Under the pieces are notes generated by a model. That model did no database searches. It had not been told where the DNA came from and worked only from the letters and a program-made list of their open reading frames with translations. Shown here in pieces: positions 1-64,000 of a DNA stretch of 64,000 bases. The translations under genes and the position numbers were made by a program. The stretch covers positions 1,364,001-1,428,000 of the forward strand of contig JAUFOQ010000005.1 in assembly GCA_040285855.1 (NCBI GenBank), in the 5' to 3' direction. The stretch is from Eukaryota sp. GEM-RC1. Taxonomy: Eukaryota. Position 1 is the first letter of the stretch; each line of letters opens with the position of its first letter.

Positions 1-1349
1 TCGGTGTCTCAACTTTTTTGCTCGAAAGATGCTTTGAAAGCAGTCGTTTTGACTTGATGAAAAGTGTTAAATAAGCAAAATTTGCCGTGCTTGACTATTC
101 TTATCTTTCTCCAATTAATTGTTTTTTGTACGGTCATATATACAGATACATTTTTGAGAGGAAGCCACAATACGATAAAAACAATATTCTTCTTGTTAAT
201 GTAGAACATCTTGTGTTGATTTTGAAATTATTCTGCTCTTGAAACTACTGAACAGAAACAATTTGATCTTTATGGTGAACTAATTGTCCAGATGAATTCT
301 GGTAGACACAATCCGTTTGTTATTTTCGCTTCATTTTCATTTTATTGTCATTTTGCTATTTCTCTTTAGCCCTGGGTAATCTGTCTAAATTTTTTTCAAC
401 ACAATGGTTGTAATCAGCCCAGAAACTTCAAATGTTTGAAATCAGAAACAATCTACATAACAATGTCATTATAATTAAACAACCAGAAACTTGACCAATG
501 GTATATCATCAGGTTGAACAAATTTCGACGTGTTGTCGACGTATTTAATGAAGAAAACAGACCTTATCGTTCTTGCTGTTCTGAGTGGATCTTGAAAAGT
601 ACAACATACTTCTAGTTAAAGCATTATGATGTTAATTACTGTTATCACGAACTGTTCTCCAACTTGAGCTTTCTAAAAATACTTGATCAGGTCAACTCGA
701 ACCGAAACAAATACTTCCAAAACAATTTCTGATACAGAATTTCTTTGCTATTTGGTTCCAAGAACAATTGGTGTATTGATTCTGTGTATTCAATTAGCCA
801 TGTCAACCGCAAGCAATTTTGTTAACAACTGTAAAAGGGTCATTGTTCTCCTAAAGTTTTAAAAAAATGATTAAAGTGCAACAAATGGAACATAGTCTTT
901 CATAAATTAGCAGTAAATGTACAGTTCAGGAAACTCAATTTCAAGACATTTGATCTCGTCCAACTACAGTTGAAGCTGTTTGCTAGTGGGTGGTCGGTAT
1001 TCATTGTAGCTGGAAACTGTGGAAGACAATTTTTCTGACAGCTACAGTCTTGCATTGAATTTATTGCAGAAACTAACTTATTGTGAACCGTTGCACGATG
1101 AGATTCACATCCCACCAAGAACTCAACACGGACTGTTGGAACAGTCAGTCATTATTTACATATTCAATGGAGTGACATACCATGAAGAAAAACAGTCTAT
1201 TACGGGTTGCCCAATGATAATAAATAATAGCATTTATTTTGAATCACAGAACAGAAGGAAATCTGCACTGACAACTATAATGTGATAACCATGTGACTAC
1301 ATCTCCGTCGGTTTGATGACATGTCTGAGGTTATCGATACTACTCTTCT

Positions 1350-1708
1350 AGTGACTAGAGAGTTCGGATGGAACCAGGAACCAAGAAATGACAGACCTTA
1401 AGATTTATTTGAGAGATTCTGGTACAAGTACAGGAATGAGAATCGAACTAAGGGAACCCTCTGATTTAGAGTTTCTAAACTATTCTTCTTTATTTCCACG
1501 TACTAAGCAACTAGAAGTAGAAGTGCCGAGACAACGCACCTCTTTCTTTATGTTATCGATTGAAACGTTGAAAATCAATTCTACAATTACAAGTCTTGGA
1601 CTGTTCAGCAACTCTATTGGATTTGGAGGTGTTAGTGCTTTGGCAGATGCAATGAAAGTTAACACTAGACTTAAAATAGAGGGAGTAGAAGGTCTGAATA
1701 AGTCTTAA
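1350..1708 (+). pseudogene. Internally deleted relic of the LRR gene family seen at 18186 and 55685
   Basis: Encodes GMRIELREPSDLEFLN..FPR..QLEV, matching the pre-LRR segment of 18186..19691, then one LRR and the family C-terminal cap. Upstream gtgactagagagttcggatg also lies upstream of the 55685 gene. Confidence 0.75.
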
Positions 1709-1864
1709 TCAGTTTTCGTAGAGTTTTTTTTATAAAACAGGTTCTTTTTTCTTTAAATATCAGCGTGTTGAAAGTCTGTGGGTTAAAAAAAATATTTCTC
1801 ATGTTTTTGATGTCTTTAATATACCTTGTTAATTTCAAGAATATAGTACAGTCTACCCTCCCAT

Positions 1865-2765
1865 CATGGAACGCAAATGTTCCGTACCGCGGCGATTTTA
1901 GGCGTACCGTACCGTACGTACGTACGTCCGGTACAAGTACCGGTACTGTACCTTTGACCGACTAAATCATACGACTAATATTTTGAACATGATAATCCAA
2001 TGTGCGATTTTAACAGTTATCATCGTCATAAATTCCACCGTTAAACCATGCTCAGGATATCAAAATCGTGATTGTCACATATTTTCACATTTAGGGTACG
2101 TCATTTGCTGACCACAACTTCCCCAAAATGACATTTCTTCGTACGAAGCTCAGCAATCGCTCGAAATCAACAATAGTAGTTACGTCTTCGAATCAGAATG
2201 CGTTTAACGAGTGACTACGACGTAATATAACAATGATAAAGGGGCCCAAAAACCCACAGACTGGATTTCTAAACGATCAGAAGATGCAGTAGCAATTTGC
2301 ACTAGTACTGTGTTTGACTCATGGAACGCAAATGTTCCGTGCCGCAGCGATTTTAGGCGTACCGTACCGTACCGTACGTACGTACGTCCGGTACAAGTAC
2401 CGGTACTGTACTTCTGACCAACTAAAATAAATTATTACTATTTTGAACATGATGGTCCAATGCGAGATTGTAACAGTTACCATCGTCATAAATTCCACCG
2501 TTAAACAATGCTCAGGATATCAAAATCGTGATTGTCACATATATTCACATTTAAGGTACGTCCCACTTCCGTAAAATGACATTTTTACGAACGAAGCTCA
2601 GCAATCGCTCGCAGCAACAATAGTAGTAGCGTCTTCGAATCACAATGCATTTATTGAGTGGCTATGACGGAATATAACAATGATAGAGGGCCCAAAAACC
2701 CACAAATTGGATTTCTAAACGATCAGATAATGCTGTAGCAATTTGCATTAGTTCTGTGCTTGACT
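1865..2765 (+). repeat. Tandem duplication, 2 units of ~455 bp
   Basis: catggaacgcaaatgttccgt starts at 1865 and at 2320; the units align throughout with scattered substitutions. Confidence 0.9.
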
Positions 2766-2937
2766 AGTGAATAAACCTCCACTCAAAAAATAGTATTTGT
2801 AAATCCATTTAGAATAATCATAAAGTCGCTTTGTATAAAATCAAACGACGTCGGTACGGATAAAATAAATCTGTACGTACCGATCCGTACCGCTCCGTAC
2901 GGTACGTACGGTACGTACCAAAGATTTGCGCACATTG
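1865..2937. mobile_element. Non-autonomous TIR (hAT-like) element with CGTAC/GTACG subterminal repeats and a duplicated left arm
   Basis: Imperfect TIR: catggaacgcaaatgtt vs reverse complement of the right end caatgtgcgcaaatctt. Dense ccgtacgtac motifs at both ends. No TSD seen. Confidence 0.55.
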
Positions 2938-3494
2938 CTTTATAGCAATGGGTCAGCTCTAAAACTGTATTTGAAAAACAATTTCACTGCTATGTGTTTG
3001 TCAAAAACAATTGATGTTTTGGATCCGATTTTGACAACGCAGCGACAATAAGTTTTGTCGAAAACTATATATGTATCGTGCTTGGTCTTATAATCCATTT
3101 TATATTGATAGCGATTAATTTTGTGAACTCAAGCACAATAAACGGTGCAAACTAATAACTACATGGATTCTACTTTGATCAAAGAATTATTAAGCAAAGG
3201 ACTTACGCCAAGTGTATAGGCAACAAAGCAGCCTTTTATTTCCAATTAGTAATTGTCAATTACAAATAAAGAATACCATCAGTATTTACAAAGGAGATAG
3301 CAATACTGGTACCTCTAATCAATGAACGGTTGATGTTCAACAACACCGTATATTCTCCCAATACAGTAGTAGTAGCTTTTTCAGACAACTCTAATTTGAA
3401 TCAATATTTTTATTTTAGATAATCTTGGAAAAAATAATAATGCAATTTTTTCCACCCAAATAATTTAAATTTTTATAATATTTTACATGATAGT

Positions 3495-4445
3495 CTACAA
3501 ATACCCAGCATAAGCAGGTATCCTCTTCAAAGCCGCCAACAACAACGTATTCAGCATCTCCCTACTCTTCTCCTTCTTCTCAATCAAAATCAATGCCTCC
3601 TCATTGATCCAAGGCATTATATCCATCTCTACACTAGCTTCTAGCCTACAGTCGAAGTATCCACTTCTACGCAGTGAGTTCATTGCAGAAACCTCAATAT
3701 TCTGTAGAAAAGACCTTGAAAACTGACAAATAGCCAGCTTTCTTGCTGTGGCGTCTTCTTTTTCCTTAGCCAGTCTAGCCTGCTCCCTCCTCCTTTCAAC
3801 CTCCTCTCTCTTCCTCCTCTCCATGGCTTCCAGTCGTTCAGTCTGAGTCTGTTCAACAGTTAGTCTCTGGGCATAGTCATCACGTCGTCTTCTGAGAGCG
3901 TCCAGTTCTTCCTCTTCTAGGACTTCTGAAAGACTCTGCTCGAGAACCTTTGAGACTAGAACATCTAGGATGGGGACTACTTCTCGATCAAAGTCGAACA
4001 GATCTCCGTCCATTATTTGAGTATCAGCGTCCAGGCCAGTCTTTTGGGGAACAAAGATGGGGGTGGGAGGACGTTCTAGGAAGGGATCTGTCTGTAGAGC
4101 CATGTTGACTTCAGTTGGTTTGTCTTCTAGTTCTTCTAGATATTGTTCTGTCTGGATTTCGTTGTGCATACGACCATCAACTGGGGGAGGACTGTTGGAG
4201 ATAGTTACTGAGCTTGAAGATTGAGGTAGGGATGATCTAGAACGAGACTTTCTACGTCGATGTGTGTTTGACTTTTTAGGAGAGAAGTGTTGTTGAATTT
4301 GAGAGCGAAAGAGAGGAGTATTGACAGTAGAACCTCGAACAATTCGACGATCAAACATTAAGTTTTGAGGAGTAGCTCCACTCTCGCGATAAGGACGATC
4401 ATTTTCTGAAACAGCTCGCGGTTCAGCATAGAAATTATAAGACAT
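3495..4445 (-). CDS. RSP3: Flagellar radial spoke protein 3
   Basis: Family motifs NLMFDRRIVRGST, PPPVDGRMHNEIQTEQYLEEL, QTDPFLERPPTPIFVPQKTGLDADTQI..GDLFDFDREVVPIL.VLV.K.LEQ.L.EVLEEEEL. Confidence 0.95.
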   Translation of the reverse strand: MSYNFYAEPRAVSENDRPYRESGATPQNLMFDRRIVRGSTVNTPLFRSQIQQHFSPKKSNTHRRRKSRSRSSLPQSSSSVTISNSPPPVDGRMHNEIQTEQYLEELEDKPTEVNMALQTDPFLERPPTPIFVPQKTGLDADTQIMDGDLFDFDREVVPILDVLVSKVLEQSLSEVLEEEELDALRRRRDDYAQRLTVEQTQTERLEAMERRKREEVERRREQARLAKEKEDATARKLAICQFSRSFLQNIEVSAMNSLRRSGYFDCRLEASVEMDIMPWINEEALILIEKKEKSREMLNTLLLAALKRIPAYAGYL

Positions 4446-4494
4446 TGGTTATTGTAGATGAAACAAATCTTCTGTCTATAAATTGTCTCAAATA

Positions 4495-4716
4495 ATGAAC
4501 CAACAGTCCAACACTCAACAACAAACAACTGCTCCTACCAGTTCATTCGTTGGAACTTTGCGACTTAAGTCCTCCCGCACAAAACTTCGTGTCAAAATAC
4601 ATCCAGATGCTGCCGCCAAACCTGAAGGACAATGTCGCGTCTCCAAGTGTTGTTGTGTCTATCAACCTCCATTTCAATTTCCAGATGCTGAGCCCTGTCC
4701 ACACCACCAACATTAA
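4495..4716 (+). CDS. YPI1: Protein phosphatase 1 inhibitor-3 (PPP1R11/Ypi1 family), 73 aa
   Basis: SKCCCVY hallmark preceded by a degenerate RVxF site (RVKI); C-terminal CPHHQH; ATG at 4495. Confidence 0.8.
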   Translation: MNQQSNTQQQTTAPTSSFVGTLRLKSSRTKLRVKIHPDAAAKPEGQCRVSKCCCVYQPPFQFPDAEPCPHHQH

Positions 4717-4732
4717 CATTAATCACATTTAT

Positions 4733-5540
4733 TTACACACACAAATTCCTCTCTAGTTTCTGCAATGGTAACTGACTACGAATTTTCTGAATCTCTGCTA
4801 GTGATATTGTTTCCACAATATCTCCTTCCTTTCCCCTCCAGCTGATGTAACACGTTCCCAAAAGGATTTACTACCATTGAATGACTCCAGGAGATATATG
4901 ATGAATTCTCATCCCTTGCAGGACTGGCTCCTACTACATAAATTCCATTGTCAACTGCTCTGGCACGCAACAATAGCTCCCAATGCAAAGGCCCAGTAGT
5001 CATGTTAAAACTACCTGGAAACAGCAATACATTGGCTCCTAAGTCCCTGTATTTCTGTGAAAAGGAAGGAAACCTTAGATCAAAGCATATTCCCAAGCCA
5101 ATTTTAAACCCCTTTAGATCAAACATTGCTAGTGATTCTCCTGGAGAAAGAACTGACGATTCAAAGAATTGGATTTTGCCTGGAATATCAATATCAAATA
5201 GATGCATTTTTCTGTATTTTGCAATGAGTTCGCCATGATTAGAATAAACTAGAGTTGTATTGTATAGCTGATCGTCATCTCTTTCAATAAAAGTACCGCC
5301 AACAATGTGGACGTTGAATTTCTGGGCTTGGTTTTGGAGAAACAAGGCAGTCTCACCATCTAGTGGTTCTGACCAGTTGGGGAAGGATTCAGTGTGATAA
5401 GGGGTGTGAAAACACTCAGGGAGAATGATAAGTTCAGCTCCCAAAGAGGCAACATTTCGTATTGCTCGGGAATAGCTTTCAAAAGTAGAACGCTTGGAAT
5501 CCAAGACCTTACGTTGACAACAAGCGATTATCAAAGACAT
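4733..5540 (-). CDS. NIT2: Omega-amidase NIT2-like nitrilase; one apparent 1-nt insertion near 4830
   Basis: Catalytic motifs LPECF, YRKMHLFDIDIPGKI.F.ES..LSPG, GICFDLRF, FNMTTGPLHWELL.RARAVDN. Removing one base in the gggg-aaa-gg run restores the C-terminus EGDIVETISLAEIQKIRSQLPLQKLERNLCV* (stop 4733-4735). Confidence 0.92.
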
Positions 5541-5899
5541 TGAGGAGAACACAATTGATCCTTTTTTGCTCTTCACTTTTGTGATGTTCACTCATTGATG
5601 GCATCGACGTGTGTCTAATTTGCCATAACGGTTGTTTTGTTGCTATGTCCTTATTCAATCTCACATAATCACGCATTTTACTCGATCTATCTGTTCTTTG
5701 TCTGAGATCGTGACTGCTTTACTTGTCGAGTTTATGTTTATTTTATCTGGTGTGTTGACGAAAGTAATTTTCATCAAGTTTGATAGTCAAATTCTAACCT
5801 TAACTTCATTTTGATATTTATTTTTGTCATGATTTTGTATTTTTGTATTTATATTCATGTTTGGATTCATGATGTGATTCCGTGTGAGAAGTTATAAGA

Positions 5900-6422
5900 A
5901 GTCAGTGTTCGCTAATAGAATGAAATCGGTTTCACTTTTCTTAAGTGAAAAGGACCTCCTGCTTTGTATGGAACTACTTGTTGCCATACGATTCCTCTGA
6001 TGGTGTGGTCGCTAGCGTCTGTTGTGATAAGTATCTTACTTCCGGGATTGGGTAAAGATAAGGTCACCGCTTTCGATATTGTTTTCTCAAATATCATTAA
6101 ATTTGTGGTCCAGATCGTCTGTCCATGTGATCTTCCTGGGCTGTTTCCGTCCTTTTTCTTCTACAGGTTTGTGAAAGAGATGATGAGTCAACTCCTGTTT
6201 GGTAGGAATTCACGAATGAAATTAACAAAACCTATAAAACTTCTAACTTCCTTTACTGTCTTAGAATCTGTCAATTTTTTGATGTCATTAATTAATGGCA
6301 TTCTGCGCAGTACTTCGGCGATAACAGTCTTCAAATTCTTCTGAAACATTAAATCCTTCAACAAGTTGTTCATGGTCAGTTGTAATGATGGCGGTAGGGA
6401 ATTGATCAGATGGCGATCAAAA
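5900..6422 (-). mobile_element. Old Ty3/gypsy RT-thumb/RNase H relic (continues after 9264)
   Basis: VKEVRSFIGFVNFIREFLP and ILITTDASD..I.GIVWQQ..KPISFY. Interrupted by the young LTR element; uninterrupted paralog at ~37760-38400. Confidence 0.8.
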
Positions 6423-6426
6423 CCAC

Positions 6427-6527
6427 TGTAGTGTCAGAATGACACTATGACACGTCACCAGTAGTTATAGTCCGTATATTTGACCTAATAAAGTATTCCT
6501 TCAGTTTCATATCTAGATATCGGCACA
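6427..6527 (+). repeat. 5' LTR
   Basis: tgtagtgtcagaat...gatatcggcaca, identical to 9160-9260; contains AATAAA. Confidence 0.95.
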
Positions 6528-6556
6528 GTAACGTTACTTTGCTACATCGAAGGTAG

Positions 6557-9175
6557 ATGCCCGCTTCTGATCCCGATTTTAACCACATAGATGAAGATGT
6601 TAACTCGGATTCCGAAGTTACCTCTTACGCGTCCGCTGACAACGGTCAGACCAGTTCCGACAACGATTCCGAAATACCCGACTATGAAAATTCAGACGAC
6701 GAAACAAGCCATCCCGAAGCACAAGACACCACCCCGATCAACGAACTCCTAAAGAAAGTGTTGCTAGAGTCCTCCGCTGTCCGTCCTGCCGTTTTACGAT
6801 CACTCTCTGAAAGAGACATTACATTCTTTTTAGAGAAATACGATCTCTATAAGAACTGTGAAAACCCGTTGCCTATCACAAAGCTTATTCCGAAAAGGCT
6901 CCTAAAAGTCATCCAACTGGAAGCTGAAAGCAAGTCCCCGAAAAAGATCCATACTTATCTACTATCTTTAACTAAGATATCAGATCCATATGAAGCAAAA
7001 CGCCTCATGAGAACCTGTAGGAGAGTTCGAAGATCAACAATCCAATGCACCAGCTCACAGACTACTACGTGCGCTTCCTAGAGATAACAGATCGATGTAA
7101 TCTCAGTTCAAAATCCAAGACTGTGATACGCTACTTCTTACGGAACCTGCAACCTTCATTTATTGCTCAACAGCTGGAAGAAAACGTCGACTTAGGTTAT
7201 CACCGCAGTTTGAAAGATGTTTATCACGAAGCTAGAAAACTGCAAAAATCACAACGTTTAAGACCCAGACCTCAACTCTCAAATCAACAGAGAATTCAAG
7301 ATACCAAAACTGCCATTGACTCAAAACCTCGGAAACAATATCGTTTTAAATATCCTAAAAGCTCTGGTTTATGCTTGCATTGTGGAAGCTCAGATCACTT
7401 TGTTAAGGATTGTCCCAACAACCCCCACCTCCTCGATCCAAACATAAAGATGTGTTCCAAATATCGTCAAACGAAACAAAACCACTTCAATGCCCAGTCA
7501 CCATCAACAATAAGAAATTAGAAGCAATCATCGATACAGGCTCGAGCATCTCTCTATGGTCCGAAAATATCCAGCACTCTCTAAATCTTACCTCAACTCG
7601 ATTGGATAATTGCCTTGAACTAAGAACGATTTCTGGATGCACCAATACACAAAGGGTCGCCAAAGACATTCCTATTGAAATCGACTTAATCGATTCCAAG
7701 CCCAGTGTGGTAAAGCAAGACTTGTTTATTATCTCGGAGCAAAACAAAATTATCCTCGGTTGTGATTACCTGAGAAAGATTGGTTGTCTTACTGACACAT
7801 CTTTCCACTTCCAACCTAATCAAAAACTTGATACTGATGATGATCCTGTGGAAGAACTATATCCAACAGTTCTTCAGACAGATCAGGCTTCCAAGTCAAC
7901 AAATGGTATCACCATTCAAGGGTTTTCAGAGGACCAACAAGAAGACCTTCGAGGATTACTTGAGGAATTCAGTGACGTCTTTGACCCAAAAATGCCACCT
8001 GAAGGTATAAAATGTGAACCTCTAGCCCTTCCCCTCAAATTCGAGAAGATCATTTCTTCATCTCCTAGACCATTACCTCCTCAGAAACTCAAACTTGCAA
8101 ATGCGATTTTTGACTCCCTTATTGAAAAAGGCCTAGCCCGACCATCAACTTCTCCCTACTCTTCTCCCTACGACAGACATTCGTGCTGAAACCGTTGCTG
8201 ATTCTATATTTACAGACGTCTTCTGCTTCTTTGGACTCCCTGAGTCAATTAGATCAGATGGAGGTTCCGAATTCGACAATACTGTCTTATCTGCAGTTCT
8301 CAAAAGACTGAATGTCAAACATATGTTTTCGTATCCACACCACCATGAGTCAAATGGGCTAGCAGAACGAAGGAACAAAGAGATTCGTTCAACCCTAAAC
8401 AAATACACCGCAGAGCTGAATGAAAGGAAGAATTGGTCGAAGCTTATACCAATTATCCAGCTCATTATAAACTCGATTCCCTGTAGCTCAACAGGATTCT
8501 CTCCATTCACTCTACTCTTTGGAACCAACACATTGCCTAGGAGAAACGTCATTGAACACATTATCTCCCAACCTGCAAGTGATGTCAAACTTGACAATCG
8601 AACCAAGGCAACTAGATATCTATTGGAACTAGAAACAACTCTCAACGAACTCTGGAACAAAGCTAACCTCACACAATCTTCCCTGGTTGAATCTCGTAAC
8701 CCAAGCACTCCTCTCTTCAAAGTAAGCGATCTTGTCCTAAGGAAAGACTTAGGCAAAAACAAATTCTTGAAACATACAGGTCCTTTTGTTGTTTCCAGAG
8801 ATTCTTGGCTCGAATGGCTATAGAATCAAGAGCATTGTTAATGAAAGCTCTTATGTTGTATCTCAGTACCACCTCATCCCTTTCACTCCAAATATCCTCA
8901 ATGACAACGCTAAAAGACTAGCAGCTCTAGACATGGATGAATTTGTTGTAGAAGATGTACTCGATCACCACATCAATGAGAAAGAACATTTATTTCTTGT
9001 CAAATTTGTACAAGGTCCATCCATCTGGCAACCACTCGAATCTCTTAGAGATGGTTATAGAATTAACGAAAAGCTACTACAGTACTGTAATCGTTGTCAG
9101 ATAAAACTACCTCCAAGGAAGAGAGGAAAGGTAAGAAATCATACTCCTCAAAGGGGTAATGTAGTGTCAGAATGA
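6557..9175 (+). pseudogene. gag-pro-(deleted RT/RH)-integrase C-half-chromodomain
   Basis: Zn knuckle CLHCGSSDHFVKDC; protease AIIDTGSS; RT leader ending RPSTSPYSSP at ~8170; integrase RSDGGSEF and ESNGLAERRN; GPF motif HTGPF; chromodomain EFVVEDVLDH..FLVKF....IWQPLESL. Confidence 0.9.
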
Positions 9176-9260
9176 CACTATGACACGTCACCAGTAGTTA
9201 TAGTCCGTATATTTGACCTAATAAAGTATTCCTTCAGTTTCATATCTAGATATCGGCACA
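9160..9260 (+). repeat. 3' LTR
   Basis: Identical to 6427-6527. Confidence 0.95.
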
Positions 9261-10368
9261 CCACACTCCGTATTCTTGTCTCTTTTCCAGCAGAAGTTTT
9301 CGTCGCTGCTTTGTTGAGCTGAATAAACTTACGATTGAGACTCTGATTCGGACCATTGCGAACCGAGAGTGATTGAGGACAGATCACTGCAGCATAATGA
9401 AGGTTGTCTATTAAAGAGACAGGACATTGCCATTATGAAGACTGCTTTAAAAGGGTGGCCCTAACCAACTTCCAATTGTTGATGAATTTTGATAGTGATC
9501 ATTCTGAGTTAGTAAGTAGATCATCCTTGGCTGAGGATGGCTCCTTAAAGAAATGTTTCTGTTCATTTACTGGCAATGTCTCATTGGTTCGTAGCAATCC
9601 ATATGTACTTTTGGTGGGCGAGCCATTATCGACACTCAATTGAGAAAGTTGATGGATGACATCCATTCTGGTTCTTCTAGACCCAAATATACTTTCCTAT
9701 ATAGGAAAACCTGAGGTAGACCTTTAGGTTCTAGAGGAAGTAGAATGAAACCATCATCTTTCGAGATGACTCGTCCGAAAAGACCGAGAGGACGACCATG
9801 TAAGAATTACTTACCTGAATAGACTGCTTTTAATCCCTTAAAATTTGGTATAAATGTGGTACGATGAGGTCAAAAGGTCAATTTATGGTGCGTTTAATCG
9901 GTGTTTATTTGTATTGACTATAATTTAAATATTAACACAACAAGCGGATCGTATATTTACAAAAGAACACTTAGACATCTAGTTACACCTTCCAGCTTAA
10001 CATTTATTATTTTTTGTTTCTGAAAGAAATGAACCATAAAATCTTGCAAAACAATTTTTAAATATCAAGGTATAAGCTGGTATCTTCATACAAAATTCAA
10101 TCACCATCATTTGTTTTATCCATACCACTAATGAGACCATTTTTTCTGTGCTTTGATCATCATTTTAGATCTACTAGAAAGAATATATCGCCTGTTTAAT
10201 TGCTGTTTCACAACAATTGGACTGATTTTCCATTTGGAATATATCAGTTTTGCTAAACTGATAAGTTGAATCTCTTATTCTAGAACCTACATTGTTGTTG
10301 ATCTATATCTCAACAATATCATTTTGCAATAATGAAATAATTCACATGTCACTATTGTCATTGTATAT

Positions 10369-11141
10369 AGGAAAACGATAAAAAGGTGAAAAAAATTGTT
10401 AACTCGGTGAAAATTCTACCCTCAATAACTTAACATCTCGAAAACATCCAACAATTACTGTATCGATGTCTGATGAATCTTATGGGGTCTCTTAGCCTGA
10501 CGAAGAAGACAAACAGACATTGCCAACTTTGGGGGGGAATGACAGAGAAGATGTAATGAATATGCTGCACAACACGGTTTCTATGTCGCGTCAGCATACG
10601 TCCGTCGTCAAGGAGAATGAGGGACTGCTACCGCTAGCAACTTAACCCACATTCCCGCTCCAGTGGACTACACCTCTTCTTTGCTGATGCGTCGCTGCTT
10701 ATCTCCAGAACAGACCCTTGAACAATTAGATATCAACAAGAAAATACTTACTACTTGTCATAAACTCTCTGCAGAAAAGAACTCAGACAAACAGCTCTTA
10801 TTTCAAGGCAAATTTCCAATGTTAAATGGAAGTACGTGGATCTAAGAGTGTTGTTCACTATATAATCGAGAGATGTAGTGATGACATTTTGCCGAAGTAC
10901 GATGACGAGAACAGTGTTACTGGTTTATTGATTACAAAGAAAGAGTCGATGAATATGTTTACAATGCAGCCAAGCATTGTTAGCGATGTACAGAGTTTAA
11001 AAGCGAAAGTTCATGTTTAGGTTAGCAAATAGTGTTCACTTTCACCTAGTTAGTTTTATTTTCACCTGATTAGTTAAATGAAATTTGGTCAATCATTTTT
11101 CACCTAGTTAGAAAAAATTTTCGCCTATTTAACCCGTCCCT
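10369..11141. mobile_element. Degenerate non-autonomous TIR element, specific to copy A
   Basis: Absent at the paralogous site (~40899-40910). Flanked by tgtatat/tgtatct; imperfect TIRs with aggtgaaaa..taactNggtgaaaa motifs. Confidence 0.7.
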
Positions 11142-11154
11142 TGTATCTATTGCA

Positions 11155-11888
11155 ATATACCATAAATAAGTCTCACTGAGACTAGTTTTGTAGTGAGACT
11201 AATTATGTCCTCAAAAATATTTGGTCCAGAAGTTTCTTTAGCTGCAAATTTGTATTCGTAATACTCATTTAAAACAGGAATTGTCTATCCTCTTACAACC
11301 ACATCCTCTAAACGAGGCACTGTTCACCAATACAAGTGTCGATGTGTTTCTGGACGTCAACTTCATTCCAAGGATCATGTGTTTCGTCAACAATGTTCGT
11401 TAGAACAAGGCCAGGAGCCCACACATTTTACACACATTCTTTATTTTAAATTATTTGTTACGCACTACACGTTTGTCTCATTAACATTTCTTGTTGAACT
11501 CTATTATTCACTGTGGGAAGGTGTGTCTTTGGACACTGTAAGTCGAGTTTGATAAATCAAAGCAGGCAAAAGCAATTAATATGGTCAGACGATATTGCGC
11601 CCTTGGAGTCAGATATAGATTGCGAAAATTGTCATCAAAATGTTTGCATGTACAAAAATAATGATCAAAACGGCTGTGAATGAATGTGCTTGTTATGAAG
11701 AAAAAGTTTGTATATTTAGCATTGATGTGAACACACTTCTTTACGATGATTAGTTGATAACTACACTGAATAGAGAAATATAAAATGTACATACGTACAT
11801 TTGAGATGTCATGACATAATTAGTCGAACTTCAGCATTTCTGTAGTGAGACTAATTTTGCAGTGAGACTTCGTACTGATTTCGGTGTA
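11155..11888. mobile_element. MITE-like element with GTCTCACTGAGAC subterminal palindromes (paralog ~40913-41733)
   Basis: gtctcactgagac/gtgagactaatt motifs cluster at both ends; right end is ..tcggtgta. Confidence 0.5.
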
Positions 11889-11939
11889 TGTGTATTAAGC
11901 TGAATACTAGATTGTATCTTGAATTTCTGTTGAGATTAA

Positions 11940-13335
11940 AGAAATTCCATGACCAAGCATATTGTCTTTTAAATTTGCATTGCAGAAGCTACAAAATCAT
12001 TCATCAGAGTATTTTAAATTGAAAGATTTTACAATTCGTCTCAGCTCATCTGAGTAAATAATTACAGCTTTCGCCAGTTTTGTATTCGACTTAAATGAGA
12101 GTTCTGCAGTGTCATTCAAGAATCAAATTCCACAAATGTATGGTTTATTATTAAATGATCATCAATGGATCACTACGATGATGCGACTTCATTGCTATTT
12201 AGGATCATACAATTTGCTGAATGATCTTCGATGTAGCTGTTGAAAACAATTGACTTTTTCCCACTTGTTAAGTTGTAATCGCTAGATCACTTATCGAACT
12301 TGTATGTTGTAAGTGACCAAATACAGGTTATGTATGACTTTTACTCATCTGAATCATTACTTGAACCACTGTGAAAATCTTTAGAAATACACAGAACTCG
12401 ATATTTCTGACCAAGCCAAACATGTAAAACATGTTGAATACGAATTATGCCCTTTGCTGTTTCCAATTTATAGACGTTCAGGAAAAAGTACATTGAATTT
12501 TTTAAACGATTTCGGAAAAATCGTTAAAAATAGCATGCACAAACGTTTTGATCATATGTTCTGGTTGAAACGGACGTTTTTGCTGTTTTTAAAACAATTC
12601 ACCCAATCATCTTCAAAGCTTTATTAGCAGTGAGTTTCTTTTATGAGGGCAAAGTTTGTTGTTAGTGATGGGTGATGTTTCAATGGTATCAAATTTTAGT
12701 TTTTTTAAATATTAAAGAATGCTAAAAACAAATAGTAAGTACTATAATTTTTGCACAGTCATCAATCAATAATTTAATTCAAAATCTTTGTCACTAATGA
12801 TTGATTGAGATAACGTACTTTCGCAACCAAGGCCAACATTGACCGAAAGTGAAGAAATGCAGAACTGTACAGCACATTAACTTTTCACCCATGTAAAATC
12901 ATTAGAAAATTTGCTCTTTTAGGAGGTGTTCAGAATTATATGTTTGAATTTTTGAAACGGTTTCCCTTGAATGGAATCAAACTGTTGAATTATATTAATT
13001 GCCGTTGTATTCGATCTGCTAAAGATTTGGTATCATCCTTGTCTCCTGAAATGTGGGAATCTTTGTTCCCTGCTCATTTGAAGGATACTCCTTTAAAAAA
13101 TATTTCATCTCTACCATCTGCTGTATGTAAACTGCAAAATTATTTGACAAGGAGTTTGAACTCTTGGACTTTAATAATCGTATTAGCTTGGCTAAAACTA
13201 ATAGTCCCGAGTTCGCTGCTTTTTTAACTGACCATTGTAATAGTGGACCTTCTGGATTTATTTCTCAAATTCCAAAGGTGTATGGATTACATCTATCTGA
13301 TGAAGCTTGGATGATCAATATGCGACTTCATCACC
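11940..13335 (+). mobile_element. Two decayed CRE-like non-LTR retrotransposon fragments
   Basis: Translations resemble the C-terminal region of 26297-28516 (QIPQMYGLLL.DHQW..MRL, ISQIPKVYGLHLSDEAWMINMRL); many stops. Confidence 0.7.
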
Positions 13336-13498
13336 GGGTGGTGATGAAGTCGTTTGGATTTAATCTTAGTATTATTTGTTTGTTTTTACAATGTCATAGT
13401 TATGTAGGAAGGTTACCTTATTATCCAAAACTAGAAAACAACATCAGAATTTTCATTCAAATCAATAATCATTATTAGAATCAGAACATGTTGTACTG

Positions 13499-16492
13499 TT
13501 AGCCAAAATCGTTTGCATCACTGCTGTCGTCGTTATACAGGGAATAATCTATTTCAACTTTGGGATTAACTTTCAACGCCTCTGCCAAAGCTGTGGCACC
13601 TTCATCTCTAATAGAGTTTCCAAGCAGATTAACACTTGAAACTGAAGTGTTAATTTTCAACGCCTCTGCCAAAGCTCTAGCACCTTCATCTCCAATATAG
13701 TTCCACTCTAGATTAATACTTGTAACTAAAGTGTTAACTTTCAACGCCTCTGCCAAAGCTGTGGCACCTTCATCTCTAATAGAGTTTCCAAGCAGATTAA
13801 CACTTGTAACTGAAGTGTTAACTTTCAACGCCTCTGCCAAAGCTCTGGCACCTTCGGCTCCAATATAGTTCCACTCTAGATTAATACTTGTAACTAAAGT
13901 GTTAACTTTCAACGCCTCTGCCAAAGCTGTGGCACCTTCGGCTCCAATATAGTTCCACTCTAGATTAATACTTGTAACTAAAGTGTTAACTTTCAACGCC
14001 TCTGCCAAAGCTGTGGCACCTTCAGCTCCAATAGAGTTTCCAAGCAGATTAACACTTGTAACTGAAGTGTTAACTTTCAACGCCTCTGCCAAAGCTGTGG
14101 CACCTTCAGCTCCAATAGAGTTTCCACGTAGATTAACACTTGTAACTGAAGTGTTAACTTTCAACGCCTCTGCCAAAGCTGTGGCACCTTCATCTCTAAT
14201 AGAGTTTCCACCTAGATTAACACTTGTAACTGAAGTGTTAACTTTCAACGCCTCTGCCAAAGCTGTGGCACCTTCATCTCTAATAGAGTTTCCAAGCAGA
14301 TTAACACTTGAAACTGAAGTGTTAATTTTCAACGCCTCTGCCAAAGCTGTGGCACCTTCAGTTCCAATAGAGTTTCCACCTAGATTAACACTTGTAACTG
14401 AAGAATTAAGTTTCATCGCCTCTGCCAAAGCTTCAGCACCTTCATCTCCAATAGAGTTGGCCCTCAGATTAACACTTGTAACTGAAGAATTAAGTTTCAT
14501 CGCCTCTGCCAAAGCTTCAGCACCTTCATCTCCAATAGAGTTGGCCCTCAGATTAACACTTGTAACTGAAGAATTAAGTTTCATCGCCTCTGCCAAAGCT
14601 TCAGCACCTTCATCTCCAATAGAGTTGCCCTCCAAATCAACACTTGTAACTGAAGCATTAACTTTCAACGCCTCTGCCAAAGCTTCGGCACCATCATCTC
14701 CAATAGAGTTGTATTCCAGATTAACACTTGTTACTGAAGCATTAACTTTCAACGCCTCTGCCAAAGCTTCGGCACCATCATCTCCAATAGAGTTCCACCG
14801 CAGATTAACACTTGTAACTGAAGCATTCATTTTCAACGTCTCTGCCAAAGCTCTGGCACCTTCATGTTCAATAGAGTTGTTACCCAGATTAACACTGGTA
14901 ACTGAAGCATTCACTTTCAACGCCTCTGCCAAAGCTCTGGCACCTTCAGCTCCAATAGAGTTTCCACCCAGATCAATACTTGTAACTGAAGCATTCACTT
15001 TCAATGCCTCTGCCAAAGCTCTGGCATCTTCAGCTTTAATAGAGTTGTCCTCCAGATTAACACTTGCAACATTACCAGCTCTAATTTCTTTTAAGACTTT
15101 CTTTAATTCTGGAAAATGACTCCACTGATCCTCGTCAAGGTTCAATGAATTCTGGATTGACAGCCCGTTTTCTGTAACTTTTTTAGTGTGATTGACCTTA
15201 AAAGATTCGCTAGTTGAATTAGACCTTATCCACGAGATGTTTCTAATCAATGGGTTTAACTTTCTGTTTTGACGTTCAATTCGACGCTGTAAATAATTGA
15301 TTTGAGTCTGCAATTGAAAAATAGTTTCATTTAAAGATTGTTTGTCATGGTGAAAATCAGTTTCTAAATTTAGAACAAAGTTTAAATGTTGTTCAGTAAG
15401 TTTCGAATTTTCGGTAATCATTTTCCTGATCTCAGCTTGTAAAAGTAGAATTTGATCAGTTTGAGATTGATTTTTCTCTTTAACAGACTTCAGTTCTTCT
15501 AGCAATAAAGACCGGTCAAGTTGGGTCGAAGGCTGGGGGAGATTCAAATTATCCAAAATTTCGATAACCTGGGAAATTTTAGGTCGAAGAATTGGATCTA
15601 CATTTAAACACTCATTGATTACTTTGGCTAATTGAGCAGGAACAGTCTTATGAAAGGGTAAAGAAATTCCTCGTTGCTTAGCTCCAACAAGACCAAAAAC
15701 AGTCATCCCTTGAAAAGCTTCCTGGTTTTGGAATAATTCATACAAAATAATTCCAATGGAGTAGATGTCACCTTGTGGAGTTACACTGTTTTCGAACTGC
15801 TCTGGAGCGGCATAGCGTAGAGTCATTGTATTAGTTTTCGGAGCAGTTGTTGTGGATTCAATGTTTCGTGAAGTTCCAAAATCAGCGATTCTGATTTTAT
15901 CATCAACAACTAAGACATTTCCTGGTTTAAGATCTCCATGAACAACGGACTTACTGTGGAGATATCTTACACCCTGGCAAAGTTCTTTGGCATATTCGAC
16001 AGTGAGGAAGGAGAAAGAGTTGGGGGAGGGCAGACAAGATGAAGCTCTTTCCATTACGATTCCGATGCGTTCTTCCCAAGAGCAGAGACCATAGACACGA
16101 AGAACAGCGGGGTGATTTAGCTGAACAAGAAGGTTCATCTCCTTCTTTAGTTTGATTCTTCCCTTTTCAGTAAGGGAGATCATTTTGATAGCAACTGGGA
16201 GCTTGAACCACATTCCAGCATAAACTACAGCACAACCTCCTTCAGCGATCTTATCAAGGAGTTCAACTTGGTCTGATGGGATTTCTGGGCAGAGATCGCC
16301 GTTACGAGCAGCCTCCACAAGGTCTTTGAGAGCATAGTTTGTAGGTTTATCAATGAGACAGACTTTGCGGCATGTTGGGCAGCTACTTAAGGCAGACGCA
16401 CATTGTGAACAAGCGGTGTGGCCAAGTTCGCATAGAAGCAAAGGTAGGCGACCAGAAAGGTTAAACGGTTCGTAGCAGATGAAACAATCCAT
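13499..16492 (-). CDS. RING finger - TKL-like non-RD protein kinase - coiled coil - 18 RI-like LRRs (997 aa)
   Basis: RING CFICY..C..GHTACSQC....CPTCR; kinase AEGGCAVVY, VAIK, HGDLKPGN, DFG, APE; heptad-rich linker; 18 repeats of 28 aa. First ATG at 16492. Confidence 0.92.
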   Translation of the reverse strand: MDCFICYEPFNLSGRLPLLLCELGHTACSQCASALSSCPTCRKVCLIDKPTNYALKDLVEAARNGDLCPEIPSDQVELLDKIAEGGCAVVYAGMWFKLPVAIKMISLTEKGRIKLKKEMNLLVQLNHPAVLRVYGLCSWEERIGIVMERASSCLPSPNSFSFLTVEYAKELCQGVRYLHSKSVVHGDLKPGNVLVVDDKIRIADFGTSRNIESTTTAPKTNTMTLRYAAPEQFENSVTPQGDIYSIGIILYELFQNQEAFQGMTVFGLVGAKQRGISLPFHKTVPAQLAKVINECLNVDPILRPKISQVIEILDNLNLPQPSTQLDRSLLLEELKSVKEKNQSQTDQILLLQAEIRKMITENSKLTEQHLNFVLNLETDFHHDKQSLNETIFQLQTQINYLQRRIERQNRKLNPLIRNISWIRSNSTSESFKVNHTKKVTENGLSIQNSLNLDEDQWSHFPELKKVLKEIRAGNVASVNLEDNSIKAEDARALAEALKVNASVTSIDLGGNSIGAEGARALAEALKVNASVTSVNLGNNSIEHEGARALAETLKMNASVTSVNLRWNSIGDDGAEALAEALKVNASVTSVNLEYNSIGDDGAEALAEALKVNASVTSVDLEGNSIGDEGAEALAEAMKLNSSVTSVNLRANSIGDEGAEALAEAMKLNSSVTSVNLRANSIGDEGAEALAEAMKLNSSVTSVNLGGNSIGTEGATALAEALKINTSVSSVNLLGNSIRDEGATALAEALKVNTSVTSVNLGGNSIRDEGATALAEALKVNTSVTSVNLRGNSIGAEGATALAEALKVNTSVTSVNLLGNSIGAEGATALAEALKVNTLVTSINLEWNYIGAEGATALAEALKVNTLVTSINLEWNYIGAEGARALAEALKVNTSVTSVNLLGNSIRDEGATALAEALKVNTLVTSINLEWNYIGDEGARALAEALKINTSVSSVNLLGNSIRDEGATALAEALKVNPKVEIDYSLYNDDSSDANDFG
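13565..15072 (-). repeat. 84-bp coding tandem array (18 LRR units)
   Basis: ttcaacgcctctgccaaagct recurs every 84 bp. Confidence 0.95.
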
Positions 16493-16549
16493 CGTAGTAG
16501 AAGTTGAAGTACACAATTGACTGAAGTCATTTGTTTACTTCTGCTCATA

Positions 16550-17139
16550 CTCTGTAAAATACAGATTTCTTTATTTTATGTATTTTATGTATTTTTCAAA
16601 AGTGAGTTTTAAAATACAAACTGTATTTTAGTGTATTTTTCAAACACACATTCCAAGTGCTTTTTAGCACAGATTTGATGTAAAATGAGTCGATTAGATA
16701 GAGATAGTCGTACTTTTTCGGTTTGGGAGATCGTTTGTTTAAGAACTGATTGCATTTCACAGAGTCAAATCCAGAATAGATGATGATCAAAAACATTTTC
16801 AACCAGACCCTCCTTCATGACTTCTCTTTCCCAATCTATACCATCAATCCACTCTATACCTATTTTATGAATTTCCTGATGTTGAACAAAAGAATCAGGA
16901 AGTTGTACAAGTTGAAGACGATGGAATTGGTGAGTTAGTGGAGATCCATGACGATGCACTAATGTTGGATACGGTGTCACCAACTGCAGGAAAACGCAAA
17001 CGTTGACAACAATCTACCACTGTACCGTCAAACGTTGAGTCGTGGAGATGAAGATTGACTGACATGGATGTTTGTATTTTACTTCGTATTTTATGTATTT
17101 TTGTATTTTTCAAATGAAAACTCGTGTATTTTACAAGTG
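16550..17139. mobile_element. MITE-like element with AAAATACA subterminal repeats
   Basis: tgtaaaatac at left and gtattttaca at right; many tgtatttt motifs; absent from copy B. Confidence 0.5.
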
Positions 17140-17207
17140 CGCTTCTGCTCATTTTGGTGGTATTGGATTTACCAAATCTTCTATTCTTTGCAAATCTGCT
17201 TTTTTAA

Positions 17208-17775
17208 GAAACGGACCCTCGGAAGACGTTTCCGAAAGGTCCATTAGAACATCATACTTATACAGTGTTACATAGTGTTTATTGTCATATAAACTCACCA
17301 AAAACTATAACCTTCAAGCATATCATATGGAGTGGGTGAACACTCATTCTACTCTATTATAGACGTCCTCAAGTATATCTAAAAGAGGATCAATGTCAGA
17401 CTCTGATTCAAATTAAGGTTTTTTACAAGTTTTGTTCCCAGGAAGAGCGTACCGACGTTGCCTCATCCGGTAGGTACTTCCTACAAAGGGTCTATGACCG
17501 CAAAGGTTACATAATACCTTGGGATCTTTTTCCTTCCACACTAGACGATAATACAGACACCAGAAGATGAGTATCATCTTCAACAATGATCACATCCTCA
17601 TCAGTTCAGTCAACGATGACTGTCGTGAAGTAATCTGCCAGCTCCTTCATGAAACAAGTTAGAAGATTTAGGGTGAGAGTGAGTGATAGGAAATGTAAGA
17701 TCATACACGTAAAAACACGTTTCGGAAACGTGGAAACGTTTCCAAATTGAAATTCACATGTTTCGTGTAACACTA
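17208..17775 (-). mobile_element. Truncated inverted copy of the hAT-like element at 34500-35170
   Basis: Reverse complement aligns with ~34500-35075; ends in cgtgtaacacta. Confidence 0.85.
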
Positions 17776-18185
17776 TTAATTTCAACAGCATTGGAGAAAA
17801 CATAAGATGATAGGGCAGCCATATTGATAAGGTGAAAAAACTCATTGGCCTTGTTGGAAATTCTTACAAAGACCACACATATGAGCACTTATCAGAGTTA
17901 CAAGTGTAACAAATGCAAATCATCAACTCTCTTAGGTAGTGTGCAGTTTTTTTGTTATCAAAAATAGTATACCCACCAATGATAATGCGAAGGAAAAACA
18001 AAAGTGGTTTAATCATGAAATGAACGAGAAAGGTAAAAGGAAAGCGATTTTAGATAAATGAAGATGCGGAACACTATTATGGAAGTGCAAGCGAAATGGA
18101 TTCTAGCAGATATTGTCAAGTCTAGTTATGGATGACAGACATCAGTAAGTTTGAGAGAACGCAGTAAGTTCTCATTTCTTGATCA

Positions 18186-19691
18186 ATGCTCACACCTCAC
18201 CCTGAACCTTTGTTGAAAAAGAGTCGTTCATCCTCTTCCAGTATCTCCTCTGTGATGTTTAACGGTGCCGAACTGTCGGTTTTGTCTTCATCCACACATC
18301 CTCCCTCTAAACATGTCCATGTTCAGCAGACTTTGTTGATTCTCATCCATCTCCACTTGCTCAGACGTCTTTTTAAGCGTACTCTTGAAAATAATCATGA
18401 AAAAACTAATCCTCAACTCATTGCTTTGAAAACAGCGTTACCTGCATTCTTTGGACAAGTTGGCTATGTAAGTAATCACTTCCTTGATTCTTCATTCCAA
18501 GCAGTTAAAGTGTTTTTTCAATTACACACCTTTCATGCTGATCTTGAACATTTTCCCAAACTAATTTCACTTACCTGTTTCTTTGGAGCAGATCTACAAT
18601 CTGTTTTCTTCCACGTTGGTGGACTTTTGGAAATTGAGAAATTTTTTAATTATTCTGGTATAATTACAGGATTGAGAATCGAACTAAGGGAACCCTCTGA
18701 TTTAGAGTTTCTCAACAATTCTTCTTCTTTATTTCCACGTCTTAAGCAACTAGAAGTAAAAGTGGCGAGACAACGTACCTCTGCTTCTATGTTATTGATT
18801 GAAGCTTTGAAAACCAATACTACAGTTACAAGTATTGATCTGAGGGCCAACTCTATTGGAGATGAAGGTGCCAGAGCTTTGGCAGATGCGTTGAAAGTGA
18901 ATTCTTCAGTTACAAGTGTTAATTTGAGGTTCACCTGTATTGGAGATGAAGGTGTTAGAGCTTTGGCAGATGAGTTGAAAGTTAATACTTCAGTTACAAG
19001 TGTTAATCTGGGTTACAACTCTGTTGGATCTGAAGGTGTCAGAGCTTTGGCAGATGCGTTGAAAGTAAATACCTCAGTTACCAGTGTTAATCTAGGTGGA
19101 AACTCTATTGGAGCTGAAGGTGCCAGAGCTTTGGCAGATGCGTTGAAAGTAAATACCTCAGTTACCAGTGTTAATCTAGGTGGAAACTCTATTGGAGCTG
19201 AAGGTGCCAGAGCTTTGGCAGATGCGTTGAAAGTAAATACCTCAGTTACCAGTGTTAATCTAGGTGGAAACTCTATTGGAGCTGAAGGTGCCAGAGCTTT
19301 GGCAGATGCGTTGAAAGTAAATACCTCAGTTACCAGTGTTAATCTAGGTGGAAACTCTATTGGAGCTGAAGGTGCCAGAGCTTTGGCAGATGCGTTGAAA
19401 GTAAATACCTCAGTTACAAGGGTTAATCTATGTGAAAACTCTATTGGAGATGAAGGTGGCAGAGCTTTGGCAGATGCGTTGAAAGTGAATGCTTCAGTTA
19501 CAAGGGTTAATCTGAGCAACAACTCTATTGGAGATGAAGGTGGCAGAGCTTTGGCAGATGCGTTGAAAGTGAATGCTTCAGTTACAAGGGTTAATCTGAG
19601 CAACAACTCTATTGGAGCTGAAGGTGTCATAGCTTTGAGAAAGGAGTTGAAGGTTGATCCTCGATTACAATCTGGGGTGTTATTTAACTGA
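18186..19691 (+). CDS. LRR protein, second architecture: unknown ~205-aa N-terminal domain plus 10 RI-like LRRs
   Basis: Open 501-aa ORF; 84-bp repeats with di-residues RA,RF,GY,GG,GG,GG,GG,CE,SN,SN; N-terminus homologous to the 55685 gene. Confidence 0.88.
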   Translation: MLTPHPEPLLKKSRSSSSSISSVMFNGAELSVLSSSTHPPSKHVHVQQTLLILIHLHLLRRLFKRTLENNHEKTNPQLIALKTALPAFFGQVGYVSNHFLDSSFQAVKVFFQLHTFHADLEHFPKLISLTCFFGADLQSVFFHVGGLLEIEKFFNYSGIITGLRIELREPSDLEFLNNSSSLFPRLKQLEVKVARQRTSASMLLIEALKTNTTVTSIDLRANSIGDEGARALADALKVNSSVTSVNLRFTCIGDEGVRALADELKVNTSVTSVNLGYNSVGSEGVRALADALKVNTSVTSVNLGGNSIGAEGARALADALKVNTSVTSVNLGGNSIGAEGARALADALKVNTSVTSVNLGGNSIGAEGARALADALKVNTSVTSVNLGGNSIGAEGARALADALKVNTSVTRVNLCENSIGDEGGRALADALKVNASVTRVNLSNNSIGDEGGRALADALKVNASVTRVNLSNNSIGAEGVIALRKELKVDPRLQSGVLFN

Positions 19692-20029
19692 ATATTTCTT
19701 AATTAGTTTTCATAGTGTTGGGTATAAAAAGGTTCTTCTGGTTCTAAAGAAAAGAGTGTTGAAAGATTTTCAAGTTGATAGGTTGAATCTTGAATTAATA
19801 CTTACAAATAACAAGTTGATAGTTTGGTCATCTATTGATTATTCAAGCAACCTTTTACACTTATGTCTGTGGAATTTGCCAACACTACAATTTGCCAGAA
19901 GATATCAAAACTAGTGTTAAGCGTAGGGCTGTTAATTTACTTTAGTTGAACCAACTTAAGGTATTTCAAGTCGAGTTCAAGTTGATTTGAGATCATAGTC
20001 AAGTCGACATAAATAATGTTATCTGTGTG

Positions 20030-20130
20030 ATGGACATTATGAAGTTTGAGAGAATGTAAAAAGTTGATCCATCAATGGTCCTGAACTTTTGTTGAAAAAA
20101 GAGACAGTGATTCATCTACTTCCAGCATAC
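20030..20130 (+). pseudogene. Relic of the 5' end of the second-architecture LRR gene
   Basis: aagtttgagagaa..tcaatg..cctgaac.tttgttgaaaaa..ttccag matches ~18148-18243. Confidence 0.55.
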
Positions 20131-21529
20131 TTGTAAAATCTAAAATTCTGCATTTTATGTCTTTTTGTTTATTTTGTAGTTTAAAAACAATCTTTTATCT
20201 CCTAAAGATACATAAAGTCTGCGACGTTAACAATGTTAACAAACTATTCAATGACATGTTCTTGAACCCCAAAGAGTTTCTTCAAAATTCTGTCAAAATA
20301 TTCAAACACTGAAAAATATAGAGAAAAAACAAAACAATCCCTGCAAAACTAAAGTTGAACTTTTGCCAAATTCACAACACAATTGATCAAAAAATGACAA
20401 AAACGTCTCAACTGCAGAACCCAAATTCCCATGTAATGAAATATCGAATGGTTAAAGCGCCAAAGCATTATGTCTTTGTGAAATTAACTTAGAAGCATAA
20501 GCACAATAACCAAAACATTACTCATCTTCAGCATTATCCAAAGGTAAAAATTTATCATTCAGTAGCTACTAACAGTTTCATAAAATGGATCCGAAGTGGT
20601 GAGTTATAGAACTACACTTAAAAGAAAGGTCTGGGATTCATCCTGACTCATTTAAAACTTGATTTATCATACTCAAATGTGTTGAGTAGATCCAGTACTT
20701 GAGCTTGTTGTTGATTCAAAGCAACTTCTTGACAATTTAATCATAGGCCAATTAAGTCACCACGACTTTTATCACGGAAGAAAGAATCAGAAAATGCGGA
20801 TAATAGAGGTTCAATTTTATCATGGAACACGTGTCCATACAAATTATGTGCTAAAAAGCCAACCACAGGCAATATTAGTCGAATTGAGACAGTAAATGAT
20901 GGATAAAGAACTGATAAGTATTACTGTACTTGGAGTATTATAGTCCAAATCAAGTGTTAATAGAAAATTGTGTCTGTATCTCAAATTACTTAAGTTTTTT
21001 AATTCCATTTATCCGAGGAAGCTTGGATGATGATTATCCGTCTTCGTTTGGCTATTTAGCCTGCAAGTTCATTAAACAATTCTACTTGCATTTGTGGATC
21101 TAATTGTGTTTTTATTCATTTGATTCATTGTCTATATTTTCTTCATCAACACTTATCTATTCATGATGATATACGTACCTCTTGTTAGTTCACGTTTAAA
21201 GCATAGGGTTAGAGATGGGAAAATACTCTACTCAAGTACTACTGAGGAGATACTCGAGTAGAATACCACTTAACTGACCTTCTTTGATAAGTCGAAACTA
21301 TCGTGTGAATCGATAGTAGTCTTTTAATGCAGTGGTAAACAACAGCGGTGTACTCAACGCTTAGGTGATATTAAAAGAAGTTTTTCATTCTTGTTCATTA
21401 TAATCGAATGGCCAATCAATTTCAGTGTGTTCGAGCAATTTGAGTTAAGATGGTGGAGCTGTAATTGTTTTTGAAGAAGATTCATAAATCTTTTTACTAC
21501 AAATAGAACATTACAGAGGTGTTTATCTG

Positions 21530-22670
21530 TTAGGCGGTGTAAAAAATTTCATTTTTGAATTTGTTAATCGATTTCCTAATGATATTTCACTTATTAACCC
21601 CAATTCATGTAAATATTTATTTGATTTAAATGAAGCGTTAAACAAATTACCTTTTGACGTTTGGTCTCAGTGTTTCCCAGAATCTGTGGCTGATATACCT
21701 GAAAGATGTTTGAATAATCTTCAGTACTGTCTGAAAAAATTACAACAGAAACTCACAAATATTTTTGAAAGCTTGGATTATAATGTTAGACTTGGCATGT
21801 CTAAGGAAAAAAATCCCGCTTTTGCAAATTTCTTAACGGATGTTTCTAATAGCTCTGCTTCATGTCTGATTACTCAAATCCCTCAAGTTTACGGTCTTTT
21901 TCTTGATGATAACTCTTGGTCATTAAACATGCGTTTACGGTCATTTATTTGGCCTGATAACCTTCAACATAAGTTGAAATGCCAATGTGGGCAATCTGTA
22001 ACACCTACACATTTATTGAATTGTAACCGTTTTATTTTCTTTTTAGAAGTAAGGTTCATGATTCAGTAAGGGATCAATTATATTGGATGTGTAAATCTTA
22101 TGGAATAGTTTCCTTTTTAGAACCAGTTCTGGCTGGTTTGTTTGATGATACAAATTGTTTGACAAATCGTTTGGAAACAGCCGTGGTGATGTCATATTTC
22201 CTGGTCTAGATGGATCTTTCATTATTGCTGATGTTATGTCTATCGATGTTTGTAATGATTCCAACAAGAAACTTGCTAAATCTAATGCTAAAAACCCCTT
22301 GTTGATTGGTGAAAAATTTGCAAATATATTGTGCTAAATTGAAATTATTGAATTCGGCTTCACACTCGAATTACTTGTTGTACCCTTTTGTATTTTCACT
22401 GTACGGTTTTTTAGGTGAATCTGCAACATCATTACTTGAAGATTGTAAAAGAAAAAACATCTGGGACTTTTGATCTTAGATTTTGGAAAAATCGAATCGT
22501 GTTTGCTATCTTTAAAGGTATGGTGACTTCTGTATCTAGCGCTTTATTATCTCTTGGCAGACATTATGAAGATAAGGTAGGTGAAAATTTCCAGTTAGGC
22601 AATCTGGACTTTGAGGATATTGATATGTATGTACACTGTAGTGTTGTTGTCAATAAAATCACGATAATAA
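21530..22670 (+). mobile_element. 5'-truncated CRE-like non-LTR retrotransposon (3' 1.1 kb)
   Basis: Close match to the reverse complement of ~26310-27460; CQCG..HLLNC finger, RGDVIF..IADV endonuclease, 3' UTR gtacactgtagtgttgttgtcaataaaa. Confidence 0.88.
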
Positions 22671-22926
22671 ATAAAAATACAATTGACTGTTTTTCTCTGA
22701 TGCTTTACATAGTTTCAAAATACATTTATACACGGACAAAATATTACTGAAGACAGAATTATTATATTATTTTTTCCTACTACTACCAGTAGCTACATGA
22801 ACATATTTAAATATTTTACATATATGCTTGGTATGTACATTAAAGTAGAGAAAACCGAAGCTTTTGATTATAATGAAAAAGTAATAAACAACCAATTATG
22901 GAAATTTTAAATACAGAAAAACATCA

Positions 22927-24177
22927 CTACAAATCCTGAGAAAATCCAGCAACCTCAAACACCTTACTTTCATTACAATACACGTCATTAATCCCTGCAG
23001 AACCCAATACAGCAGTACTAGTACAAGCTAAATCCTCCTCCGCAGCATAACTTCCATTTTTCCAGTACTCACCCACGTCATAAACACCCCACATCACGTC
23101 AGCATCAGAAGGATTCAACAAGGCGGCACAAACTCCAGCCTTAGCTAATTCTACTACAATCAGTTTAACATCACATTGGAAGTTGATGACGTGATCTTGA
23201 TTGGAAAACTGTGATATTGACTCATTTAGTTCTTGTTTGAATCTCATTGGATTGAAGTAAATAACTGGTATACTTGTCTTAAACAGCTCATACACTGTCA
23301 TTAAAGAATCAAAATACATTCTGGCTAAATCGCTCTGTTCTTTTCCAGACATTGAAGATCCTGAAAGGAATACACCAAGTCCAATAGCTGGAATTGCAAG
23401 GTGTGTGTACTCGTAATGTTTAACAGCCGAAAGTACAGTAAACCAAAGATTGCTCAAAATTTTAAATATTTGAGTTGGATCATGTCGAAATGTATCCACT
23501 AACATCGGAGAAAGACTGCTATAAGCAAAATTCAGCCCCGGTACACTAACCAATAGATTAGGTTTACAATCATCTAGAAAACAGCTCCTGATCTGATTCA
23601 GAGCAAACCCCTTTGTATCAACAGCTTGCTCTACAAAGAAATGAACTAGCTGGGCATGTACTACAGAAGAAGCCAAGATCAGCAGAGGAGTTTTAAGGGA
23701 TTTCTGGTAGTGTTCGAAGGAGGAGAAGCCAAGAGATTGCCATTGGGAGGAGTTGTTGGGGGATAGGTTACAGACAGTACCGAAAGGTCTGACATCTTGT
23801 TGGATGATGTTGATTTCTTCATCCTTGAACTTTTTCAAAAGAAGAAGATATGCTGTTTTAGGAATAGACTCAGCACATACGAAGATAGATGTAGATTCAA
23901 GGAGATGTTGTGCACAAGACTTTGTTAACGACACTGTGTTGTTACCGTAAGCATTTCGTAAGTCAGGTGTATCGGCAGCTATAGAAACTAACGTAGAAGG
24001 ATCCTGTTTAGCGAGCGGAACTCTGAGATATGTAAGCCAACCATCATGAAGATTGACAGCAGTAAGTTGTTGAAGGAATTTTCGAGCAGTGAAGCCACAG
24101 CGTTCTCCATAACATATAGGCTTATGATCCAGACCTAGATAGTGGGAGAAGCGTCCAATGGAAGCGTGAAGAGACAT
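22927..24177 (-). CDS. Putative macrodomain-fold ADP-ribosylhydrolase (permuted PARG/MavL/Larg1-like), 416 aa
   Basis: Intact ORF conserved in its paralog. HLAIPAIGLGVF resembles the macrodomain diphosphate loop; C-terminal LLN..GEYWKNGSYAAEEDLA resembles the PARG-type catalytic loop. Function is inferred. Confidence 0.65.
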   Translation of the reverse strand: MSLHASIGRFSHYLGLDHKPICYGERCGFTARKFLQQLTAVNLHDGWLTYLRVPLAKQDPSTLVSIAADTPDLRNAYGNNTVSLTKSCAQHLLESTSIFVCAESIPKTAYLLLLKKFKDEEINIIQQDVRPFGTVCNLSPNNSSQWQSLGFSSFEHYQKSLKTPLLILASSVVHAQLVHFFVEQAVDTKGFALNQIRSCFLDDCKPNLLVSVPGLNFAYSSLSPMLVDTFRHDPTQIFKILSNLWFTVLSAVKHYEYTHLAIPAIGLGVFLSGSSMSGKEQSDLARMYFDSLMTVYELFKTSIPVIYFNPMRFKQELNESISQFSNQDHVINFQCDVKLIVVELAKAGVCAALLNPSDADVMWGVYDVGEYWKNGSYAAEEDLACTSTAVLGSAGINDVYCNESKVFEVAGFSQDL

Positions 24178-25619
24178 CTTTCCTGTGATTCACAAAGACG
24201 TTCTGTCTTTTCTTTTCTTTTTCTTTTCTTTTCCTTGATCATCTGTAAAGGAATCTCAATGACCCTCATGACTTTCTCTCTGTCGTGACTAGTTAGGTCC
24301 TTCTGTCACCGCTTTCTTTCATACCTCCCGCAAGTTCTTTGATCAGTATATCCAGACTCAATCGGAATTTCCCTTTGAAATCATCTTTAACCTTCCTTAC
24401 TTACATACTTACTTATACTTCGGTTACACTCAGACCTATAATAACTCTTCCACTAACTCTTCTTGATACTCTTCCCTATTATTTCCCTCGTTCAGTAGAA
24501 GAAGCTTCCGCTACTAGTCCTCTTCTCCCCTGCAGATGTAGGTAATGAATGGGGAGAGTACTAAGATCCTAAGTGAACTCTTTCTATTGTTGACATTATT
24601 CTCCCTACTTCGCCTTCTTTTTTTGATGAAGTAAATGATCTTAAGGAAATCGAATCACGTTCTGTCGACTGTGATTGTAAATGGCTTTCACATAATTGAT
24701 GCTATATGGTACTGGAAGAAATTTCCAGTACTTTACTATTCGTTGTTACATTGCACAATAATTTTAATTTATATTACTGGTCAAATTATTTAAATGATCC
24801 ACATGTACAGATTCACTGACATTGTGTGGCGTACCTTGCACCGGTCGGAAAGTGTCGTAACCTGATTGGTCTTGACCATGATGACGTCATCAATCGTGGC
24901 TATTTCCTGCAGGTCACTCACCGACAGTTTGAAGCTTTGTCTATTACTTCTAGTTCCCTGAAATCTTCAATGACCTAGAGTTAGTGGAAATTTGTCATGT
25001 GGATGTGGAAGCTTTTCTAAGACCAACATAAGTTTACTTGATAGTGTAATTGAACAGGAAAGATCCAAGAGTCGTCGATGGTTTTCAACCTTAAAACTAG
25101 ATACGAAGTTAAGAAGAAGTGAAAGAACATCATGACAGACTCGTTTCCGAAAACGATATTATTCAGCAACAACTTAACAGAGGCATCTTCAGCCAAGAGT
25201 GGTAATGTCGACCTCGCAATGGTGAATCTTTTGAGAGACGTAAAAGATTCAAGATCAAAGAACACCAAGTTACAATCACGAGGATGTTTGAAGATTAATT
25301 CACTCAAAGACATGTTAAGGTGTAACAAAATAAACAAGATTTGGCCCTATATAGTATCAGCATGAAGTACTTTGAGGAATGGTAAATTCTTCAGCTTTAG
25401 AAACAGACCAGGCTCCAACTTTACTGCTGGAAGTTTGACTCGTGGATGTTGAAGATTTTGTAAGAGTGAAATAAGTTCACTTGGTTTTGTATTTGAAGAA
25501 GAAAGATCCAAGAGTAGTTGGTGGTTTTTGATTTTAAAACCAGAAAGAGAGTGATTGAATAGAGGAACATCATCTGGGCCAGGGTTGTTAAAAAATGATT
25601 TAAATAAATTATTGCACGC

Positions 25620-26296
25620 TGAATAAAACAAAATCAATAATTGCCGTATTTTAGTACACTAGAATAAATAATTGCCGTATTTGCGATACAAAAATAAATA
25701 ATTGCAATGATTTAAATAATTTTTATTGTTTCACAACATGATAAAGATGCATTGAACTGTTTTTCGATCACTCACTTGAACCTTGTCCTGTGGATTTCGT
25801 TGTACATAAGTAGTAATGGGAATATCACCGTTTGCAGCAGCCATCTCAGAGTCATAGTTTTTGTGGTGTTTATTGATGTGGGACATTAAGTTAGCATATC
25901 CTTTGAACTTAAGAATAGACTCACTTATATTGGGCATCTCTGACCAGTGTAAGAGACTTTACCCTCATGAAGATCAGAAAGTTGTTGTTCAGTTTTCCGG
26001 AAGTAAAACAAGGCAACTTCTTTTATTGATGAAGTGGAGGAGATAGAACTGATTCGGTGAGTTTGCTGTTAACTTTATTTTATCCACTAATAAATTTAAG
26101 GCATCTATACTTATTGTAAGTCAGTAATTAAACTAATGGTTAAAACAAAAAATACACAAAGATTAGTACCAATAATTTAAATAATTTCTAGATCAACAAT
26201 AAATGATTGCCGTATTTCATTTAGCAAAATCAATAATTGCCTTATGTTACCTGAGAAAAGTAAATTATTTTTACAATAATTTTTTGCCTTTATTTA
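25620..26296 (-). mobile_element. hAT relic (BED-finger fragment, ATTGCCGTATT subterminal repeats)
   Basis: KGYANLMSHINKHH resembles GFQNLKTHVENHH of the 60.6-kb hAT; repeated aattgccgta; the paralogous end ..cacatccctg lies at ~50279. Confidence 0.6.
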
Positions 26297-28516
26297 TTTT
26301 TAATTTACAAGTTTTATTGACAACAACACTACAGTGTACTTACAGCTAATAATCAATATCCTCAAAGTCCAGATTGCCTAACTGGAAATTTTCACCTACC
26401 TTATCCTCATAATGTCTGCCAAGAGATAATAAAGCGCTAGATACAGAAGTCACCATACCTTTAAAGATAGCAAACACGATTCGATTTTTCCAAAATCTAA
26501 GATCAAAAGTCCCAGATGTTTTTTCTTTAACAATCTTCACAAAGATTTCAAGTAATGATGTTGCAGATTCACCTAAAGAACCGTACAGCGAAAATACAAA
26601 CGGGTACAACAAGTAATTCGACTGTGAAGCCGAATTCAATAATTTCAATTTAGCACAATATTTTTGCATTTTAAATTTTTCACCAATGAGCAAGGGGTTT
26701 TTAGCATTAGATTTAGCAAGTTTCTTGTTGGAATCATTACAAACATCGATAGACATAACATCAGCAATAATGAAAGATCCATCAAGACCAGGAAATATGA
26801 CATCACCACGGCTATTTCCAAACGATTTGTCAACATCTGTATCATCAAACAAACCAGCCAGAACTGGTTCTAAAAAGGAAACTATTCCATAAGATTTACA
26901 CATACAATATAATTGATCCCTTACTGAATCATGAACCTTACTTCTAAACGAAATAAAACGGTTACAATTCAATAAATGTGTAGGTGTTACAGATTGCCCA
27001 CATTGGCATTTCAAATTATGTGGAAGGTTATCAGGCCAAATATATGACCGTAAACGCATGTTTAATGACCAAGAGTTATCATCAAGAAGAAGACCGTAAA
27101 CTTGAGGGATTTGAGTTATCAGAAATGAAGCAGAGCTATCAGAAACATCCATTAAGAAATTTGCAAAAGCGGGATTTTTTCCTTGGCCATGCCAAGTCGA
27201 ACATTATAATCCAAGCTTTCGAAAATATTTGTGAGTTTTTGTTGTAATTTTTTCAGACAGAACTGAAGATTAGTCAAAGATCTTTCAGGTATTTCAGACA
27301 CAGATTCTGGGAAACACTGAGACCAAACGTCAAATGGTAATTTGATTAACGCTTCGTTTAAGTCAAATAAATATTTACATGAATTGGGGTTAACAATGGA
27401 AATGTCATTAGGAAATCGATTAACAAATTCAAAGATGAAATTTTTTCCACCGCCTAAAAAAGCAGATTTGCAAAAAAATTGATGATTTGGTAAAACCAAT
27501 ACCACCAAAATGAGCAGAAGTAAACAAATGACTTCTAAGTAACGTTGAATCAACTTCTAACAATGAAGCAAAAAAATTAATCCTCAACTCGTCAAAAGAT
27601 CTACAAAAGTTCTGAGCGATTGAAGGAGCAGTAGATCTCAAAATATGTGTGATTTTTCCGGAGTAGCAAATTTTTAAAATAAAAAACTTGACATGTTTTT
27701 CAATATCATATGAAGAAATTGTGTTGAGTTCTGAACCAATTTTGTCCAAACAATTAGATAATTCTTGAGAAAATTTAGGAACATTCCCAAGCCAACATCC
27801 TAGAAAACGAAAAGCATCTTCAACATAATTGATAAATGGAATCTGAACTCCATTAATAAATAATTCTTGTGCAGAACTACCAATTAATAAACATTTGTCT
27901 GGGTTCAGAGATAAACCCAATGTTTCATAAGTATCAGCCACTTCCACAGCGACTTTTTTTTAACAATTCAAGGGGACCAATAATAGAAATATCATCCATA
28001 TAGCCAACTATCTTAAGGTCTGGGTATTTTTCTAAAATACACACAAAAGCGAATCATGAATAGCCAAACAAAAGAACAGAGGACCAAGAGGATCTCCTTG
28101 TTTAACACCAGGCATAGATTTCAATGAATATGAATCATAAATTAAATCGCTTGGTTTTCCATAAAATAAATAAAAGTAGGACGTCAACTCAGGAAAGTCT
28201 TTTTCAATAGCAGCAAAAACAGATTTACGACTAACTGAATTAAAGGTATTTTTAAAATCAAGATTAAAAATGAAATTATCATCATGTGAATTGAAAAACA
28301 AATCTGATGTTAAGGCAGCAACAAAAGCCCCGTCAATTGTCTTAATTCCAAATTGCAATGGAGACAAAAAGCGACCCGCTTTATTGACCACTCGATTAAA
28401 CACAATTGAAGCGAATAAACGAGAAATTGATTCTCCAACTGCAATTGAACGGATTCCATCAGGCTTAATTCCATTACCTGGTTTTACTAAAGCACTAAGT
28501 CGAGCAACAGTCAATT
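26297..28516 (-). mobile_element. 5'-truncated CRE-like (RT plus restriction-like endonuclease) non-LTR retrotransposon, young
   Basis: RT motifs R.IAVGE, LDFKNTFNSVSR, GVKQGDPLGP, GYMDD; CCHC finger; endonuclease HDSVRD..EP..RGD..IADV..K..KY..PFVFSLYG; 10-bp TSD cctttattta (26287-26296, 28517-28526); empty site at ~50243. Confidence 0.92.
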
Positions 28517-31380
28517 CCTTTATTTAAATGTATATATTTTTTCACAGGGCAGACGGAAACGAGATTGTTATCAAGGAACATCTTTTGCCAGAAATATTCT
28601 TGTGGTTACTGTAAAATTTAAAATATAGAGGGTCAGTAGTATTGATGTATGGCAGTTTTGGAGACAATTTAATGTCTGTTAGAAGAGTATTAACATAAAT
28701 CTATTTGAAACTTCTTATTGACATAAAATTAGGTGATTTGGAAAGTTGTAAGCAACTTGGTCAGTAAAAGAAGAAAATCAAAAGAAAGAGAATTTGTCAT
28801 TGGTTAACGTCATTTATCTCTAAATTATTTTCTGACTGACCAGCACATATATCACTACTTTAGCCACATGCACTTGTAAATCGTACTGTTTCTTTACCAC
28901 ACGGTTTTGAGTGGGCATCGATGCTCCTATTAGCACACGACTTTACAAGGGTGAAGAAATGAAAGAACTACACTGTAAGTAGCTGAATCCTCCTACTATA
29001 GTTCTGATAACCTTGTGGTTTTCAGTTGTGTACTTGCTAATTCTATAATACTACAACAATTGTCTCTGTTTCGTCAATTTTATTCCTTTGATGTGGACAG
29101 ATGAATTACTTTTATTTACAGTTTTACACATACCAAATTTGTTCAATTTTGTTACATTTCACTGTATTTACACGATTTTTACTTGTTATTATTGTGAATA
29201 AATATACATGTACCAGTATGTGTTTGTATGCTGCTTCTACTGAGTTATCTCACTAGGAGATCTTCGTCAGTAAATGACTTTGTAATGCTGTCACATCTTA
29301 TTTCTTGTTTTTCTCTATTCCTCATTAATTATTGATATCGAGTAGCTCAACTGGACTGAAATTCATCACATTCGTGCGTATTCTCAAGTCTATATCAGCA
29401 AGTGTGTTCAACAAATCTGACTACAGGGATATCCATTAACTTCTCAATGAAAAGTTCACAGCTTATGACATATCCATATTCTGTTTATTCGACAACATCC
29501 CCACTTTGTATGATAGCAGCCGTATTGAATTACATCAAAAACATTGCAAGCTTCTGGTTGGGTCTGCAAATTTCCTTCCATCATGAGATGACTATTTAAA
29601 TTCAGCTTTTAGATTATTTTGTCAATTTTATATTACGGGACTGATATATTTACTGATTCGGCCACAGTTGGAAAATGCCTATTTAGATTTACAACTGGAT
29701 GACAGTGCTTGATAGCTCATAATCACATATACTTGATATCATCTGCACTCGTGAAGTGATAGTCCTGGTTCAAATAAGATGATAACAGGTAGATGGAAGT
29801 TATTTTCAATAGCAGCAGTTCAGTAGGGAAACTACTCGGTCTGGAACAATTTTTTTTAAACTTTATACTAACGTTCGTTTGTTTGTTAAAATGGTTAACT
29901 GTTGTAATATTTCAATTCAATGGGAAATCGTTCTATTTGCTACTACATGTAGTAGAAATATTTAAAGGAATTTCTGATCCAATAATTGTATTTGAGATTG
30001 AATGTGATGCTACATTAATCGTACCCGAAAAAATTTGAATTTAACAATGTTCTTGTTCAGCTCTAAAGTCGTTACATCACGCATGTATATTTTAAAAAAG
30101 AATACACTTAGGCGAAAAGGATGCGGAACACTTTTTATACAAGGAACGATATTAGTGATTGTTCAGATTTAACCACCATGGAAATGTAACCTTCTAGAAA
30201 ACACGAGAGTCCTAATAGAGGGACTCCTTCAGGTTCTTAATGAGCAGGTACTTGTAGAACACATTTGAAATCAAGTAGTCGTTGAAGACTGGTAGCATAT
30301 TACATATCCACATTATTTGAATCAAGTGTTTGAGTTCGAATCATGTGTTAAGATACACATTCATTGAATGAACCACTGTTATTGACATGTACTGTAAATC
30401 AAGAGGTTCATGGCTCAATCGAGAGGATGAGCAGTCTTCATCAATTAAAGATGTGACAGTAGGAGATTATCTTAATCAAATTAAACAATAAATGCCAGCG
30501 TTTGCGATTGTATTATGATAATTATTTTGGTCCTTTTCATCGATATGTATACCATCCAAAAAATTGAAATCAAAGATTGAACACCAAAAAGTACTGATAA
30601 CAAAATTGCTGTTTCATCTCGATGAACTGTATCTGGATTAAACATCAGATGGAAAACACAGTATATTCATCAATGGTAAATACCACACTTTTCGATTACA
30701 TGTACTGGGTTGTTGTGTCAGGAATTCCTAGAATTCCTAAAATTACGATTTCTGCAGGAATTCCTGGAACTCTTAGAGTTACGATTACAACTGTACTTCT
30801 GAAATTACTAAAATTACTCTGAGAATTTCTGTGAAAGACTGAACTTTAGATTTTGAGAACCCTACTTTCAATTGCTGAATAAGTGACTAAACCTACCCTA
30901 TGTGGGTACATCTGATACGTAGCTCAAAGTAACGATTTTGGTATCATAACCCTCAGTCTGGTCACACACATTATTCTAAGAACACAACGTTGATATCTCT
31001 GTTACATTTTAACCAATTAGATGACAGATAACTGCACCTGAAAAGTGTTGTTTCATTCAAAAACGTATTTTGACTGAGAAATTGTATTTGAATCGATCAT
31101 TAGTTTTGTAGTAGCCAGAATAATTCAATCAAACAACGAAACTGCAGGCATGACATTGAATTGATTCATTTTGTTCAGCTTTACCCATAGAATTGAATTG
31201 ATCATTAAGAATTTATTAAAGGAATTCCTCCAAAACTAGTAACTCTAGAGTTGAAAAAATGACCTTCATGAATTGCTACAATTACGATTACTGAAAATTT
31301 GTAATTGAAAACTATGGTAAATACTACCTTAGTTACTCTGGTCTTGATCTTTTAGATTCTCATCTCCTGAAGACATTGTT

Positions 31381-32139
31381 CTACCTAAATAAGTAGGAGA
31401 GAAGGTCAGAATCACGTTGAAATACTATGTCAGCTTCAGGTTGGCATGACTCATCCAATACCTTTCTAACCAAGTACCTATCATGTTCAAGTGAAATCAA
31501 TTGACCTGGAACCACATCCTGATGAAATCCTGCATCTTTGTATTCAAAAGAGAAGTCAAAAGGAACAATAGTATTGGGATTCCTTGAGAGCATGTCAAAC
31601 TTAAACTTATCAGCAACTTCCTGTTTCTTTGCGATGTTTATCTCGATAGGATAAACAACTTCTCCAGCAACTCCGGCTCAATCAAAGTCGATGATCGCAA
31701 TCGTGCCATCATTACGCACTAAAATACTATTAGGCCGGAGATCACCATGTACACAGGGAGGATCATGTTCATGCATGGCTTTTACGGCTTTGTTAAATGA
31801 TTTTTTGGCTTTACTTATCAATTCTAAATCGGCTTTTAGAATTACACTGTCAAAACCATCAACAACATACAATCTCTCCATGACAACGACAATCCAGTCC
31901 CCGCATGGAAGAGTGTCCAACAACCTAGGTGCATAACCAAGTTGGGCCAAGTAATTATGAACATCAACACCATAACGTCCTTGAACAAACTTCACCAACA
32001 CCCACTGGTGATCTCTGTTCTTGCCTTCAAACAGAAGATCACTCTTGTCGAAAATATTGTAAATAAAAAGATTTAAGTGATCCAAAACGGGAACGTGATT
32101 AACGCGCAGTACAGACAAGACCAGCAAACAGCATTTCAT
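31381..32139 (-). pseudogene. Decayed Crinkler-type/fungal-type kinase domain
   Basis: VLVKFV..RYG.DVH..LA..GYAPRL, WIVVVME, VHGDLRPN.ILV, IIDFD*AG (expected DFDWAG; TGA stop); 5' part degenerate. Confidence 0.65.
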
Positions 32140-32915
32140 TCAAGAAAATTGACGTTGCTGTCCCAAAATGCTTCACAAACTCATAATGTAACAGTTATAA
32201 CTTCATACAAGAGAAAGCGATACATTTCTGCCCTCAAACTGTAGTCTGGACCTACACATCAAGTGTGTTTTAGTTTCAGTTACTGATTTCAGGCGAGATC
32301 TAAGTGTGAGGTCAAAACAGTGTGATGTACAAAAGTCAATCTATGTCCAGGTTAATTCCTCCTATCATTGTCCCTTGAGTCACTTATATTGCACTCTTGA
32401 TGGTAAATTGCTGCTGAACAACCGAAATAATGAACTAATGTATCCACCAGGTCTTCAAATATATTCGTGTTAACGTCGCTCTCAAATACTATGCTTTGAC
32501 AACTAATTGCGATGGATATGCACTTCTTCCAGTACTAGTACAACATTAGTTCTTTTACTAAGTGGAGTATACCCTCTAGAAACTCGTCAATATGGTGACG
32601 TTTACATTCTTGATTGAGAACAGTCCCAATAAAGATGCATGTTTAAAAGGATACATACATTACTAAAAAGCTGCACAAATTATGTGTTGTAATCAGAAAT
32701 GAAACAAAAGTTCTAATCTCGAGATACTTCAGGTATTCCTGTCATGTTGAAACTAAATATTAATAGTTTTTGATCTTGTTCTTTATTATAAGCAAGCTCA
32801 TCAACAGGTATAATGATGTCAACTTTTATATGTAAAGGTCTTCTCTACTAGTGTCATAATCCATAGATTTGAATCACTACTTCAAATTAGGAAACTTACA
32901 TAAACATTATCAACT

Positions 32916-34447
32916 TTATTCAATGATTTCAAGTACATGATCACTATGATACATAAAAGCATACGGATAATAATTACCGCTACTTAACCTAGGAAGAGTT
33001 CCAGTAAGATTAATTGAAGAATTACTCACGGATTTGATTGTCAAAGTGTGATTGATGAGATTTACATTGATTTCGAGTAATTCACAAGGATTCCACTGAG
33101 TTTTGTTTCCTGAGAGACAGCCCCAAACATTATAACCATTATTGCAGAAACAGTGAGCACTCCCAAAACAAGCACCTTCAACACTAAACTTTGACTCGTC
33201 AATGACTCCAACAATAAGACTATTAGTAGTCCCCTGGTGCCTCAACTTCCAAGTATACACATTACCTGGAAGAAGTGGATCTTCTGCCAAGATATTTCTA
33301 TGCCCATAACTACCACTTCCAACAACAACTCTCTTTCTATCCCTACTAACTTGTAATTCAGAATGTTTCTTAATTGGGGAGAATCTAATCACTTTTGATT
33401 GAGGAACTGATTGAGACACCACTTGAGTTTCTGTAATTGTCTTTTTAAGTTGTTCATTTTCTTGTTTTAGTTTAGCAATTTCGTTAGACTTTGTAGCAGT
33501 CAGATTCTGAATATCAGTTGTTAAACCAGCATTGTTTGTTTCTAAAACAGAAATTGTTGTCTTCAAAAGATGATTTTCCGTTGTTAAATCAGTAGTAAGT
33601 GTGTTTAAGTCAGAATTGTTGCTTTCTAAATCCGAACATTTGGTAGTTAATTCAGAATTTTGAATGTTCAAATCAACATTTTCCTTCACCAACGAGTCAA
33701 AATAAAGATTCTTAACTCTTGTAAACAGAAACTTCATCAAATCGGCTTCCAATTCTTCAACATCTTTTAAAGGAACAAACAGAAACTCATCCCATTGTTG
33801 AAAGAAAAGGCTTCAATTGAACAAGAATTTAATACAGTTAAAAACTCATTCAAATCAAATCTTTGATTCAAAATTGATTCCACCATTGATTTAATGAACC
33901 ACGATTGAGATTGAGTGGAAGTACAATATTTTGAAAGTGTTTGTAACCCTTCAGTAGTGATTTCCATCACGTCATCAATCATAAGGTCATCAATCTTACA
34001 AAAGAAAGGACCAACGAATTCCAGAGCTCTCAAGTCATTTCTTTCATCTGCTTCTTTAATGAATGGTTTTAACCAAGCCCAAGTCATGAGATGAGTGTTG
34101 AGGTGGTTTTCCACGTGGTCAATAAGCGCCTTCACTTGGAAGTAGTGTACGAGGTAGAAGTAGTTGTAGGCATTGTTTTCGTTGAGGGTGAAAGATCGTC
34201 CAAAGAAGGACTTGATGAAGGCAAGAAAGTTGTTGGAATGGACAGGGAGATGGGAGAAGTCGATTGGGTTTTCGTCTCTATCACCAAACTCCAAGAACCA
34301 TAGAGACCGGAAGTACGTAGAATGAGCAGCAAGGATGATTCTGTGTACTTCAATAGACTCTTCTCCAAATGTAATAGTTTGATTACAGAGGGAAGAATCA
34401 TCGAGGATGATGGAAAGAGTATCTGTTGGAGGAAGAGAGAATGACAT
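32916..34447 (-). CDS. BTB/POZ - coiled coil - SPRY/B30.2-like protein; one 1-nt deletion near 33803
   Basis: BTB signature EVHRIILAAHSTYFRSLW; heptad repeats; beta-rich C-terminus (YTWKLR..LIVGVID..INVNL..YYPYAFMY). Adding one T joins ORFs 33767..34456 and 32916..33752. Confidence 0.8.
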
Positions 34448-34499
34448 GAGAAGCAAAGCAAAAGGATCAAGAGAGGTATTTCCAGTGTTATCAATTTTC

Positions 34500-35170
34500 T
34501 AGTGTTACACGAAACGTGTGAATTTCAATTTGGAAACGTTTCGGAAACGTTTCCACGTTTCCACGTTTCCGAAACGTGTTTTTTACGTGTCTGATCTTAC
34601 ATTTCCTATCACTCACTCTCACCCTAAATCTTCTAACTTGTTTCATGAAGGAGCTGGCAGATTACTTCACGACAGTCATCATTGACTGAACTGATGAGGA
34701 TGTGATCATTGTTGAAGATGATACTCATCTTCCGGTGTCTGTATTATCGTCTAGTGTGGAAGGATAAAGATCCCAAGGTATTATGTAAGCTTTGCGGTCA
34801 TAGACTCTTTGTAGGAAGTACCTACCGGATGAGGCAACATCGGTACGCTCTTCCTGGGAACAAAACTTGTAAAAAACCTCAATCTGAATCAGAGTCTGAC
34901 ATTGATCCTCTTTTAGATATACTTGAGGACGATCTATAATAGAGTAGAATGAGTGATCACCCACTCTGTATGATATGCTTGAAGGTTATAGTTTTTGGTG
35001 AGTTTATATGACAATAAACACTATGTAACACTGTACAAGTATGATGTTCTAATGGACGTTTCGGAAACGTCTTCCACGTTTGCAATCCGTTTCCAAATGC
35101 AAAGGAACGTTTTGGAAACGTTTCTGAAACGGACAACGTGGAAACGTTTCCACGTTTCATGTAACACCTA
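34500..35170 (+). mobile_element. Non-autonomous hAT-like element with BED-finger remnant
   Basis: TIR tagtgttacacgaaacgtg / cacgtttcatgtaacaccta; GAAACGTTTC palindromes; CKLCG...RMRQH. TSD not evident. Confidence 0.8.
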
Positions 35171-35237
35171 GACGTGTCACTACGTGTCTGATTTTCAAAT
35201 GTACCGATGAATGCTCCTCCGACCAATTTTTCGTTTC

Positions 35238-35750
35238 ATGTCTTACGATCCCGCTGAAGCATCTCGTCTTCTTACTGATAGGTTTGCAACATTCCTCTCC
35301 CAAAGCCTCCAAAAGAAGAATGCCGTGCAATACAGACACTCAATCACAACTGAAAACAGGGTCATCCTCATTCAAACCAAGGAGGTTCTCTATGCTATTG
35401 GGGCCAAGTTTGGGAAGTTTGAGAACGTTGGTCAAAAACTTCATGCCGCTCATGCAGTTGCGACGAAGTTTTTAGCTGAATGCGGTATTGAACTGAAGAT
35501 TCACATCATTGTTCTTGTTCATGCTAGCTATATATCTTATGAAACATTTGCAAGGCCCAATACTGAAGTCCAAGTGTTACCAGTGTTGCATCCAGCCAAG
35601 TTTTTTGGAGGAAAAATTTCTGATACAGACATTGACCAATCTTTCACAAACCTTTGTAGAGCTTGTGAAGAGAATGGTAACTCATTTTTCAACTTATTCT
35701 GGCAGGCTGTTCTTGCTGGTGCTGTGATTGCTGCAATTTGCTTTTTGTAG
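35238..35750 (+). CDS. Hypothetical protein with hydrophobic C-terminus (possible tail anchor)
   Basis: 170-aa open frame from MSYDP; ends FWQAVLAGAVIAAICFL. No family recognised. Confidence 0.5.
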   Translation: MSYDPAEASRLLTDRFATFLSQSLQKKNAVQYRHSITTENRVILIQTKEVLYAIGAKFGKFENVGQKLHAAHAVATKFLAECGIELKIHIIVLVHASYISYETFARPNTEVQVLPVLHPAKFFGGKISDTDIDQSFTNLCRACEENGNSFFNLFWQAVLAGAVIAAICFL

Positions 35751-36197
35751 AATGTGTAAGTTTTGACAAACACCCTTAATTTACAATTACAAATAAAGAA
35801 TACTATCAGTATGAGGTCTCACCATCTACCTTAACATCATTTCACATTCGTGTTCAAGTCCCAGAGACGATTTAAAATCTAATAATACCTAAACACTTAA
35901 AGCAACCTTTTGATCAAGGAAATAATTTAGATTTGGTGAACGTATTGCCCAGATTAATTTTCGTCGATACAATCCGTTTGTTTTCCATCCTTTTGCTGAT
36001 TCTCTTTACGGAACGTTTGGCTGCTTACAGATTTTGACAAATTGTGTAAGCAGTAGGGAAAAGTATTTTAATGAACGTTACTGGAGAGAAAGGTCGCCGT
36101 TTTCCTTTTTTAAAGCATCGTTTAGGCATTTTGATTCGATTTTGAACCGTCTCTTTGCATTGAGACATGAATTTGAGATGAAGTAGATGTAGTGGTA

Positions 36198-36255
36198 CAT
36201 TATACCCTCGATTTAAGGTCTGTTAATAGAACGGCACTATATCGAGGGTATATTG
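36198..36255. mobile_element. 58-bp pogo/Tc1-type mini-MITE
   Basis: TA | cattataccctcgat ... atcgagggtatattg | TA. Confidence 0.7.
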
Positions 36256-39200
36256 TATCTCATTTGTTAATATTGATGATAGTCTTTATTTGTATGAGTA
36301 AATAAAAGGCGTTTTTTCAATTACTGGCAATTCTTTTGCTACAACTGCTCGTTTTTACCCCAGCAAAAGGTCTGGCTTCAGAATCTTCACAACGACTATA
36401 CATGACACTACCTCAATAATTCACATCCATTCAGTCCCTTATCTTCTATGTTTCCTCAAAGATCAGTTACCCCCTAATCAAATCTCTTATCTACTCACTC
36501 GTAGCAGACTTCCGCCAGTACTTTTACGCAGTTGTTTGTCTCACAATGAAATGCGTAGTTCGTCGTCTAAGTCATCTCCCTCACCAAAGGTGTAGAGCCT
36601 GAGAAAACACAGGTAAATGTGTTTTAGAACAACACATTCACCTTCTGCTGATAAAACTTCTGTGTCGGTTACAAAAAGGTCCGATATCTGACCATGAGTG
36701 GTAGGGAGTATCGTCCTGGAGATCAAGGTCTTGAAGGTCAGGAAAGAGACCAGCTACGGTGATGGGAGAAAAGGATTTGGAAGAAACGTGGAGATGTAAT
36801 GGCAGTGACAATGGTCAAGATAGCAAGAATACCATCTTCAGCTGAACAAGGAGGAAGTGGGGAGTCTTGTTCCAGGGCTTGAACTGAGGAAGTAGAAAAA
36901 GTCACTCAAGTTCTATTGACGTTAATGATCTTCCCACTGTTATGGCTGATGTACCAGCTGTTTTTAGCAACATTAACCAATCCTACCCCATTTGAATTCT
37001 GAATCTCAATCATTAGTTGAAGATCCATTAGAGGTAATCAATCCTAACCGAACCTTTCAATTACGAGATCCATTGTTCATTGCTCGTTTTCTTGGTTATA
37101 ATCTTGTTCTTCTCCATCGAATCACCCAATTAGACCTCAATTAAGGTCAACTATTTACTTTTGGTCGGTTTAAAAGGAAGCTGCCGACAAACTACGCAAG
37201 ATACCTAATTAGCAATTCTCAGCCTCCACAGTTCGTCTACTGCTTACCACTGATACTTTGTTCAGTAGCCATATTACTAAAACTGAAGAACACTTGTCTA
37301 TTGAATCAGAATGGCCTGCGATTAAACCTAAACCTGATGCAAAACCTTCCCCTTTCTTGCCAAATTACAAACCAAAAATGGACTTTGTTATGGGAGTTGC
37401 CAGGGCAGCTGACAAGTTAAGTAGACAAGGATTAAGATCGCTAATCAGGGATCCTAAAAGAAACAAGCGACCTACTTTACAAGAATTTGAAATTTGAATT
37501 TGATTGTTTTGTTGCTATGTCCTTATTCAATCTCACATAATCACGCATTTTACTCGTTCTACCTGTTCTTTGTCTAAGCTCGTGACTGCTTTACTTGTTG
37601 ATTTTATCTTTATTATGTCAGGTGTATTGACGAAAGTAATTTTCATCAAGTTTGATAGTCAAATCCTAACCTTCACTTCATTTTGATATTTACTTTTGTT
37701 ATGATTTTGTATTTTTGTATGTATATTCATGTTTGGATTCGTGATGTGAATCCGTCACTGTTATCGAATAGAATGAAATCGGATTCACTTTTCTTCGGTG
37801 ACAAGGAGTTCCTGATTTGTATGGAACTAGTTGTTGCCATACGATTCCTCTGATGGCGTGGTCGCTAGCGTCTGTTGTGATAAGTATCGTATCTTACTTC
37901 CAGGTTCGGGTAAAGATAAGGACACCGATTTCGATATTATTTTCTCAATATCATTAAATGTACGATTCAGATCGTCTGTCAATGTGATCTTTCTTGGCTG
38001 TTTCCGTTCTTTTTCTTCAACAGGTTCGTGAAAGAGATGATGAGTCAACTGATGTTTGGTAGGAATTCTCGAATGAAACTACAAAACCTTCAAAACTTCT
38101 AACTTCCTTTGCTGTCTCCCTTACTCTGGCAATTTTTTGATGACATCGATTAATGGCATTCTGCGCAGTACTTCGGCGATAACAGTCTTCAAATTCTTCT
38201 GAAACATTAAATCCTTCAACAAGTTGTTCATGGTCAGTAATAATGACGGTAGCCAATTGATTAGATGGGGATCTAAACCACACTCCGTATTCTTGTCTCT
38301 CTTCCAGCAGAAGTTTTCGTCGATGCTTTGTTGAACTGAATAAACTTACGATTAGGACTCTGATTCGGACCATTGCGAACCGAGAGTGATTAAGGACAGA
38401 TAACTACTGCTTGATGACGTTTCCATTTAAGAGACAGGACATTGCCAATATGAAGACTGCTTTAAAAAGGTGGTATAAACAACTGCCAATTGTTGATGAA
38501 TTTTGTTAGTGATCATTCTGAGTTAGTAAGTAGATCATCCTTGGCTGAGGATGACTCCTTAAAGAACTGTGTCTGTTCATTTACTGGCACTGTCTTTTTG
38601 ATTCGTATCAATCCATATGTACTTTTGATGGGCGAGCCTTTATCGACACTCAATTGAGAAAGTTGATGGAGGCCATCCATTCTGTTTCTTCTAGACCCAA
38701 ATATAATTTCCTATATAGGAAAACCCGAGGTATCCCTTTAGGTTCTAGAGGAAGTAGATTGAAACCATCATCTTTCGAGATTACTCAGCCAAAAAAGACC
38801 GAGAGGCAGACCATGTAAGAAGAATTTATCTAAATAGACTGCTTTTAATCCCTTAAAATACAGAAAATTGGAAAATGAATTTATGGTTAGTTTCGTATAA
38901 ATGTGGTAGGTGAGGACAAAAAAAGTCAATTTATGGTACGTTTAATCGGTGTCTATTTGTATTGACTATAATTTAAATATCAACACAACAAGCGGATCGT
39001 ATATTTACAAAACAACACTTGGACATCTAGTTACATCTGCCAGCTAACATTTATCATTTTTGTTTCTTAAAGACATGAACTATAAAAAGTTGCGAAACAA
39101 TTTTTAAATATCAAGGTACTAGTATAAGCTGGTATCTTCATAAAAAATTCAATCACCATCATTTGTTTTATTTCCATATCACTAATGAGACCATTATTTC

Positions 39201-39919
39201 TGTGCTTTGATCATCATTTTAGATCTACTAGAAAGAATAAATCGTCTGTTCAATTGCACTTTCACAACAATTGGACTGATTTTCCAGGAGCTGTAAAAAT
39301 TGAATTGGCAATTAATTGGTCATCAAAAGACGTACCAATCAATAATTGCGTTAAGTGCAATTAATCGAAGCCAATTAACCAATTTATAAAAATATAGTAG
39401 AAACTCAACAAAAACTACTCAATTTGAGGAAATGAGAATGTGGGTGATCACATTTTAAAAAAACTAATTATAAAGCACCTCGACTTCCACAGACTCCAGT
39501 GTTTATCGCAAAGACTGCGAAATTCCACTATGTCCCAAAGATACATGTTGCACTTCAAGAATGTATGCACTTGCGAACAACGCTTCCGAGAGAAGATAAT
39601 TACAGTCCGAGCAGTGAAAAATGTTAAACAGAGACGTTTCCTGACATCACCTATTGTCAAATGAGGGCTTATAGAAGATGTCCCAAACGCCAAGTTTTGT
39701 GATATCTAGAGGTTTGAAAATTGTAAAGAAATGCTCATTTGTCATTCTTATTCTTCTAAACAATATTTATTCTGTTTTGCAACAAAAACGAGTATAGTAA
39801 TTAAGGTTCATGTGGACTATATAAATTGACAATTGATTGGCAATTCTGTAAGTGGTACCGATCAATTATCAATTCTTACATATTCTAATTTGTAATAATT
39901 TATTGGCAACAATTGGAAG

Positions 39920-40727
39920 CAGCGATGCGAAGAAATTAATTTAAATTAAATTAATAATTCTTGACACCCGCAATTAATTAATTCTAATTCATATGGCCTA
40001 AAATTAATTAATTTCAATTCTCCGGTCTCACAATTAATTAATTGCAATTAATTGCAATTAATTCTTTAGAAGCAATACGATAACATACAACATACTATCA
40101 ATCACAATCACCATCGTAAGTCAATGGTAGTGAATTCGGCGCCGTTGCCTCATGACAATTCCTTCAAGAATTGATTTGCTTGCATCAAAGTACGGAAAAA
40201 CAGGTTCCAGAGATGGAATATTGATTCGTTAGAGAACTGAATGATTGTCATAGTTACTATAACATGCTATTATGATGACAATAAACCACGAACGAGTTAT
40301 ATTGTCCAGTTTTGGAGTTTTTTTTGCGTTTTGAATCTCGTACACTAAGCCAGTTTGATAATATCGTCAGTTTGCTGGTATTTAGCAGTCCAGTTTTGAC
40401 AAGTTTCCACTGTAACACTATCAAAATATGAAGTTGTAAGTTTCTCATATGCACTAGAAGATCGTGGTTCGACACATGTAAAAATAAACAATGCTTTCTT
40501 GTAGAATATTGAGACGATACCCCCGTATGGATGACAAGTAATTATACCATTAATTCTACTAATTTCCATTAATTCATTTTAATTCTAAGGTGTAACAATT
40601 AATTAATTACAGTCTTCCCTCGGTTTAGTGCCGCTGTTTGGACCGGTACTCAACCGAGGGAAGACTGTATAATTCTAAGCATCTAGAATGAATTAATTAT
40701 AATTAAATTAATTTTTTCGCATCACTG
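39920..40727. mobile_element. Nested hAT-type MITE
   Basis: TIR cagcgatgcgaagaaatt / aattttttcgcatcactg; 8-bp TSD attggaag/attggaaa; AATTAATT subterminal repeats. Confidence 0.85.
40610..40667. mobile_element. 58-bp pogo/Tc1-type mini-MITE
   Basis: TA | cagtcttccctcggtttagtgccg, 10-nt loop, cggtactcaaccgagggaagactg | TA; 24-bp TIR with 2 mismatches. Confidence 0.85.
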
Positions 40728-41799
40728 ATTGGAAATCCAGTTCCCTTTTGACAGCCCCTGCTAATTTTCCATTTGGAATAAATCAGTTTGGCCAAACTGA
40801 TAAGTTTGATTTCTTTTCAAGAACCTACCTTGTTGTTGATCTATATCTCAACAATATCATTTTGCAATGATGAAATAATTCACATGGCACTATTGACATT
40901 GTATCTATTGCAATGTACCATAACTAAGTCTCACTGAGACTAATTATGTCCTCAAAAATATTTGGTTAGAGAAGTTTCTTTAGCTGCAAATTTGTATTCG
41001 TAAAACTCATTTTAAACAGGAATTGTCTGTCTATCTTCTTATAACCACATCATCTAAACGAGTCCCTGTGCATCAATACAAGTGTCGATGTGTTCCTGAT
41101 CTTCAAATGGATTCCAAAGATCATGTTTTTCGTCAACAATGGTCGTCAGTACACAGACTAGAGCCAAATTGGAGGACAAACATTTTCATTCATGGGCTAT
41201 TACAAAGTAGACCCACAAAAGACCATTTTCTCAATCGTATTATATTACGGTTCATTCTTTATTTTGAATTATTTGTTACGCACTACACATTTGTCTCATT
41301 AACATTTCTTGTTGAACTCTATTATTCACTGTGGGAAGGTGTCTTTGGACACTGTAAGTTGAGTTTGTTAAATCAGCGCAGGCAAAAATATTCAATAAGG
41401 TCAGACGATTTTGCACCCTCGGAGTCAAATATAGATTACAAAAATTGTCATCAAAATGTTTGCATGTACAAAAATAGTCATCAAAACGGCTGTTCAATAC
41501 TAGTTTGAATGTGCTTGTTATGAAGAAAAAGTTTGTATATTTTGCATTGATGTGAACACACTTCGGAAGGTTACCTTATTGGGTGCCGAATAAATTCTGT
41601 CTCATTCGTTACGATGATTAGTTGATAACTACATTGAATAGAGAAATATAAAATGTATGTACATTTGAGATTTCATGAAATAATTAGTCTCAGGACTAAT
41701 TTTGCATTGGGACCAGTTCCTGATGTCGGTGTATACGTATCGCGCTAAATACTAGATTGTATCTTGAATTTCTGTCAAGATCAAACAAATTCCAGGACG

Positions 41800-42590
41800 A
41801 AACTTAATGTTTCTTAAATTTGCCTTACAGAAGTTACAAAATCATTCATTAAAGTTAAAGTACTTTAAAATGAAAGATTTTACAATTCGTCTCAGCTCAT
41901 CTGAGGAAATAATGTCAGCTTTCGCCAATTTTGTATTCGATTTAAATGAGAGTTCTACAGTGGCATTCAAGAATAAAATTCGACAAATGTATGGTTTATT
42001 ATTAAAGGATCATCAATGGACCACTACGATGATGCGACTTCATTGCTATTTAGGATCATACAATTTGCTGAATGATCTTCGATGTAGCTGTTGAAAACAA
42101 CTGACTTTTGCCACTTGTTAAGTTGTAATCGCTACATAACTTATCAAACTTGTATGCATGATGTTGTAAGTGACCAAATACAGGTTATGTATATCTCCTA
42201 CACAATTGAATCATTACTTGAACCACTGTTAAAATCTTTAGAAATAAACAGAACAAGATATTTCTGATCAAGCCAAGCACGTTAAGTACACGAAACCATT
42301 GATGGCTTTAAAACATGTAGAACACGTTGAATACGAATTATGCCCTTTTGATGTTTCAATTTATGGACGTTTAGGAAAAAGTACATTGAATTTTTTAAAC
42401 GATTTCGAAAAAATCGTTAAAAATAGGATGAACAAACGTTTTGATCATATTCTCTGGTTGAATCGGATCGTTTTTAATGTTTTTGAAACAATTCCCCCAA
42501 TCATCTCCAAAGCATTATTAACGGTGAGTTCCTTTTATGAGGACAAAGCTTTGTTGTAAGTGATGGGTGATGTTTCAATGGTATCAAATA
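41800..42590 (+). mobile_element. Decayed CRE-like fragment (paralog of 11940-12690)
   Basis: YELCPFDVSIYGRLGKS endonuclease tail. Confidence 0.75.
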
Positions 42591-43195
42591 GTGAGTACTA
42601 CAATTTTTGCACTGCCAGCAATCAACAATTGAATTCAAAATCTTTATCACTAATGATTGATTGAGATAACGTACTTTCGCAACCAAGGCCAACATTGACC
42701 GAAAATGAAGAAATGCAGAACTTTACAGCACATTAGCAACAATTGTTTAAGACTTGATGACCACGTCAGCAGGTCACGTCAGCAGCAGCGAGGAAACCAA
42801 CTAACTATCGACATCTTCGCCAACACTACGTTTAAAAGCGTTGATGCTGTAAATGATGTTAGTAGTTAAGGATTTGAAAGACTTGAAATTTATGAGGAAA
42901 ATAGATTTGAATTGTATCTGATTTCCAAAATATTGTATGACTACTTTCTTCTGGCTTTTGGGTTCGTCTTAATGTAACAGAAATATGTGGTATTACGGAT
43001 ATCAAATTTGAAAACTTCTGACCAGTTAAAATGATTGATAAGTAAAGAAATGACTATAACCTAGAAAAATTCTTCTCACCATGGGAAAACAGAAGTCATC
43101 AGAAATCCAGTCAGAAATGCAATGCCTCACATACACTACACTTAGATATAGTGAAGGACAATGAGAATCAATTTGTATCGAAAATTAATTAGTAA

Positions 43196-45752
43196 TTACA
43201 ATCTATTAAGTTGACGTACACCCTCTACTTTAACTCTATGATTAACTTTCAACGCCTCTGCCAAAGCTCTGGCACCTTCAGCTCCAATAAAGTTCCACCT
43301 CAGATCAATATTTGTAACTGAAGCATTAAATTTCAACGCCTCTACCAAAGCTCTGGCACCTTCATCTTCAATAGAATTGTGACTCAGATTAACACTTGTA
43401 ACTGAAGCATTCACTTTCAACGCGTCTGCCAAAGCTCTGGCACCTTCAACTTCAATAGAGTTGTCCTCCAGATTAACACTTGTAACTGAAGCATTCACTT
43501 TCAACGCGTCTGCCAAAGCTCTGGCACCTTCAACTTCAATAGAGTTGTCCTCCAGATTAACACTTGTAACTGAAGAATTCACTTTCAACGCCTCTGCCAA
43601 TGCTCTGGCACCTTCATCTCCAAATGAGTTCCACTCCAGATTAATACTTGTAACTGAAGCATTCACTTTCAACGCCTCTGCCAAAGCTCTGGCACCTTCA
43701 GCTCCAATAGAGTTGCACCCCAGATTAACACTTGTAACTGAAGAATTCACTTTCAACGCCTCTGCCAATGCTCTGGCACCTTCATCTTCAAAAGAGTTTC
43801 TACTTAGATCAATACTTGTAACTGAAGCATTCACTTTCAACGCCTCTGCCAAAGCTCTGGCACCTTCAGCTTCAATAGAGTTACACCCCAGATTAATACT
43901 TGTAACTGAAGCATTCACTTTCAACGCCTCTGCCAAAGCTCTGGCACCTTCAGCTCCAATAGAGTTGCACCCCAGATTAACACTTGTAACTGAAGCATTC
44001 ACTTTCAACGCCTCTGCCAAAGCTCTGGCACCTTCATCTCCAATAGAGTTGTATTCCAGATTAACACTTGTAACTGAAGCATTCACTTTCAACGCCTCTG
44101 CCAAAGCTCTGGCACCTTCAACTTCAATAGAGTTGTCCTCCAGATTAACACTTGTAACTGAAGAATTCACTTTCAACGCCTCTGCCAAAGCTCTGGCACC
44201 TTCAGCTCCAATAGAGTTTCCACCTAGATCAATACTTGTAACTGAAGAATTCACTTTCAACGCCTCTGCCAAAGCTCTGGCACCTTCAGCTCCAATAGAG
44301 TTTCCACCCAGATCAATACTTGTAACATTACCAAATCTAATTTCTTTTAAGACTTTCTTTAATTCTGGTTTCAGATGACTCCACTGATCCTCGTCAAGGT
44401 GCAATGAATTCTGAATTGATAGTCTGTTTTCTTTAACTTTTCTACTCTGATTATAATTAAAAGATTCTCTAGTTGAATTAGACCTCATCCAAGAGATCTT
44501 TTTTAATCAATGGGTTTGAATTTCTGTTTTGACGCTCAATTCGATGTTGTAAATGGTTGATTTGAGTTTGCAATTGAGAAATAGTTTCATTTAAAGATTG
44601 TTTCTCATGTTGAAAATCACTTTCTAAATTTAGAACAAAGTTTAAATGTTGTTCAGTAAGTTTCGAATTTTCGTTAATCATTTTCCTGTTCTCAGCTTGT
44701 AAAAGTAGAATTTGACCAGTTTGAGATTGATTTTTCTCTTTAACGGACTCCAGTTCTTCTAGCAAAAAAGACTGGTCAGGTTGAATCGAAGGCTTGGGAA
44801 GATTTAAATTTTCCAAAACTTCAATAATTTCGGAAATTTTAGGTCGTAGAATTGGATCTGAATTTAAACATTGATTGATTATGCTACACAATGCAACTGG
44901 AATTGTTCTATCAAAGGGTAAGGATTTGCCACCATATTTAGCTCCTACAATAGCATAATGCTTCATCCCTTGAAAAGCTTCTTTTTTTGGAATAATTCAT
45001 ACAAAATAATTCCAATGGAGTAAATGTCACTTTGAGGTGTAACACTGTCATCGAGCTGTTCTGGAGCGGCATAACGTAGAGTTATTGCAGCAGTTCTCGG
45101 AATTGTTGTTGTGGATTCAATGTTTCGTGAAGTTCCAAAATCAGCGATTCTGATTCTATCATCAACAACTAAAACATTTCCTGGTTTAAGATCTCCATGA
45201 ACAACGGACTTACTGTGGAGATATCTTACACCCTGGCAAAGTTCTTTGGCATATTCGACAGTGAGGAAGGAGAAAGAGTTGGGGGAGGGCAGACAAGATG
45301 AAGCTCTTTCCATTACGATTCCGATGCGTTCTTCCCAAGAGCAAAGACCATAGACACGGAGAACAGCAGGGTGATTTAGTTGAACAAGAAGGTTCATCTC
45401 CTTCTTTAGTTTGATTCTTCCCTTTTCAGTAAGGGGAGATCATTTTGACAGCTACTGGGAGTCTGAACCACATTCCAGCATAAACAACAGCACAACCTCC
45501 TTCAGCGATCTTATCAAGGACTTCAACTTGGTCTGATGGGATTTCTGGGCAGAGATCGCCGTTACGAGCAGCCTCCACAAGGTCTTTGAGAGCATAGTTT
45601 GTAGGTTTATCCATGAGACAGACTTTGCGGCAAGTTGGGCAGCTACTTAAGGCAGACGCGCACTGAGAACAAGCGGTGTGCCCAAGTTCGCATAGAAGCA
45701 AAGGTAGGCGACCAGAGAGGTTGAACGGTTCGTAGCAGATGAAACAATCCAT
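43196..45752 (-). CDS. RING - non-RD kinase - coiled coil - 13 LRRs (paralog of 13499-16492); three 1-nt homopolymer indels
   Basis: Four ORF pieces align end to end with copy A. Breaks fall at the G4 run ~45433, T7 run ~44982 and T6 run ~44499; no in-frame stops. Confidence 0.85.
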
Positions 45753-45854
45753 CGTAGTACTAGTAGAAGTTGAAGTACACAAGTGAGTCAATATTGACTG
45801 TTTCCATCTGATTTTACAATACAACTTTTAAAATACAACGAATAAATACATGAA

Positions 45855-46512
45855 CGCTGATTTGTTCAATTGATCTCAATGAGACTGATTATGTGATAAA
45901 ACTAATTAAAAAGGTACGAAAATATTTGAAACCTTGCTAGTGGCAGAACTTGCTAGTTCGACTGATTGTTCTTCTTCTCTAAACAACACCCTTGAATCTG
46001 ACATAATTGCTGATGTGATAGTAATTTACTACAATCGCCAGTTTTTCATAGATTATATTCTACGGTATACATTTACGTGTACTTGAACTTTCTCGTCATG
46101 ATTTACTTTAGTGTATACTGGATGAATACAACACCAATCATGGAATCACTTCATTGGCCCCGTGGAAAATATTTACTTAGACTGTTGGTTTTGGTGCAAA
46201 TGTAAATTGTACGTAATTGTTAAATAAATTTAATAGGCAACTGAAAGAAAGCATCTAATAAAACAATTCGATTAGGTCCAAATGATGTACAAGAATTATT
46301 TGTAAAATATGAGCCACATTTACTTCAAAAATTGTTTTAATATTCAAATTGGTTACTACTACACAAATTTTGAAAAATACAACTACATGTACACTGGTTA
46401 CAGTATTTAGTCTCAGTGGAAAATTAGTCTCACTGAGACTAATATATGAATAGACCATTTTGGAAACTAGGTTGGGAATTAGTGTCACTGAGATTAATTG
46501 TTGTGATCAGTG
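45855..46512. mobile_element. MITE-like element, GTCTCACTGAGAC family
   Basis: Left cgctgatttgttcaattgatctcaatgagact vs reverse complement of the right end cactgatcacaacaattaatctcagtgacact. Confidence 0.6.
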
Positions 46513-46659
46513 TAGCTACATGAACATATTTAAATATTTTACAAATATGCTTGGTATGTACATTAAAGTAGTGAAAACCGAAGCTTTTGATTATAATGAA
46601 AAAAGTATTAAATGACCAAGCATAGAAAGTTTAAATTAAAGAATACAAGAACAACATCA

Positions 46660-47906
46660 CTACAAATCCTGAGAAAATCCAGCAACCTCAAACACCTTCC
46701 TTTCATTACAATACACGTCATTAATCCCTGCTGAACCCAATACAGCAGTACTAGTACAAGCTAAATCCTCTTCCGCGGCATAACTTCCATTTTTCCAGTA
46801 CTCACCCACGTCATAAACACCCCACATCACGTCAGCATCAGAAGGATTCAACAAGGCGGCACAAACTCCAGCCTTAGCTAATTCTACTACAATCAGTTTA
46901 ACATCACATTGGAAGTTGATGACGTGATCTTGATTGGAAAACTGTTTTATAGAATCATTTAGTTCTTGTTTGAATCTCATTGGGTTGAAGTAAACAACTG
47001 GTATACTTGTCTTAAACAACTCATAAACTGTCATTAAGGAATCAAAATACATTCTGGCTAAATCGCTCTGTTCTTTTCCAGACATTGAAGATCCTGAGAG
47101 GAATACACCGAGGCCAATAGCTGGAATTGCAAGGTGTGTGTACTGGTAATGTTTAACAGCTGAAAGTACAGAAAACCAAAGATTGCTCAAAATTTTAAAT
47201 ATTTGGGTTGAGTCATGTCGAAATGTATCCACTAGCATCGGAGAAAGACTGCTATAAGCAAAATTCAGCCCCGGTACACTAACCAACAGATTAGGTTTAC
47301 AATCATCTAGAAAACAGCTCCTGATCTGATTCAGAGCAAACCCCTTTGTATCAACAGCTTGCTCTACAAAGAAATGAACCAGCTGAGCATGTACTACAGC
47401 AGAAGCCAATATCAGCAGAGGAGTTTTAAGGGACTTCTGGTAGTGTTCGAAGGAAGAGAAGCCAAGAGATTGCCATTGGGAGGAGCCGTTGGGGGATAGG
47501 TTGCAGACAGTACCGAAAGATCTGACATCTTGTTGGATGATGTTGATTTCATCATCCTTGAACTTTTTCAAAAGAAGAAGATATGCTGTTTTAGGAATAG
47601 ACTCAGCACATACGAAGATAGATGCAGAGTCAAGGAGATGTTGTGCACAAGACTTGGTTAACGACACTGTGTTGTTACCGTAAGCATTTCGTAAGTCAGG
47701 TGTATCGGCAGCTATAGAAACCAATGTAGAAGGATCCTGTTTAGCGAGCGGAACTCTGAGATAGGTAAGCCAGCCATCACGAAGATTGACGGCAGTAAGT
47801 TGTTGAAGGAATTTTCGAGCAGTGAATCCACAGCGTTCTCCATAACATATAGGTTTATGATCCAGACCTAGATAGTGGGAGAAGCGTCCAATGGAAGCGT
47901 GAAGAG
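46660..47906 (-). pseudogene. Second copy of the macrodomain-like gene; start separated by a MITE
   Basis: Frame open and near-identical to 22927-24177 up to about codon 3. MITE inserted there; the original ATG position now reads ATA. Confidence 0.75.
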
Positions 47907-48338
47907 CAGTGTTCGAAAATTTTCCACCCGGACGCCACCCGGGTGGTCACCGGGTGGCATTAAAGAACGAGACATAAGTTTTGGTGCAATAACTACTTTA
48001 TACACCATATACGATGAAACTTAAAGTACTTTAGCAGTGTGTGATATAAAATAACTAACAATGAAGAACTTTGTACAGGTTTGGGATTAAAACAACCCTC
48101 TGAAAAATATATAAATAAGATGATATTAGCCTATCCGAGCCTAGAAATAACTCCCGTTAAAATAATTGTATTCAGGACACGTTGAACAACGAAGTATTTA
48201 TTCAGGAAGTCATGGATTGAAGATGATGGTAAGACAAAAATTATCCACCCAGTACCACCCAGACGCCACCCGGGTGGTGGGTGGCACTGGTGGCACCCGG
48301 GTGGTTTTCATTTCCACCCGGGTGGTTTTCAAACACTG
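47907..48338. mobile_element. 432-bp hAT-type MITE
   Basis: TIR cagtgttcgaaaa / ttttcaaacactg; perfect 8-bp TSD gtgaagag; CCACCCGGGTGG palindromes. Confidence 0.92.
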
Positions 48339-51300
48339 GTGAAGAGATATTTGTGAATGTCATTCTTTTCTTTTCCTTGATCATCTGTAAAGGAATCTCA
48401 ATGGCTCTCATGACTTGCTGTCTGTCAGAGAGAATACTTAGGTCGTTCTCTCACCGCTTCCTTTCATCATTCCTCCTTTCCAAAAATCGTGTAGGGACAA
48501 GATGCTATCCACATTACTCTTTGTTCCATCAACAAGTTCTTTGATCAGTGTATCCTAATAATATAGTAATCGGAATCTCCCTTTGAAATCATCCTTAACC
48601 TTCCAGAATACTTTGGTTACACTCAGACCTACAATCACTCTTCTACTAACTCTTTTTGATACTCTTCCCTATTATTTCCCTCGTACAGCAGAGGAAGCTT
48701 CAGCTACTAGTCCTCTTCTCCCCTGCAGATGTAGGAAATGAATGGGGAGAGTACCAAGATGCTGAGAGAACTCTTTCCTATGTTGACATTATTCTCCCTA
48801 CTTCGTCTTCTCTCTTTGATGAAGTAACTGGACTTAAGGAAATCGAATCACGTTCTGTCGACTGTGATTGTAAATGGCTTTCACATAATTGATGCTATAT
48901 TGTACTGGAAGAAATTTCCGGTACTTTCCTTTTTCATTGTTAGTACAACAATTTTAATTTATATTACTGGTCAACTTATTTAAATATTTAATTATTTAAA
49001 TTTGCCACATGTACAGATTCACTGACATTGTGTGGCGTACCTTGCACTGGTAGAAAAGTGTCGTAACCTAATTGGTCTCGACCATAATGACGTCATCAAT
49101 CGTGGCTATTTCTTGCACACTCACTGACAGTTTGGAGCTTTGTCTGTTACTTCTAGTTCCCTGAAATCTTCAATGACCTAGAGTTAGTGAAAGTTTGCCA
49201 TGTGGATGCTGATGCTTTTCTAAGACCAACATAAGCTTACTGGATAGTGTAATTGAACAGGAAAGATCCAAGAGTCGTCGATGGTTTTCAACCTTAAAAC
49301 TAGATACGAAGTTAAGAAGAAGTGGAAGATCATCATGACAGACGGAAACAATTGTTTATGTTTAAATCTATGTGTAATCAAAATCAAAAATAAGAAATAT
49401 TTAAATTTATTCTAAATAATTAGGATCTTTCCAAAAAGATTCACTGTCTACTCCGCTATCTTCACTGCTCCAGTGTTCACATTCTTCACAATAATGGCAA
49501 CCATGAGCTCCACACAGAGCAACTCCACCATTGCTGCCTCCCATCATATAGTGATGGTAGGCACTTTGGTGTGCTTAGGAGCATTGGGACATTCATGCTC
49601 TTCCGAATGATGGGTTGGTGTTTCATCCCCATCACCGAGCTCTTCCCTCAATCATATCATATGGATCATGATTGGGGACTTCAGTTTCTTTGGCAACTCT
49701 CTTGACATCTGGGAATGGCAAAGTGGATTCAGAATCACGTGGTTCGGCTTCGACTGACAAGATGGCAACTACGCCATCAATGTCAATCACTTCGGTGATT
49801 CATCTGAGAAGCTCACTCACTTGGTAGGCAGGTTTAGCAGTCTTCACGTACTTCGTATAGCTATAGTTAGTGCCTATTTATAGGCTTACCAGTGCATTTT
49901 GGGAAGACCGCTACTTAGAACTCTTCAGTAGAAGTGGTTGTTGTTCAGTTTTCCGGAAGTAAAACAAGGCAACTTCTTTTATTGATGAAGTGGAGGAGAT
50001 AAAACTGATTCGGTGAGTTTGCTGTTAACTTCATTTTATCCACTAATAAATTTACGGTATCTATACTTATTGTAAGTCAGTAATTAAACTAATGGTTAAA
50101 ACAAAAAATACACACAGATTAGTACCAATAATTTAAATAATTTCTAGATCAGCAATAAATGATTGCCGTATTTCAACTAGCAAAATCAATAATTGCCGTA
50201 TGTTACCTGAGAAAAGTAAATTATTTTTACAATAATTTATTGCCGTTATTTAAATGTTTATAATTTTTTCACATCCCTGATCTGGGCAGACGGAAACGAG
50301 ATTGTTATCAAGGAACATCTTTTGCCTAAAATATCCTTGTGGTTACTGTAAAATTTAAAATATAGAGGGTCAGTAGTATTGATGTATGACAGTTTTGGAG
50401 ACAATTTAATGTCTGTTAGAAGAGTATTAACATAAATCTATTTGAAACTTCTAATTGACATAAAGGTAGGTGATTTGGAAAGTTGTAAGCAACTTTGTCA
50501 GTAAAAGAAGAAAATCAAAAGAAAGAGAATTAGAGAGAGATGTTTATTCGGCACCCAAGAGAATTTGTCATTGGTTATCGTCATTTATCTCTAAAATATG
50601 TTTTTGACTGACCAGCATATATATCACTACTTTAGCCACATGCATTTGTATGTCGTACTGTTGCTTTACCACACGGTTTTGAATGGGCATCGATGCTCCT
50701 ATAAACCCACACGACTATACAAGACAAATTTGAAAGACCTATACTGTAAGTAACGAAATCCTCGTACTATAGTTCTGATAACCTTGTGATTTTCAGTTGT
50801 TTACTTGCTAATTCTATAAAACTACAACAATCGTCTCAGTTTAATCAATTCTATTCCATTGATGTGGACAGATGAATCACTTTTAGTGACAGTTTTACAC
50901 ATACCAAATTTGTTCAATTTTGTTACATTTCACTGTATTTACACGATTTTTACTTGTTATTATTGTTAATAAATGTACATGTACCAGTATGTGTTTGTAT
51001 GCTGCTTCTACTGAGTATTGTCACTATAAGATCTTCGTCAGTAAAGGACTTTGTAATGCTGTCACATCTTATTTCTTGTTTTTCTCTATTCCTCATTAAT
51101 TATTGATATCGAGTAGCTCAACTGGACTGAAAGTCATCACATTCGTGCGTATTCTCAAGTCTATATCAGCAAGTGAGTTCAACAAATCTGACTACAGGGA
51201 TATCACTTAACTTCTCAATGAAAAGTTCACAGCTTATGCCATATCCATATTCTGTTTATTCGACCACATCCCCACTTTGTGTGATAGCAGCCGTATTTAA

Positions 51301-51679
51301 TTACATCAAAAACATTACAAGCTTCTGGTTTGGTCTGCAAATTTCCTACTATCATGAGATGACTATTTTAATTCAGCTTTTAGATTATTTTGTCAATTTT
51401 ATATTATGGGACTGATATATTTACTGATTCGGCCACAGTTGGAAAATGCCTATTTAGATTTACAACTGGATGACAGTGCTTGATAGCTCATAATCACATA
51501 TACTTGATATCATCTGCACTCGTGAAGTGATAGTCCTGGTTCAAATAAGATGATAACAGGTAGATAGAAGAGATTTCCACAGTGGTTTAGTAGGAAAACT
51601 ACTTGGTTTGATACTTCAAATGACATAGTAACGTTCGATTGTTCGTTAAATTGGTGAATCTGTGGTATTATTTCAATTC

Positions 51680-52377
51680 AATAGGAAGTTAATTTCTTTT
51701 AATTAAGTTCCCAACTCCAATTGTTCTTTACGTTAAGCTCCTTACTGATATTAGACGAAATGCAGCGATCAATTCCTGGCCTTTTCGTCCCAGTATGGGA
51801 TTGCCTTCTGCAGAAGAAGTTCGGTCGCTACTACAAGATAACAAACCTTTGACTATTGAACACTTCCATGAGCATTGGTTAATTAACAAAGTCGTTGAAC
51901 CCATTCGAAGATCTGGAAATCCAGTTGTAGAACCTGCTTCAGTGGTACTAGATACCAACCACTATTTGGAACAAATTCGAGCCTTACCAGCTCAGCAACA
52001 AGAATTGGTTTTGGCACAAGTGAGAACCTTGTTAGAATCTGCAACCAACGGTCCCAAAGAGCCTTCTGTTGTCAAAAAGGGAGAGGAAGGCCTAAGGGTT
52101 CGAGGAATGTTCGAAGAGAGCCATCGGCACATGAAATTGCATCAGCACCAGCAATTAAACGTAGCAGAGGACGACCATCTGGTAATAAGAATTAGGTAGC
52201 TTTGCTTTAGTTTTATGATCAGTTCTCTATTTATTAGCTATTTTTACCTATATTTTGGTACATTTAGGGTGATGAATAACCATATGGTACAACTAGGGAA
52301 AACTCAAGGACGATATAGATATTTATGGTACATTTAGGAATATCTGGTACATTTAGTGGTGCATTTAGGGTTTATCT
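51680..52377 (+). mobile_element. MULE/Mutator transposase 3' relic, specific to copy B
   Basis: MGLPS.E..PLTIEHFHEHW (SWIM-adjacent pattern), frameshifted GRGRPKGS AT-hook, ggtacatttag terminal repeats. Confidence 0.6.
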
Positions 52378-53809
52378 AGAAATAATCATAGGAATCACTG
52401 ATTCAATAGCTATATTTGAGATTGTAATTAATGCTACATAAAGCGTACTTGTAAAATTTGAATTGAACAATGCTCATCTCAGCTCTAACGTCGTTACATC
52501 ATGCTTGTATATTGTAAAAAGAATACACTTAGGCGAAAAGGATGCGGAACACTTGTTATACAAAGAAACGATATCAGTGTTTGTTCAGATTTAACCACAA
52601 TGGAAATGTAACCTTCTAGAAAACACGAGAGGACTAATAGAAGAACTCTTGCAGGCCCTTAATGAGCAGGTACTTGTAGCACATATTTGAAATCAAGTAG
52701 TCGTTGAAGACTGGTAGCATATACACATATATACAAGAATCACGTGTTAAGATACACGGACATTCATTGAATGAACCAATGATATTGGCATGTACTGTAG
52801 ATCGAGAGGTTCATGGCTCAGTCGAGAGGATGAGCAGAATTCATCAATTACAGATGTGAAAGAAGGAGATTATCTTAATCAAATTAAACAATAAATGCAA
52901 GTGTTTGCGATTGTACTTTGATATTTTGTTTGGTCCTTTCATCAACATGTATACAATCCAAATAAATAATAATGGAAATCAAAGATGGAGCACCAAAATG
53001 TACCGACAACAAAATTGCTGTTTCATCTCAATAAACTGTATTTGGATTAAACATCAGATGGAAAATAAGGTTTATTCATCAATGGTAAATACCACACTTT
53101 TCAATTACTGTGTTTGTGGTGCCAAGAATTCTTAGCGTTACGATTACAACTGTACTTCTGAAATTACTAAAATTACTCTGAGACTTTCTGTAAAAGACTG
53201 AACTTTCGATTTTGAGAACCCTACTTTCAATTGCTGAAAAAGTGACTAAACCTACCCTATGTGACTAGATCTGATACGTAGCTCAAAATAACAGTCTGAT
53301 CACACAAATTGTTCTAAAAACACAACGTTGATATCTCTGTTACATTTTAACCAATTATAGGACAGATAACAGTACTTGAAAAGTGTGTTTTCATAAAAAA
53401 ACGTATTTTGACTGAGAAATTGTGATCTGTTTGTATCGATCAATATTTTTGTACTAACCAGAATAGTTCAATTAAACAACGAAACTGTAGGCATGACATT
53501 GAATTGATCCATGTTGTTCAGCTTTAACCATAGAATTGATCATTTAGAATTTATTAAAGGAATTCCTCCAGAACTAGTAACTCTAGAGTTACAAAAATGA
53601 TCTTCAGGAATTGCTACAGTTACGATTACTGAAAATTTTTAATTGGACACTGTGGTAAATATTTTCTCAGTGAGAAAGAAACGGGGTTTATGATCAATCA
53701 GTTAAATATATGCATTCGCAGAAGTTAATAACTAACAGACACTAACTAAAGTATCTAAACTATGATCCTTCTGTCCATTACCGAACAACTTGCCTAATAT
53801 TGAATTAAA

Positions 53810-54600
53810 ACATCTGTGCATTGAACTAAACAACACAAAAGTTCACCTACTCAACCAAAAATTTTCATTGAACATTTTACCGTACTCAGAACACAATTTA
53901 CCAAAAGAGGTTAAAAAACCTTGTGCAGCTGGTTCAATATTACCACATATCGACATCGCAAAAGGTTGAAACAGAAAAGAATTGTACCTGTCAACATTCA
54001 ATTGGTTTATTAAGTGACAGTACTTTGGTTTTTTTTCCTTTTCCAGCCACTTCAAGAGCAGAAAAATCATCATCAAAAACTTTGGAAATTGATTTTGAGT
54101 TAAAAGGATCAACAGCCGTAAAAAATTTGATAATTTCCTGACAAGATAATCAAGGACCAATCAAATCACCACGACTTCTATCAACTTTTGGCTGATCAGA
54201 AAGATTAGCAAGTAAAGGTTCACTTTTTCCATGAAAACCATTAGCTTTAAACATTTCCAAACATGTATTCCGGATACTGTTGTGAATAATTGATCTAAAA
54301 TGAATGAATTGATGACAGTTAATTAAATAATGAAAATTTGAAGCCCTTGAACGACCACAAAGACATGGAGAATGCTTCAAGAGACCTGAAGGCCAACAAC
54401 CTAACCTAAGTTTCATGTTAATAAGCCATTAATGATCCTTAAGATTTAAACAAAATTTTCTTGGCAAATGAGAAACAAATGAAGATACATAGCCTGAAGA
54501 AATGTCATTCAAAAAAAGCACAAAAAGCGGAACTCTTAGTCTTAGCCAAGCTGATACGGTTTTTAAAGTCCAAGCTTTCGTGAAACAAAACAAACTTCTT
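53810..54600 (-). mobile_element. Decayed CRE-like 3' fragment (different subfamily)
   Basis: CLCG..YLINC..HNSIRN..EP..RGDL and FQPFAMSICG motifs, with frameshifts and stops. Confidence 0.75.
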
Positions 54601-54904
54601 ATGTAACTTGCGAACACACAAAGGCAAAGAGAGAATGTTTGTTGATGAGTACTACTCAATCAGTCTACTCAAATACTCACCGTGCACGGATTTTGAGTAG
54701 TAATCGAGTATTTTCCCATTTGTACACATAGTTTTCATTTTAAATCTGAATCATTTTTGGAGCATTGTTCAGAATATTTTCAACATTTTTAGTTAAACAA
54801 AGAGGGTAACTTCGGTCATCGTGGCCAATCATTTATAAAAAATTGTTTATAAAGTCTGTAGCACATCTTGTGTCAGCAAGATATCAGATTCTTCTTGTTA
54901 CTCA

Positions 54905-55075
54905 TTAACAGCTGCTAGGGCTTTGGTAGAGGCGTTGAAAGTTAATACTACAGTTACAAGTGTTAATCTATGTATTAACTCTATTGGAGATGAAGGTCAT
55001 AGTGCTTTGGCGGGTGTATTAAATGTTATTCCTAGACTTAAAATAGTGGGAGTAAAAGGTCTGAATAAGTCTTAA
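54905..55075 (+). pseudogene. Orphan LRR cassette plus C-terminal cap
   Basis: ARALVEALKVNTTVTSVNLCINSIGDEG..PRLKIVGVKGLNKS*, with no N-terminus. Confidence 0.75.
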
Positions 55076-55684
55076 TATTTTTTATAGTGTTAGATTTAAA
55101 CAACGTCCGGTTCTTCTTCAAATATAAAAGAATTAGCTATGTTTTCAGAGAACCTAAAATATTCGGCTTGAGCCGGCTCAAAATCTTTTTAGCCAGCCGG
55201 CTTGCAGCTGGAAATATTTCTATACTGGACCAGTCGGCTGGCTCGGCTAGCCGGCTCCCATCTCTACTTCCAATCAAGAACTCGACACGGACTGTTAAAT
55301 CAATCAATGTGAAAGGCACTTTGGAATGGTAGATTATTTAGATATTCAATGACTTGACACGTCATCAAAAGGAACAGTCCATTACTATTTCTGATCACTA
55401 TCGCGTTAAAAGCGACAAGATTGTAACAAATAATCGCATTGAATAATTGACATGCTCCCTAATGTTCATATATAGTAGCATTTATACTGAGCACAACAGT
55501 AGGTCACATTTGAAGAAAAGTCTCAGGTTGTCCACAAGAATGATTCATGCATGTACGGATTGAAAGGATTGACTGACAATAGTTCTGGTGACTAGAGAGT
55601 TCGGATGTTCTTGGTTCAAATACCAAGTTAGGGATGTCAGACAGCAGTAAGTTTGAGAAGAATGCAGAAAGTTCTTGTTCTTCA

Positions 55685-57543
55685 ATGCTCACACCTCGCC
55701 CTGAACCATTGTTGAAAAGAGTCGTTCATCCCCTTCCAGTATCCCCTCTGTGATGTCTAACTGTGACGAACTGTCGGTCTTATCTTCATCCCCACTTCCT
55801 CCCTCTAAACGTGTCAATGTTCAGCAGACTTTGTTGATTCTGATCTATCTCCACTTGCTGAGACGTCTTCTCAACCGTACCCTTGAAAATAATCACGATC
55901 GAAATCCTCAACTCCATGATTTGAAAACAGCGTTACCTGCATTCTTTGGACAAGTTGGCTATGTAAGTCATCACTTCCTTGATTCTTCATTCCAAACAGT
56001 TAAAGTCTTTTTTCAGTTATACACTTTTGATTCTGATCTTAAAGACCTCCCCAAACTAATTTCACTTGCGTCTTTCTTTGGAGTGGATCTACAATCTATT
56101 TTCATGTACGCTTTCAGAACCCTAGAAATTGAGAAATTTCTTAATTATTCTGGTATAATTACAGGATTCGGAATATTACTAAAGGAACCCTCTGATTTAG
56201 AGTTTCTAAACAAATCTTCTTCCTTATTTCCACGTCTTAAAGAATTCAAAATAATAGTAGTGGGAGGACTACTACGCACCTCTGTTTCTATGTTATTGAT
56301 TGAAGCGTTGGAAACCAATACTACAATTACAAGTGTTCGCCTGGAGGACAACTATATTGGAGCTGAAGGTGCTAGAGCTTTGGCAGAGGCGTTGAAAATT
56401 AATACTACAGTAACAACTGTTTGTCTAGATGGAAACTCTATTAGCGATGAAGGTGCCAGAGCTTTAGGAGAGGCGTTGAAAGTGAATACTTCAGTTACAA
56501 GTATTGATCTGAAGTACAACTCTATTGGAGATGAAGGTGCCAGAGCTTTAGCAGAGGCGTTGAAAGTGAATACTACAGTTACTGGTATTGATTTGTGTGA
56601 CAACTCTATTGGAGATGAAGGTGCCAGAGCTTTAGGAGAGGCGTTGAAAGTGAATGCTTCAGTTACTAGTATTTATTTGGGTCACAACTCTATTGGAGAT
56701 GAAGGTGCCAGAGCTTTAGGAGAGGCGTTGAAAGTGAATACTTCAGTTACAAGTATTGATTTGTGTAACAACTCTATTGGAGATCAAGGTGCCACAGCTT
56801 TAGGAGAGGCGTTGAAAGTGAATACTTCAGTTACAAGTATTGATCTGAAGTACAACTCTATTGGAGATGAAGGTGCCAGAGCTTTAGCAGAGGCGTTGAA
56901 AGTGAATACTACAGTTACTGGTATTGATTTGTGTGACAACTCTATTGGAGATGAAGGTGCCAGAGCTTTAGGAGAGGCGTTGAAAGTGAATGCTTCAGTT
57001 ACTAGTATTTATTTGGGTCACAACTCTATTGGAGATGAAGGTGCCAGAGCTTTAGGAGAGGCGTTGAAAGTGAATACTTCAGTTACAAGTATTGATTTGT
57101 GTAACAACTCTATTGGAGATCAAGGTGCCACAGCTTTAGGAGAGGCGTTGAAAGTGAATGCTACAGTTACAAGTATTGATCTGAAGTACAACTCTATTGG
57201 AGATGAAGGTGCTAGAGCTTTAGGAGAGGCGTTGAAAGTGAATGCTACAATTTCTAGTCTTGATTTGTGTGACAACTCTATTGGAGATGAAGGTGCCAGA
57301 GCTTTGGCAGAGACGTTGAAAGTTAATACTTCAGTTACAAGTGTTAATCTGTGGGCAAACTATATTGGAGATGAAGGTGCCAGAGCTTTAGGAGAGGCGT
57401 TGAAAGTGAATGCTTCAGTTACTAGTATTGATCTGGAGGATAACTCCATTGGAGCTGAAGGTGCCAGAGCTTTAGGAGAGGCGTTGAAAGTTAATCCTAG
57501 ACTTAAATTAGTGGGAGTAGATGAACTCAATGAGCCAAAATAA
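55685..57543 (+). CDS. LRR protein, second architecture, 14 LRRs; 1-nt deletion in an A run near 55716
   Basis: ATG CTC ACA CCT at 55685 matches the 18186 start (gaaaag here vs gaaaaag). Di-residues ED,DG,KY,CD,GH,CN,KY,CD,GH,CN,KY,CD,WA,ED. Confidence 0.88.
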
Positions 57544-58075
57544 TAAGTTTTCATAGTGTTAGATATAAATATAACAAAACAGTTCATATTTTCTGGCCTT
57601 ATTGGTATGGTGAAGTACTTCTTCTTTTGCAACCAACTGTGCTACTCTTACTACTGGTGTATTGTTAGATGAAAGCGAAGCTGCTTACGTTTTGAATGTT
57701 CATTCAATATTCTTTATGACAAAATTGACACAAAAACGTAAACCTACACGACACTAAATTATTCTACATAATTCCTACACGTGTGTTCGAAATAGATTTT
57801 CGTATTCCTGTATTGAAGTGAGAGGATGAAAATGTCCACGTCGTACAACTCACGAAAGAAAGTAGTGACGGTACAAGAAGCTAGAAGACGATCACAAAGT
57901 CAGAAACGCTCCTACTAAAAACAACGTATCATTCGATTCAAAGACCAAACCAGCGACTGGGAATGAGTGTAAAAGATGTCTGTCACAATTGGCGAGATTT
58001 TTATGCAAAGAAGCAATAGCATGCACAAGCAAGGATATAGTGTGTGTGAGTGAAAATGTGAATTAAGGATCTCAA

Positions 58076-58250
58076 ATGAAAAGCACTGAGTTGAGTAGTC
58101 AATTATTAGAATTTTTCCCTCAACTTGGGTTTTATTTTGTTGCTTTCTGTGGATCTAATTCTGATTTGGTGCTTCATGATTTCTGTTTAAAGTCTCCACC
58201 TGATGTGAAGCAAGGTGATCCACTTGGGCCATTCTTATTATGTTTACATC
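58076..58250 (+). mobile_element. CRE-like RT fragment
   Basis: VKQGDPLGPFLLCL; cut off near the adjacent hAT. Confidence 0.7.
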
Positions 58251-58271
58251 CACAGACGACAGTCTTTTTTG

Positions 58272-59135
58272 TAGGGATGGTAATGGTTTGGTTTGGTTTG
58301 GTTTTGGCTCTCAAAATTTGAACCAAACCAACCCAGAACCACACACGTCTAGACCAAACCAAACCAGCACCACAGACGTCTGAACCAAACCAGAACCACG
58401 AACCATATGGTTCTATTTATTTGTATCAATAGTATTGTGTTTACTTGGAATAATACAATACACATTTTTTCTTACATTTCTGATATACAATATCTTTTGG
58501 GAGAGGAACCTCAATCTCAACCTGAAGCTGAACCCCAACCTGAAGCTCGCCCAACTTCTCCAACGAAGTAAATCGTGGGGAACTACTTCTCGAAAATTGG
58601 CAGCAAGGCAAGATGCTCTTTGTGTCTCCCTAAAATTAGTAATTAAAATCTCCCGAAATCACTAGATATCTTGCGGAAGAAACAATCGGACTGGATAAAG
58701 ATCCATTGGAGTGGTGGTGCTCATCTAGAAATCGTTTTCCGTGGGCTTTCCAAAATTGCAAGGCAATTTCTTGCAATTCAAGCCACATCTCTCCCTTGTG
58801 AACAACTATTTTCTTTGACAGGGATGTACTGTGACCAAATTACGTAATCGATTAAGCCATGATGTTGTACAAGCCTTGATGACTCTGCGATCTTGTCTCA
58901 AAAACAACATTAGATGCTAGTTGATCTATTGTGAAAGCGTAAATAACTACTGTACATATATTAATAAAAATACGGTTTCAAACACTTTTGTTCTTAGGTA
59001 CTTTTATGATGATATGTAGGGAAAATATATGCTGAAGTCATCATGGTTCTGGTTCGGTTCTGGGTTTTAAAGTTGGAACCAAACCAAACCAATCCATTGG
59101 TTTAACCAGAACCATTGGTTTTTCTGCCACCCTTA
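58272..59135 (+). mobile_element. Deleted hAT element (hATC dimerisation remnant)
   Basis: Ends tagggatgg / ccaccctta; AAACC/GAACC subterminal repeats; DPLEWW..R..IARQFLAIQATS..CEQLFS; degenerate TSD cttttttg/cttatatg. Confidence 0.8.
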
Positions 59136-59444
59136 CTTATATGTCAAATAAACCCACAAACTATACTATTGTGCACCTAATGAAATGGACGATGCATGGA
59201 CTAGAACCTATGAGAATCAGCTCTCCAATTCTAAGAGGTTGAGAAGATAGATTTTCGAAACTATTGACAACCAACCACGAAACTAAACTCTTACAACTAT
59301 AATGAAGAGAGTTGAAGCAGAATGAGGGGAAATACGAGTGGTAGGAGCAGATGAACGGTCATTAACTGGATGAATAAGGTAAGCTACTACGGCTTCAAAT
59401 GGAGGATTTGCAATCACCACAGGTTAGTTGAATGAGTAGACAAT

Positions 59445-60432
59445 TCAGCACATCAACAAAGCAGTTGTAGGCGTCAGTTGTAGAGAAGACAACATCATCA
59501 GCACTAGCAGAGTTTCTGAGAACATCTCCGTTACTTCATCAATTATATAAATGTCATCCTCAATGCGTCTTTGATCATTTTCTTCAACAACAATATCTTC
59601 TTCGTGTTCAAAGACTACAGAACCTATTCCTCTTTCTATATCTCCTCCTCTTGGTAACCCGGTCTTATTCCAACAGTTTTGAATCACAGGCTTTGTCACT
59701 CGTTCCCGTACATGATGAGCTTATCTGATAACATCATACAATTTAAACCCTGTCATTGTTATTCGTTTGTCCCTCATGGAGAGATCCAAGAACAATACAG
59801 CCATGCCTTGTTTGTAACAAGATTTGGAAACAACGGATGATGCCCTGGTCTAGCGGTTGTAGGAGACTTGTTGAGTTCGGTGGAAGGAATATGACCTCAA
59901 CATTGCTGAAGCGATCCGTGAGGAGATGTTGTCAACAATTATTAGTATATGTCTGTTCTGCAACTAGAACATCATTTGTTGATTCAGCTCACCACAGTGT
60001 TCTCTCCAAAGCGGTCTAGACATGTATTATTTAGTATTTGCATTGTATATCACATACTCCTTAACAGGCTTTCCTCTGAATGAATATGGACGTTGTGATG
60101 ACGTGTGATTGTCCAATAATCAATACCGGAAATTTCTCCCCTGTTTACTCAGAATGCAATGGTAACTTTTTCTTTGTAGTTCTTTGTTTCATGCAGCTGT
60201 TTTATGGCAGTGATTATTTTTGTTGGAATATTTTTCCAGAACAATACCGTTTCATCAAAATTAAAGACATTATATCGCTCAAAAGGGCAATTTTACGCTT
60301 AACTTCCGTCAATTGTTCTTGGCATTTGGTCAACGCCACTGTTTTCGATTCCCCACAACGCACTTTTTCACTTAAGGCGTGTCGGAGTTTTAACTTCTGC
60401 AGCCAACCATTCGAGGCTTTGAACTCGGCTGA
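59445..60432 (-). mobile_element. pogo/Tigger (CENP-B-like DDE_1) transposase pseudogene
   Basis: EFKASNGWLQK, NVFNFDET.LF, VIFLPPNSTSLLQPLDQGII, IQNCWNKTG; many frameshifts. Confidence 0.85.
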
Positions 60433-60599
60433 TATACCAATTTATTGCAATTTATTGCGATACAATATGTAGATCGGTTTCCCAGGTCTCCAGTTTTCAT
60501 TTTTAGATCAAATCACGATAATGAAAGTAATTTTTGTTATTAATTCAATTATTTGATTTTCAGCATTTTACAATTTCTTAACATTGCATTACATCAACT

Positions 60600-62806
60600 C
60601 AGGGATCGGAAAAAATATATTGCAATATATTTCTGGCAAAAAATATGTACAATAAATATATTGGAAAAAGTGATCATTGCAATAAATAATTGCAATATAT
60701 TGCAATATTTTGGGTAAAATTTGGTCTGTGAAAATGTAGGAAAATGAGATGTTTTTGCTGAAATTTACTGACTGAAAATCAACCACTGGTTACCCCTTTC
60801 AGATACATGTATGAAGAACATCCATTCTGCTTCTTGACGAAACTAAAATGGTTTATTTAAGCAAAATACTTATTCTACGTGTATGTAGAAGGACAAATTT
60901 AAGTTCTACGAGAACCAATGATGGTCTTAATGCTGTTTTCATCCCAATACGACCTGTTATAGAGAAGAAACAGTTGTTTCTCCAAAGATTCTGCAGAAAG
61001 TCGAGTTCTTAAGCAACCAACTGATAACTTAGCTCTACTGAAAAGTCGCTCAAGGGCGTTTGATGTTGCTGGAATGAAAGCAAGATCAATGTAGTCAGAC
61101 GAAGATGGTGCATCTTTTATACTCTTAAGCTGGTTGGAAATTGAATTATCAGGGGAAGATGACATCTGAGGAGCTGATTCTAAAGGACGATCTTCTTTTA
61201 ATAGACGACTTACAGAATTGCGCTCATGAATAGTAAGACATGATTCATTACCTTCAGAGATCTTGATAATGGCGTTCTCAAAATGAGGGGAATGAACTAT
61301 TGAACTTGGAGGGTTATACATGGTATAAGTGTTCATAGTAACATACTTAGCATGCAAAATAGAAAAGGCACTCTTTGACGCAGAAAGTGAAGTGCCGTCT
61401 TTCTGTAAAAATTTTGTAATACTGTCAAAATCGCCATAAGCGTCGGAAAGTTGACGAACAAATACGTTGTCGTTGAAAGAAAGAACGTACCTTCCAACGT
61501 CGGGACCAAAATGGTCGTAAATTTGGAGCTCAAGATATTTTAAGTGACGCCTAATCATAGATATAGCTGAAGACCAGCGGGTCGCATTCCTCTTCAACGG
61601 ACGAAGTTCAGTGAGGTTACGTAGTATTAAGGAATTTTTAACGTGTCGAAGCTCACGGAAAAGTAAATCCAACTTTTCAAGTACGTTGTCTGCTTCATCG
61701 GAGTAATGTTTAACCTCTAAAGCCTTCCTGTGTGATGCACATCCGATAAAAGGTATTTCCAATAGATCGGCCAGACGTGTGTTCCTCGAACAGTTGTCCC
61801 CGACTAGGAAAAGCAAATGACTCCTGTTTCGATCAACTGCACTTAAAATGATATCGATAATTTCAGCGGACTCTGCAGAACCAAAAAGAACGGTTCCAGT
61901 GCGGTTAAAAGGAGTTTCTTCAGTGTTGACTTCGTCAGCTTCAAAGGGGAGCAGACCCAACATAGTCAGTTCTTTTTGTCCTGGACAGGCAGCAAAAACG
62001 CCAAAGAATTCGGTAGATGTCTTATCCATTCGCCAGCCATCGACAACAATCCCGAACTCAGCAGGTAATTGTCTTTTGAGTGAGTTAAAGGCTTCTAAAT
62101 ATGTCAATTTCAGATAATCTGTTAATGTTGGAACAGTAATCGGTTGCAGATTGGAGTACATCTGTGCACAACGTTTTTCCACAAAAGTAAACGGTAGTTG
62201 TTGAGTAACTATCCAGTCCAGCCAACCATAAATTGATTTAGCTTTGTCGACGCTTCTTGTGACACCAGTTTCAGTAAGTTTGAGCTGCGATTGATTATCA
62301 GACATCAATTGCGGTTAATCTTTATGGTGATTCTCAACATGAGTTTTCAGATTTTGGAAGCCAGCCTTATCTGGTATCCAGATGGTACATGGTTTGTCTT
62401 CAGCGTTTCCCTCAAGAACTAGATGAGGGCATATATTGCAATAGTACGCAACTTTTCCTTCCCTTACCCACGGCAGCTGGTTGTGGATTAGCAAGAGTGA
62501 AGAAGAAGTCTGCGAACTTTTTTGGACTTGGAGTGGACATGCAGTGAAAGGAAGTGTTCTTGTCATAGTTTTCAATTACGAATTACCAGTATTCACAATT
62601 GTACGAATTCTAAAACTTTCTGACCCAACAACCCAGTATCTGAACTGTAGGGTTCTTAGTAATATGAGTTGTCAGAGTTACTCTGCAAAAATCTCGTTGT
62701 AACATATTGCAATAAACCCTTTGTTGCAATAAATATATTGCGCATCAAAAGACGTGCAATATTAATTGCAATATATTGCAATACAATTTATTTTTTTCGA
62801 TCCCTG
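60600..62806 (-). mobile_element. Near full-length hAT DNA transposon
   Basis: TIR cagggatcggaaaaaa / ttttttcgatccctg; ATTGCAAT subterminal repeats; flanks catcaact / tttcacaa do not match. Confidence 0.9.
60899..62540 (-). pseudogene. hAT transposase (BED finger + DDE), with one in-frame TAA and one homopolymer shift
   Basis: MSTPSPKKFADFFFT..YYCNIC..NLKTHVENHHKD*; VDGW, VGDN, GCASH, TRWSS, PATSNALERLFS. Confidence 0.88.
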
Positions 62807-63890
62807 TTTCACAATAACAAACGATTAAGTGTATTGCCCCACCAAAATGAAATTTTTTACCAATAACTTTTCAACCGTTCATGTTACCTTTTGACATGTA
62901 TGCTAACAAAATTTCTTGGCTTCATTTCACCAAATTCTTGTTCGTTAATGTTGGAGAAGATCATTGTTTGTCTCAAAAACTACATCCATATACAATCTTC
63001 AATACAGCGCTTAAGGTCATTTCGGTTCTGTTTTATGTGAAACCGACACAGCAAATGATGATCAGATGGATGAAGTTATCTACTGTTTTTATCAGGCATT
63101 TGTCTTGATCTGTAACGATAACACAGAGGAATTATAGATAGGGCCATGTACAACACCATCTACTTTGTAAGCATTATTATTTTCATAAGCCGGAAAATCA
63201 TGTGCTACAACCAATTATGGTGAACAGGGGTGTGTGGAACCTAGTTGTTGAATAGGGATTTTAGAAGTGAAATTTAGCCGTCTGCCTTAATTGTCGATCA
63301 TCTATGCTAATTGTTCGGGTTTTTAGAAGCCTCAGGGAACTGGAACTGGACTCGTTTAGCCTTCTCACTGTAGTTGAATCTCCGACGCTCCTCGTCAGTC
63401 ATGTTTTTGTGAGACGGAATAGCCCAACCATGAGTCGGTTTAGGATACATCAACTATTTGACTTTGTCGACTGCTTCTGTCAGTTCTTTTCTGGTTGCCT
63501 CGAAACGTTGTTGATGATACAAACGTTCTTCATTCCGTGTCCAATATTCAATGTGATCGACGCTATCCTTGTCGTACGTATCATGGGAGGTTGTCCCATG
63601 ACTGGATGTGGCAGTTACAGAAGTGGAACCAGCCAGAGGACCAGGATTGGGTTGTCTGGGAAACTTCGCTGGGAGATGCTTCCTCTCTGGGACCTAGAGG
63701 GGAATCAGAAGGACTGTGAATACGAGGACCAAACAAGGCTGTCGTGTTTCCTTCATCTCGAGGACTCCTTGTAGCTGTCGAGGGATCTTGACTTCGAGGG
63801 CTTCATATTTCTTTATCTTCTACGTCAGGAGATTGTATTGTCTCTTTGTTCGATATTAAAGAACATAATGGGTTTGCGTGCATCTAAATA

Positions 63891-63916
63891 CAGTAACTAT
63901 CGCCATAGTGCCGTTT
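63891..63916 (+). mobile_element. Possible left TIR of a pogo-like element running off the window
   Basis: TA | cagtaactatcgccatagtgccg shares the cagt...tagtgccg pattern with the 58-bp MITEs. Confidence 0.35.
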
Positions 63917-64000
63917 AAATGGATGGTTGGTCCAGATTCTACCCAATGAATCCAATTTCTGTTAGGGAGCAGGTGTGGTTATTTAACAAGTAATAAAAAC

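Follow-up and report, generated by a model that had tools for sequence, protein, structure and literature searches.

This locus raises the question of what tandem protein repeats may be for when their scaffold is held nearly uniform and two adjacent residues in each unit keep changing. A first-pass annotation of the DNA had read this pattern as a modular recognition code built by repeat shuffling, analogous to the repeat-variable di-residues (RVDs) of TALEs or to lamprey VLRs. The window, the whole 64-kb stretch of Eukaryota sp. GEM-RC1 DNA that was analyzed, contains four leucine-rich repeat (LRR) genes, designated A to D, and two relics.

1416..1760, plus strand: relic of a B/D-type gene that retains its cap region, a single degenerate LRR, and its C-terminal end
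13499..16492, minus strand: gene A, a single unbroken open reading frame of 997 aa with a RING finger, a kinase domain, a probable coiled coil, and 18 LRRs
13559..15070, minus strand: array A, 18 in-frame units of 84 bp (28 aa) of the RI-like/NLRC3-like LRR type
15047..15052, minus strand: variable pair (positions 7-8) of unit A1, repeated every 84 bp to 13619-13624
15236..15493 (approximate limits), minus strand: probable coiled coil of gene A, judged from its Q/E/L-rich sequence
15554..16264, minus strand: protein kinase domain of gene A (Pkinase, E 3.6e-40) with VAIK, DFG, and an HGD catalytic loop (non-RD)
16364..16489, minus strand: RING finger of gene A (the segment scanned alone scores 35 bits with Pfam Sina_RING, for which the cut-off is 29.3; in a scan of the whole protein it stays under the cut-off)
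18186..19691, plus strand: gene B, 501 aa, with a helical N-terminal region, a divergent LRR-like cap, and 10 LRRs
18825-19664, plus strand: array of gene B, 10 LRRs
43196..45752, minus strand: gene C, paralog of A, with 13 LRRs (array 43235-44326)
54910..55131, plus strand: LRR relic consisting of roughly one unit and the C-terminal end
55685..57543, plus strand: gene D, paralog of B, with 14 LRRs (array 56326-57501)

Pfam recognized RING, kinase, and LRR domains in gene A; genes B, C, and D had matches only in the LRR region. LRR_6 matched the repeats at E 2e-86. No NACHT or NB-ARC domain was found by Pfam in any of the four genes, nor was there a Pfam match to FNIP, and the units lack the FGxxFN motif. 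The starts of B and D gave no Pfam F-box match at E values up to 5. The N-terminal region of B/D was modeled, with low confidence, as three helices; Foldseek returned no match at E 0.001, and VIA-align of residues 103-241 only gave a best Z of 6.4, to unrelated folds. The gene A protein starts with its RING, and hydrophobic stretches in A, B, and D never exceeded a KD19 of 1.82 by simple hydropathy. The proteins look cytosolic. The gene A kinase has no Arg before the catalytic Asp, and the same HGD is present in 17 of 18 close relatives. This non-RD motif is an association with immune-type kinases rather than proof of an immune role. In relatives the RING-kinase front is joined to LRRs (6 of the 18 closest) or to different C-terminal domains. 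The arrays have no introns. Tandem Repeats Finder (TRF) delimited array A at 13566-15070 (period 84, 17.9 copies), and its last unit departs from the repeat after codon 26. Three homopolymer runs of gene C each contain a one-base indel (near 45436, 44985, and 44504), which marks either a pseudogene or an assembly error; gene D carries one such indel, near 55714.

The 18 di-residues that the first-pass annotation had listed for 13565..15072 match the gene A units exactly: ED GG GN RW EY EG RA RA GG LG GG RG LG EW EW LG EW LG. The 28-aa period was held in all 55 units of the four genes, which contain 23 different pairs, and positions 7 and 8 of LxxLxLxxN were the two most variable in each gene, so the pattern extends to all four as had been claimed. 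Variation was concentrated at these positions instead of being evenly spread, with pooled entropies over the 55 units of 2.73 and 3.01 bits at positions 7 and 8, compared with 1.55 bits at the next most variable, position 13. Nucleotide diversity was 0.54 to 0.64 at all six bases of the pair, versus approximately 0.10 to 0.12 in the scaffold, and when columns were shuffled an equally variable 6-nt window was obtained in 0 of 100,000 shuffles. The description of the scaffold as nearly invariant, and as homogenized even at silent sites, was accurate only in part. The scaffold is far less variable than the pair (nucleotide diversity within genes, 0.09), but the mean protein identity in array A with the pair excluded is 0.80, and positions 12, 13, 17, 25, and 27 reach 1.3 to 1.55 bits each. 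Four-fold sites of the scaffold are largely homogenized (mean diversity, 0.147) but not wholly so (range, 0 to 0.55). Similarly, approximately three quarters of the unit pairs with an amino acid change differ by two or three bases in the codon (935/1236 at codon 7 and 972/1277 at codon 8), as the multi-base changes described earlier imply, but the 14 codons seen at position 7 and the 15 at position 8 are all linked through single non-synonymous steps. Therefore, multi-base mutation events are not needed.

The pairs are drawn mainly from G, E, D, R, W, and C, with no proline and most aliphatic residues missing. In any LRR, positions 7 and 8 belong to the unconstrained "x" residues. Paralogs do not share one string of pairs, so a fixed, position-specific string was rejected, and in the first anchored repeat 20 different pairs were found among 25 aligned B-type proteins. 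Sequencing or assembly error was also rejected as the source of the pairs, since none of the 55 units contains a stop codon or frameshift, hexamers recur across genes, and 17 of the 23 window pairs recur in the proteins of a relative. The order and number of units could nevertheless depend on the assembly, in which the genes are complete.

Units were duplicated and recombined within genes. The four-gamete test was failed by 95 of 171 site pairs, units B4 to B7 are exact copies, and gene D contains a duplicated four-unit block of 336 bp with 2 differences between the copies. Unit A2 is identical to C1 over 75 nt, an identity that could have been retained from the duplication. The repeat shuffling proposed in the first-pass annotation is thus supported. 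Units of unrelated gene types are as alike at silent sites as those of paralogs, with four-fold divergence in the scaffold of 0.16 between A and B and 0.13 between C and D, and 0.145 in the kinase region between A and C.

One explanation for such focused diversity is dedicated machinery, either micro-conversion from donor cassettes or local hypermutation, that rewrites the six bases, perhaps within the lifetime of a clone, as in lamprey VLRs or diversity-generating retroelements (DGRs). The restriction of diversity to six adjacent bases, third codon positions included (0.60 and 0.64), would be consistent with this, as would the raised silent rate at the pair described below, the identical hexamers in different genes (GG in A, B, and C; ED in A, C, and D), and the near saturation of the pair between scaffolds only two to three bases apart: units separated by 2 bases in the 69-nt scaffold (n=35) differ at 2.9 of the 6 pair bases. 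However, in all 15 unit pairs with identical scaffolds the hexamers are identical too, and the single-step connection of all observed codons also speaks against rewriting. A DGR-type mechanism was rejected because silent A sites are nearly invariant, those of codons 12 and 20 varying in 2% and 0% of units, which is not what adenine-specific mutagenesis would leave; among the window's self-matches there was no invariant template copy. The 64-kb window shows no library of donor cassettes, its only loose fragments being the two decayed gene ends, and the two nearby reverse transcriptase-related elements look like ordinary retrotransposons. Finally, the same positions vary in arrays spanning 28 to 60% GC. 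We therefore consider targeted diversification very unlikely. A DNA hairpin as the cause is unsupported by a single fold of two tandem units, made with no control fold, in which one hexamer, the first, did not pair and the other bordered a weak side stem.

Another possibility is that the arrays are a neutral by-product of repeat turnover, through unequal crossing-over and slippage, in a region that is duplicated and rich in transposons, with positions 7 and 8 merely the least constrained. The window does include a large duplicated segment along with retroelements, relics, and gene copies whose frames are broken, and runs of identical units are present. In some relatives there are runs of one pair, such as RC five times in P0136, that look like plain slippage. 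Neutral sites cannot, however, outrun silent sites, and non-synonymous diversity at the pair was 0.62, versus 0.155 at the silent sites of the scaffold. Relative to what scaffold silent sites permit, the pair thus has at least four times as much non-synonymous change. Its first and second codon positions were more diverse than the 12 four-fold sites of the scaffold (Mann-Whitney, p 0.003). With the silent rate taken from the scaffold, the maximum-likelihood omega at the pair was 7.0 on the whole-unit tree (p 4e-22) and 33.7 on the scaffold tree (p 2e-69), values that come from single-tree models fitted to units that recombine; such models overstate selection in recombining sequences. After Bonferroni correction, positions 7 and 8 passed on both trees and position 13 on one. 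With a scaffold omega of 0.8 to 0.9, plain purifying selection does not account for the low variation of the scaffold.

The earlier expectation of an elevated dN/dS at the di-residue was borne out against scaffold silent sites but not against the pair's own. Counting gave 0.93 to 1.66, and the maximum-likelihood omega on the pair's own silent rate was 1.9 to 2.4, which is not significantly greater than 1 (p 0.14 and 0.08), because silent change at the pair is raised as well, by approximately 3- to 10-fold (p 0.02 and 0.001). A raised silent rate would also be expected from a local mutation hot spot, and the nonsignificant local omega is compatible with neutrality. Against neutrality, non-synonymous diversity at the pair exceeded silent diversity in all eight homogeneous arrays from metagenomes (more than 2-fold in six of them), the 55 units are free of stops and frameshifts, and proline and most aliphatics are missing from the pairs. 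A neutral origin, already disfavored by these observations, is quite improbable.

The placement of the pair on the ligand-binding face, which the first-pass annotation had assumed from LRRs in general, agrees with structure prediction. An array model computed with no alignment (pLDDT 71, pTM 0.55), which yielded secondary structure only, has a strand and a helix in every modeled unit. Its best Foldseek matches were ribonuclease-inhibitor complexes with proteins, and the predicted fold of the array is a horseshoe like that of RNase inhibitor, along which the pairs would stack in one continuous stripe at the strand end and ascending loop. The units have the features of the RI-like (NLRC3-type) class, namely a length of 28 residues, the LxxLxLxxN/CxL motif, and a predicted beta-alpha fold.

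A stripe of this kind could in principle be a TALE-like cipher, in which one pair reads one unit of a linear polymer (a DNA or RNA base, a sugar, or a peptide residue) and repeat order spells the target. In TALEs, each repeat reads one DNA base, and a few pairs are common. Like TALE repeats, the GEM-RC1 units are nearly identical tandem repeats with two adjacent variable residues that can be freely reordered, and two residues dominate the variation more cleanly than they do in coral-type arrays. The two residues also co-vary above shuffles in all four pools of units (0 of 1,000 shuffles reached the observed value), although this would be expected from the shared descent of six linked bases. 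Unlike that of TALEs, the alphabet is open: the 44 non-identical units of the window contain 23 different pairs, the 213 units from a relative contain 102, the 177 from Mortierellaceae contain 84, and the 1,030 from NACHT-LRR proteins contain 219, with the top four pairs making up 17 to 18% of the three larger pools and 41% of the window. Moreover, the fold differs from that of TALEs, positions 5, 10, and 13 also vary in relatives, the top fold matches are to complexes with proteins, and three of the four arrays are acidic: A, C, and D have net charges of -29, -19, and -24 and face charges of -5, -10, and -13, with B neutral. There was no sign of nucleic acid reading, and a cipher is extremely unlikely, even though the idea has been proposed for LRRs of Dictyostelium purpureum, with nucleic acid-binding LRRs cited in its support (PMC10392669, available in part).

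The pattern also recurs elsewhere. In 68 of 86 homogeneous homologs, including coral NLRs and Mortierellaceae proteins, positions 7 and 8 both ranked in the top four for variability. Related bacterial repeats commonly show the pattern too, in proteins of bacteria belonging to host-associated groups. Pair composition is similar across organisms (Spearman 0.65 to 0.86), with I/L/V/M at 3 to 7%, aromatic residues at 16 to 19%, and G plus S at 29 to 38%. Shared top positions together with similar composition point to the protein surface, not to DNA context. This repeat class also serves in flagellar proteins, which were among the top sequence matches, and that weighs against the sensor reading. 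A viral collection contained two loci, one with 13 units varying at positions 8, 3, 10, and 5. We found no paper describing the pattern in coral NLRC3-like or Mortierellaceae RNI-like proteins, in the lineage of GEM-RC1, or in the 28-residue RI-like LRR class, and the main text of the relative's genome paper contains neither "LRR" nor "leucine-rich".

Lamprey VLRs, the other system to which the arrays had been compared, are likewise LRR solenoids built of modules with variable residues on the concave side. They are extracellular proteins, made of 24-residue LRRs and assembled somatically from donor cassettes (described in part in the accessible text of PMC3341825). The GEM-RC1 proteins, in contrast, look cytosolic and their genes are complete in the assembly, and the signal peptide and anchor of an extracellular protein were not evident in A, which begins with its RING, or by hydropathy in A, B, and D.

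The closest regime is probably the concerted evolution with diversifying selection of fungal HIC NLRs, such as Podospora het-d, het-e, and NWD proteins with WD40 repeats and the ANK and TPR types, whose repeats are near identical (PMC4986451 and PMC12222747, in their accessible parts). Within those parts, fungal HIC NLRs are described as exchanging repeats within and between genes, as varying in repeat number, and as having a few hypervariable codons on an interaction surface. HIC repeats are 80 to 100% identical within a gene; TRF matches within the GEM-RC1 arrays are 86 to 92%, and shuffling and exchange within and between paralogs are evident from the four-gamete failures, the exact duplicates, and the identity of A2 and C1. 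The differences are that 28-aa RI-like LRRs were not a type found in the fungal survey, as far as its available text extends, and that GEM-RC1 has a RING plus kinase or a helical region in place of NACHT or NB-ARC. The stony coral NLRC3-like NACHT-LRR proteins and Mortierellaceae RNI-like proteins have the same 28-aa repeat, homogeneous scaffold, and variable positions 7 and 8, but they have NACHT or other N-terminal domains and vary more strongly at positions 5, 10, and 13.

Other protists offer partial parallels. The large LRR family of D. purpureum, likewise from a unicellular eukaryote and variable in repeat number, has two consecutive hypervariable residues at the horseshoe edge that were likened to TALE RVDs in 2020 (excerpts of PMC10392669); its citation of O'Day 2006 suggests that it belongs to the FNIP class. 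FNIP/FGxxFN LRRs of Dictyostelium and giant viruses are in some cases fused to kinases or F-boxes (PMC9525666, in part). According to the same partial sources, FGxxFN repeats are 22 residues long and carry their pair within the motif, at positions 8-9, and the D. purpureum and FGxxFN pairs favor Y/D/H/N/C, whereas the GEM-RC1 unit is a 28-residue beta-alpha repeat with its pair at 7-8 before the Asn and a G/E/D/R/W/C composition. The LRRs of Ectocarpus ROCO proteins and LRR-kinases are under positive selection on the concave face (PMC3341825), and Tetrahymena LRRs are encoded by 90-bp exons (PMC6564038). In the accessible portions of these two papers, both are shuffled modules outside animals and plants for which a VLR or adaptive-immunity analogy is in print, but they have one exon per repeat, 24 or 30 residues, and other partner domains, unlike the intronless GEM-RC1 arrays.

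Because the pair varies far more than the rest of the unit and is predicted to lie on the binding side, the arrays are likely a fast-changing sensor panel and not a TALE-like code. We consider it likely that these recombining 28-residue arrays, variable at positions 7-8, are fast-evolving cytosolic sensor surfaces on which selection favors new residues predicted to face the ligand; the recognition role proposed in the first-pass annotation is to that extent supported. Unequal crossing-over and gene conversion would hold the scaffold uniform, which would in turn keep units exchangeable, and point mutations at the pair would be kept by selection and afterwards reshuffled. Several adjacent pairs may together make a single patch that contacts a protein ligand much as an antibody does, as opposed to each pair reading one letter, and in genes A and C binding could be relayed to the non-RD kinase and a RING ubiquitin ligase. 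Intracellular bacteria, viruses, and prey that has been ingested would be the most likely sources of the target proteins.

The same diversifying selection could serve a purpose other than defense against invaders, such as telling self from non-self, recognizing mates, sensing prey, or controlling transposon proteins. Podospora het-d and het-e repeats of similar type recognize allelic self proteins (PMC12222747), and food sensing was proposed for Tetrahymena LRRs (PMC6564038), both as given in the available parts of these papers. However, no partner locus was identified in the window, and a RING plus non-RD kinase front suits defense at least equally well, which leaves such purposes unlikely. 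It is a long shot that a free-living metamonad-type flagellate has a cytosolic antibody-like repertoire, with dozens of genes whose LRR units are re-dealt through directed micro-conversion of a six-base cassette, quickly enough that clones differ, and are wired directly to a RING ligase and kinase. If it were so, each unit would add predictable specificity; the repeat would then serve as a binder scaffold programmable through two residues, and a single cell would have a form of adaptive recognition.

The novelty implied by the first-pass annotation is low because the pattern is common in this repeat class and a Dictyostelium LRR family has already been likened to TALEs in a published paper. 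The value of the finding is likewise limited, since the concept and both the TALE and VLR analogies have been published for other protists. Nevertheless, the 28-residue RI-like LRR joins WD40, ANK, TPR, FGxxFN, and exon-coded LRRs as a repeat type with a homogenized scaffold and a diversified binding stripe, a regime now seen in a probable metamonad. As coral NLRs, Mortierellaceae proteins, and proteins of host-associated bacteria share the pattern, the scaffold offers a natural library from which binders could be designed. As candidates for sensors of cell-autonomous immunity in an anaerobic flagellate, the RING-kinase-LRR proteins are concrete and can be tested.

Four genes of the window, designated A to D, contain tandem arrays of LRR units. 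Two features frame them:

16492 to 13499, minus strand: gene A, a 997-residue reading frame with RING finger, kinase, probable coiled coil and 18 LRR units
5632-31323 versus 37504-57500: large, rearranged segmental duplication, blocks 81-95% identical

The RING finger of gene A scored 35 bits against Sina_RING (cut-off, 29.3) when the domain was scanned alone, and its kinase (Pfam, E 3.6e-40) has HGD as the catalytic loop. The coiled coil is probable, from a reading of the sequence. Each of the 18 units is 84 bp long, and the same period was found in array B (10 units), array C (13 units), and array D (14 units). Gene C is paralogous to A (RING-kinase part 9% different in nucleotides) and D to B (13%); both pairs are part of the one duplication, which accounts for them. 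One-base indels interrupt gene C three times, in homopolymer runs, and gene D once; they may stem from pseudogene decay or from errors of assembly.

Mobile elements and other genes lie nearby:

6427-9260: LTR retroelement, its two 101-bp LTRs (TG...CA) identical, with a 4-bp target duplication
22927-24189 and 46660-47946, minus strand: duplicated 420-aa gene, DNA 95% identical
26346-28523, minus strand: broken non-LTR retrotransposon with an RVT_1 fragment (E 1.6e-6)
21488-22658: inverted partial copy of the non-LTR retrotransposon
60899-62314, minus strand: 471-aa frame with a weak hAT dimerisation match (E 0.049)

The LTR retroelement has Gag-like, protease, and integrase frames and seems internally deleted because the protease frame reaches only the beginning of RT-like sequence; its empty site is kept in the duplicate at 37504-39286. 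The C-terminal frame of the non-LTR retrotransposon resembles the restriction-like endonuclease type. The 471-aa frame probably encodes a DNA transposase, judging from its hAT match. No Pfam family matched the 420-aa gene at E 0.001.

When the 28-residue units were numbered along LxxLxLxxNxL, positions 7 and 8 (the pair, encoded by a hexamer; the rest is the scaffold) were the two most variable in all four genes, in line with the first-pass annotation, and re-reading the units reproduced exactly the 18 pairs that it listed for array A. Entropy over 55 units was 2.73 and 3.01 bits at positions 7 and 8, followed by 1.55 bits at position 13, and these units held 23 pairs and 26 hexamers. Diversity per base was 0.54-0.64 in the hexamer versus about 0.10-0.12 in the scaffold, and none of 100,000 column shuffles yielded a 6-nt window as variable as the hexamer. 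The pattern is real and well supported as a pattern. The scaffold, described earlier as nearly invariant and homogenised even at silent sites, was less fixed than that: array A had a protein identity of 0.80 without the pair, and four-fold silent sites, while averaging 0.147, spanned 0 to 0.55. Third positions were skewed in arrays A to D, with G or T as the last base of codon 7 in 40 of 44 units and C or A as that of codon 8 in 36, which may reflect descent from few ancestral codons. The hexamer was about 58% G+C, versus 30-43% in the 1-kb blocks of the window.

In a model of the LRR region from a single sequence (pLDDT 71, pTM 0.55), each unit formed one strand, spanning positions 3 to 7 or 8, and one helix; the best structural matches were ribonuclease-inhibitor complexes. 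In LRRs, positions 3-5 are described as the concave strand and the loop that follows as the ascending side, where TLRs bind their ligands (PMC4598782). Together these place the pair at the end of the strand and in the ascending loop, so that its proposed location on the concave face becomes, in this single-sequence model, a predicted location at the rim of that face. The pair's composition, with I/L/V/M scarce (3-7%) and charged residues taking a share, would fit a protein surface.

Counted directly, non-synonymous diversity was 0.618 at the pair and 0.155 at the silent sites of the scaffold (3.9-9.8 times as high in the individual genes), but the pair's own silent diversity was 0.50, and on that basis the ratio was only 0.93-1.66. 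A codon model was fitted to 43 distinct units on a whole-unit tree and a scaffold tree. With the scaffold silent rate, omega at the pair was 7.0 (p 4e-22) and 33.7 (p 2e-69), respectively; with a free local silent rate it was 1.9 and 2.4 (p 0.14 and 0.08). Recombination makes single-tree models overstate selection. The dN/dS excess anticipated in the first-pass annotation stands against the scaffold silent rate but is not significant against the pair's own. The two sets of estimates indicate that relaxed constraint alone is insufficient for the variability of the pair, and it is improbable that the pattern is a neutral by-product. The local silent rate at the pair was itself raised (p 0.02 and 0.001), which is expected if old pair alleles persist while their flanks are overwritten; a local mutation hot spot would raise it similarly. 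The 14 codons at position 7 and 15 at position 8 are all linked through single non-synonymous steps, mutation at silent adenines was not seen in the array units, and in other organisms, whose base composition is very different, variation falls on these positions too. These observations favour selection, and directed diversification of the hexamer is considered similarly improbable.

The suggestion that the arrays were built by repeat shuffling was upheld. Among pairs of informative scaffold sites, 95 of 171 failed the four-gamete test; units B4-B7 are identical, A2 equals C1 across 75 bases, and block D3-6 differs from D7-10 by 2 bases in 336. Scaffolds 2 bases apart carry hexamers that differ at an average of 2.9 of 6 bases. 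Scaffold silent divergence between unrelated gene types (A-B, 0.16; C-D, 0.13) is on a par with the value for the A versus C kinase regions (0.145), suggesting that gene types have exchanged sequence or that domains were shuffled recently. Strings of pairs differ between paralogues, and the first anchored repeat has 20 different pairs among 25 aligned B-type proteins.

It had been proposed that the pairs form a TALE-like recognition code. The two residues of the pair do co-vary above shuffles, but linked descent already predicts this. Furthermore, a code needs few words, whereas the alphabet is large: 23 pairs in 44 units of the window, 102 in 213 units of Eukaryota sp. GEM-RC1 proteins, 84 in 177 units of Mortierellaceae proteins, and 219 in 1030 units from 85 NACHT-LRR matches (8 low-identity ones left out). 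The top four pairs make up 41%, 18%, 17%, and 18% of these pools, and three of the four arrays (A, C, and D) are acidic. A true cipher is thus very unlikely. Pair composition is similar across pools (Spearman 0.65-0.86), with a high share of Gly, Ser, Arg, Asp, and aromatic residues, a feature also of antibody loops. The open alphabet, shared composition, and acidic arrays point instead to a contact surface, in which the pairs would stack into a stripe for protein ligands. The arrays are probably a diversifying sensor surface in defence; that the same mechanism serves another purpose is unlikely.

To describe how widely the pattern occurs, the best 120 of 2031 proteins passing E 1e-20 (7997 scored) were sampled. 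Seven or more units were present in 115 of them, and scaffold identity was at least 0.70 in 86, the query left out. Within these 86, positions 7 and 8 were both among the four most variable in 68 and were the top two in 32; the 120 were picked by likeness to the query, so these counts are valid only for this repeat class. The 120 included three coral NLRC3-like and 15 Mortierellaceae proteins, the rest being mostly unnamed NACHT-LRR records. Metagenome and viral DNA (77 loci) gave 25 distinct arrays of at least 6 units; where scaffold identity was at least 0.8, pair change exceeded scaffold silent change in 8 of 8 arrays, more than twofold in 6. At least 6 units were present in 5 of 19 bacterial loci. 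For example, an uncultured Legionella bin (locus L078:2001-3008) has 14 units of the same type, with identities of 0.91 in the scaffold and 0.48 in the pair. The majority of the 19 bacterial matches came from host-associated groups, so this LRR scaffold may serve both hosts and intracellular bacteria.

Beyond the repeats, the nearest relatives were Eukaryota sp. GEM-RC1 proteins, which made up all 25 matches to the N-terminal region of B (identity, 64-83%) and 16 of the 18 best matches to the RING-kinase part. In 34 Eukaryota sp. GEM-RC1 proteins, 222 units held 102 pairs, with positions 7 and 8 once more the most variable. Radial-spoke and nitrilase genes in the window are compatible with a flagellated eukaryote. 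HGD was retained in 17 of the 18 closest RING-kinase matches; 6 have an LRR tail and 12 have other tails. One further gene bears on these tails:

32916-34498, minus strand: BTB-domain gene (BTB E 2e-14); a coiled coil and a beta-rich tail come next, in a different frame

This tail matches the C-terminus of the RING-kinase relative P0123 (E 2e-24), indicating that tails were swapped among BTB and RING-kinase fronts. In appearance it resembles a SPRY domain, but no SPRY-type Pfam match was found for it. The longer B/D relatives P0044, P0045, and P0069 have an extra N-terminal domain, a putative RNA-recognition motif, before the common helical region. By eye, the kinase-LRR relatives P0133 and P0136 end in hydrophobic residues that may form a tail anchor, a feature absent from gene A.

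LRR arrays that combine a homogenised scaffold with a stripe of two diversified residues are of a kind already known. In Dictyostelium purpureum, more than 90 LRR proteins carry two hypervariable residues in a row and were compared to TALEs in 2020 (PMC10392669), and in FGxxFN LRRs, some fused to kinases or F-boxes, variability is highest at two repeat-edge residues (PMC9525666). Podospora HNWD receptors likewise have internally conserved repeats that are shuffled, with selection acting on a few codons of the surface (PMC4986451, PMC12222747), and the analogy to adaptive immunity has been drawn for shuffled LRRs of Ectocarpus (PMC3341825) and Tetrahymena (PMC6564038). In the main texts of the open-access literature, no published account of the pattern in 28-residue RI-like arrays or metamonads was found. 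Eukaryota sp. GEM-RC1 is described as a Skoliomonas isolate, a bacterivorous free-living metamonad (10.1101/2023.05.03.539051; PMC11603281). The variant aspect is that the two-residue stripe is joined here to RING-kinase and unassigned fronts, in what is probably a metamonad.

What the first reader, a model, noticed from the sequence alone, without database searches (positions are those of the whole stretch)
43240..44330. Sister kinase-LRR genes have completely rewritten arrays
Seen: the RING and kinase N-lobe of copies A and B are almost identical. Copy B has 13 units (GG,GG,ED,EY,GC,GC,SR,GC,EW,ED,ED,SH,RW) against 18 in a different order in A, and a different C-terminal cap (KVEGVRQLNRL vs KVEIDYSLYNDD..). 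The downstream flanks also differ. Inference: the sensor module turns over much faster than the signalling module, by unequal crossing-over, conversion or wholesale 3' replacement.
Basis: partly seen in the sequence, partly recalled or inferred. Interest (0 to 1): 0.8.

Follow-up and report, generated by a model that had tools for sequence, protein, structure and literature searches.

The report
Sister kinase-LRR genes swap recognition parts
Two sister genes of a single-celled eukaryote keep nearly the same enzyme front end but have reshuffled their leucine-rich repeats and differ in their tail and in a short kinase patch, likely by recombination with relatives, a pattern already known from candidate immune sensors of algae, ciliates and fungi.

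Summary
Gene B has 13 repeats of 84 nt with exactly the listed tip codes; A has 18; their order matches no better than shuffled; caps and 0.5-0.7 kb of 3' flank differ. Two corrections follow. (1) The arrays are reshuffled, not rewritten: they share 5 tip types (3 of 50,000 chance draws) and A2 differs from B1 at 1 of 84 nt. (2) The signalling half is not static. RING to DFG fits the age of the ~25 kb duplication (dS 0.11, dN 0.01), but an 81-nt kinase alphaG-alphaH patch differs at 41% of sites against 7% elsewhere and matches different paralogs in A and B. Each cap is closer to stand-alone LRR paralogs than to the sister. Best reading: unit duplication and loss within arrays, plus ectopic conversion from a large Skoliomonas-lineage family of RING/non-RD kinase/coiled-coil proteins with interchangeable tails, likely cytosolic sensors (untested). 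The array behaviour has a close precedent (Ectocarpus ROCO sisters with 13 and 17 LRRs). The architecture and the kinase-patch swap were not found in my searches.

The parts
43196..45752 (-). Gene B: RING - kinase - coiled coil - 13 LRR - cap; split into 4 frames by three single-base indels
43235..44326 (-). B LRR array, 13 x 84 nt, open frame, ribonuclease-inhibitor-type 28-residue units
43196..43234 (-). B cap, the common family type shared with window genes D, E, F and P0170, P0234, P0155, P0192
42736..43195 (.). B-specific 3' flank, no match elsewhere in the window
44882..44962 (-). B kinase alphaG-alphaH patch (codons 264-291), 41% different from A; inferred import from another paralog
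45433..45436 (-). B frameshift 1, in a C run
44982..44988 (-). B frameshift 2, in an A run
44499..44504 (-). B frameshift 3, in an A run
13499..16492 (-). Gene A: intact 997-residue RING (C3HC4 pattern) - HGD kinase - coiled coil - 18 LRR - acidic cap
13559..15070 (-). A LRR array, 18 x 84 nt; units 1-5 close to B units (6.4%); units 6-18 little or no closer to B than to gene C
13499..13558 (-). A cap, acidic type resembling stand-alone LRR proteins P0252, P0270, P0235, P0171, P0248
15622..15702 (-). A kinase alphaG-alphaH patch, 82-86% identical to P0140/P0142
12880..13498 (.). A-specific 3' flank; 12880 to about 13340 is a fragment of a non-LTR retroelement (+ strand) related to copies at 21.5-22.7 and 26.3-28.5 kb
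5632..31323 (.). First copy of the collinear tandem segmental duplication, holding A
37504..53661 (.). Second copy of the duplication, holding B
18183..19691 (+). Gene C: stand-alone LRR paralog, 10 units
55705..57543 (+). Gene D: stand-alone LRR paralog, 14 units

Best explanation
A and B are sister genes in a ~25 kb tandem duplication whose LRR arrays differ in unit number and order, likely through unit duplication, loss and conversion within each array, while a kinase alphaG patch in B and the cap and 3' flank of at least one copy were likely replaced by recombination with other family members; the proteins are predicted cytosolic sensors. Shown by sequence: architecture; duplication; purifying selection from RING to DFG; lost unit order; shared tip types; gene-specific homogenisation of the helix half of units; hypervariable tips; discordant alphaG patch; two pre-existing cap types. 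Inferred: the 84-nt near-identical intronless units misalign, so unequal exchange adds or removes whole units in frame; conversion tracts shorter than a unit spread helix-half variants along an array while the two tip residues stay diverse; B received its alphaG patch (A's version matches the N-lobe relatives). Untested function (about 0.5): the LRR horseshoe binds a variable target such as a microbial or viral protein through the tips after each beta strand, and the non-RD kinase and RING then phosphorylate and ubiquitinate it or a partner, with alphaG helping set the partner.
For: Clock: duplicated non-coding or decayed-element DNA differs at 559 of 7024 sites (8.0%); the neighbouring duplicated gene has dS 0.115; A/B codons 1-215 have dS 0.109, dN 0.010. 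Patch: codons 216-316 have dS 0.48 (Fisher p 1.6e-5 against codons 1-215); best tract is codons 264-291, 41% vs 7.3%, reached by 0 of 300 permutations, third positions 59% vs 12%. A-B protein identity there is 43%, A-P0142 86%, B-P0006 64%. A+B are sisters in the N-part and coiled-coil trees (SH-aLRT 99 and 97) but are rejected as a clade for codons 216-316 (AU p 0.039). Arrays: 23 of 31 units are nearest to their own gene; helix half Fst 0.24 (p 0.0025) vs strand half 0.02 (p 0.25); homoplasy test p 0.023 for A+B; 5 shared tips vs mean 0.5-0.6 with 26 other family proteins. Caps: A scores 36-41 with five acidic-cap proteins vs 14 with B (shuffle p 0.003); B scores 60 with P0170 (0 of 1000 shuffles). 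Tips: 140 dipeptides among 300 family units, entropy 3.7-3.9 bits; first/second-position differences 0.56 vs third-position background 0.10; they follow the beta strand in an RI-like model. HGD in 41 of 52 relatives, HRD in none.
Against: No reads were available, so unit counts rest on the assembly. No close donor was found for B's patch (best 64%) or at DNA level for either cap; relatives were seen only as predicted proteins. The AU result is marginal, from a tree with unsettled bootstrap and long branches. The homoplasy test is not significant for B alone (p 0.10) or all four genes (p 0.34). Pairwise pN/pS at the tips is 0.8-1.05 because both are saturated, so positive selection is not formally shown. 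The permutation tests ignore relatedness of units. The shared rare EW tip in A14/15/17 and B9 argues against all of distal A being foreign. Nothing here tests function.
Confidence: 0.7

Rival explanations
1. Neutral churn: near-identical 84-nt units and many paralogs recombine simply because they can, and the variation has no recognition role.
For: Best-match unit divergence (6.9-9.8%) is about the non-coding clock (8.0%). Tip pN/pS is near 1. The region is full of mobile-element debris.
Against: Variation is concentrated in two adjacent codons across 300 family units while framework positions are nearly fixed. All four window arrays keep an open frame. RING to DFG has dN/dS 0.09.
Confidence: 0.2
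2. Wholesale 3' replacement: one sister's whole array, cap and flank came from another LRR locus in a single event.
For: Caps belong to two pre-existing types and the flanks are non-homologous. A6-A18 are little or no closer to B than to gene C (10-13% vs 12-13%).
Against: A1-A5 are 6.4% from B vs 13% from C or D; A2 and B1 differ at 1 of 84 nt; 5 tips are shared, including EW and RW seen 1 and 0 times in 300 family units. Only a partial, distal replacement fits.
Confidence: 0.07
3. Assembly artefact: arrays were collapsed, expanded or scrambled in assembly or polishing, or A and B are two haplotypes joined in tandem.
For: The window has probable indel errors at homopolymers. Short-read assembly of such arrays is unreliable (PMC12222747, abstract). 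Identical neighbouring units exist (A7=A8, B10=B11).
Against: Most units are distinct, with gene-specific variants in ordered blocks, and there is no indel in 31 units. The two halves differ by 8% plus kilobase insertions and are separated by unique genes. Long reads recover such arrays (same abstract). Error would not create paralog-type caps or an alphaG patch.
Confidence: 0.08
4. B is a real, young pseudogene, so its differences reflect relaxed selection (a separate question from the mechanism).
For: Three frameshifts. Real slippage also favours homopolymers.
Against: No premature stop in the A-aligned frame apart from the indels; dN/dS 0.09 in the N-part. 3 of 3 indels lie in runs of 4 or more, which hold 7.4% of bases, and two other window genes also change frame at short runs. 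11 of 52 predicted relatives leave the frame or are gapped at three recurring spots, one of them (P0123) at B's second site.
Confidence: 0.25

Closest known systems
Ectocarpus ROCO LRR-GTPases (PMC3341825; abstract and section 15 read)
   Same: Two recently duplicated genes almost identical except for a recombined LRR domain with 13 and 17 units; intra- and intergenic recombination; proposed immune receptors.
   Different: There each repeat is a 72-nt exon and the enzyme is a ROCO GTPase; the authors found no reshuffling at LRR-kinase loci. Here the units are 84 nt in one open frame, and the front end is RING plus kinase.
Podospora hnwd NLR family (PMC1805685, PMC2873952, PMC12222747; abstracts read)
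   Same: Highly similar repeats under concerted evolution within and between loci, variable repeat number, and a few hypervariable binding-surface residues.
   Different: WD40 repeats on a STAND NTPase with proven allorecognition and formal positive selection. Here RI-type LRR, no NTPase, function untested.
Tetrahymena 90-bp-exon LRR genes (PMC6564038; passages read)
   Same: Protist LRR family with variable unit number, ectopic recombination, some kinase fusions, and adjacent non-LTR retrotransposons.
   Different: Exon-based with phase-2 introns and 30-residue units; no RING-kinase module in the passages seen.
Arabidopsis KEEP ON GOING (PMC5385374; passage read)
   Same: RING plus kinase followed by repeat arrays for protein binding.
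   Different: Ankyrin and HERC2-like repeats and a hormone-signalling role; homology was not tested, and it was not among the listed hits.
Non-RD immune kinases (PMC8463890; start of abstract in search listing only)
   Same: Catalytic loop lacks the Arg (HGD), a feature associated with innate immune signalling across kingdoms.
   Different: An association only. The receptor kinases described there are membrane proteins, whereas A starts with a RING and shows no hydrophobic segment by inspection.
Skoliomonas-lineage RING-kinase proteins (hypothetical proteins named Eukaryota sp. GEM-RC1, TZLM1-RC, TZLM3-RCL)
   Same: Same RING-kinase-coiled coil module; tails are LRR, TPR, UBA, a SPRY-like domain or unknown.
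   Different: Annotated only as hypothetical; the genome paper PMC11316075 has 0 occurrences of 'kinase' and 'leucine-rich' in its main text.

Membership tests
Ribonuclease-inhibitor-type LRR | 28-residue beta-alpha repeats forming a horseshoe | tested here: met
   Pfam LRR_6 E 2e-86; model with alternating strand and helix, best fold match bovine RI E 3e-15
Active protein kinase, non-RD type | Catalytic Lys, Glu, HxD, DFG and APE present; no Arg before the catalytic Asp | tested here: met
   Pfam Pkinase E 4e-40; motifs read from the translation; HGD in 41 of 52 relatives. Activity not assayed.
RING E3 ligase | C3HC4 zinc-ligand pattern | tested here: inconclusive
   Pattern present by inspection; Pfam Sina_RING 26.7 bits, below the 29.3 cut-off
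Concertedly evolving sensor arrays (hnwd-like) | High internal repeat identity with variable number and order among paralogs | tested here: met
Concertedly evolving sensor arrays (hnwd-like) | Hypervariable sites under formal positive selection | tested here: inconclusive
   Hypervariable yes; pN/pS saturated at 0.8-1.05
Concertedly evolving sensor arrays (hnwd-like) | Non-self recognition phenotype | not testable with these tools
   needs experiments
NLR / STAND proteins | NACHT or NB-ARC NTPase domain | tested here: not met
   No such Pfam hit in A
Exon-shuffling LRR genes (Ectocarpus ROCO, Tetrahymena) | One repeat per exon | tested here: not met
   Units are contiguous at 84-nt spacing in one open frame
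ROCO | ROC-COR GTPase | tested here: not met
KEEP ON GOING | Ankyrin and HERC2-like repeats after RING and kinase | tested here: not met
LRR receptor-like kinases | Signal peptide, extracellular LRR and transmembrane helix before the kinase | tested here: not met
   Order is RING-kinase-LRR; no hydrophobic segment by inspection; no predictor was run

The most novel reading that the evidence does not exclude
A free-living metamonad lineage runs a combinatorial cytosolic immune-sensor repertoire in which a RING/non-RD-kinase output module is recombined with interchangeable detector tails (LRR, TPR, SPRY-like). Recombination diversifies both ends of the circuit: the LRR tips that bind the target and the kinase alphaG patch that docks the substrate. 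That would be an NLR/TRIM-like system without an NTPase, evolved independently in a deep eukaryote branch.
Probability: 0.3. Interest if true: 0.8.

Novelty: new variant of a known kind. Interest (0 to 1): 0.5.

Why it matters
This case adds an intronless version on a RING-kinase, in a lineage where my searches found no such family described. It also gives evidence that a kinase docking patch is exchanged alongside the repeats. If the sensor reading holds, it names a testable candidate for innate recognition in metamonads. It also warns that these genes are probably mis-annotated as fragments because of homopolymer errors.

Tried and rejected
No whole genome is held for the window. No sequencing run was listed for 42500-46500, so read checks were not possible; this is no evidence either way. 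The metagenome scan gave 2 loci out of 40 candidate stretches, matching only the RING at 42%; not used. Three look-ups of earlier findings returned nothing. Recent conversion as the cause of RING/N-lobe identity: rejected, since dS 0.11 matches the clock. A's cap as read-through into a retroelement insertion: my first reading, dropped when five paralogs with a similar acidic cap appeared. The first unit regex missed 4 A units and was replaced by fixed steps. The unit tree is weakly supported and was not relied on. The single-sequence model of A is reliable only for the LRR part (mean pLDDT 51; residues 1-463 mostly under 50), so the helix names alphaG and alphaH come from recalled kinase anatomy, not from the model. 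The SPRY-like label rests on a low-confidence model (pLDDT 46) whose best match is TRIM65 PRYSPRY at E 1.6e-3; Pfam and PDB sequence searches gave nothing. The protein atlas gave no answer. Rows dropped: window-encoded P0135 and P0143 from all trees; P0148, P0139 and rows under 70-80% coverage from segment trees; P0214 from the cap test; A18 and B13 from the Fst test. Literature searches finding no description of this family; a search on alphaG conversion failed. Supplements of PMC11316075 were not read and might mention these families.

Full report
What is there. The finding's coordinates hold an 84-nt tandem array on the minus strand, one of four in the window. It is the 3' part of gene B (43196-45752). 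Its sister, gene A (13499-16492), is an intact 997-residue frame: RING-like zinc finger, protein kinase, coiled coil and LRR array. A single-sequence model folds the array as a beta-alpha horseshoe that best matches ribonuclease inhibitor, with the two tip residues just after each strand. A and B lie in a collinear tandem duplication, 5.6-31.3 kb against 37.5-53.7 kb. The first 22 of 378 hits to A's N-part are hypothetical proteins of Eukaryota sp. GEM-RC1 (16), TZLM1-RC (4) and TZLM3-RCL (2), at E of 4e-74 or better against 2e-21 for the next hit. A search of shorter proteins added 32 hits, 29 of them GEM-RC1. I match these names to the Skoliomonas metamonads of PMC11316075 by name; sections 6 and 17 were read.

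A clock. Eight duplicated non-coding or decayed-element blocks differ at 559 of 7024 aligned sites (8.0%, range 3.7-10.3%), and the neighbouring duplicated gene has dS 0.115. A and B codons 1-215 (RING to DFG) have dS 0.109 and dN 0.010. Their near-identity is therefore purifying selection on both copies, not recent homogenisation.

The arrays. Order is lost: a collinear alignment of units is no better than shuffled orders (p 0.42-0.98). Of 31 units, 23 are nearest to a unit of their own gene, 5 to the sister, and 3 tie. Ancestry is not lost. A2 and B1 differ at 1 of 84 nt. A1-A5 are 6.4% from their best B unit against 13% from genes C or D. A and B share five tips (GG, ED, EY, EW, RW), against a mean of 0.5-0.6 and a maximum of 3 with 26 other family proteins having six or more detected units (many of those have fewer units than A or B). 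Drawing 8 tips from family frequencies reached five in 3 of 50,000 trials. The helix half of the units is gene-specific (Fst 0.24, p 0.0025) while the strand half is not (0.02, p 0.25) (the permutation ignores relatedness). Nearby sites are more compatible than distant ones in A+B (p 0.023) and A (0.031), but not in B alone (0.10) or all four genes (0.34). Together these point to unit duplication and loss with conversion tracts shorter than a unit. By substitution the arrays are not much faster than background (best match 6.9% from B to A, 9.8% from A to B). What changes fast is number, order and the tips: 140 dipeptides among 300 units of 53 relatives, with 19 residues at each tip site. First and second tip positions differ at 0.56 against 0.10 for third positions elsewhere, but pN/pS there is saturated near 1, so positive selection is suggested, not shown.

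Caps and flanks. Homology ends inside the cap and resumes at 12879/42735. B's cap is the common type, also in window genes D, E and F and closest to stand-alone LRR proteins P0170 and P0234 (scores 60 and 58 vs 14 for A; 0 of 1000 shuffles). A's cap resembles an acidic type in five other stand-alone LRR proteins (36-41; shuffle p 0.003). Both types exist elsewhere in the family, so the 3' end of at least one sister was likely replaced from another locus. A is the better candidate, because A6-A18 are little or no closer to B than to gene C. The rare EW tip shared by A14/15/17 and B9 argues against all of distal A being foreign. A's private flank includes a non-LTR retroelement fragment; its role is unknown.

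The kinase is a mosaic too. Codons 216-316 have dS 0.48 and dN 0.20 (Fisher p 1.6e-5 against codons 1-215). The strongest tract is codons 264-291: 41% different against 7.3% outside (0 of 300 permutations), and 59% against 12% at third positions (0 of 500). Selection on the protein would not raise third positions like this. In that tract A and B are 43% identical; A is 86% and 82% identical to P0142 and P0140, and B is at best 64% to P0006. A and B are sisters in trees of codons 1-215 and 317-420 (SH-aLRT 99 and 97) but are rejected as a clade for 216-316 (AU p 0.039, 41 rows, bootstrap unsettled). A's version is shared with the N-lobe relatives P0121 and P0001, so B is the likely recipient; no close donor was found. 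From recalled kinase anatomy this tract is alphaG-alphaH, a substrate and partner docking surface.

Is B intact? It has three single-base indels, all in runs of four or more bases, which make up 7.4% of its bases; two other window genes also change frame at short runs. Of 52 predicted relatives, 11 leave the frame or are gapped at three recurring spots, one at B's second site. The named relatives were assembled from early nanopore reads with short-read correction. With dN/dS 0.09, assembly error is more likely (about 0.75) than a young pseudogene. No run was listed to test this.

Function, inferred. The family keeps HGD in 41 of 52 members; the other 11 lack the motif. [quoted passage not shown] The same front module carries LRR, TPR, UBA or other tails. 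One tail is 71% identical to a window domain whose weak model best matches TRIM PRYSPRY. A cytosolic sensor that binds variable targets and answers with phosphorylation and ubiquitination fits this anatomy, at about even odds; nothing here tests it.

Comparison and verdict. Ectocarpus has two recently duplicated ROCO genes, almost identical except for LRR domains of 13 and 17 units (PMC3341825 section 15). Podospora hnwd genes (abstracts) and Tetrahymena LRR genes (passages) show the same turnover. The present genes work like these but belong to none of them: there is no NTPase or ROC-COR, and no repeat-per-exon structure. RING plus kinase plus repeats recalls plant KEG with different repeats. 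Searches found no description of this family. The feature is real and a new variant of a known kind; the alphaG swap and the interchangeable tails are the more interesting parts.

Noticed in passing
window 6427-9260: LTR retrotransposon with 101-bp terminal repeats that are 100% identical, present only in the first copy of the duplication; its frames are broken.
   Followed up: partly
window 56494-57165: Gene D carries a four-unit block (KY, CD, GH, CN) repeated twice; three unit pairs are identical and one differs at 2 nt.
   Followed up: partly
window 19077-19412: Gene C has four identical GG units in a row.
   Followed up: no
window 32916-34498 (-): BTB - coiled coil - SPRY-like gene with one frame change; its last domain is 71% identical to the tail of RING-kinase P0007, so tails also move between front modules.
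   Followed up: partly
window 22927-24189 and 46660-47946 (-): Conserved duplicated gene (dS 0.115, dN 0.018) with no Pfam hit; by eye it may be macro-domain-like (recalled, untested).
   Followed up: no
window 13323-13352: Short palindrome exactly where the retroelement fragment in A's flank stops.
   Followed up: no
window 21530-22658, 26312-28523, 11.9-12.6 kb, 41.8-42.6 kb, 53.8-54.6 kb: Several copies of a non-LTR retroelement family (RVT_1 E 1.6e-6; CRE-like by recall) surround the LRR genes.
   Followed up: partly
window 1355-1708 and 54910-55075 (+): Two short or decayed LRR gene ends (E, F) with the common cap and similar 3' sequence.
   Followed up: partly
window 60899-62314 (-): Open 471-codon frame that looks like a hAT-type transposase by recall; no Pfam hit.
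   Followed up: no
P0002, P0004, P0125: Relatives also look mosaic: P0125 and P0002 are 93% identical in the alphaG patch but fall in different N-part clades.
   Followed up: partly
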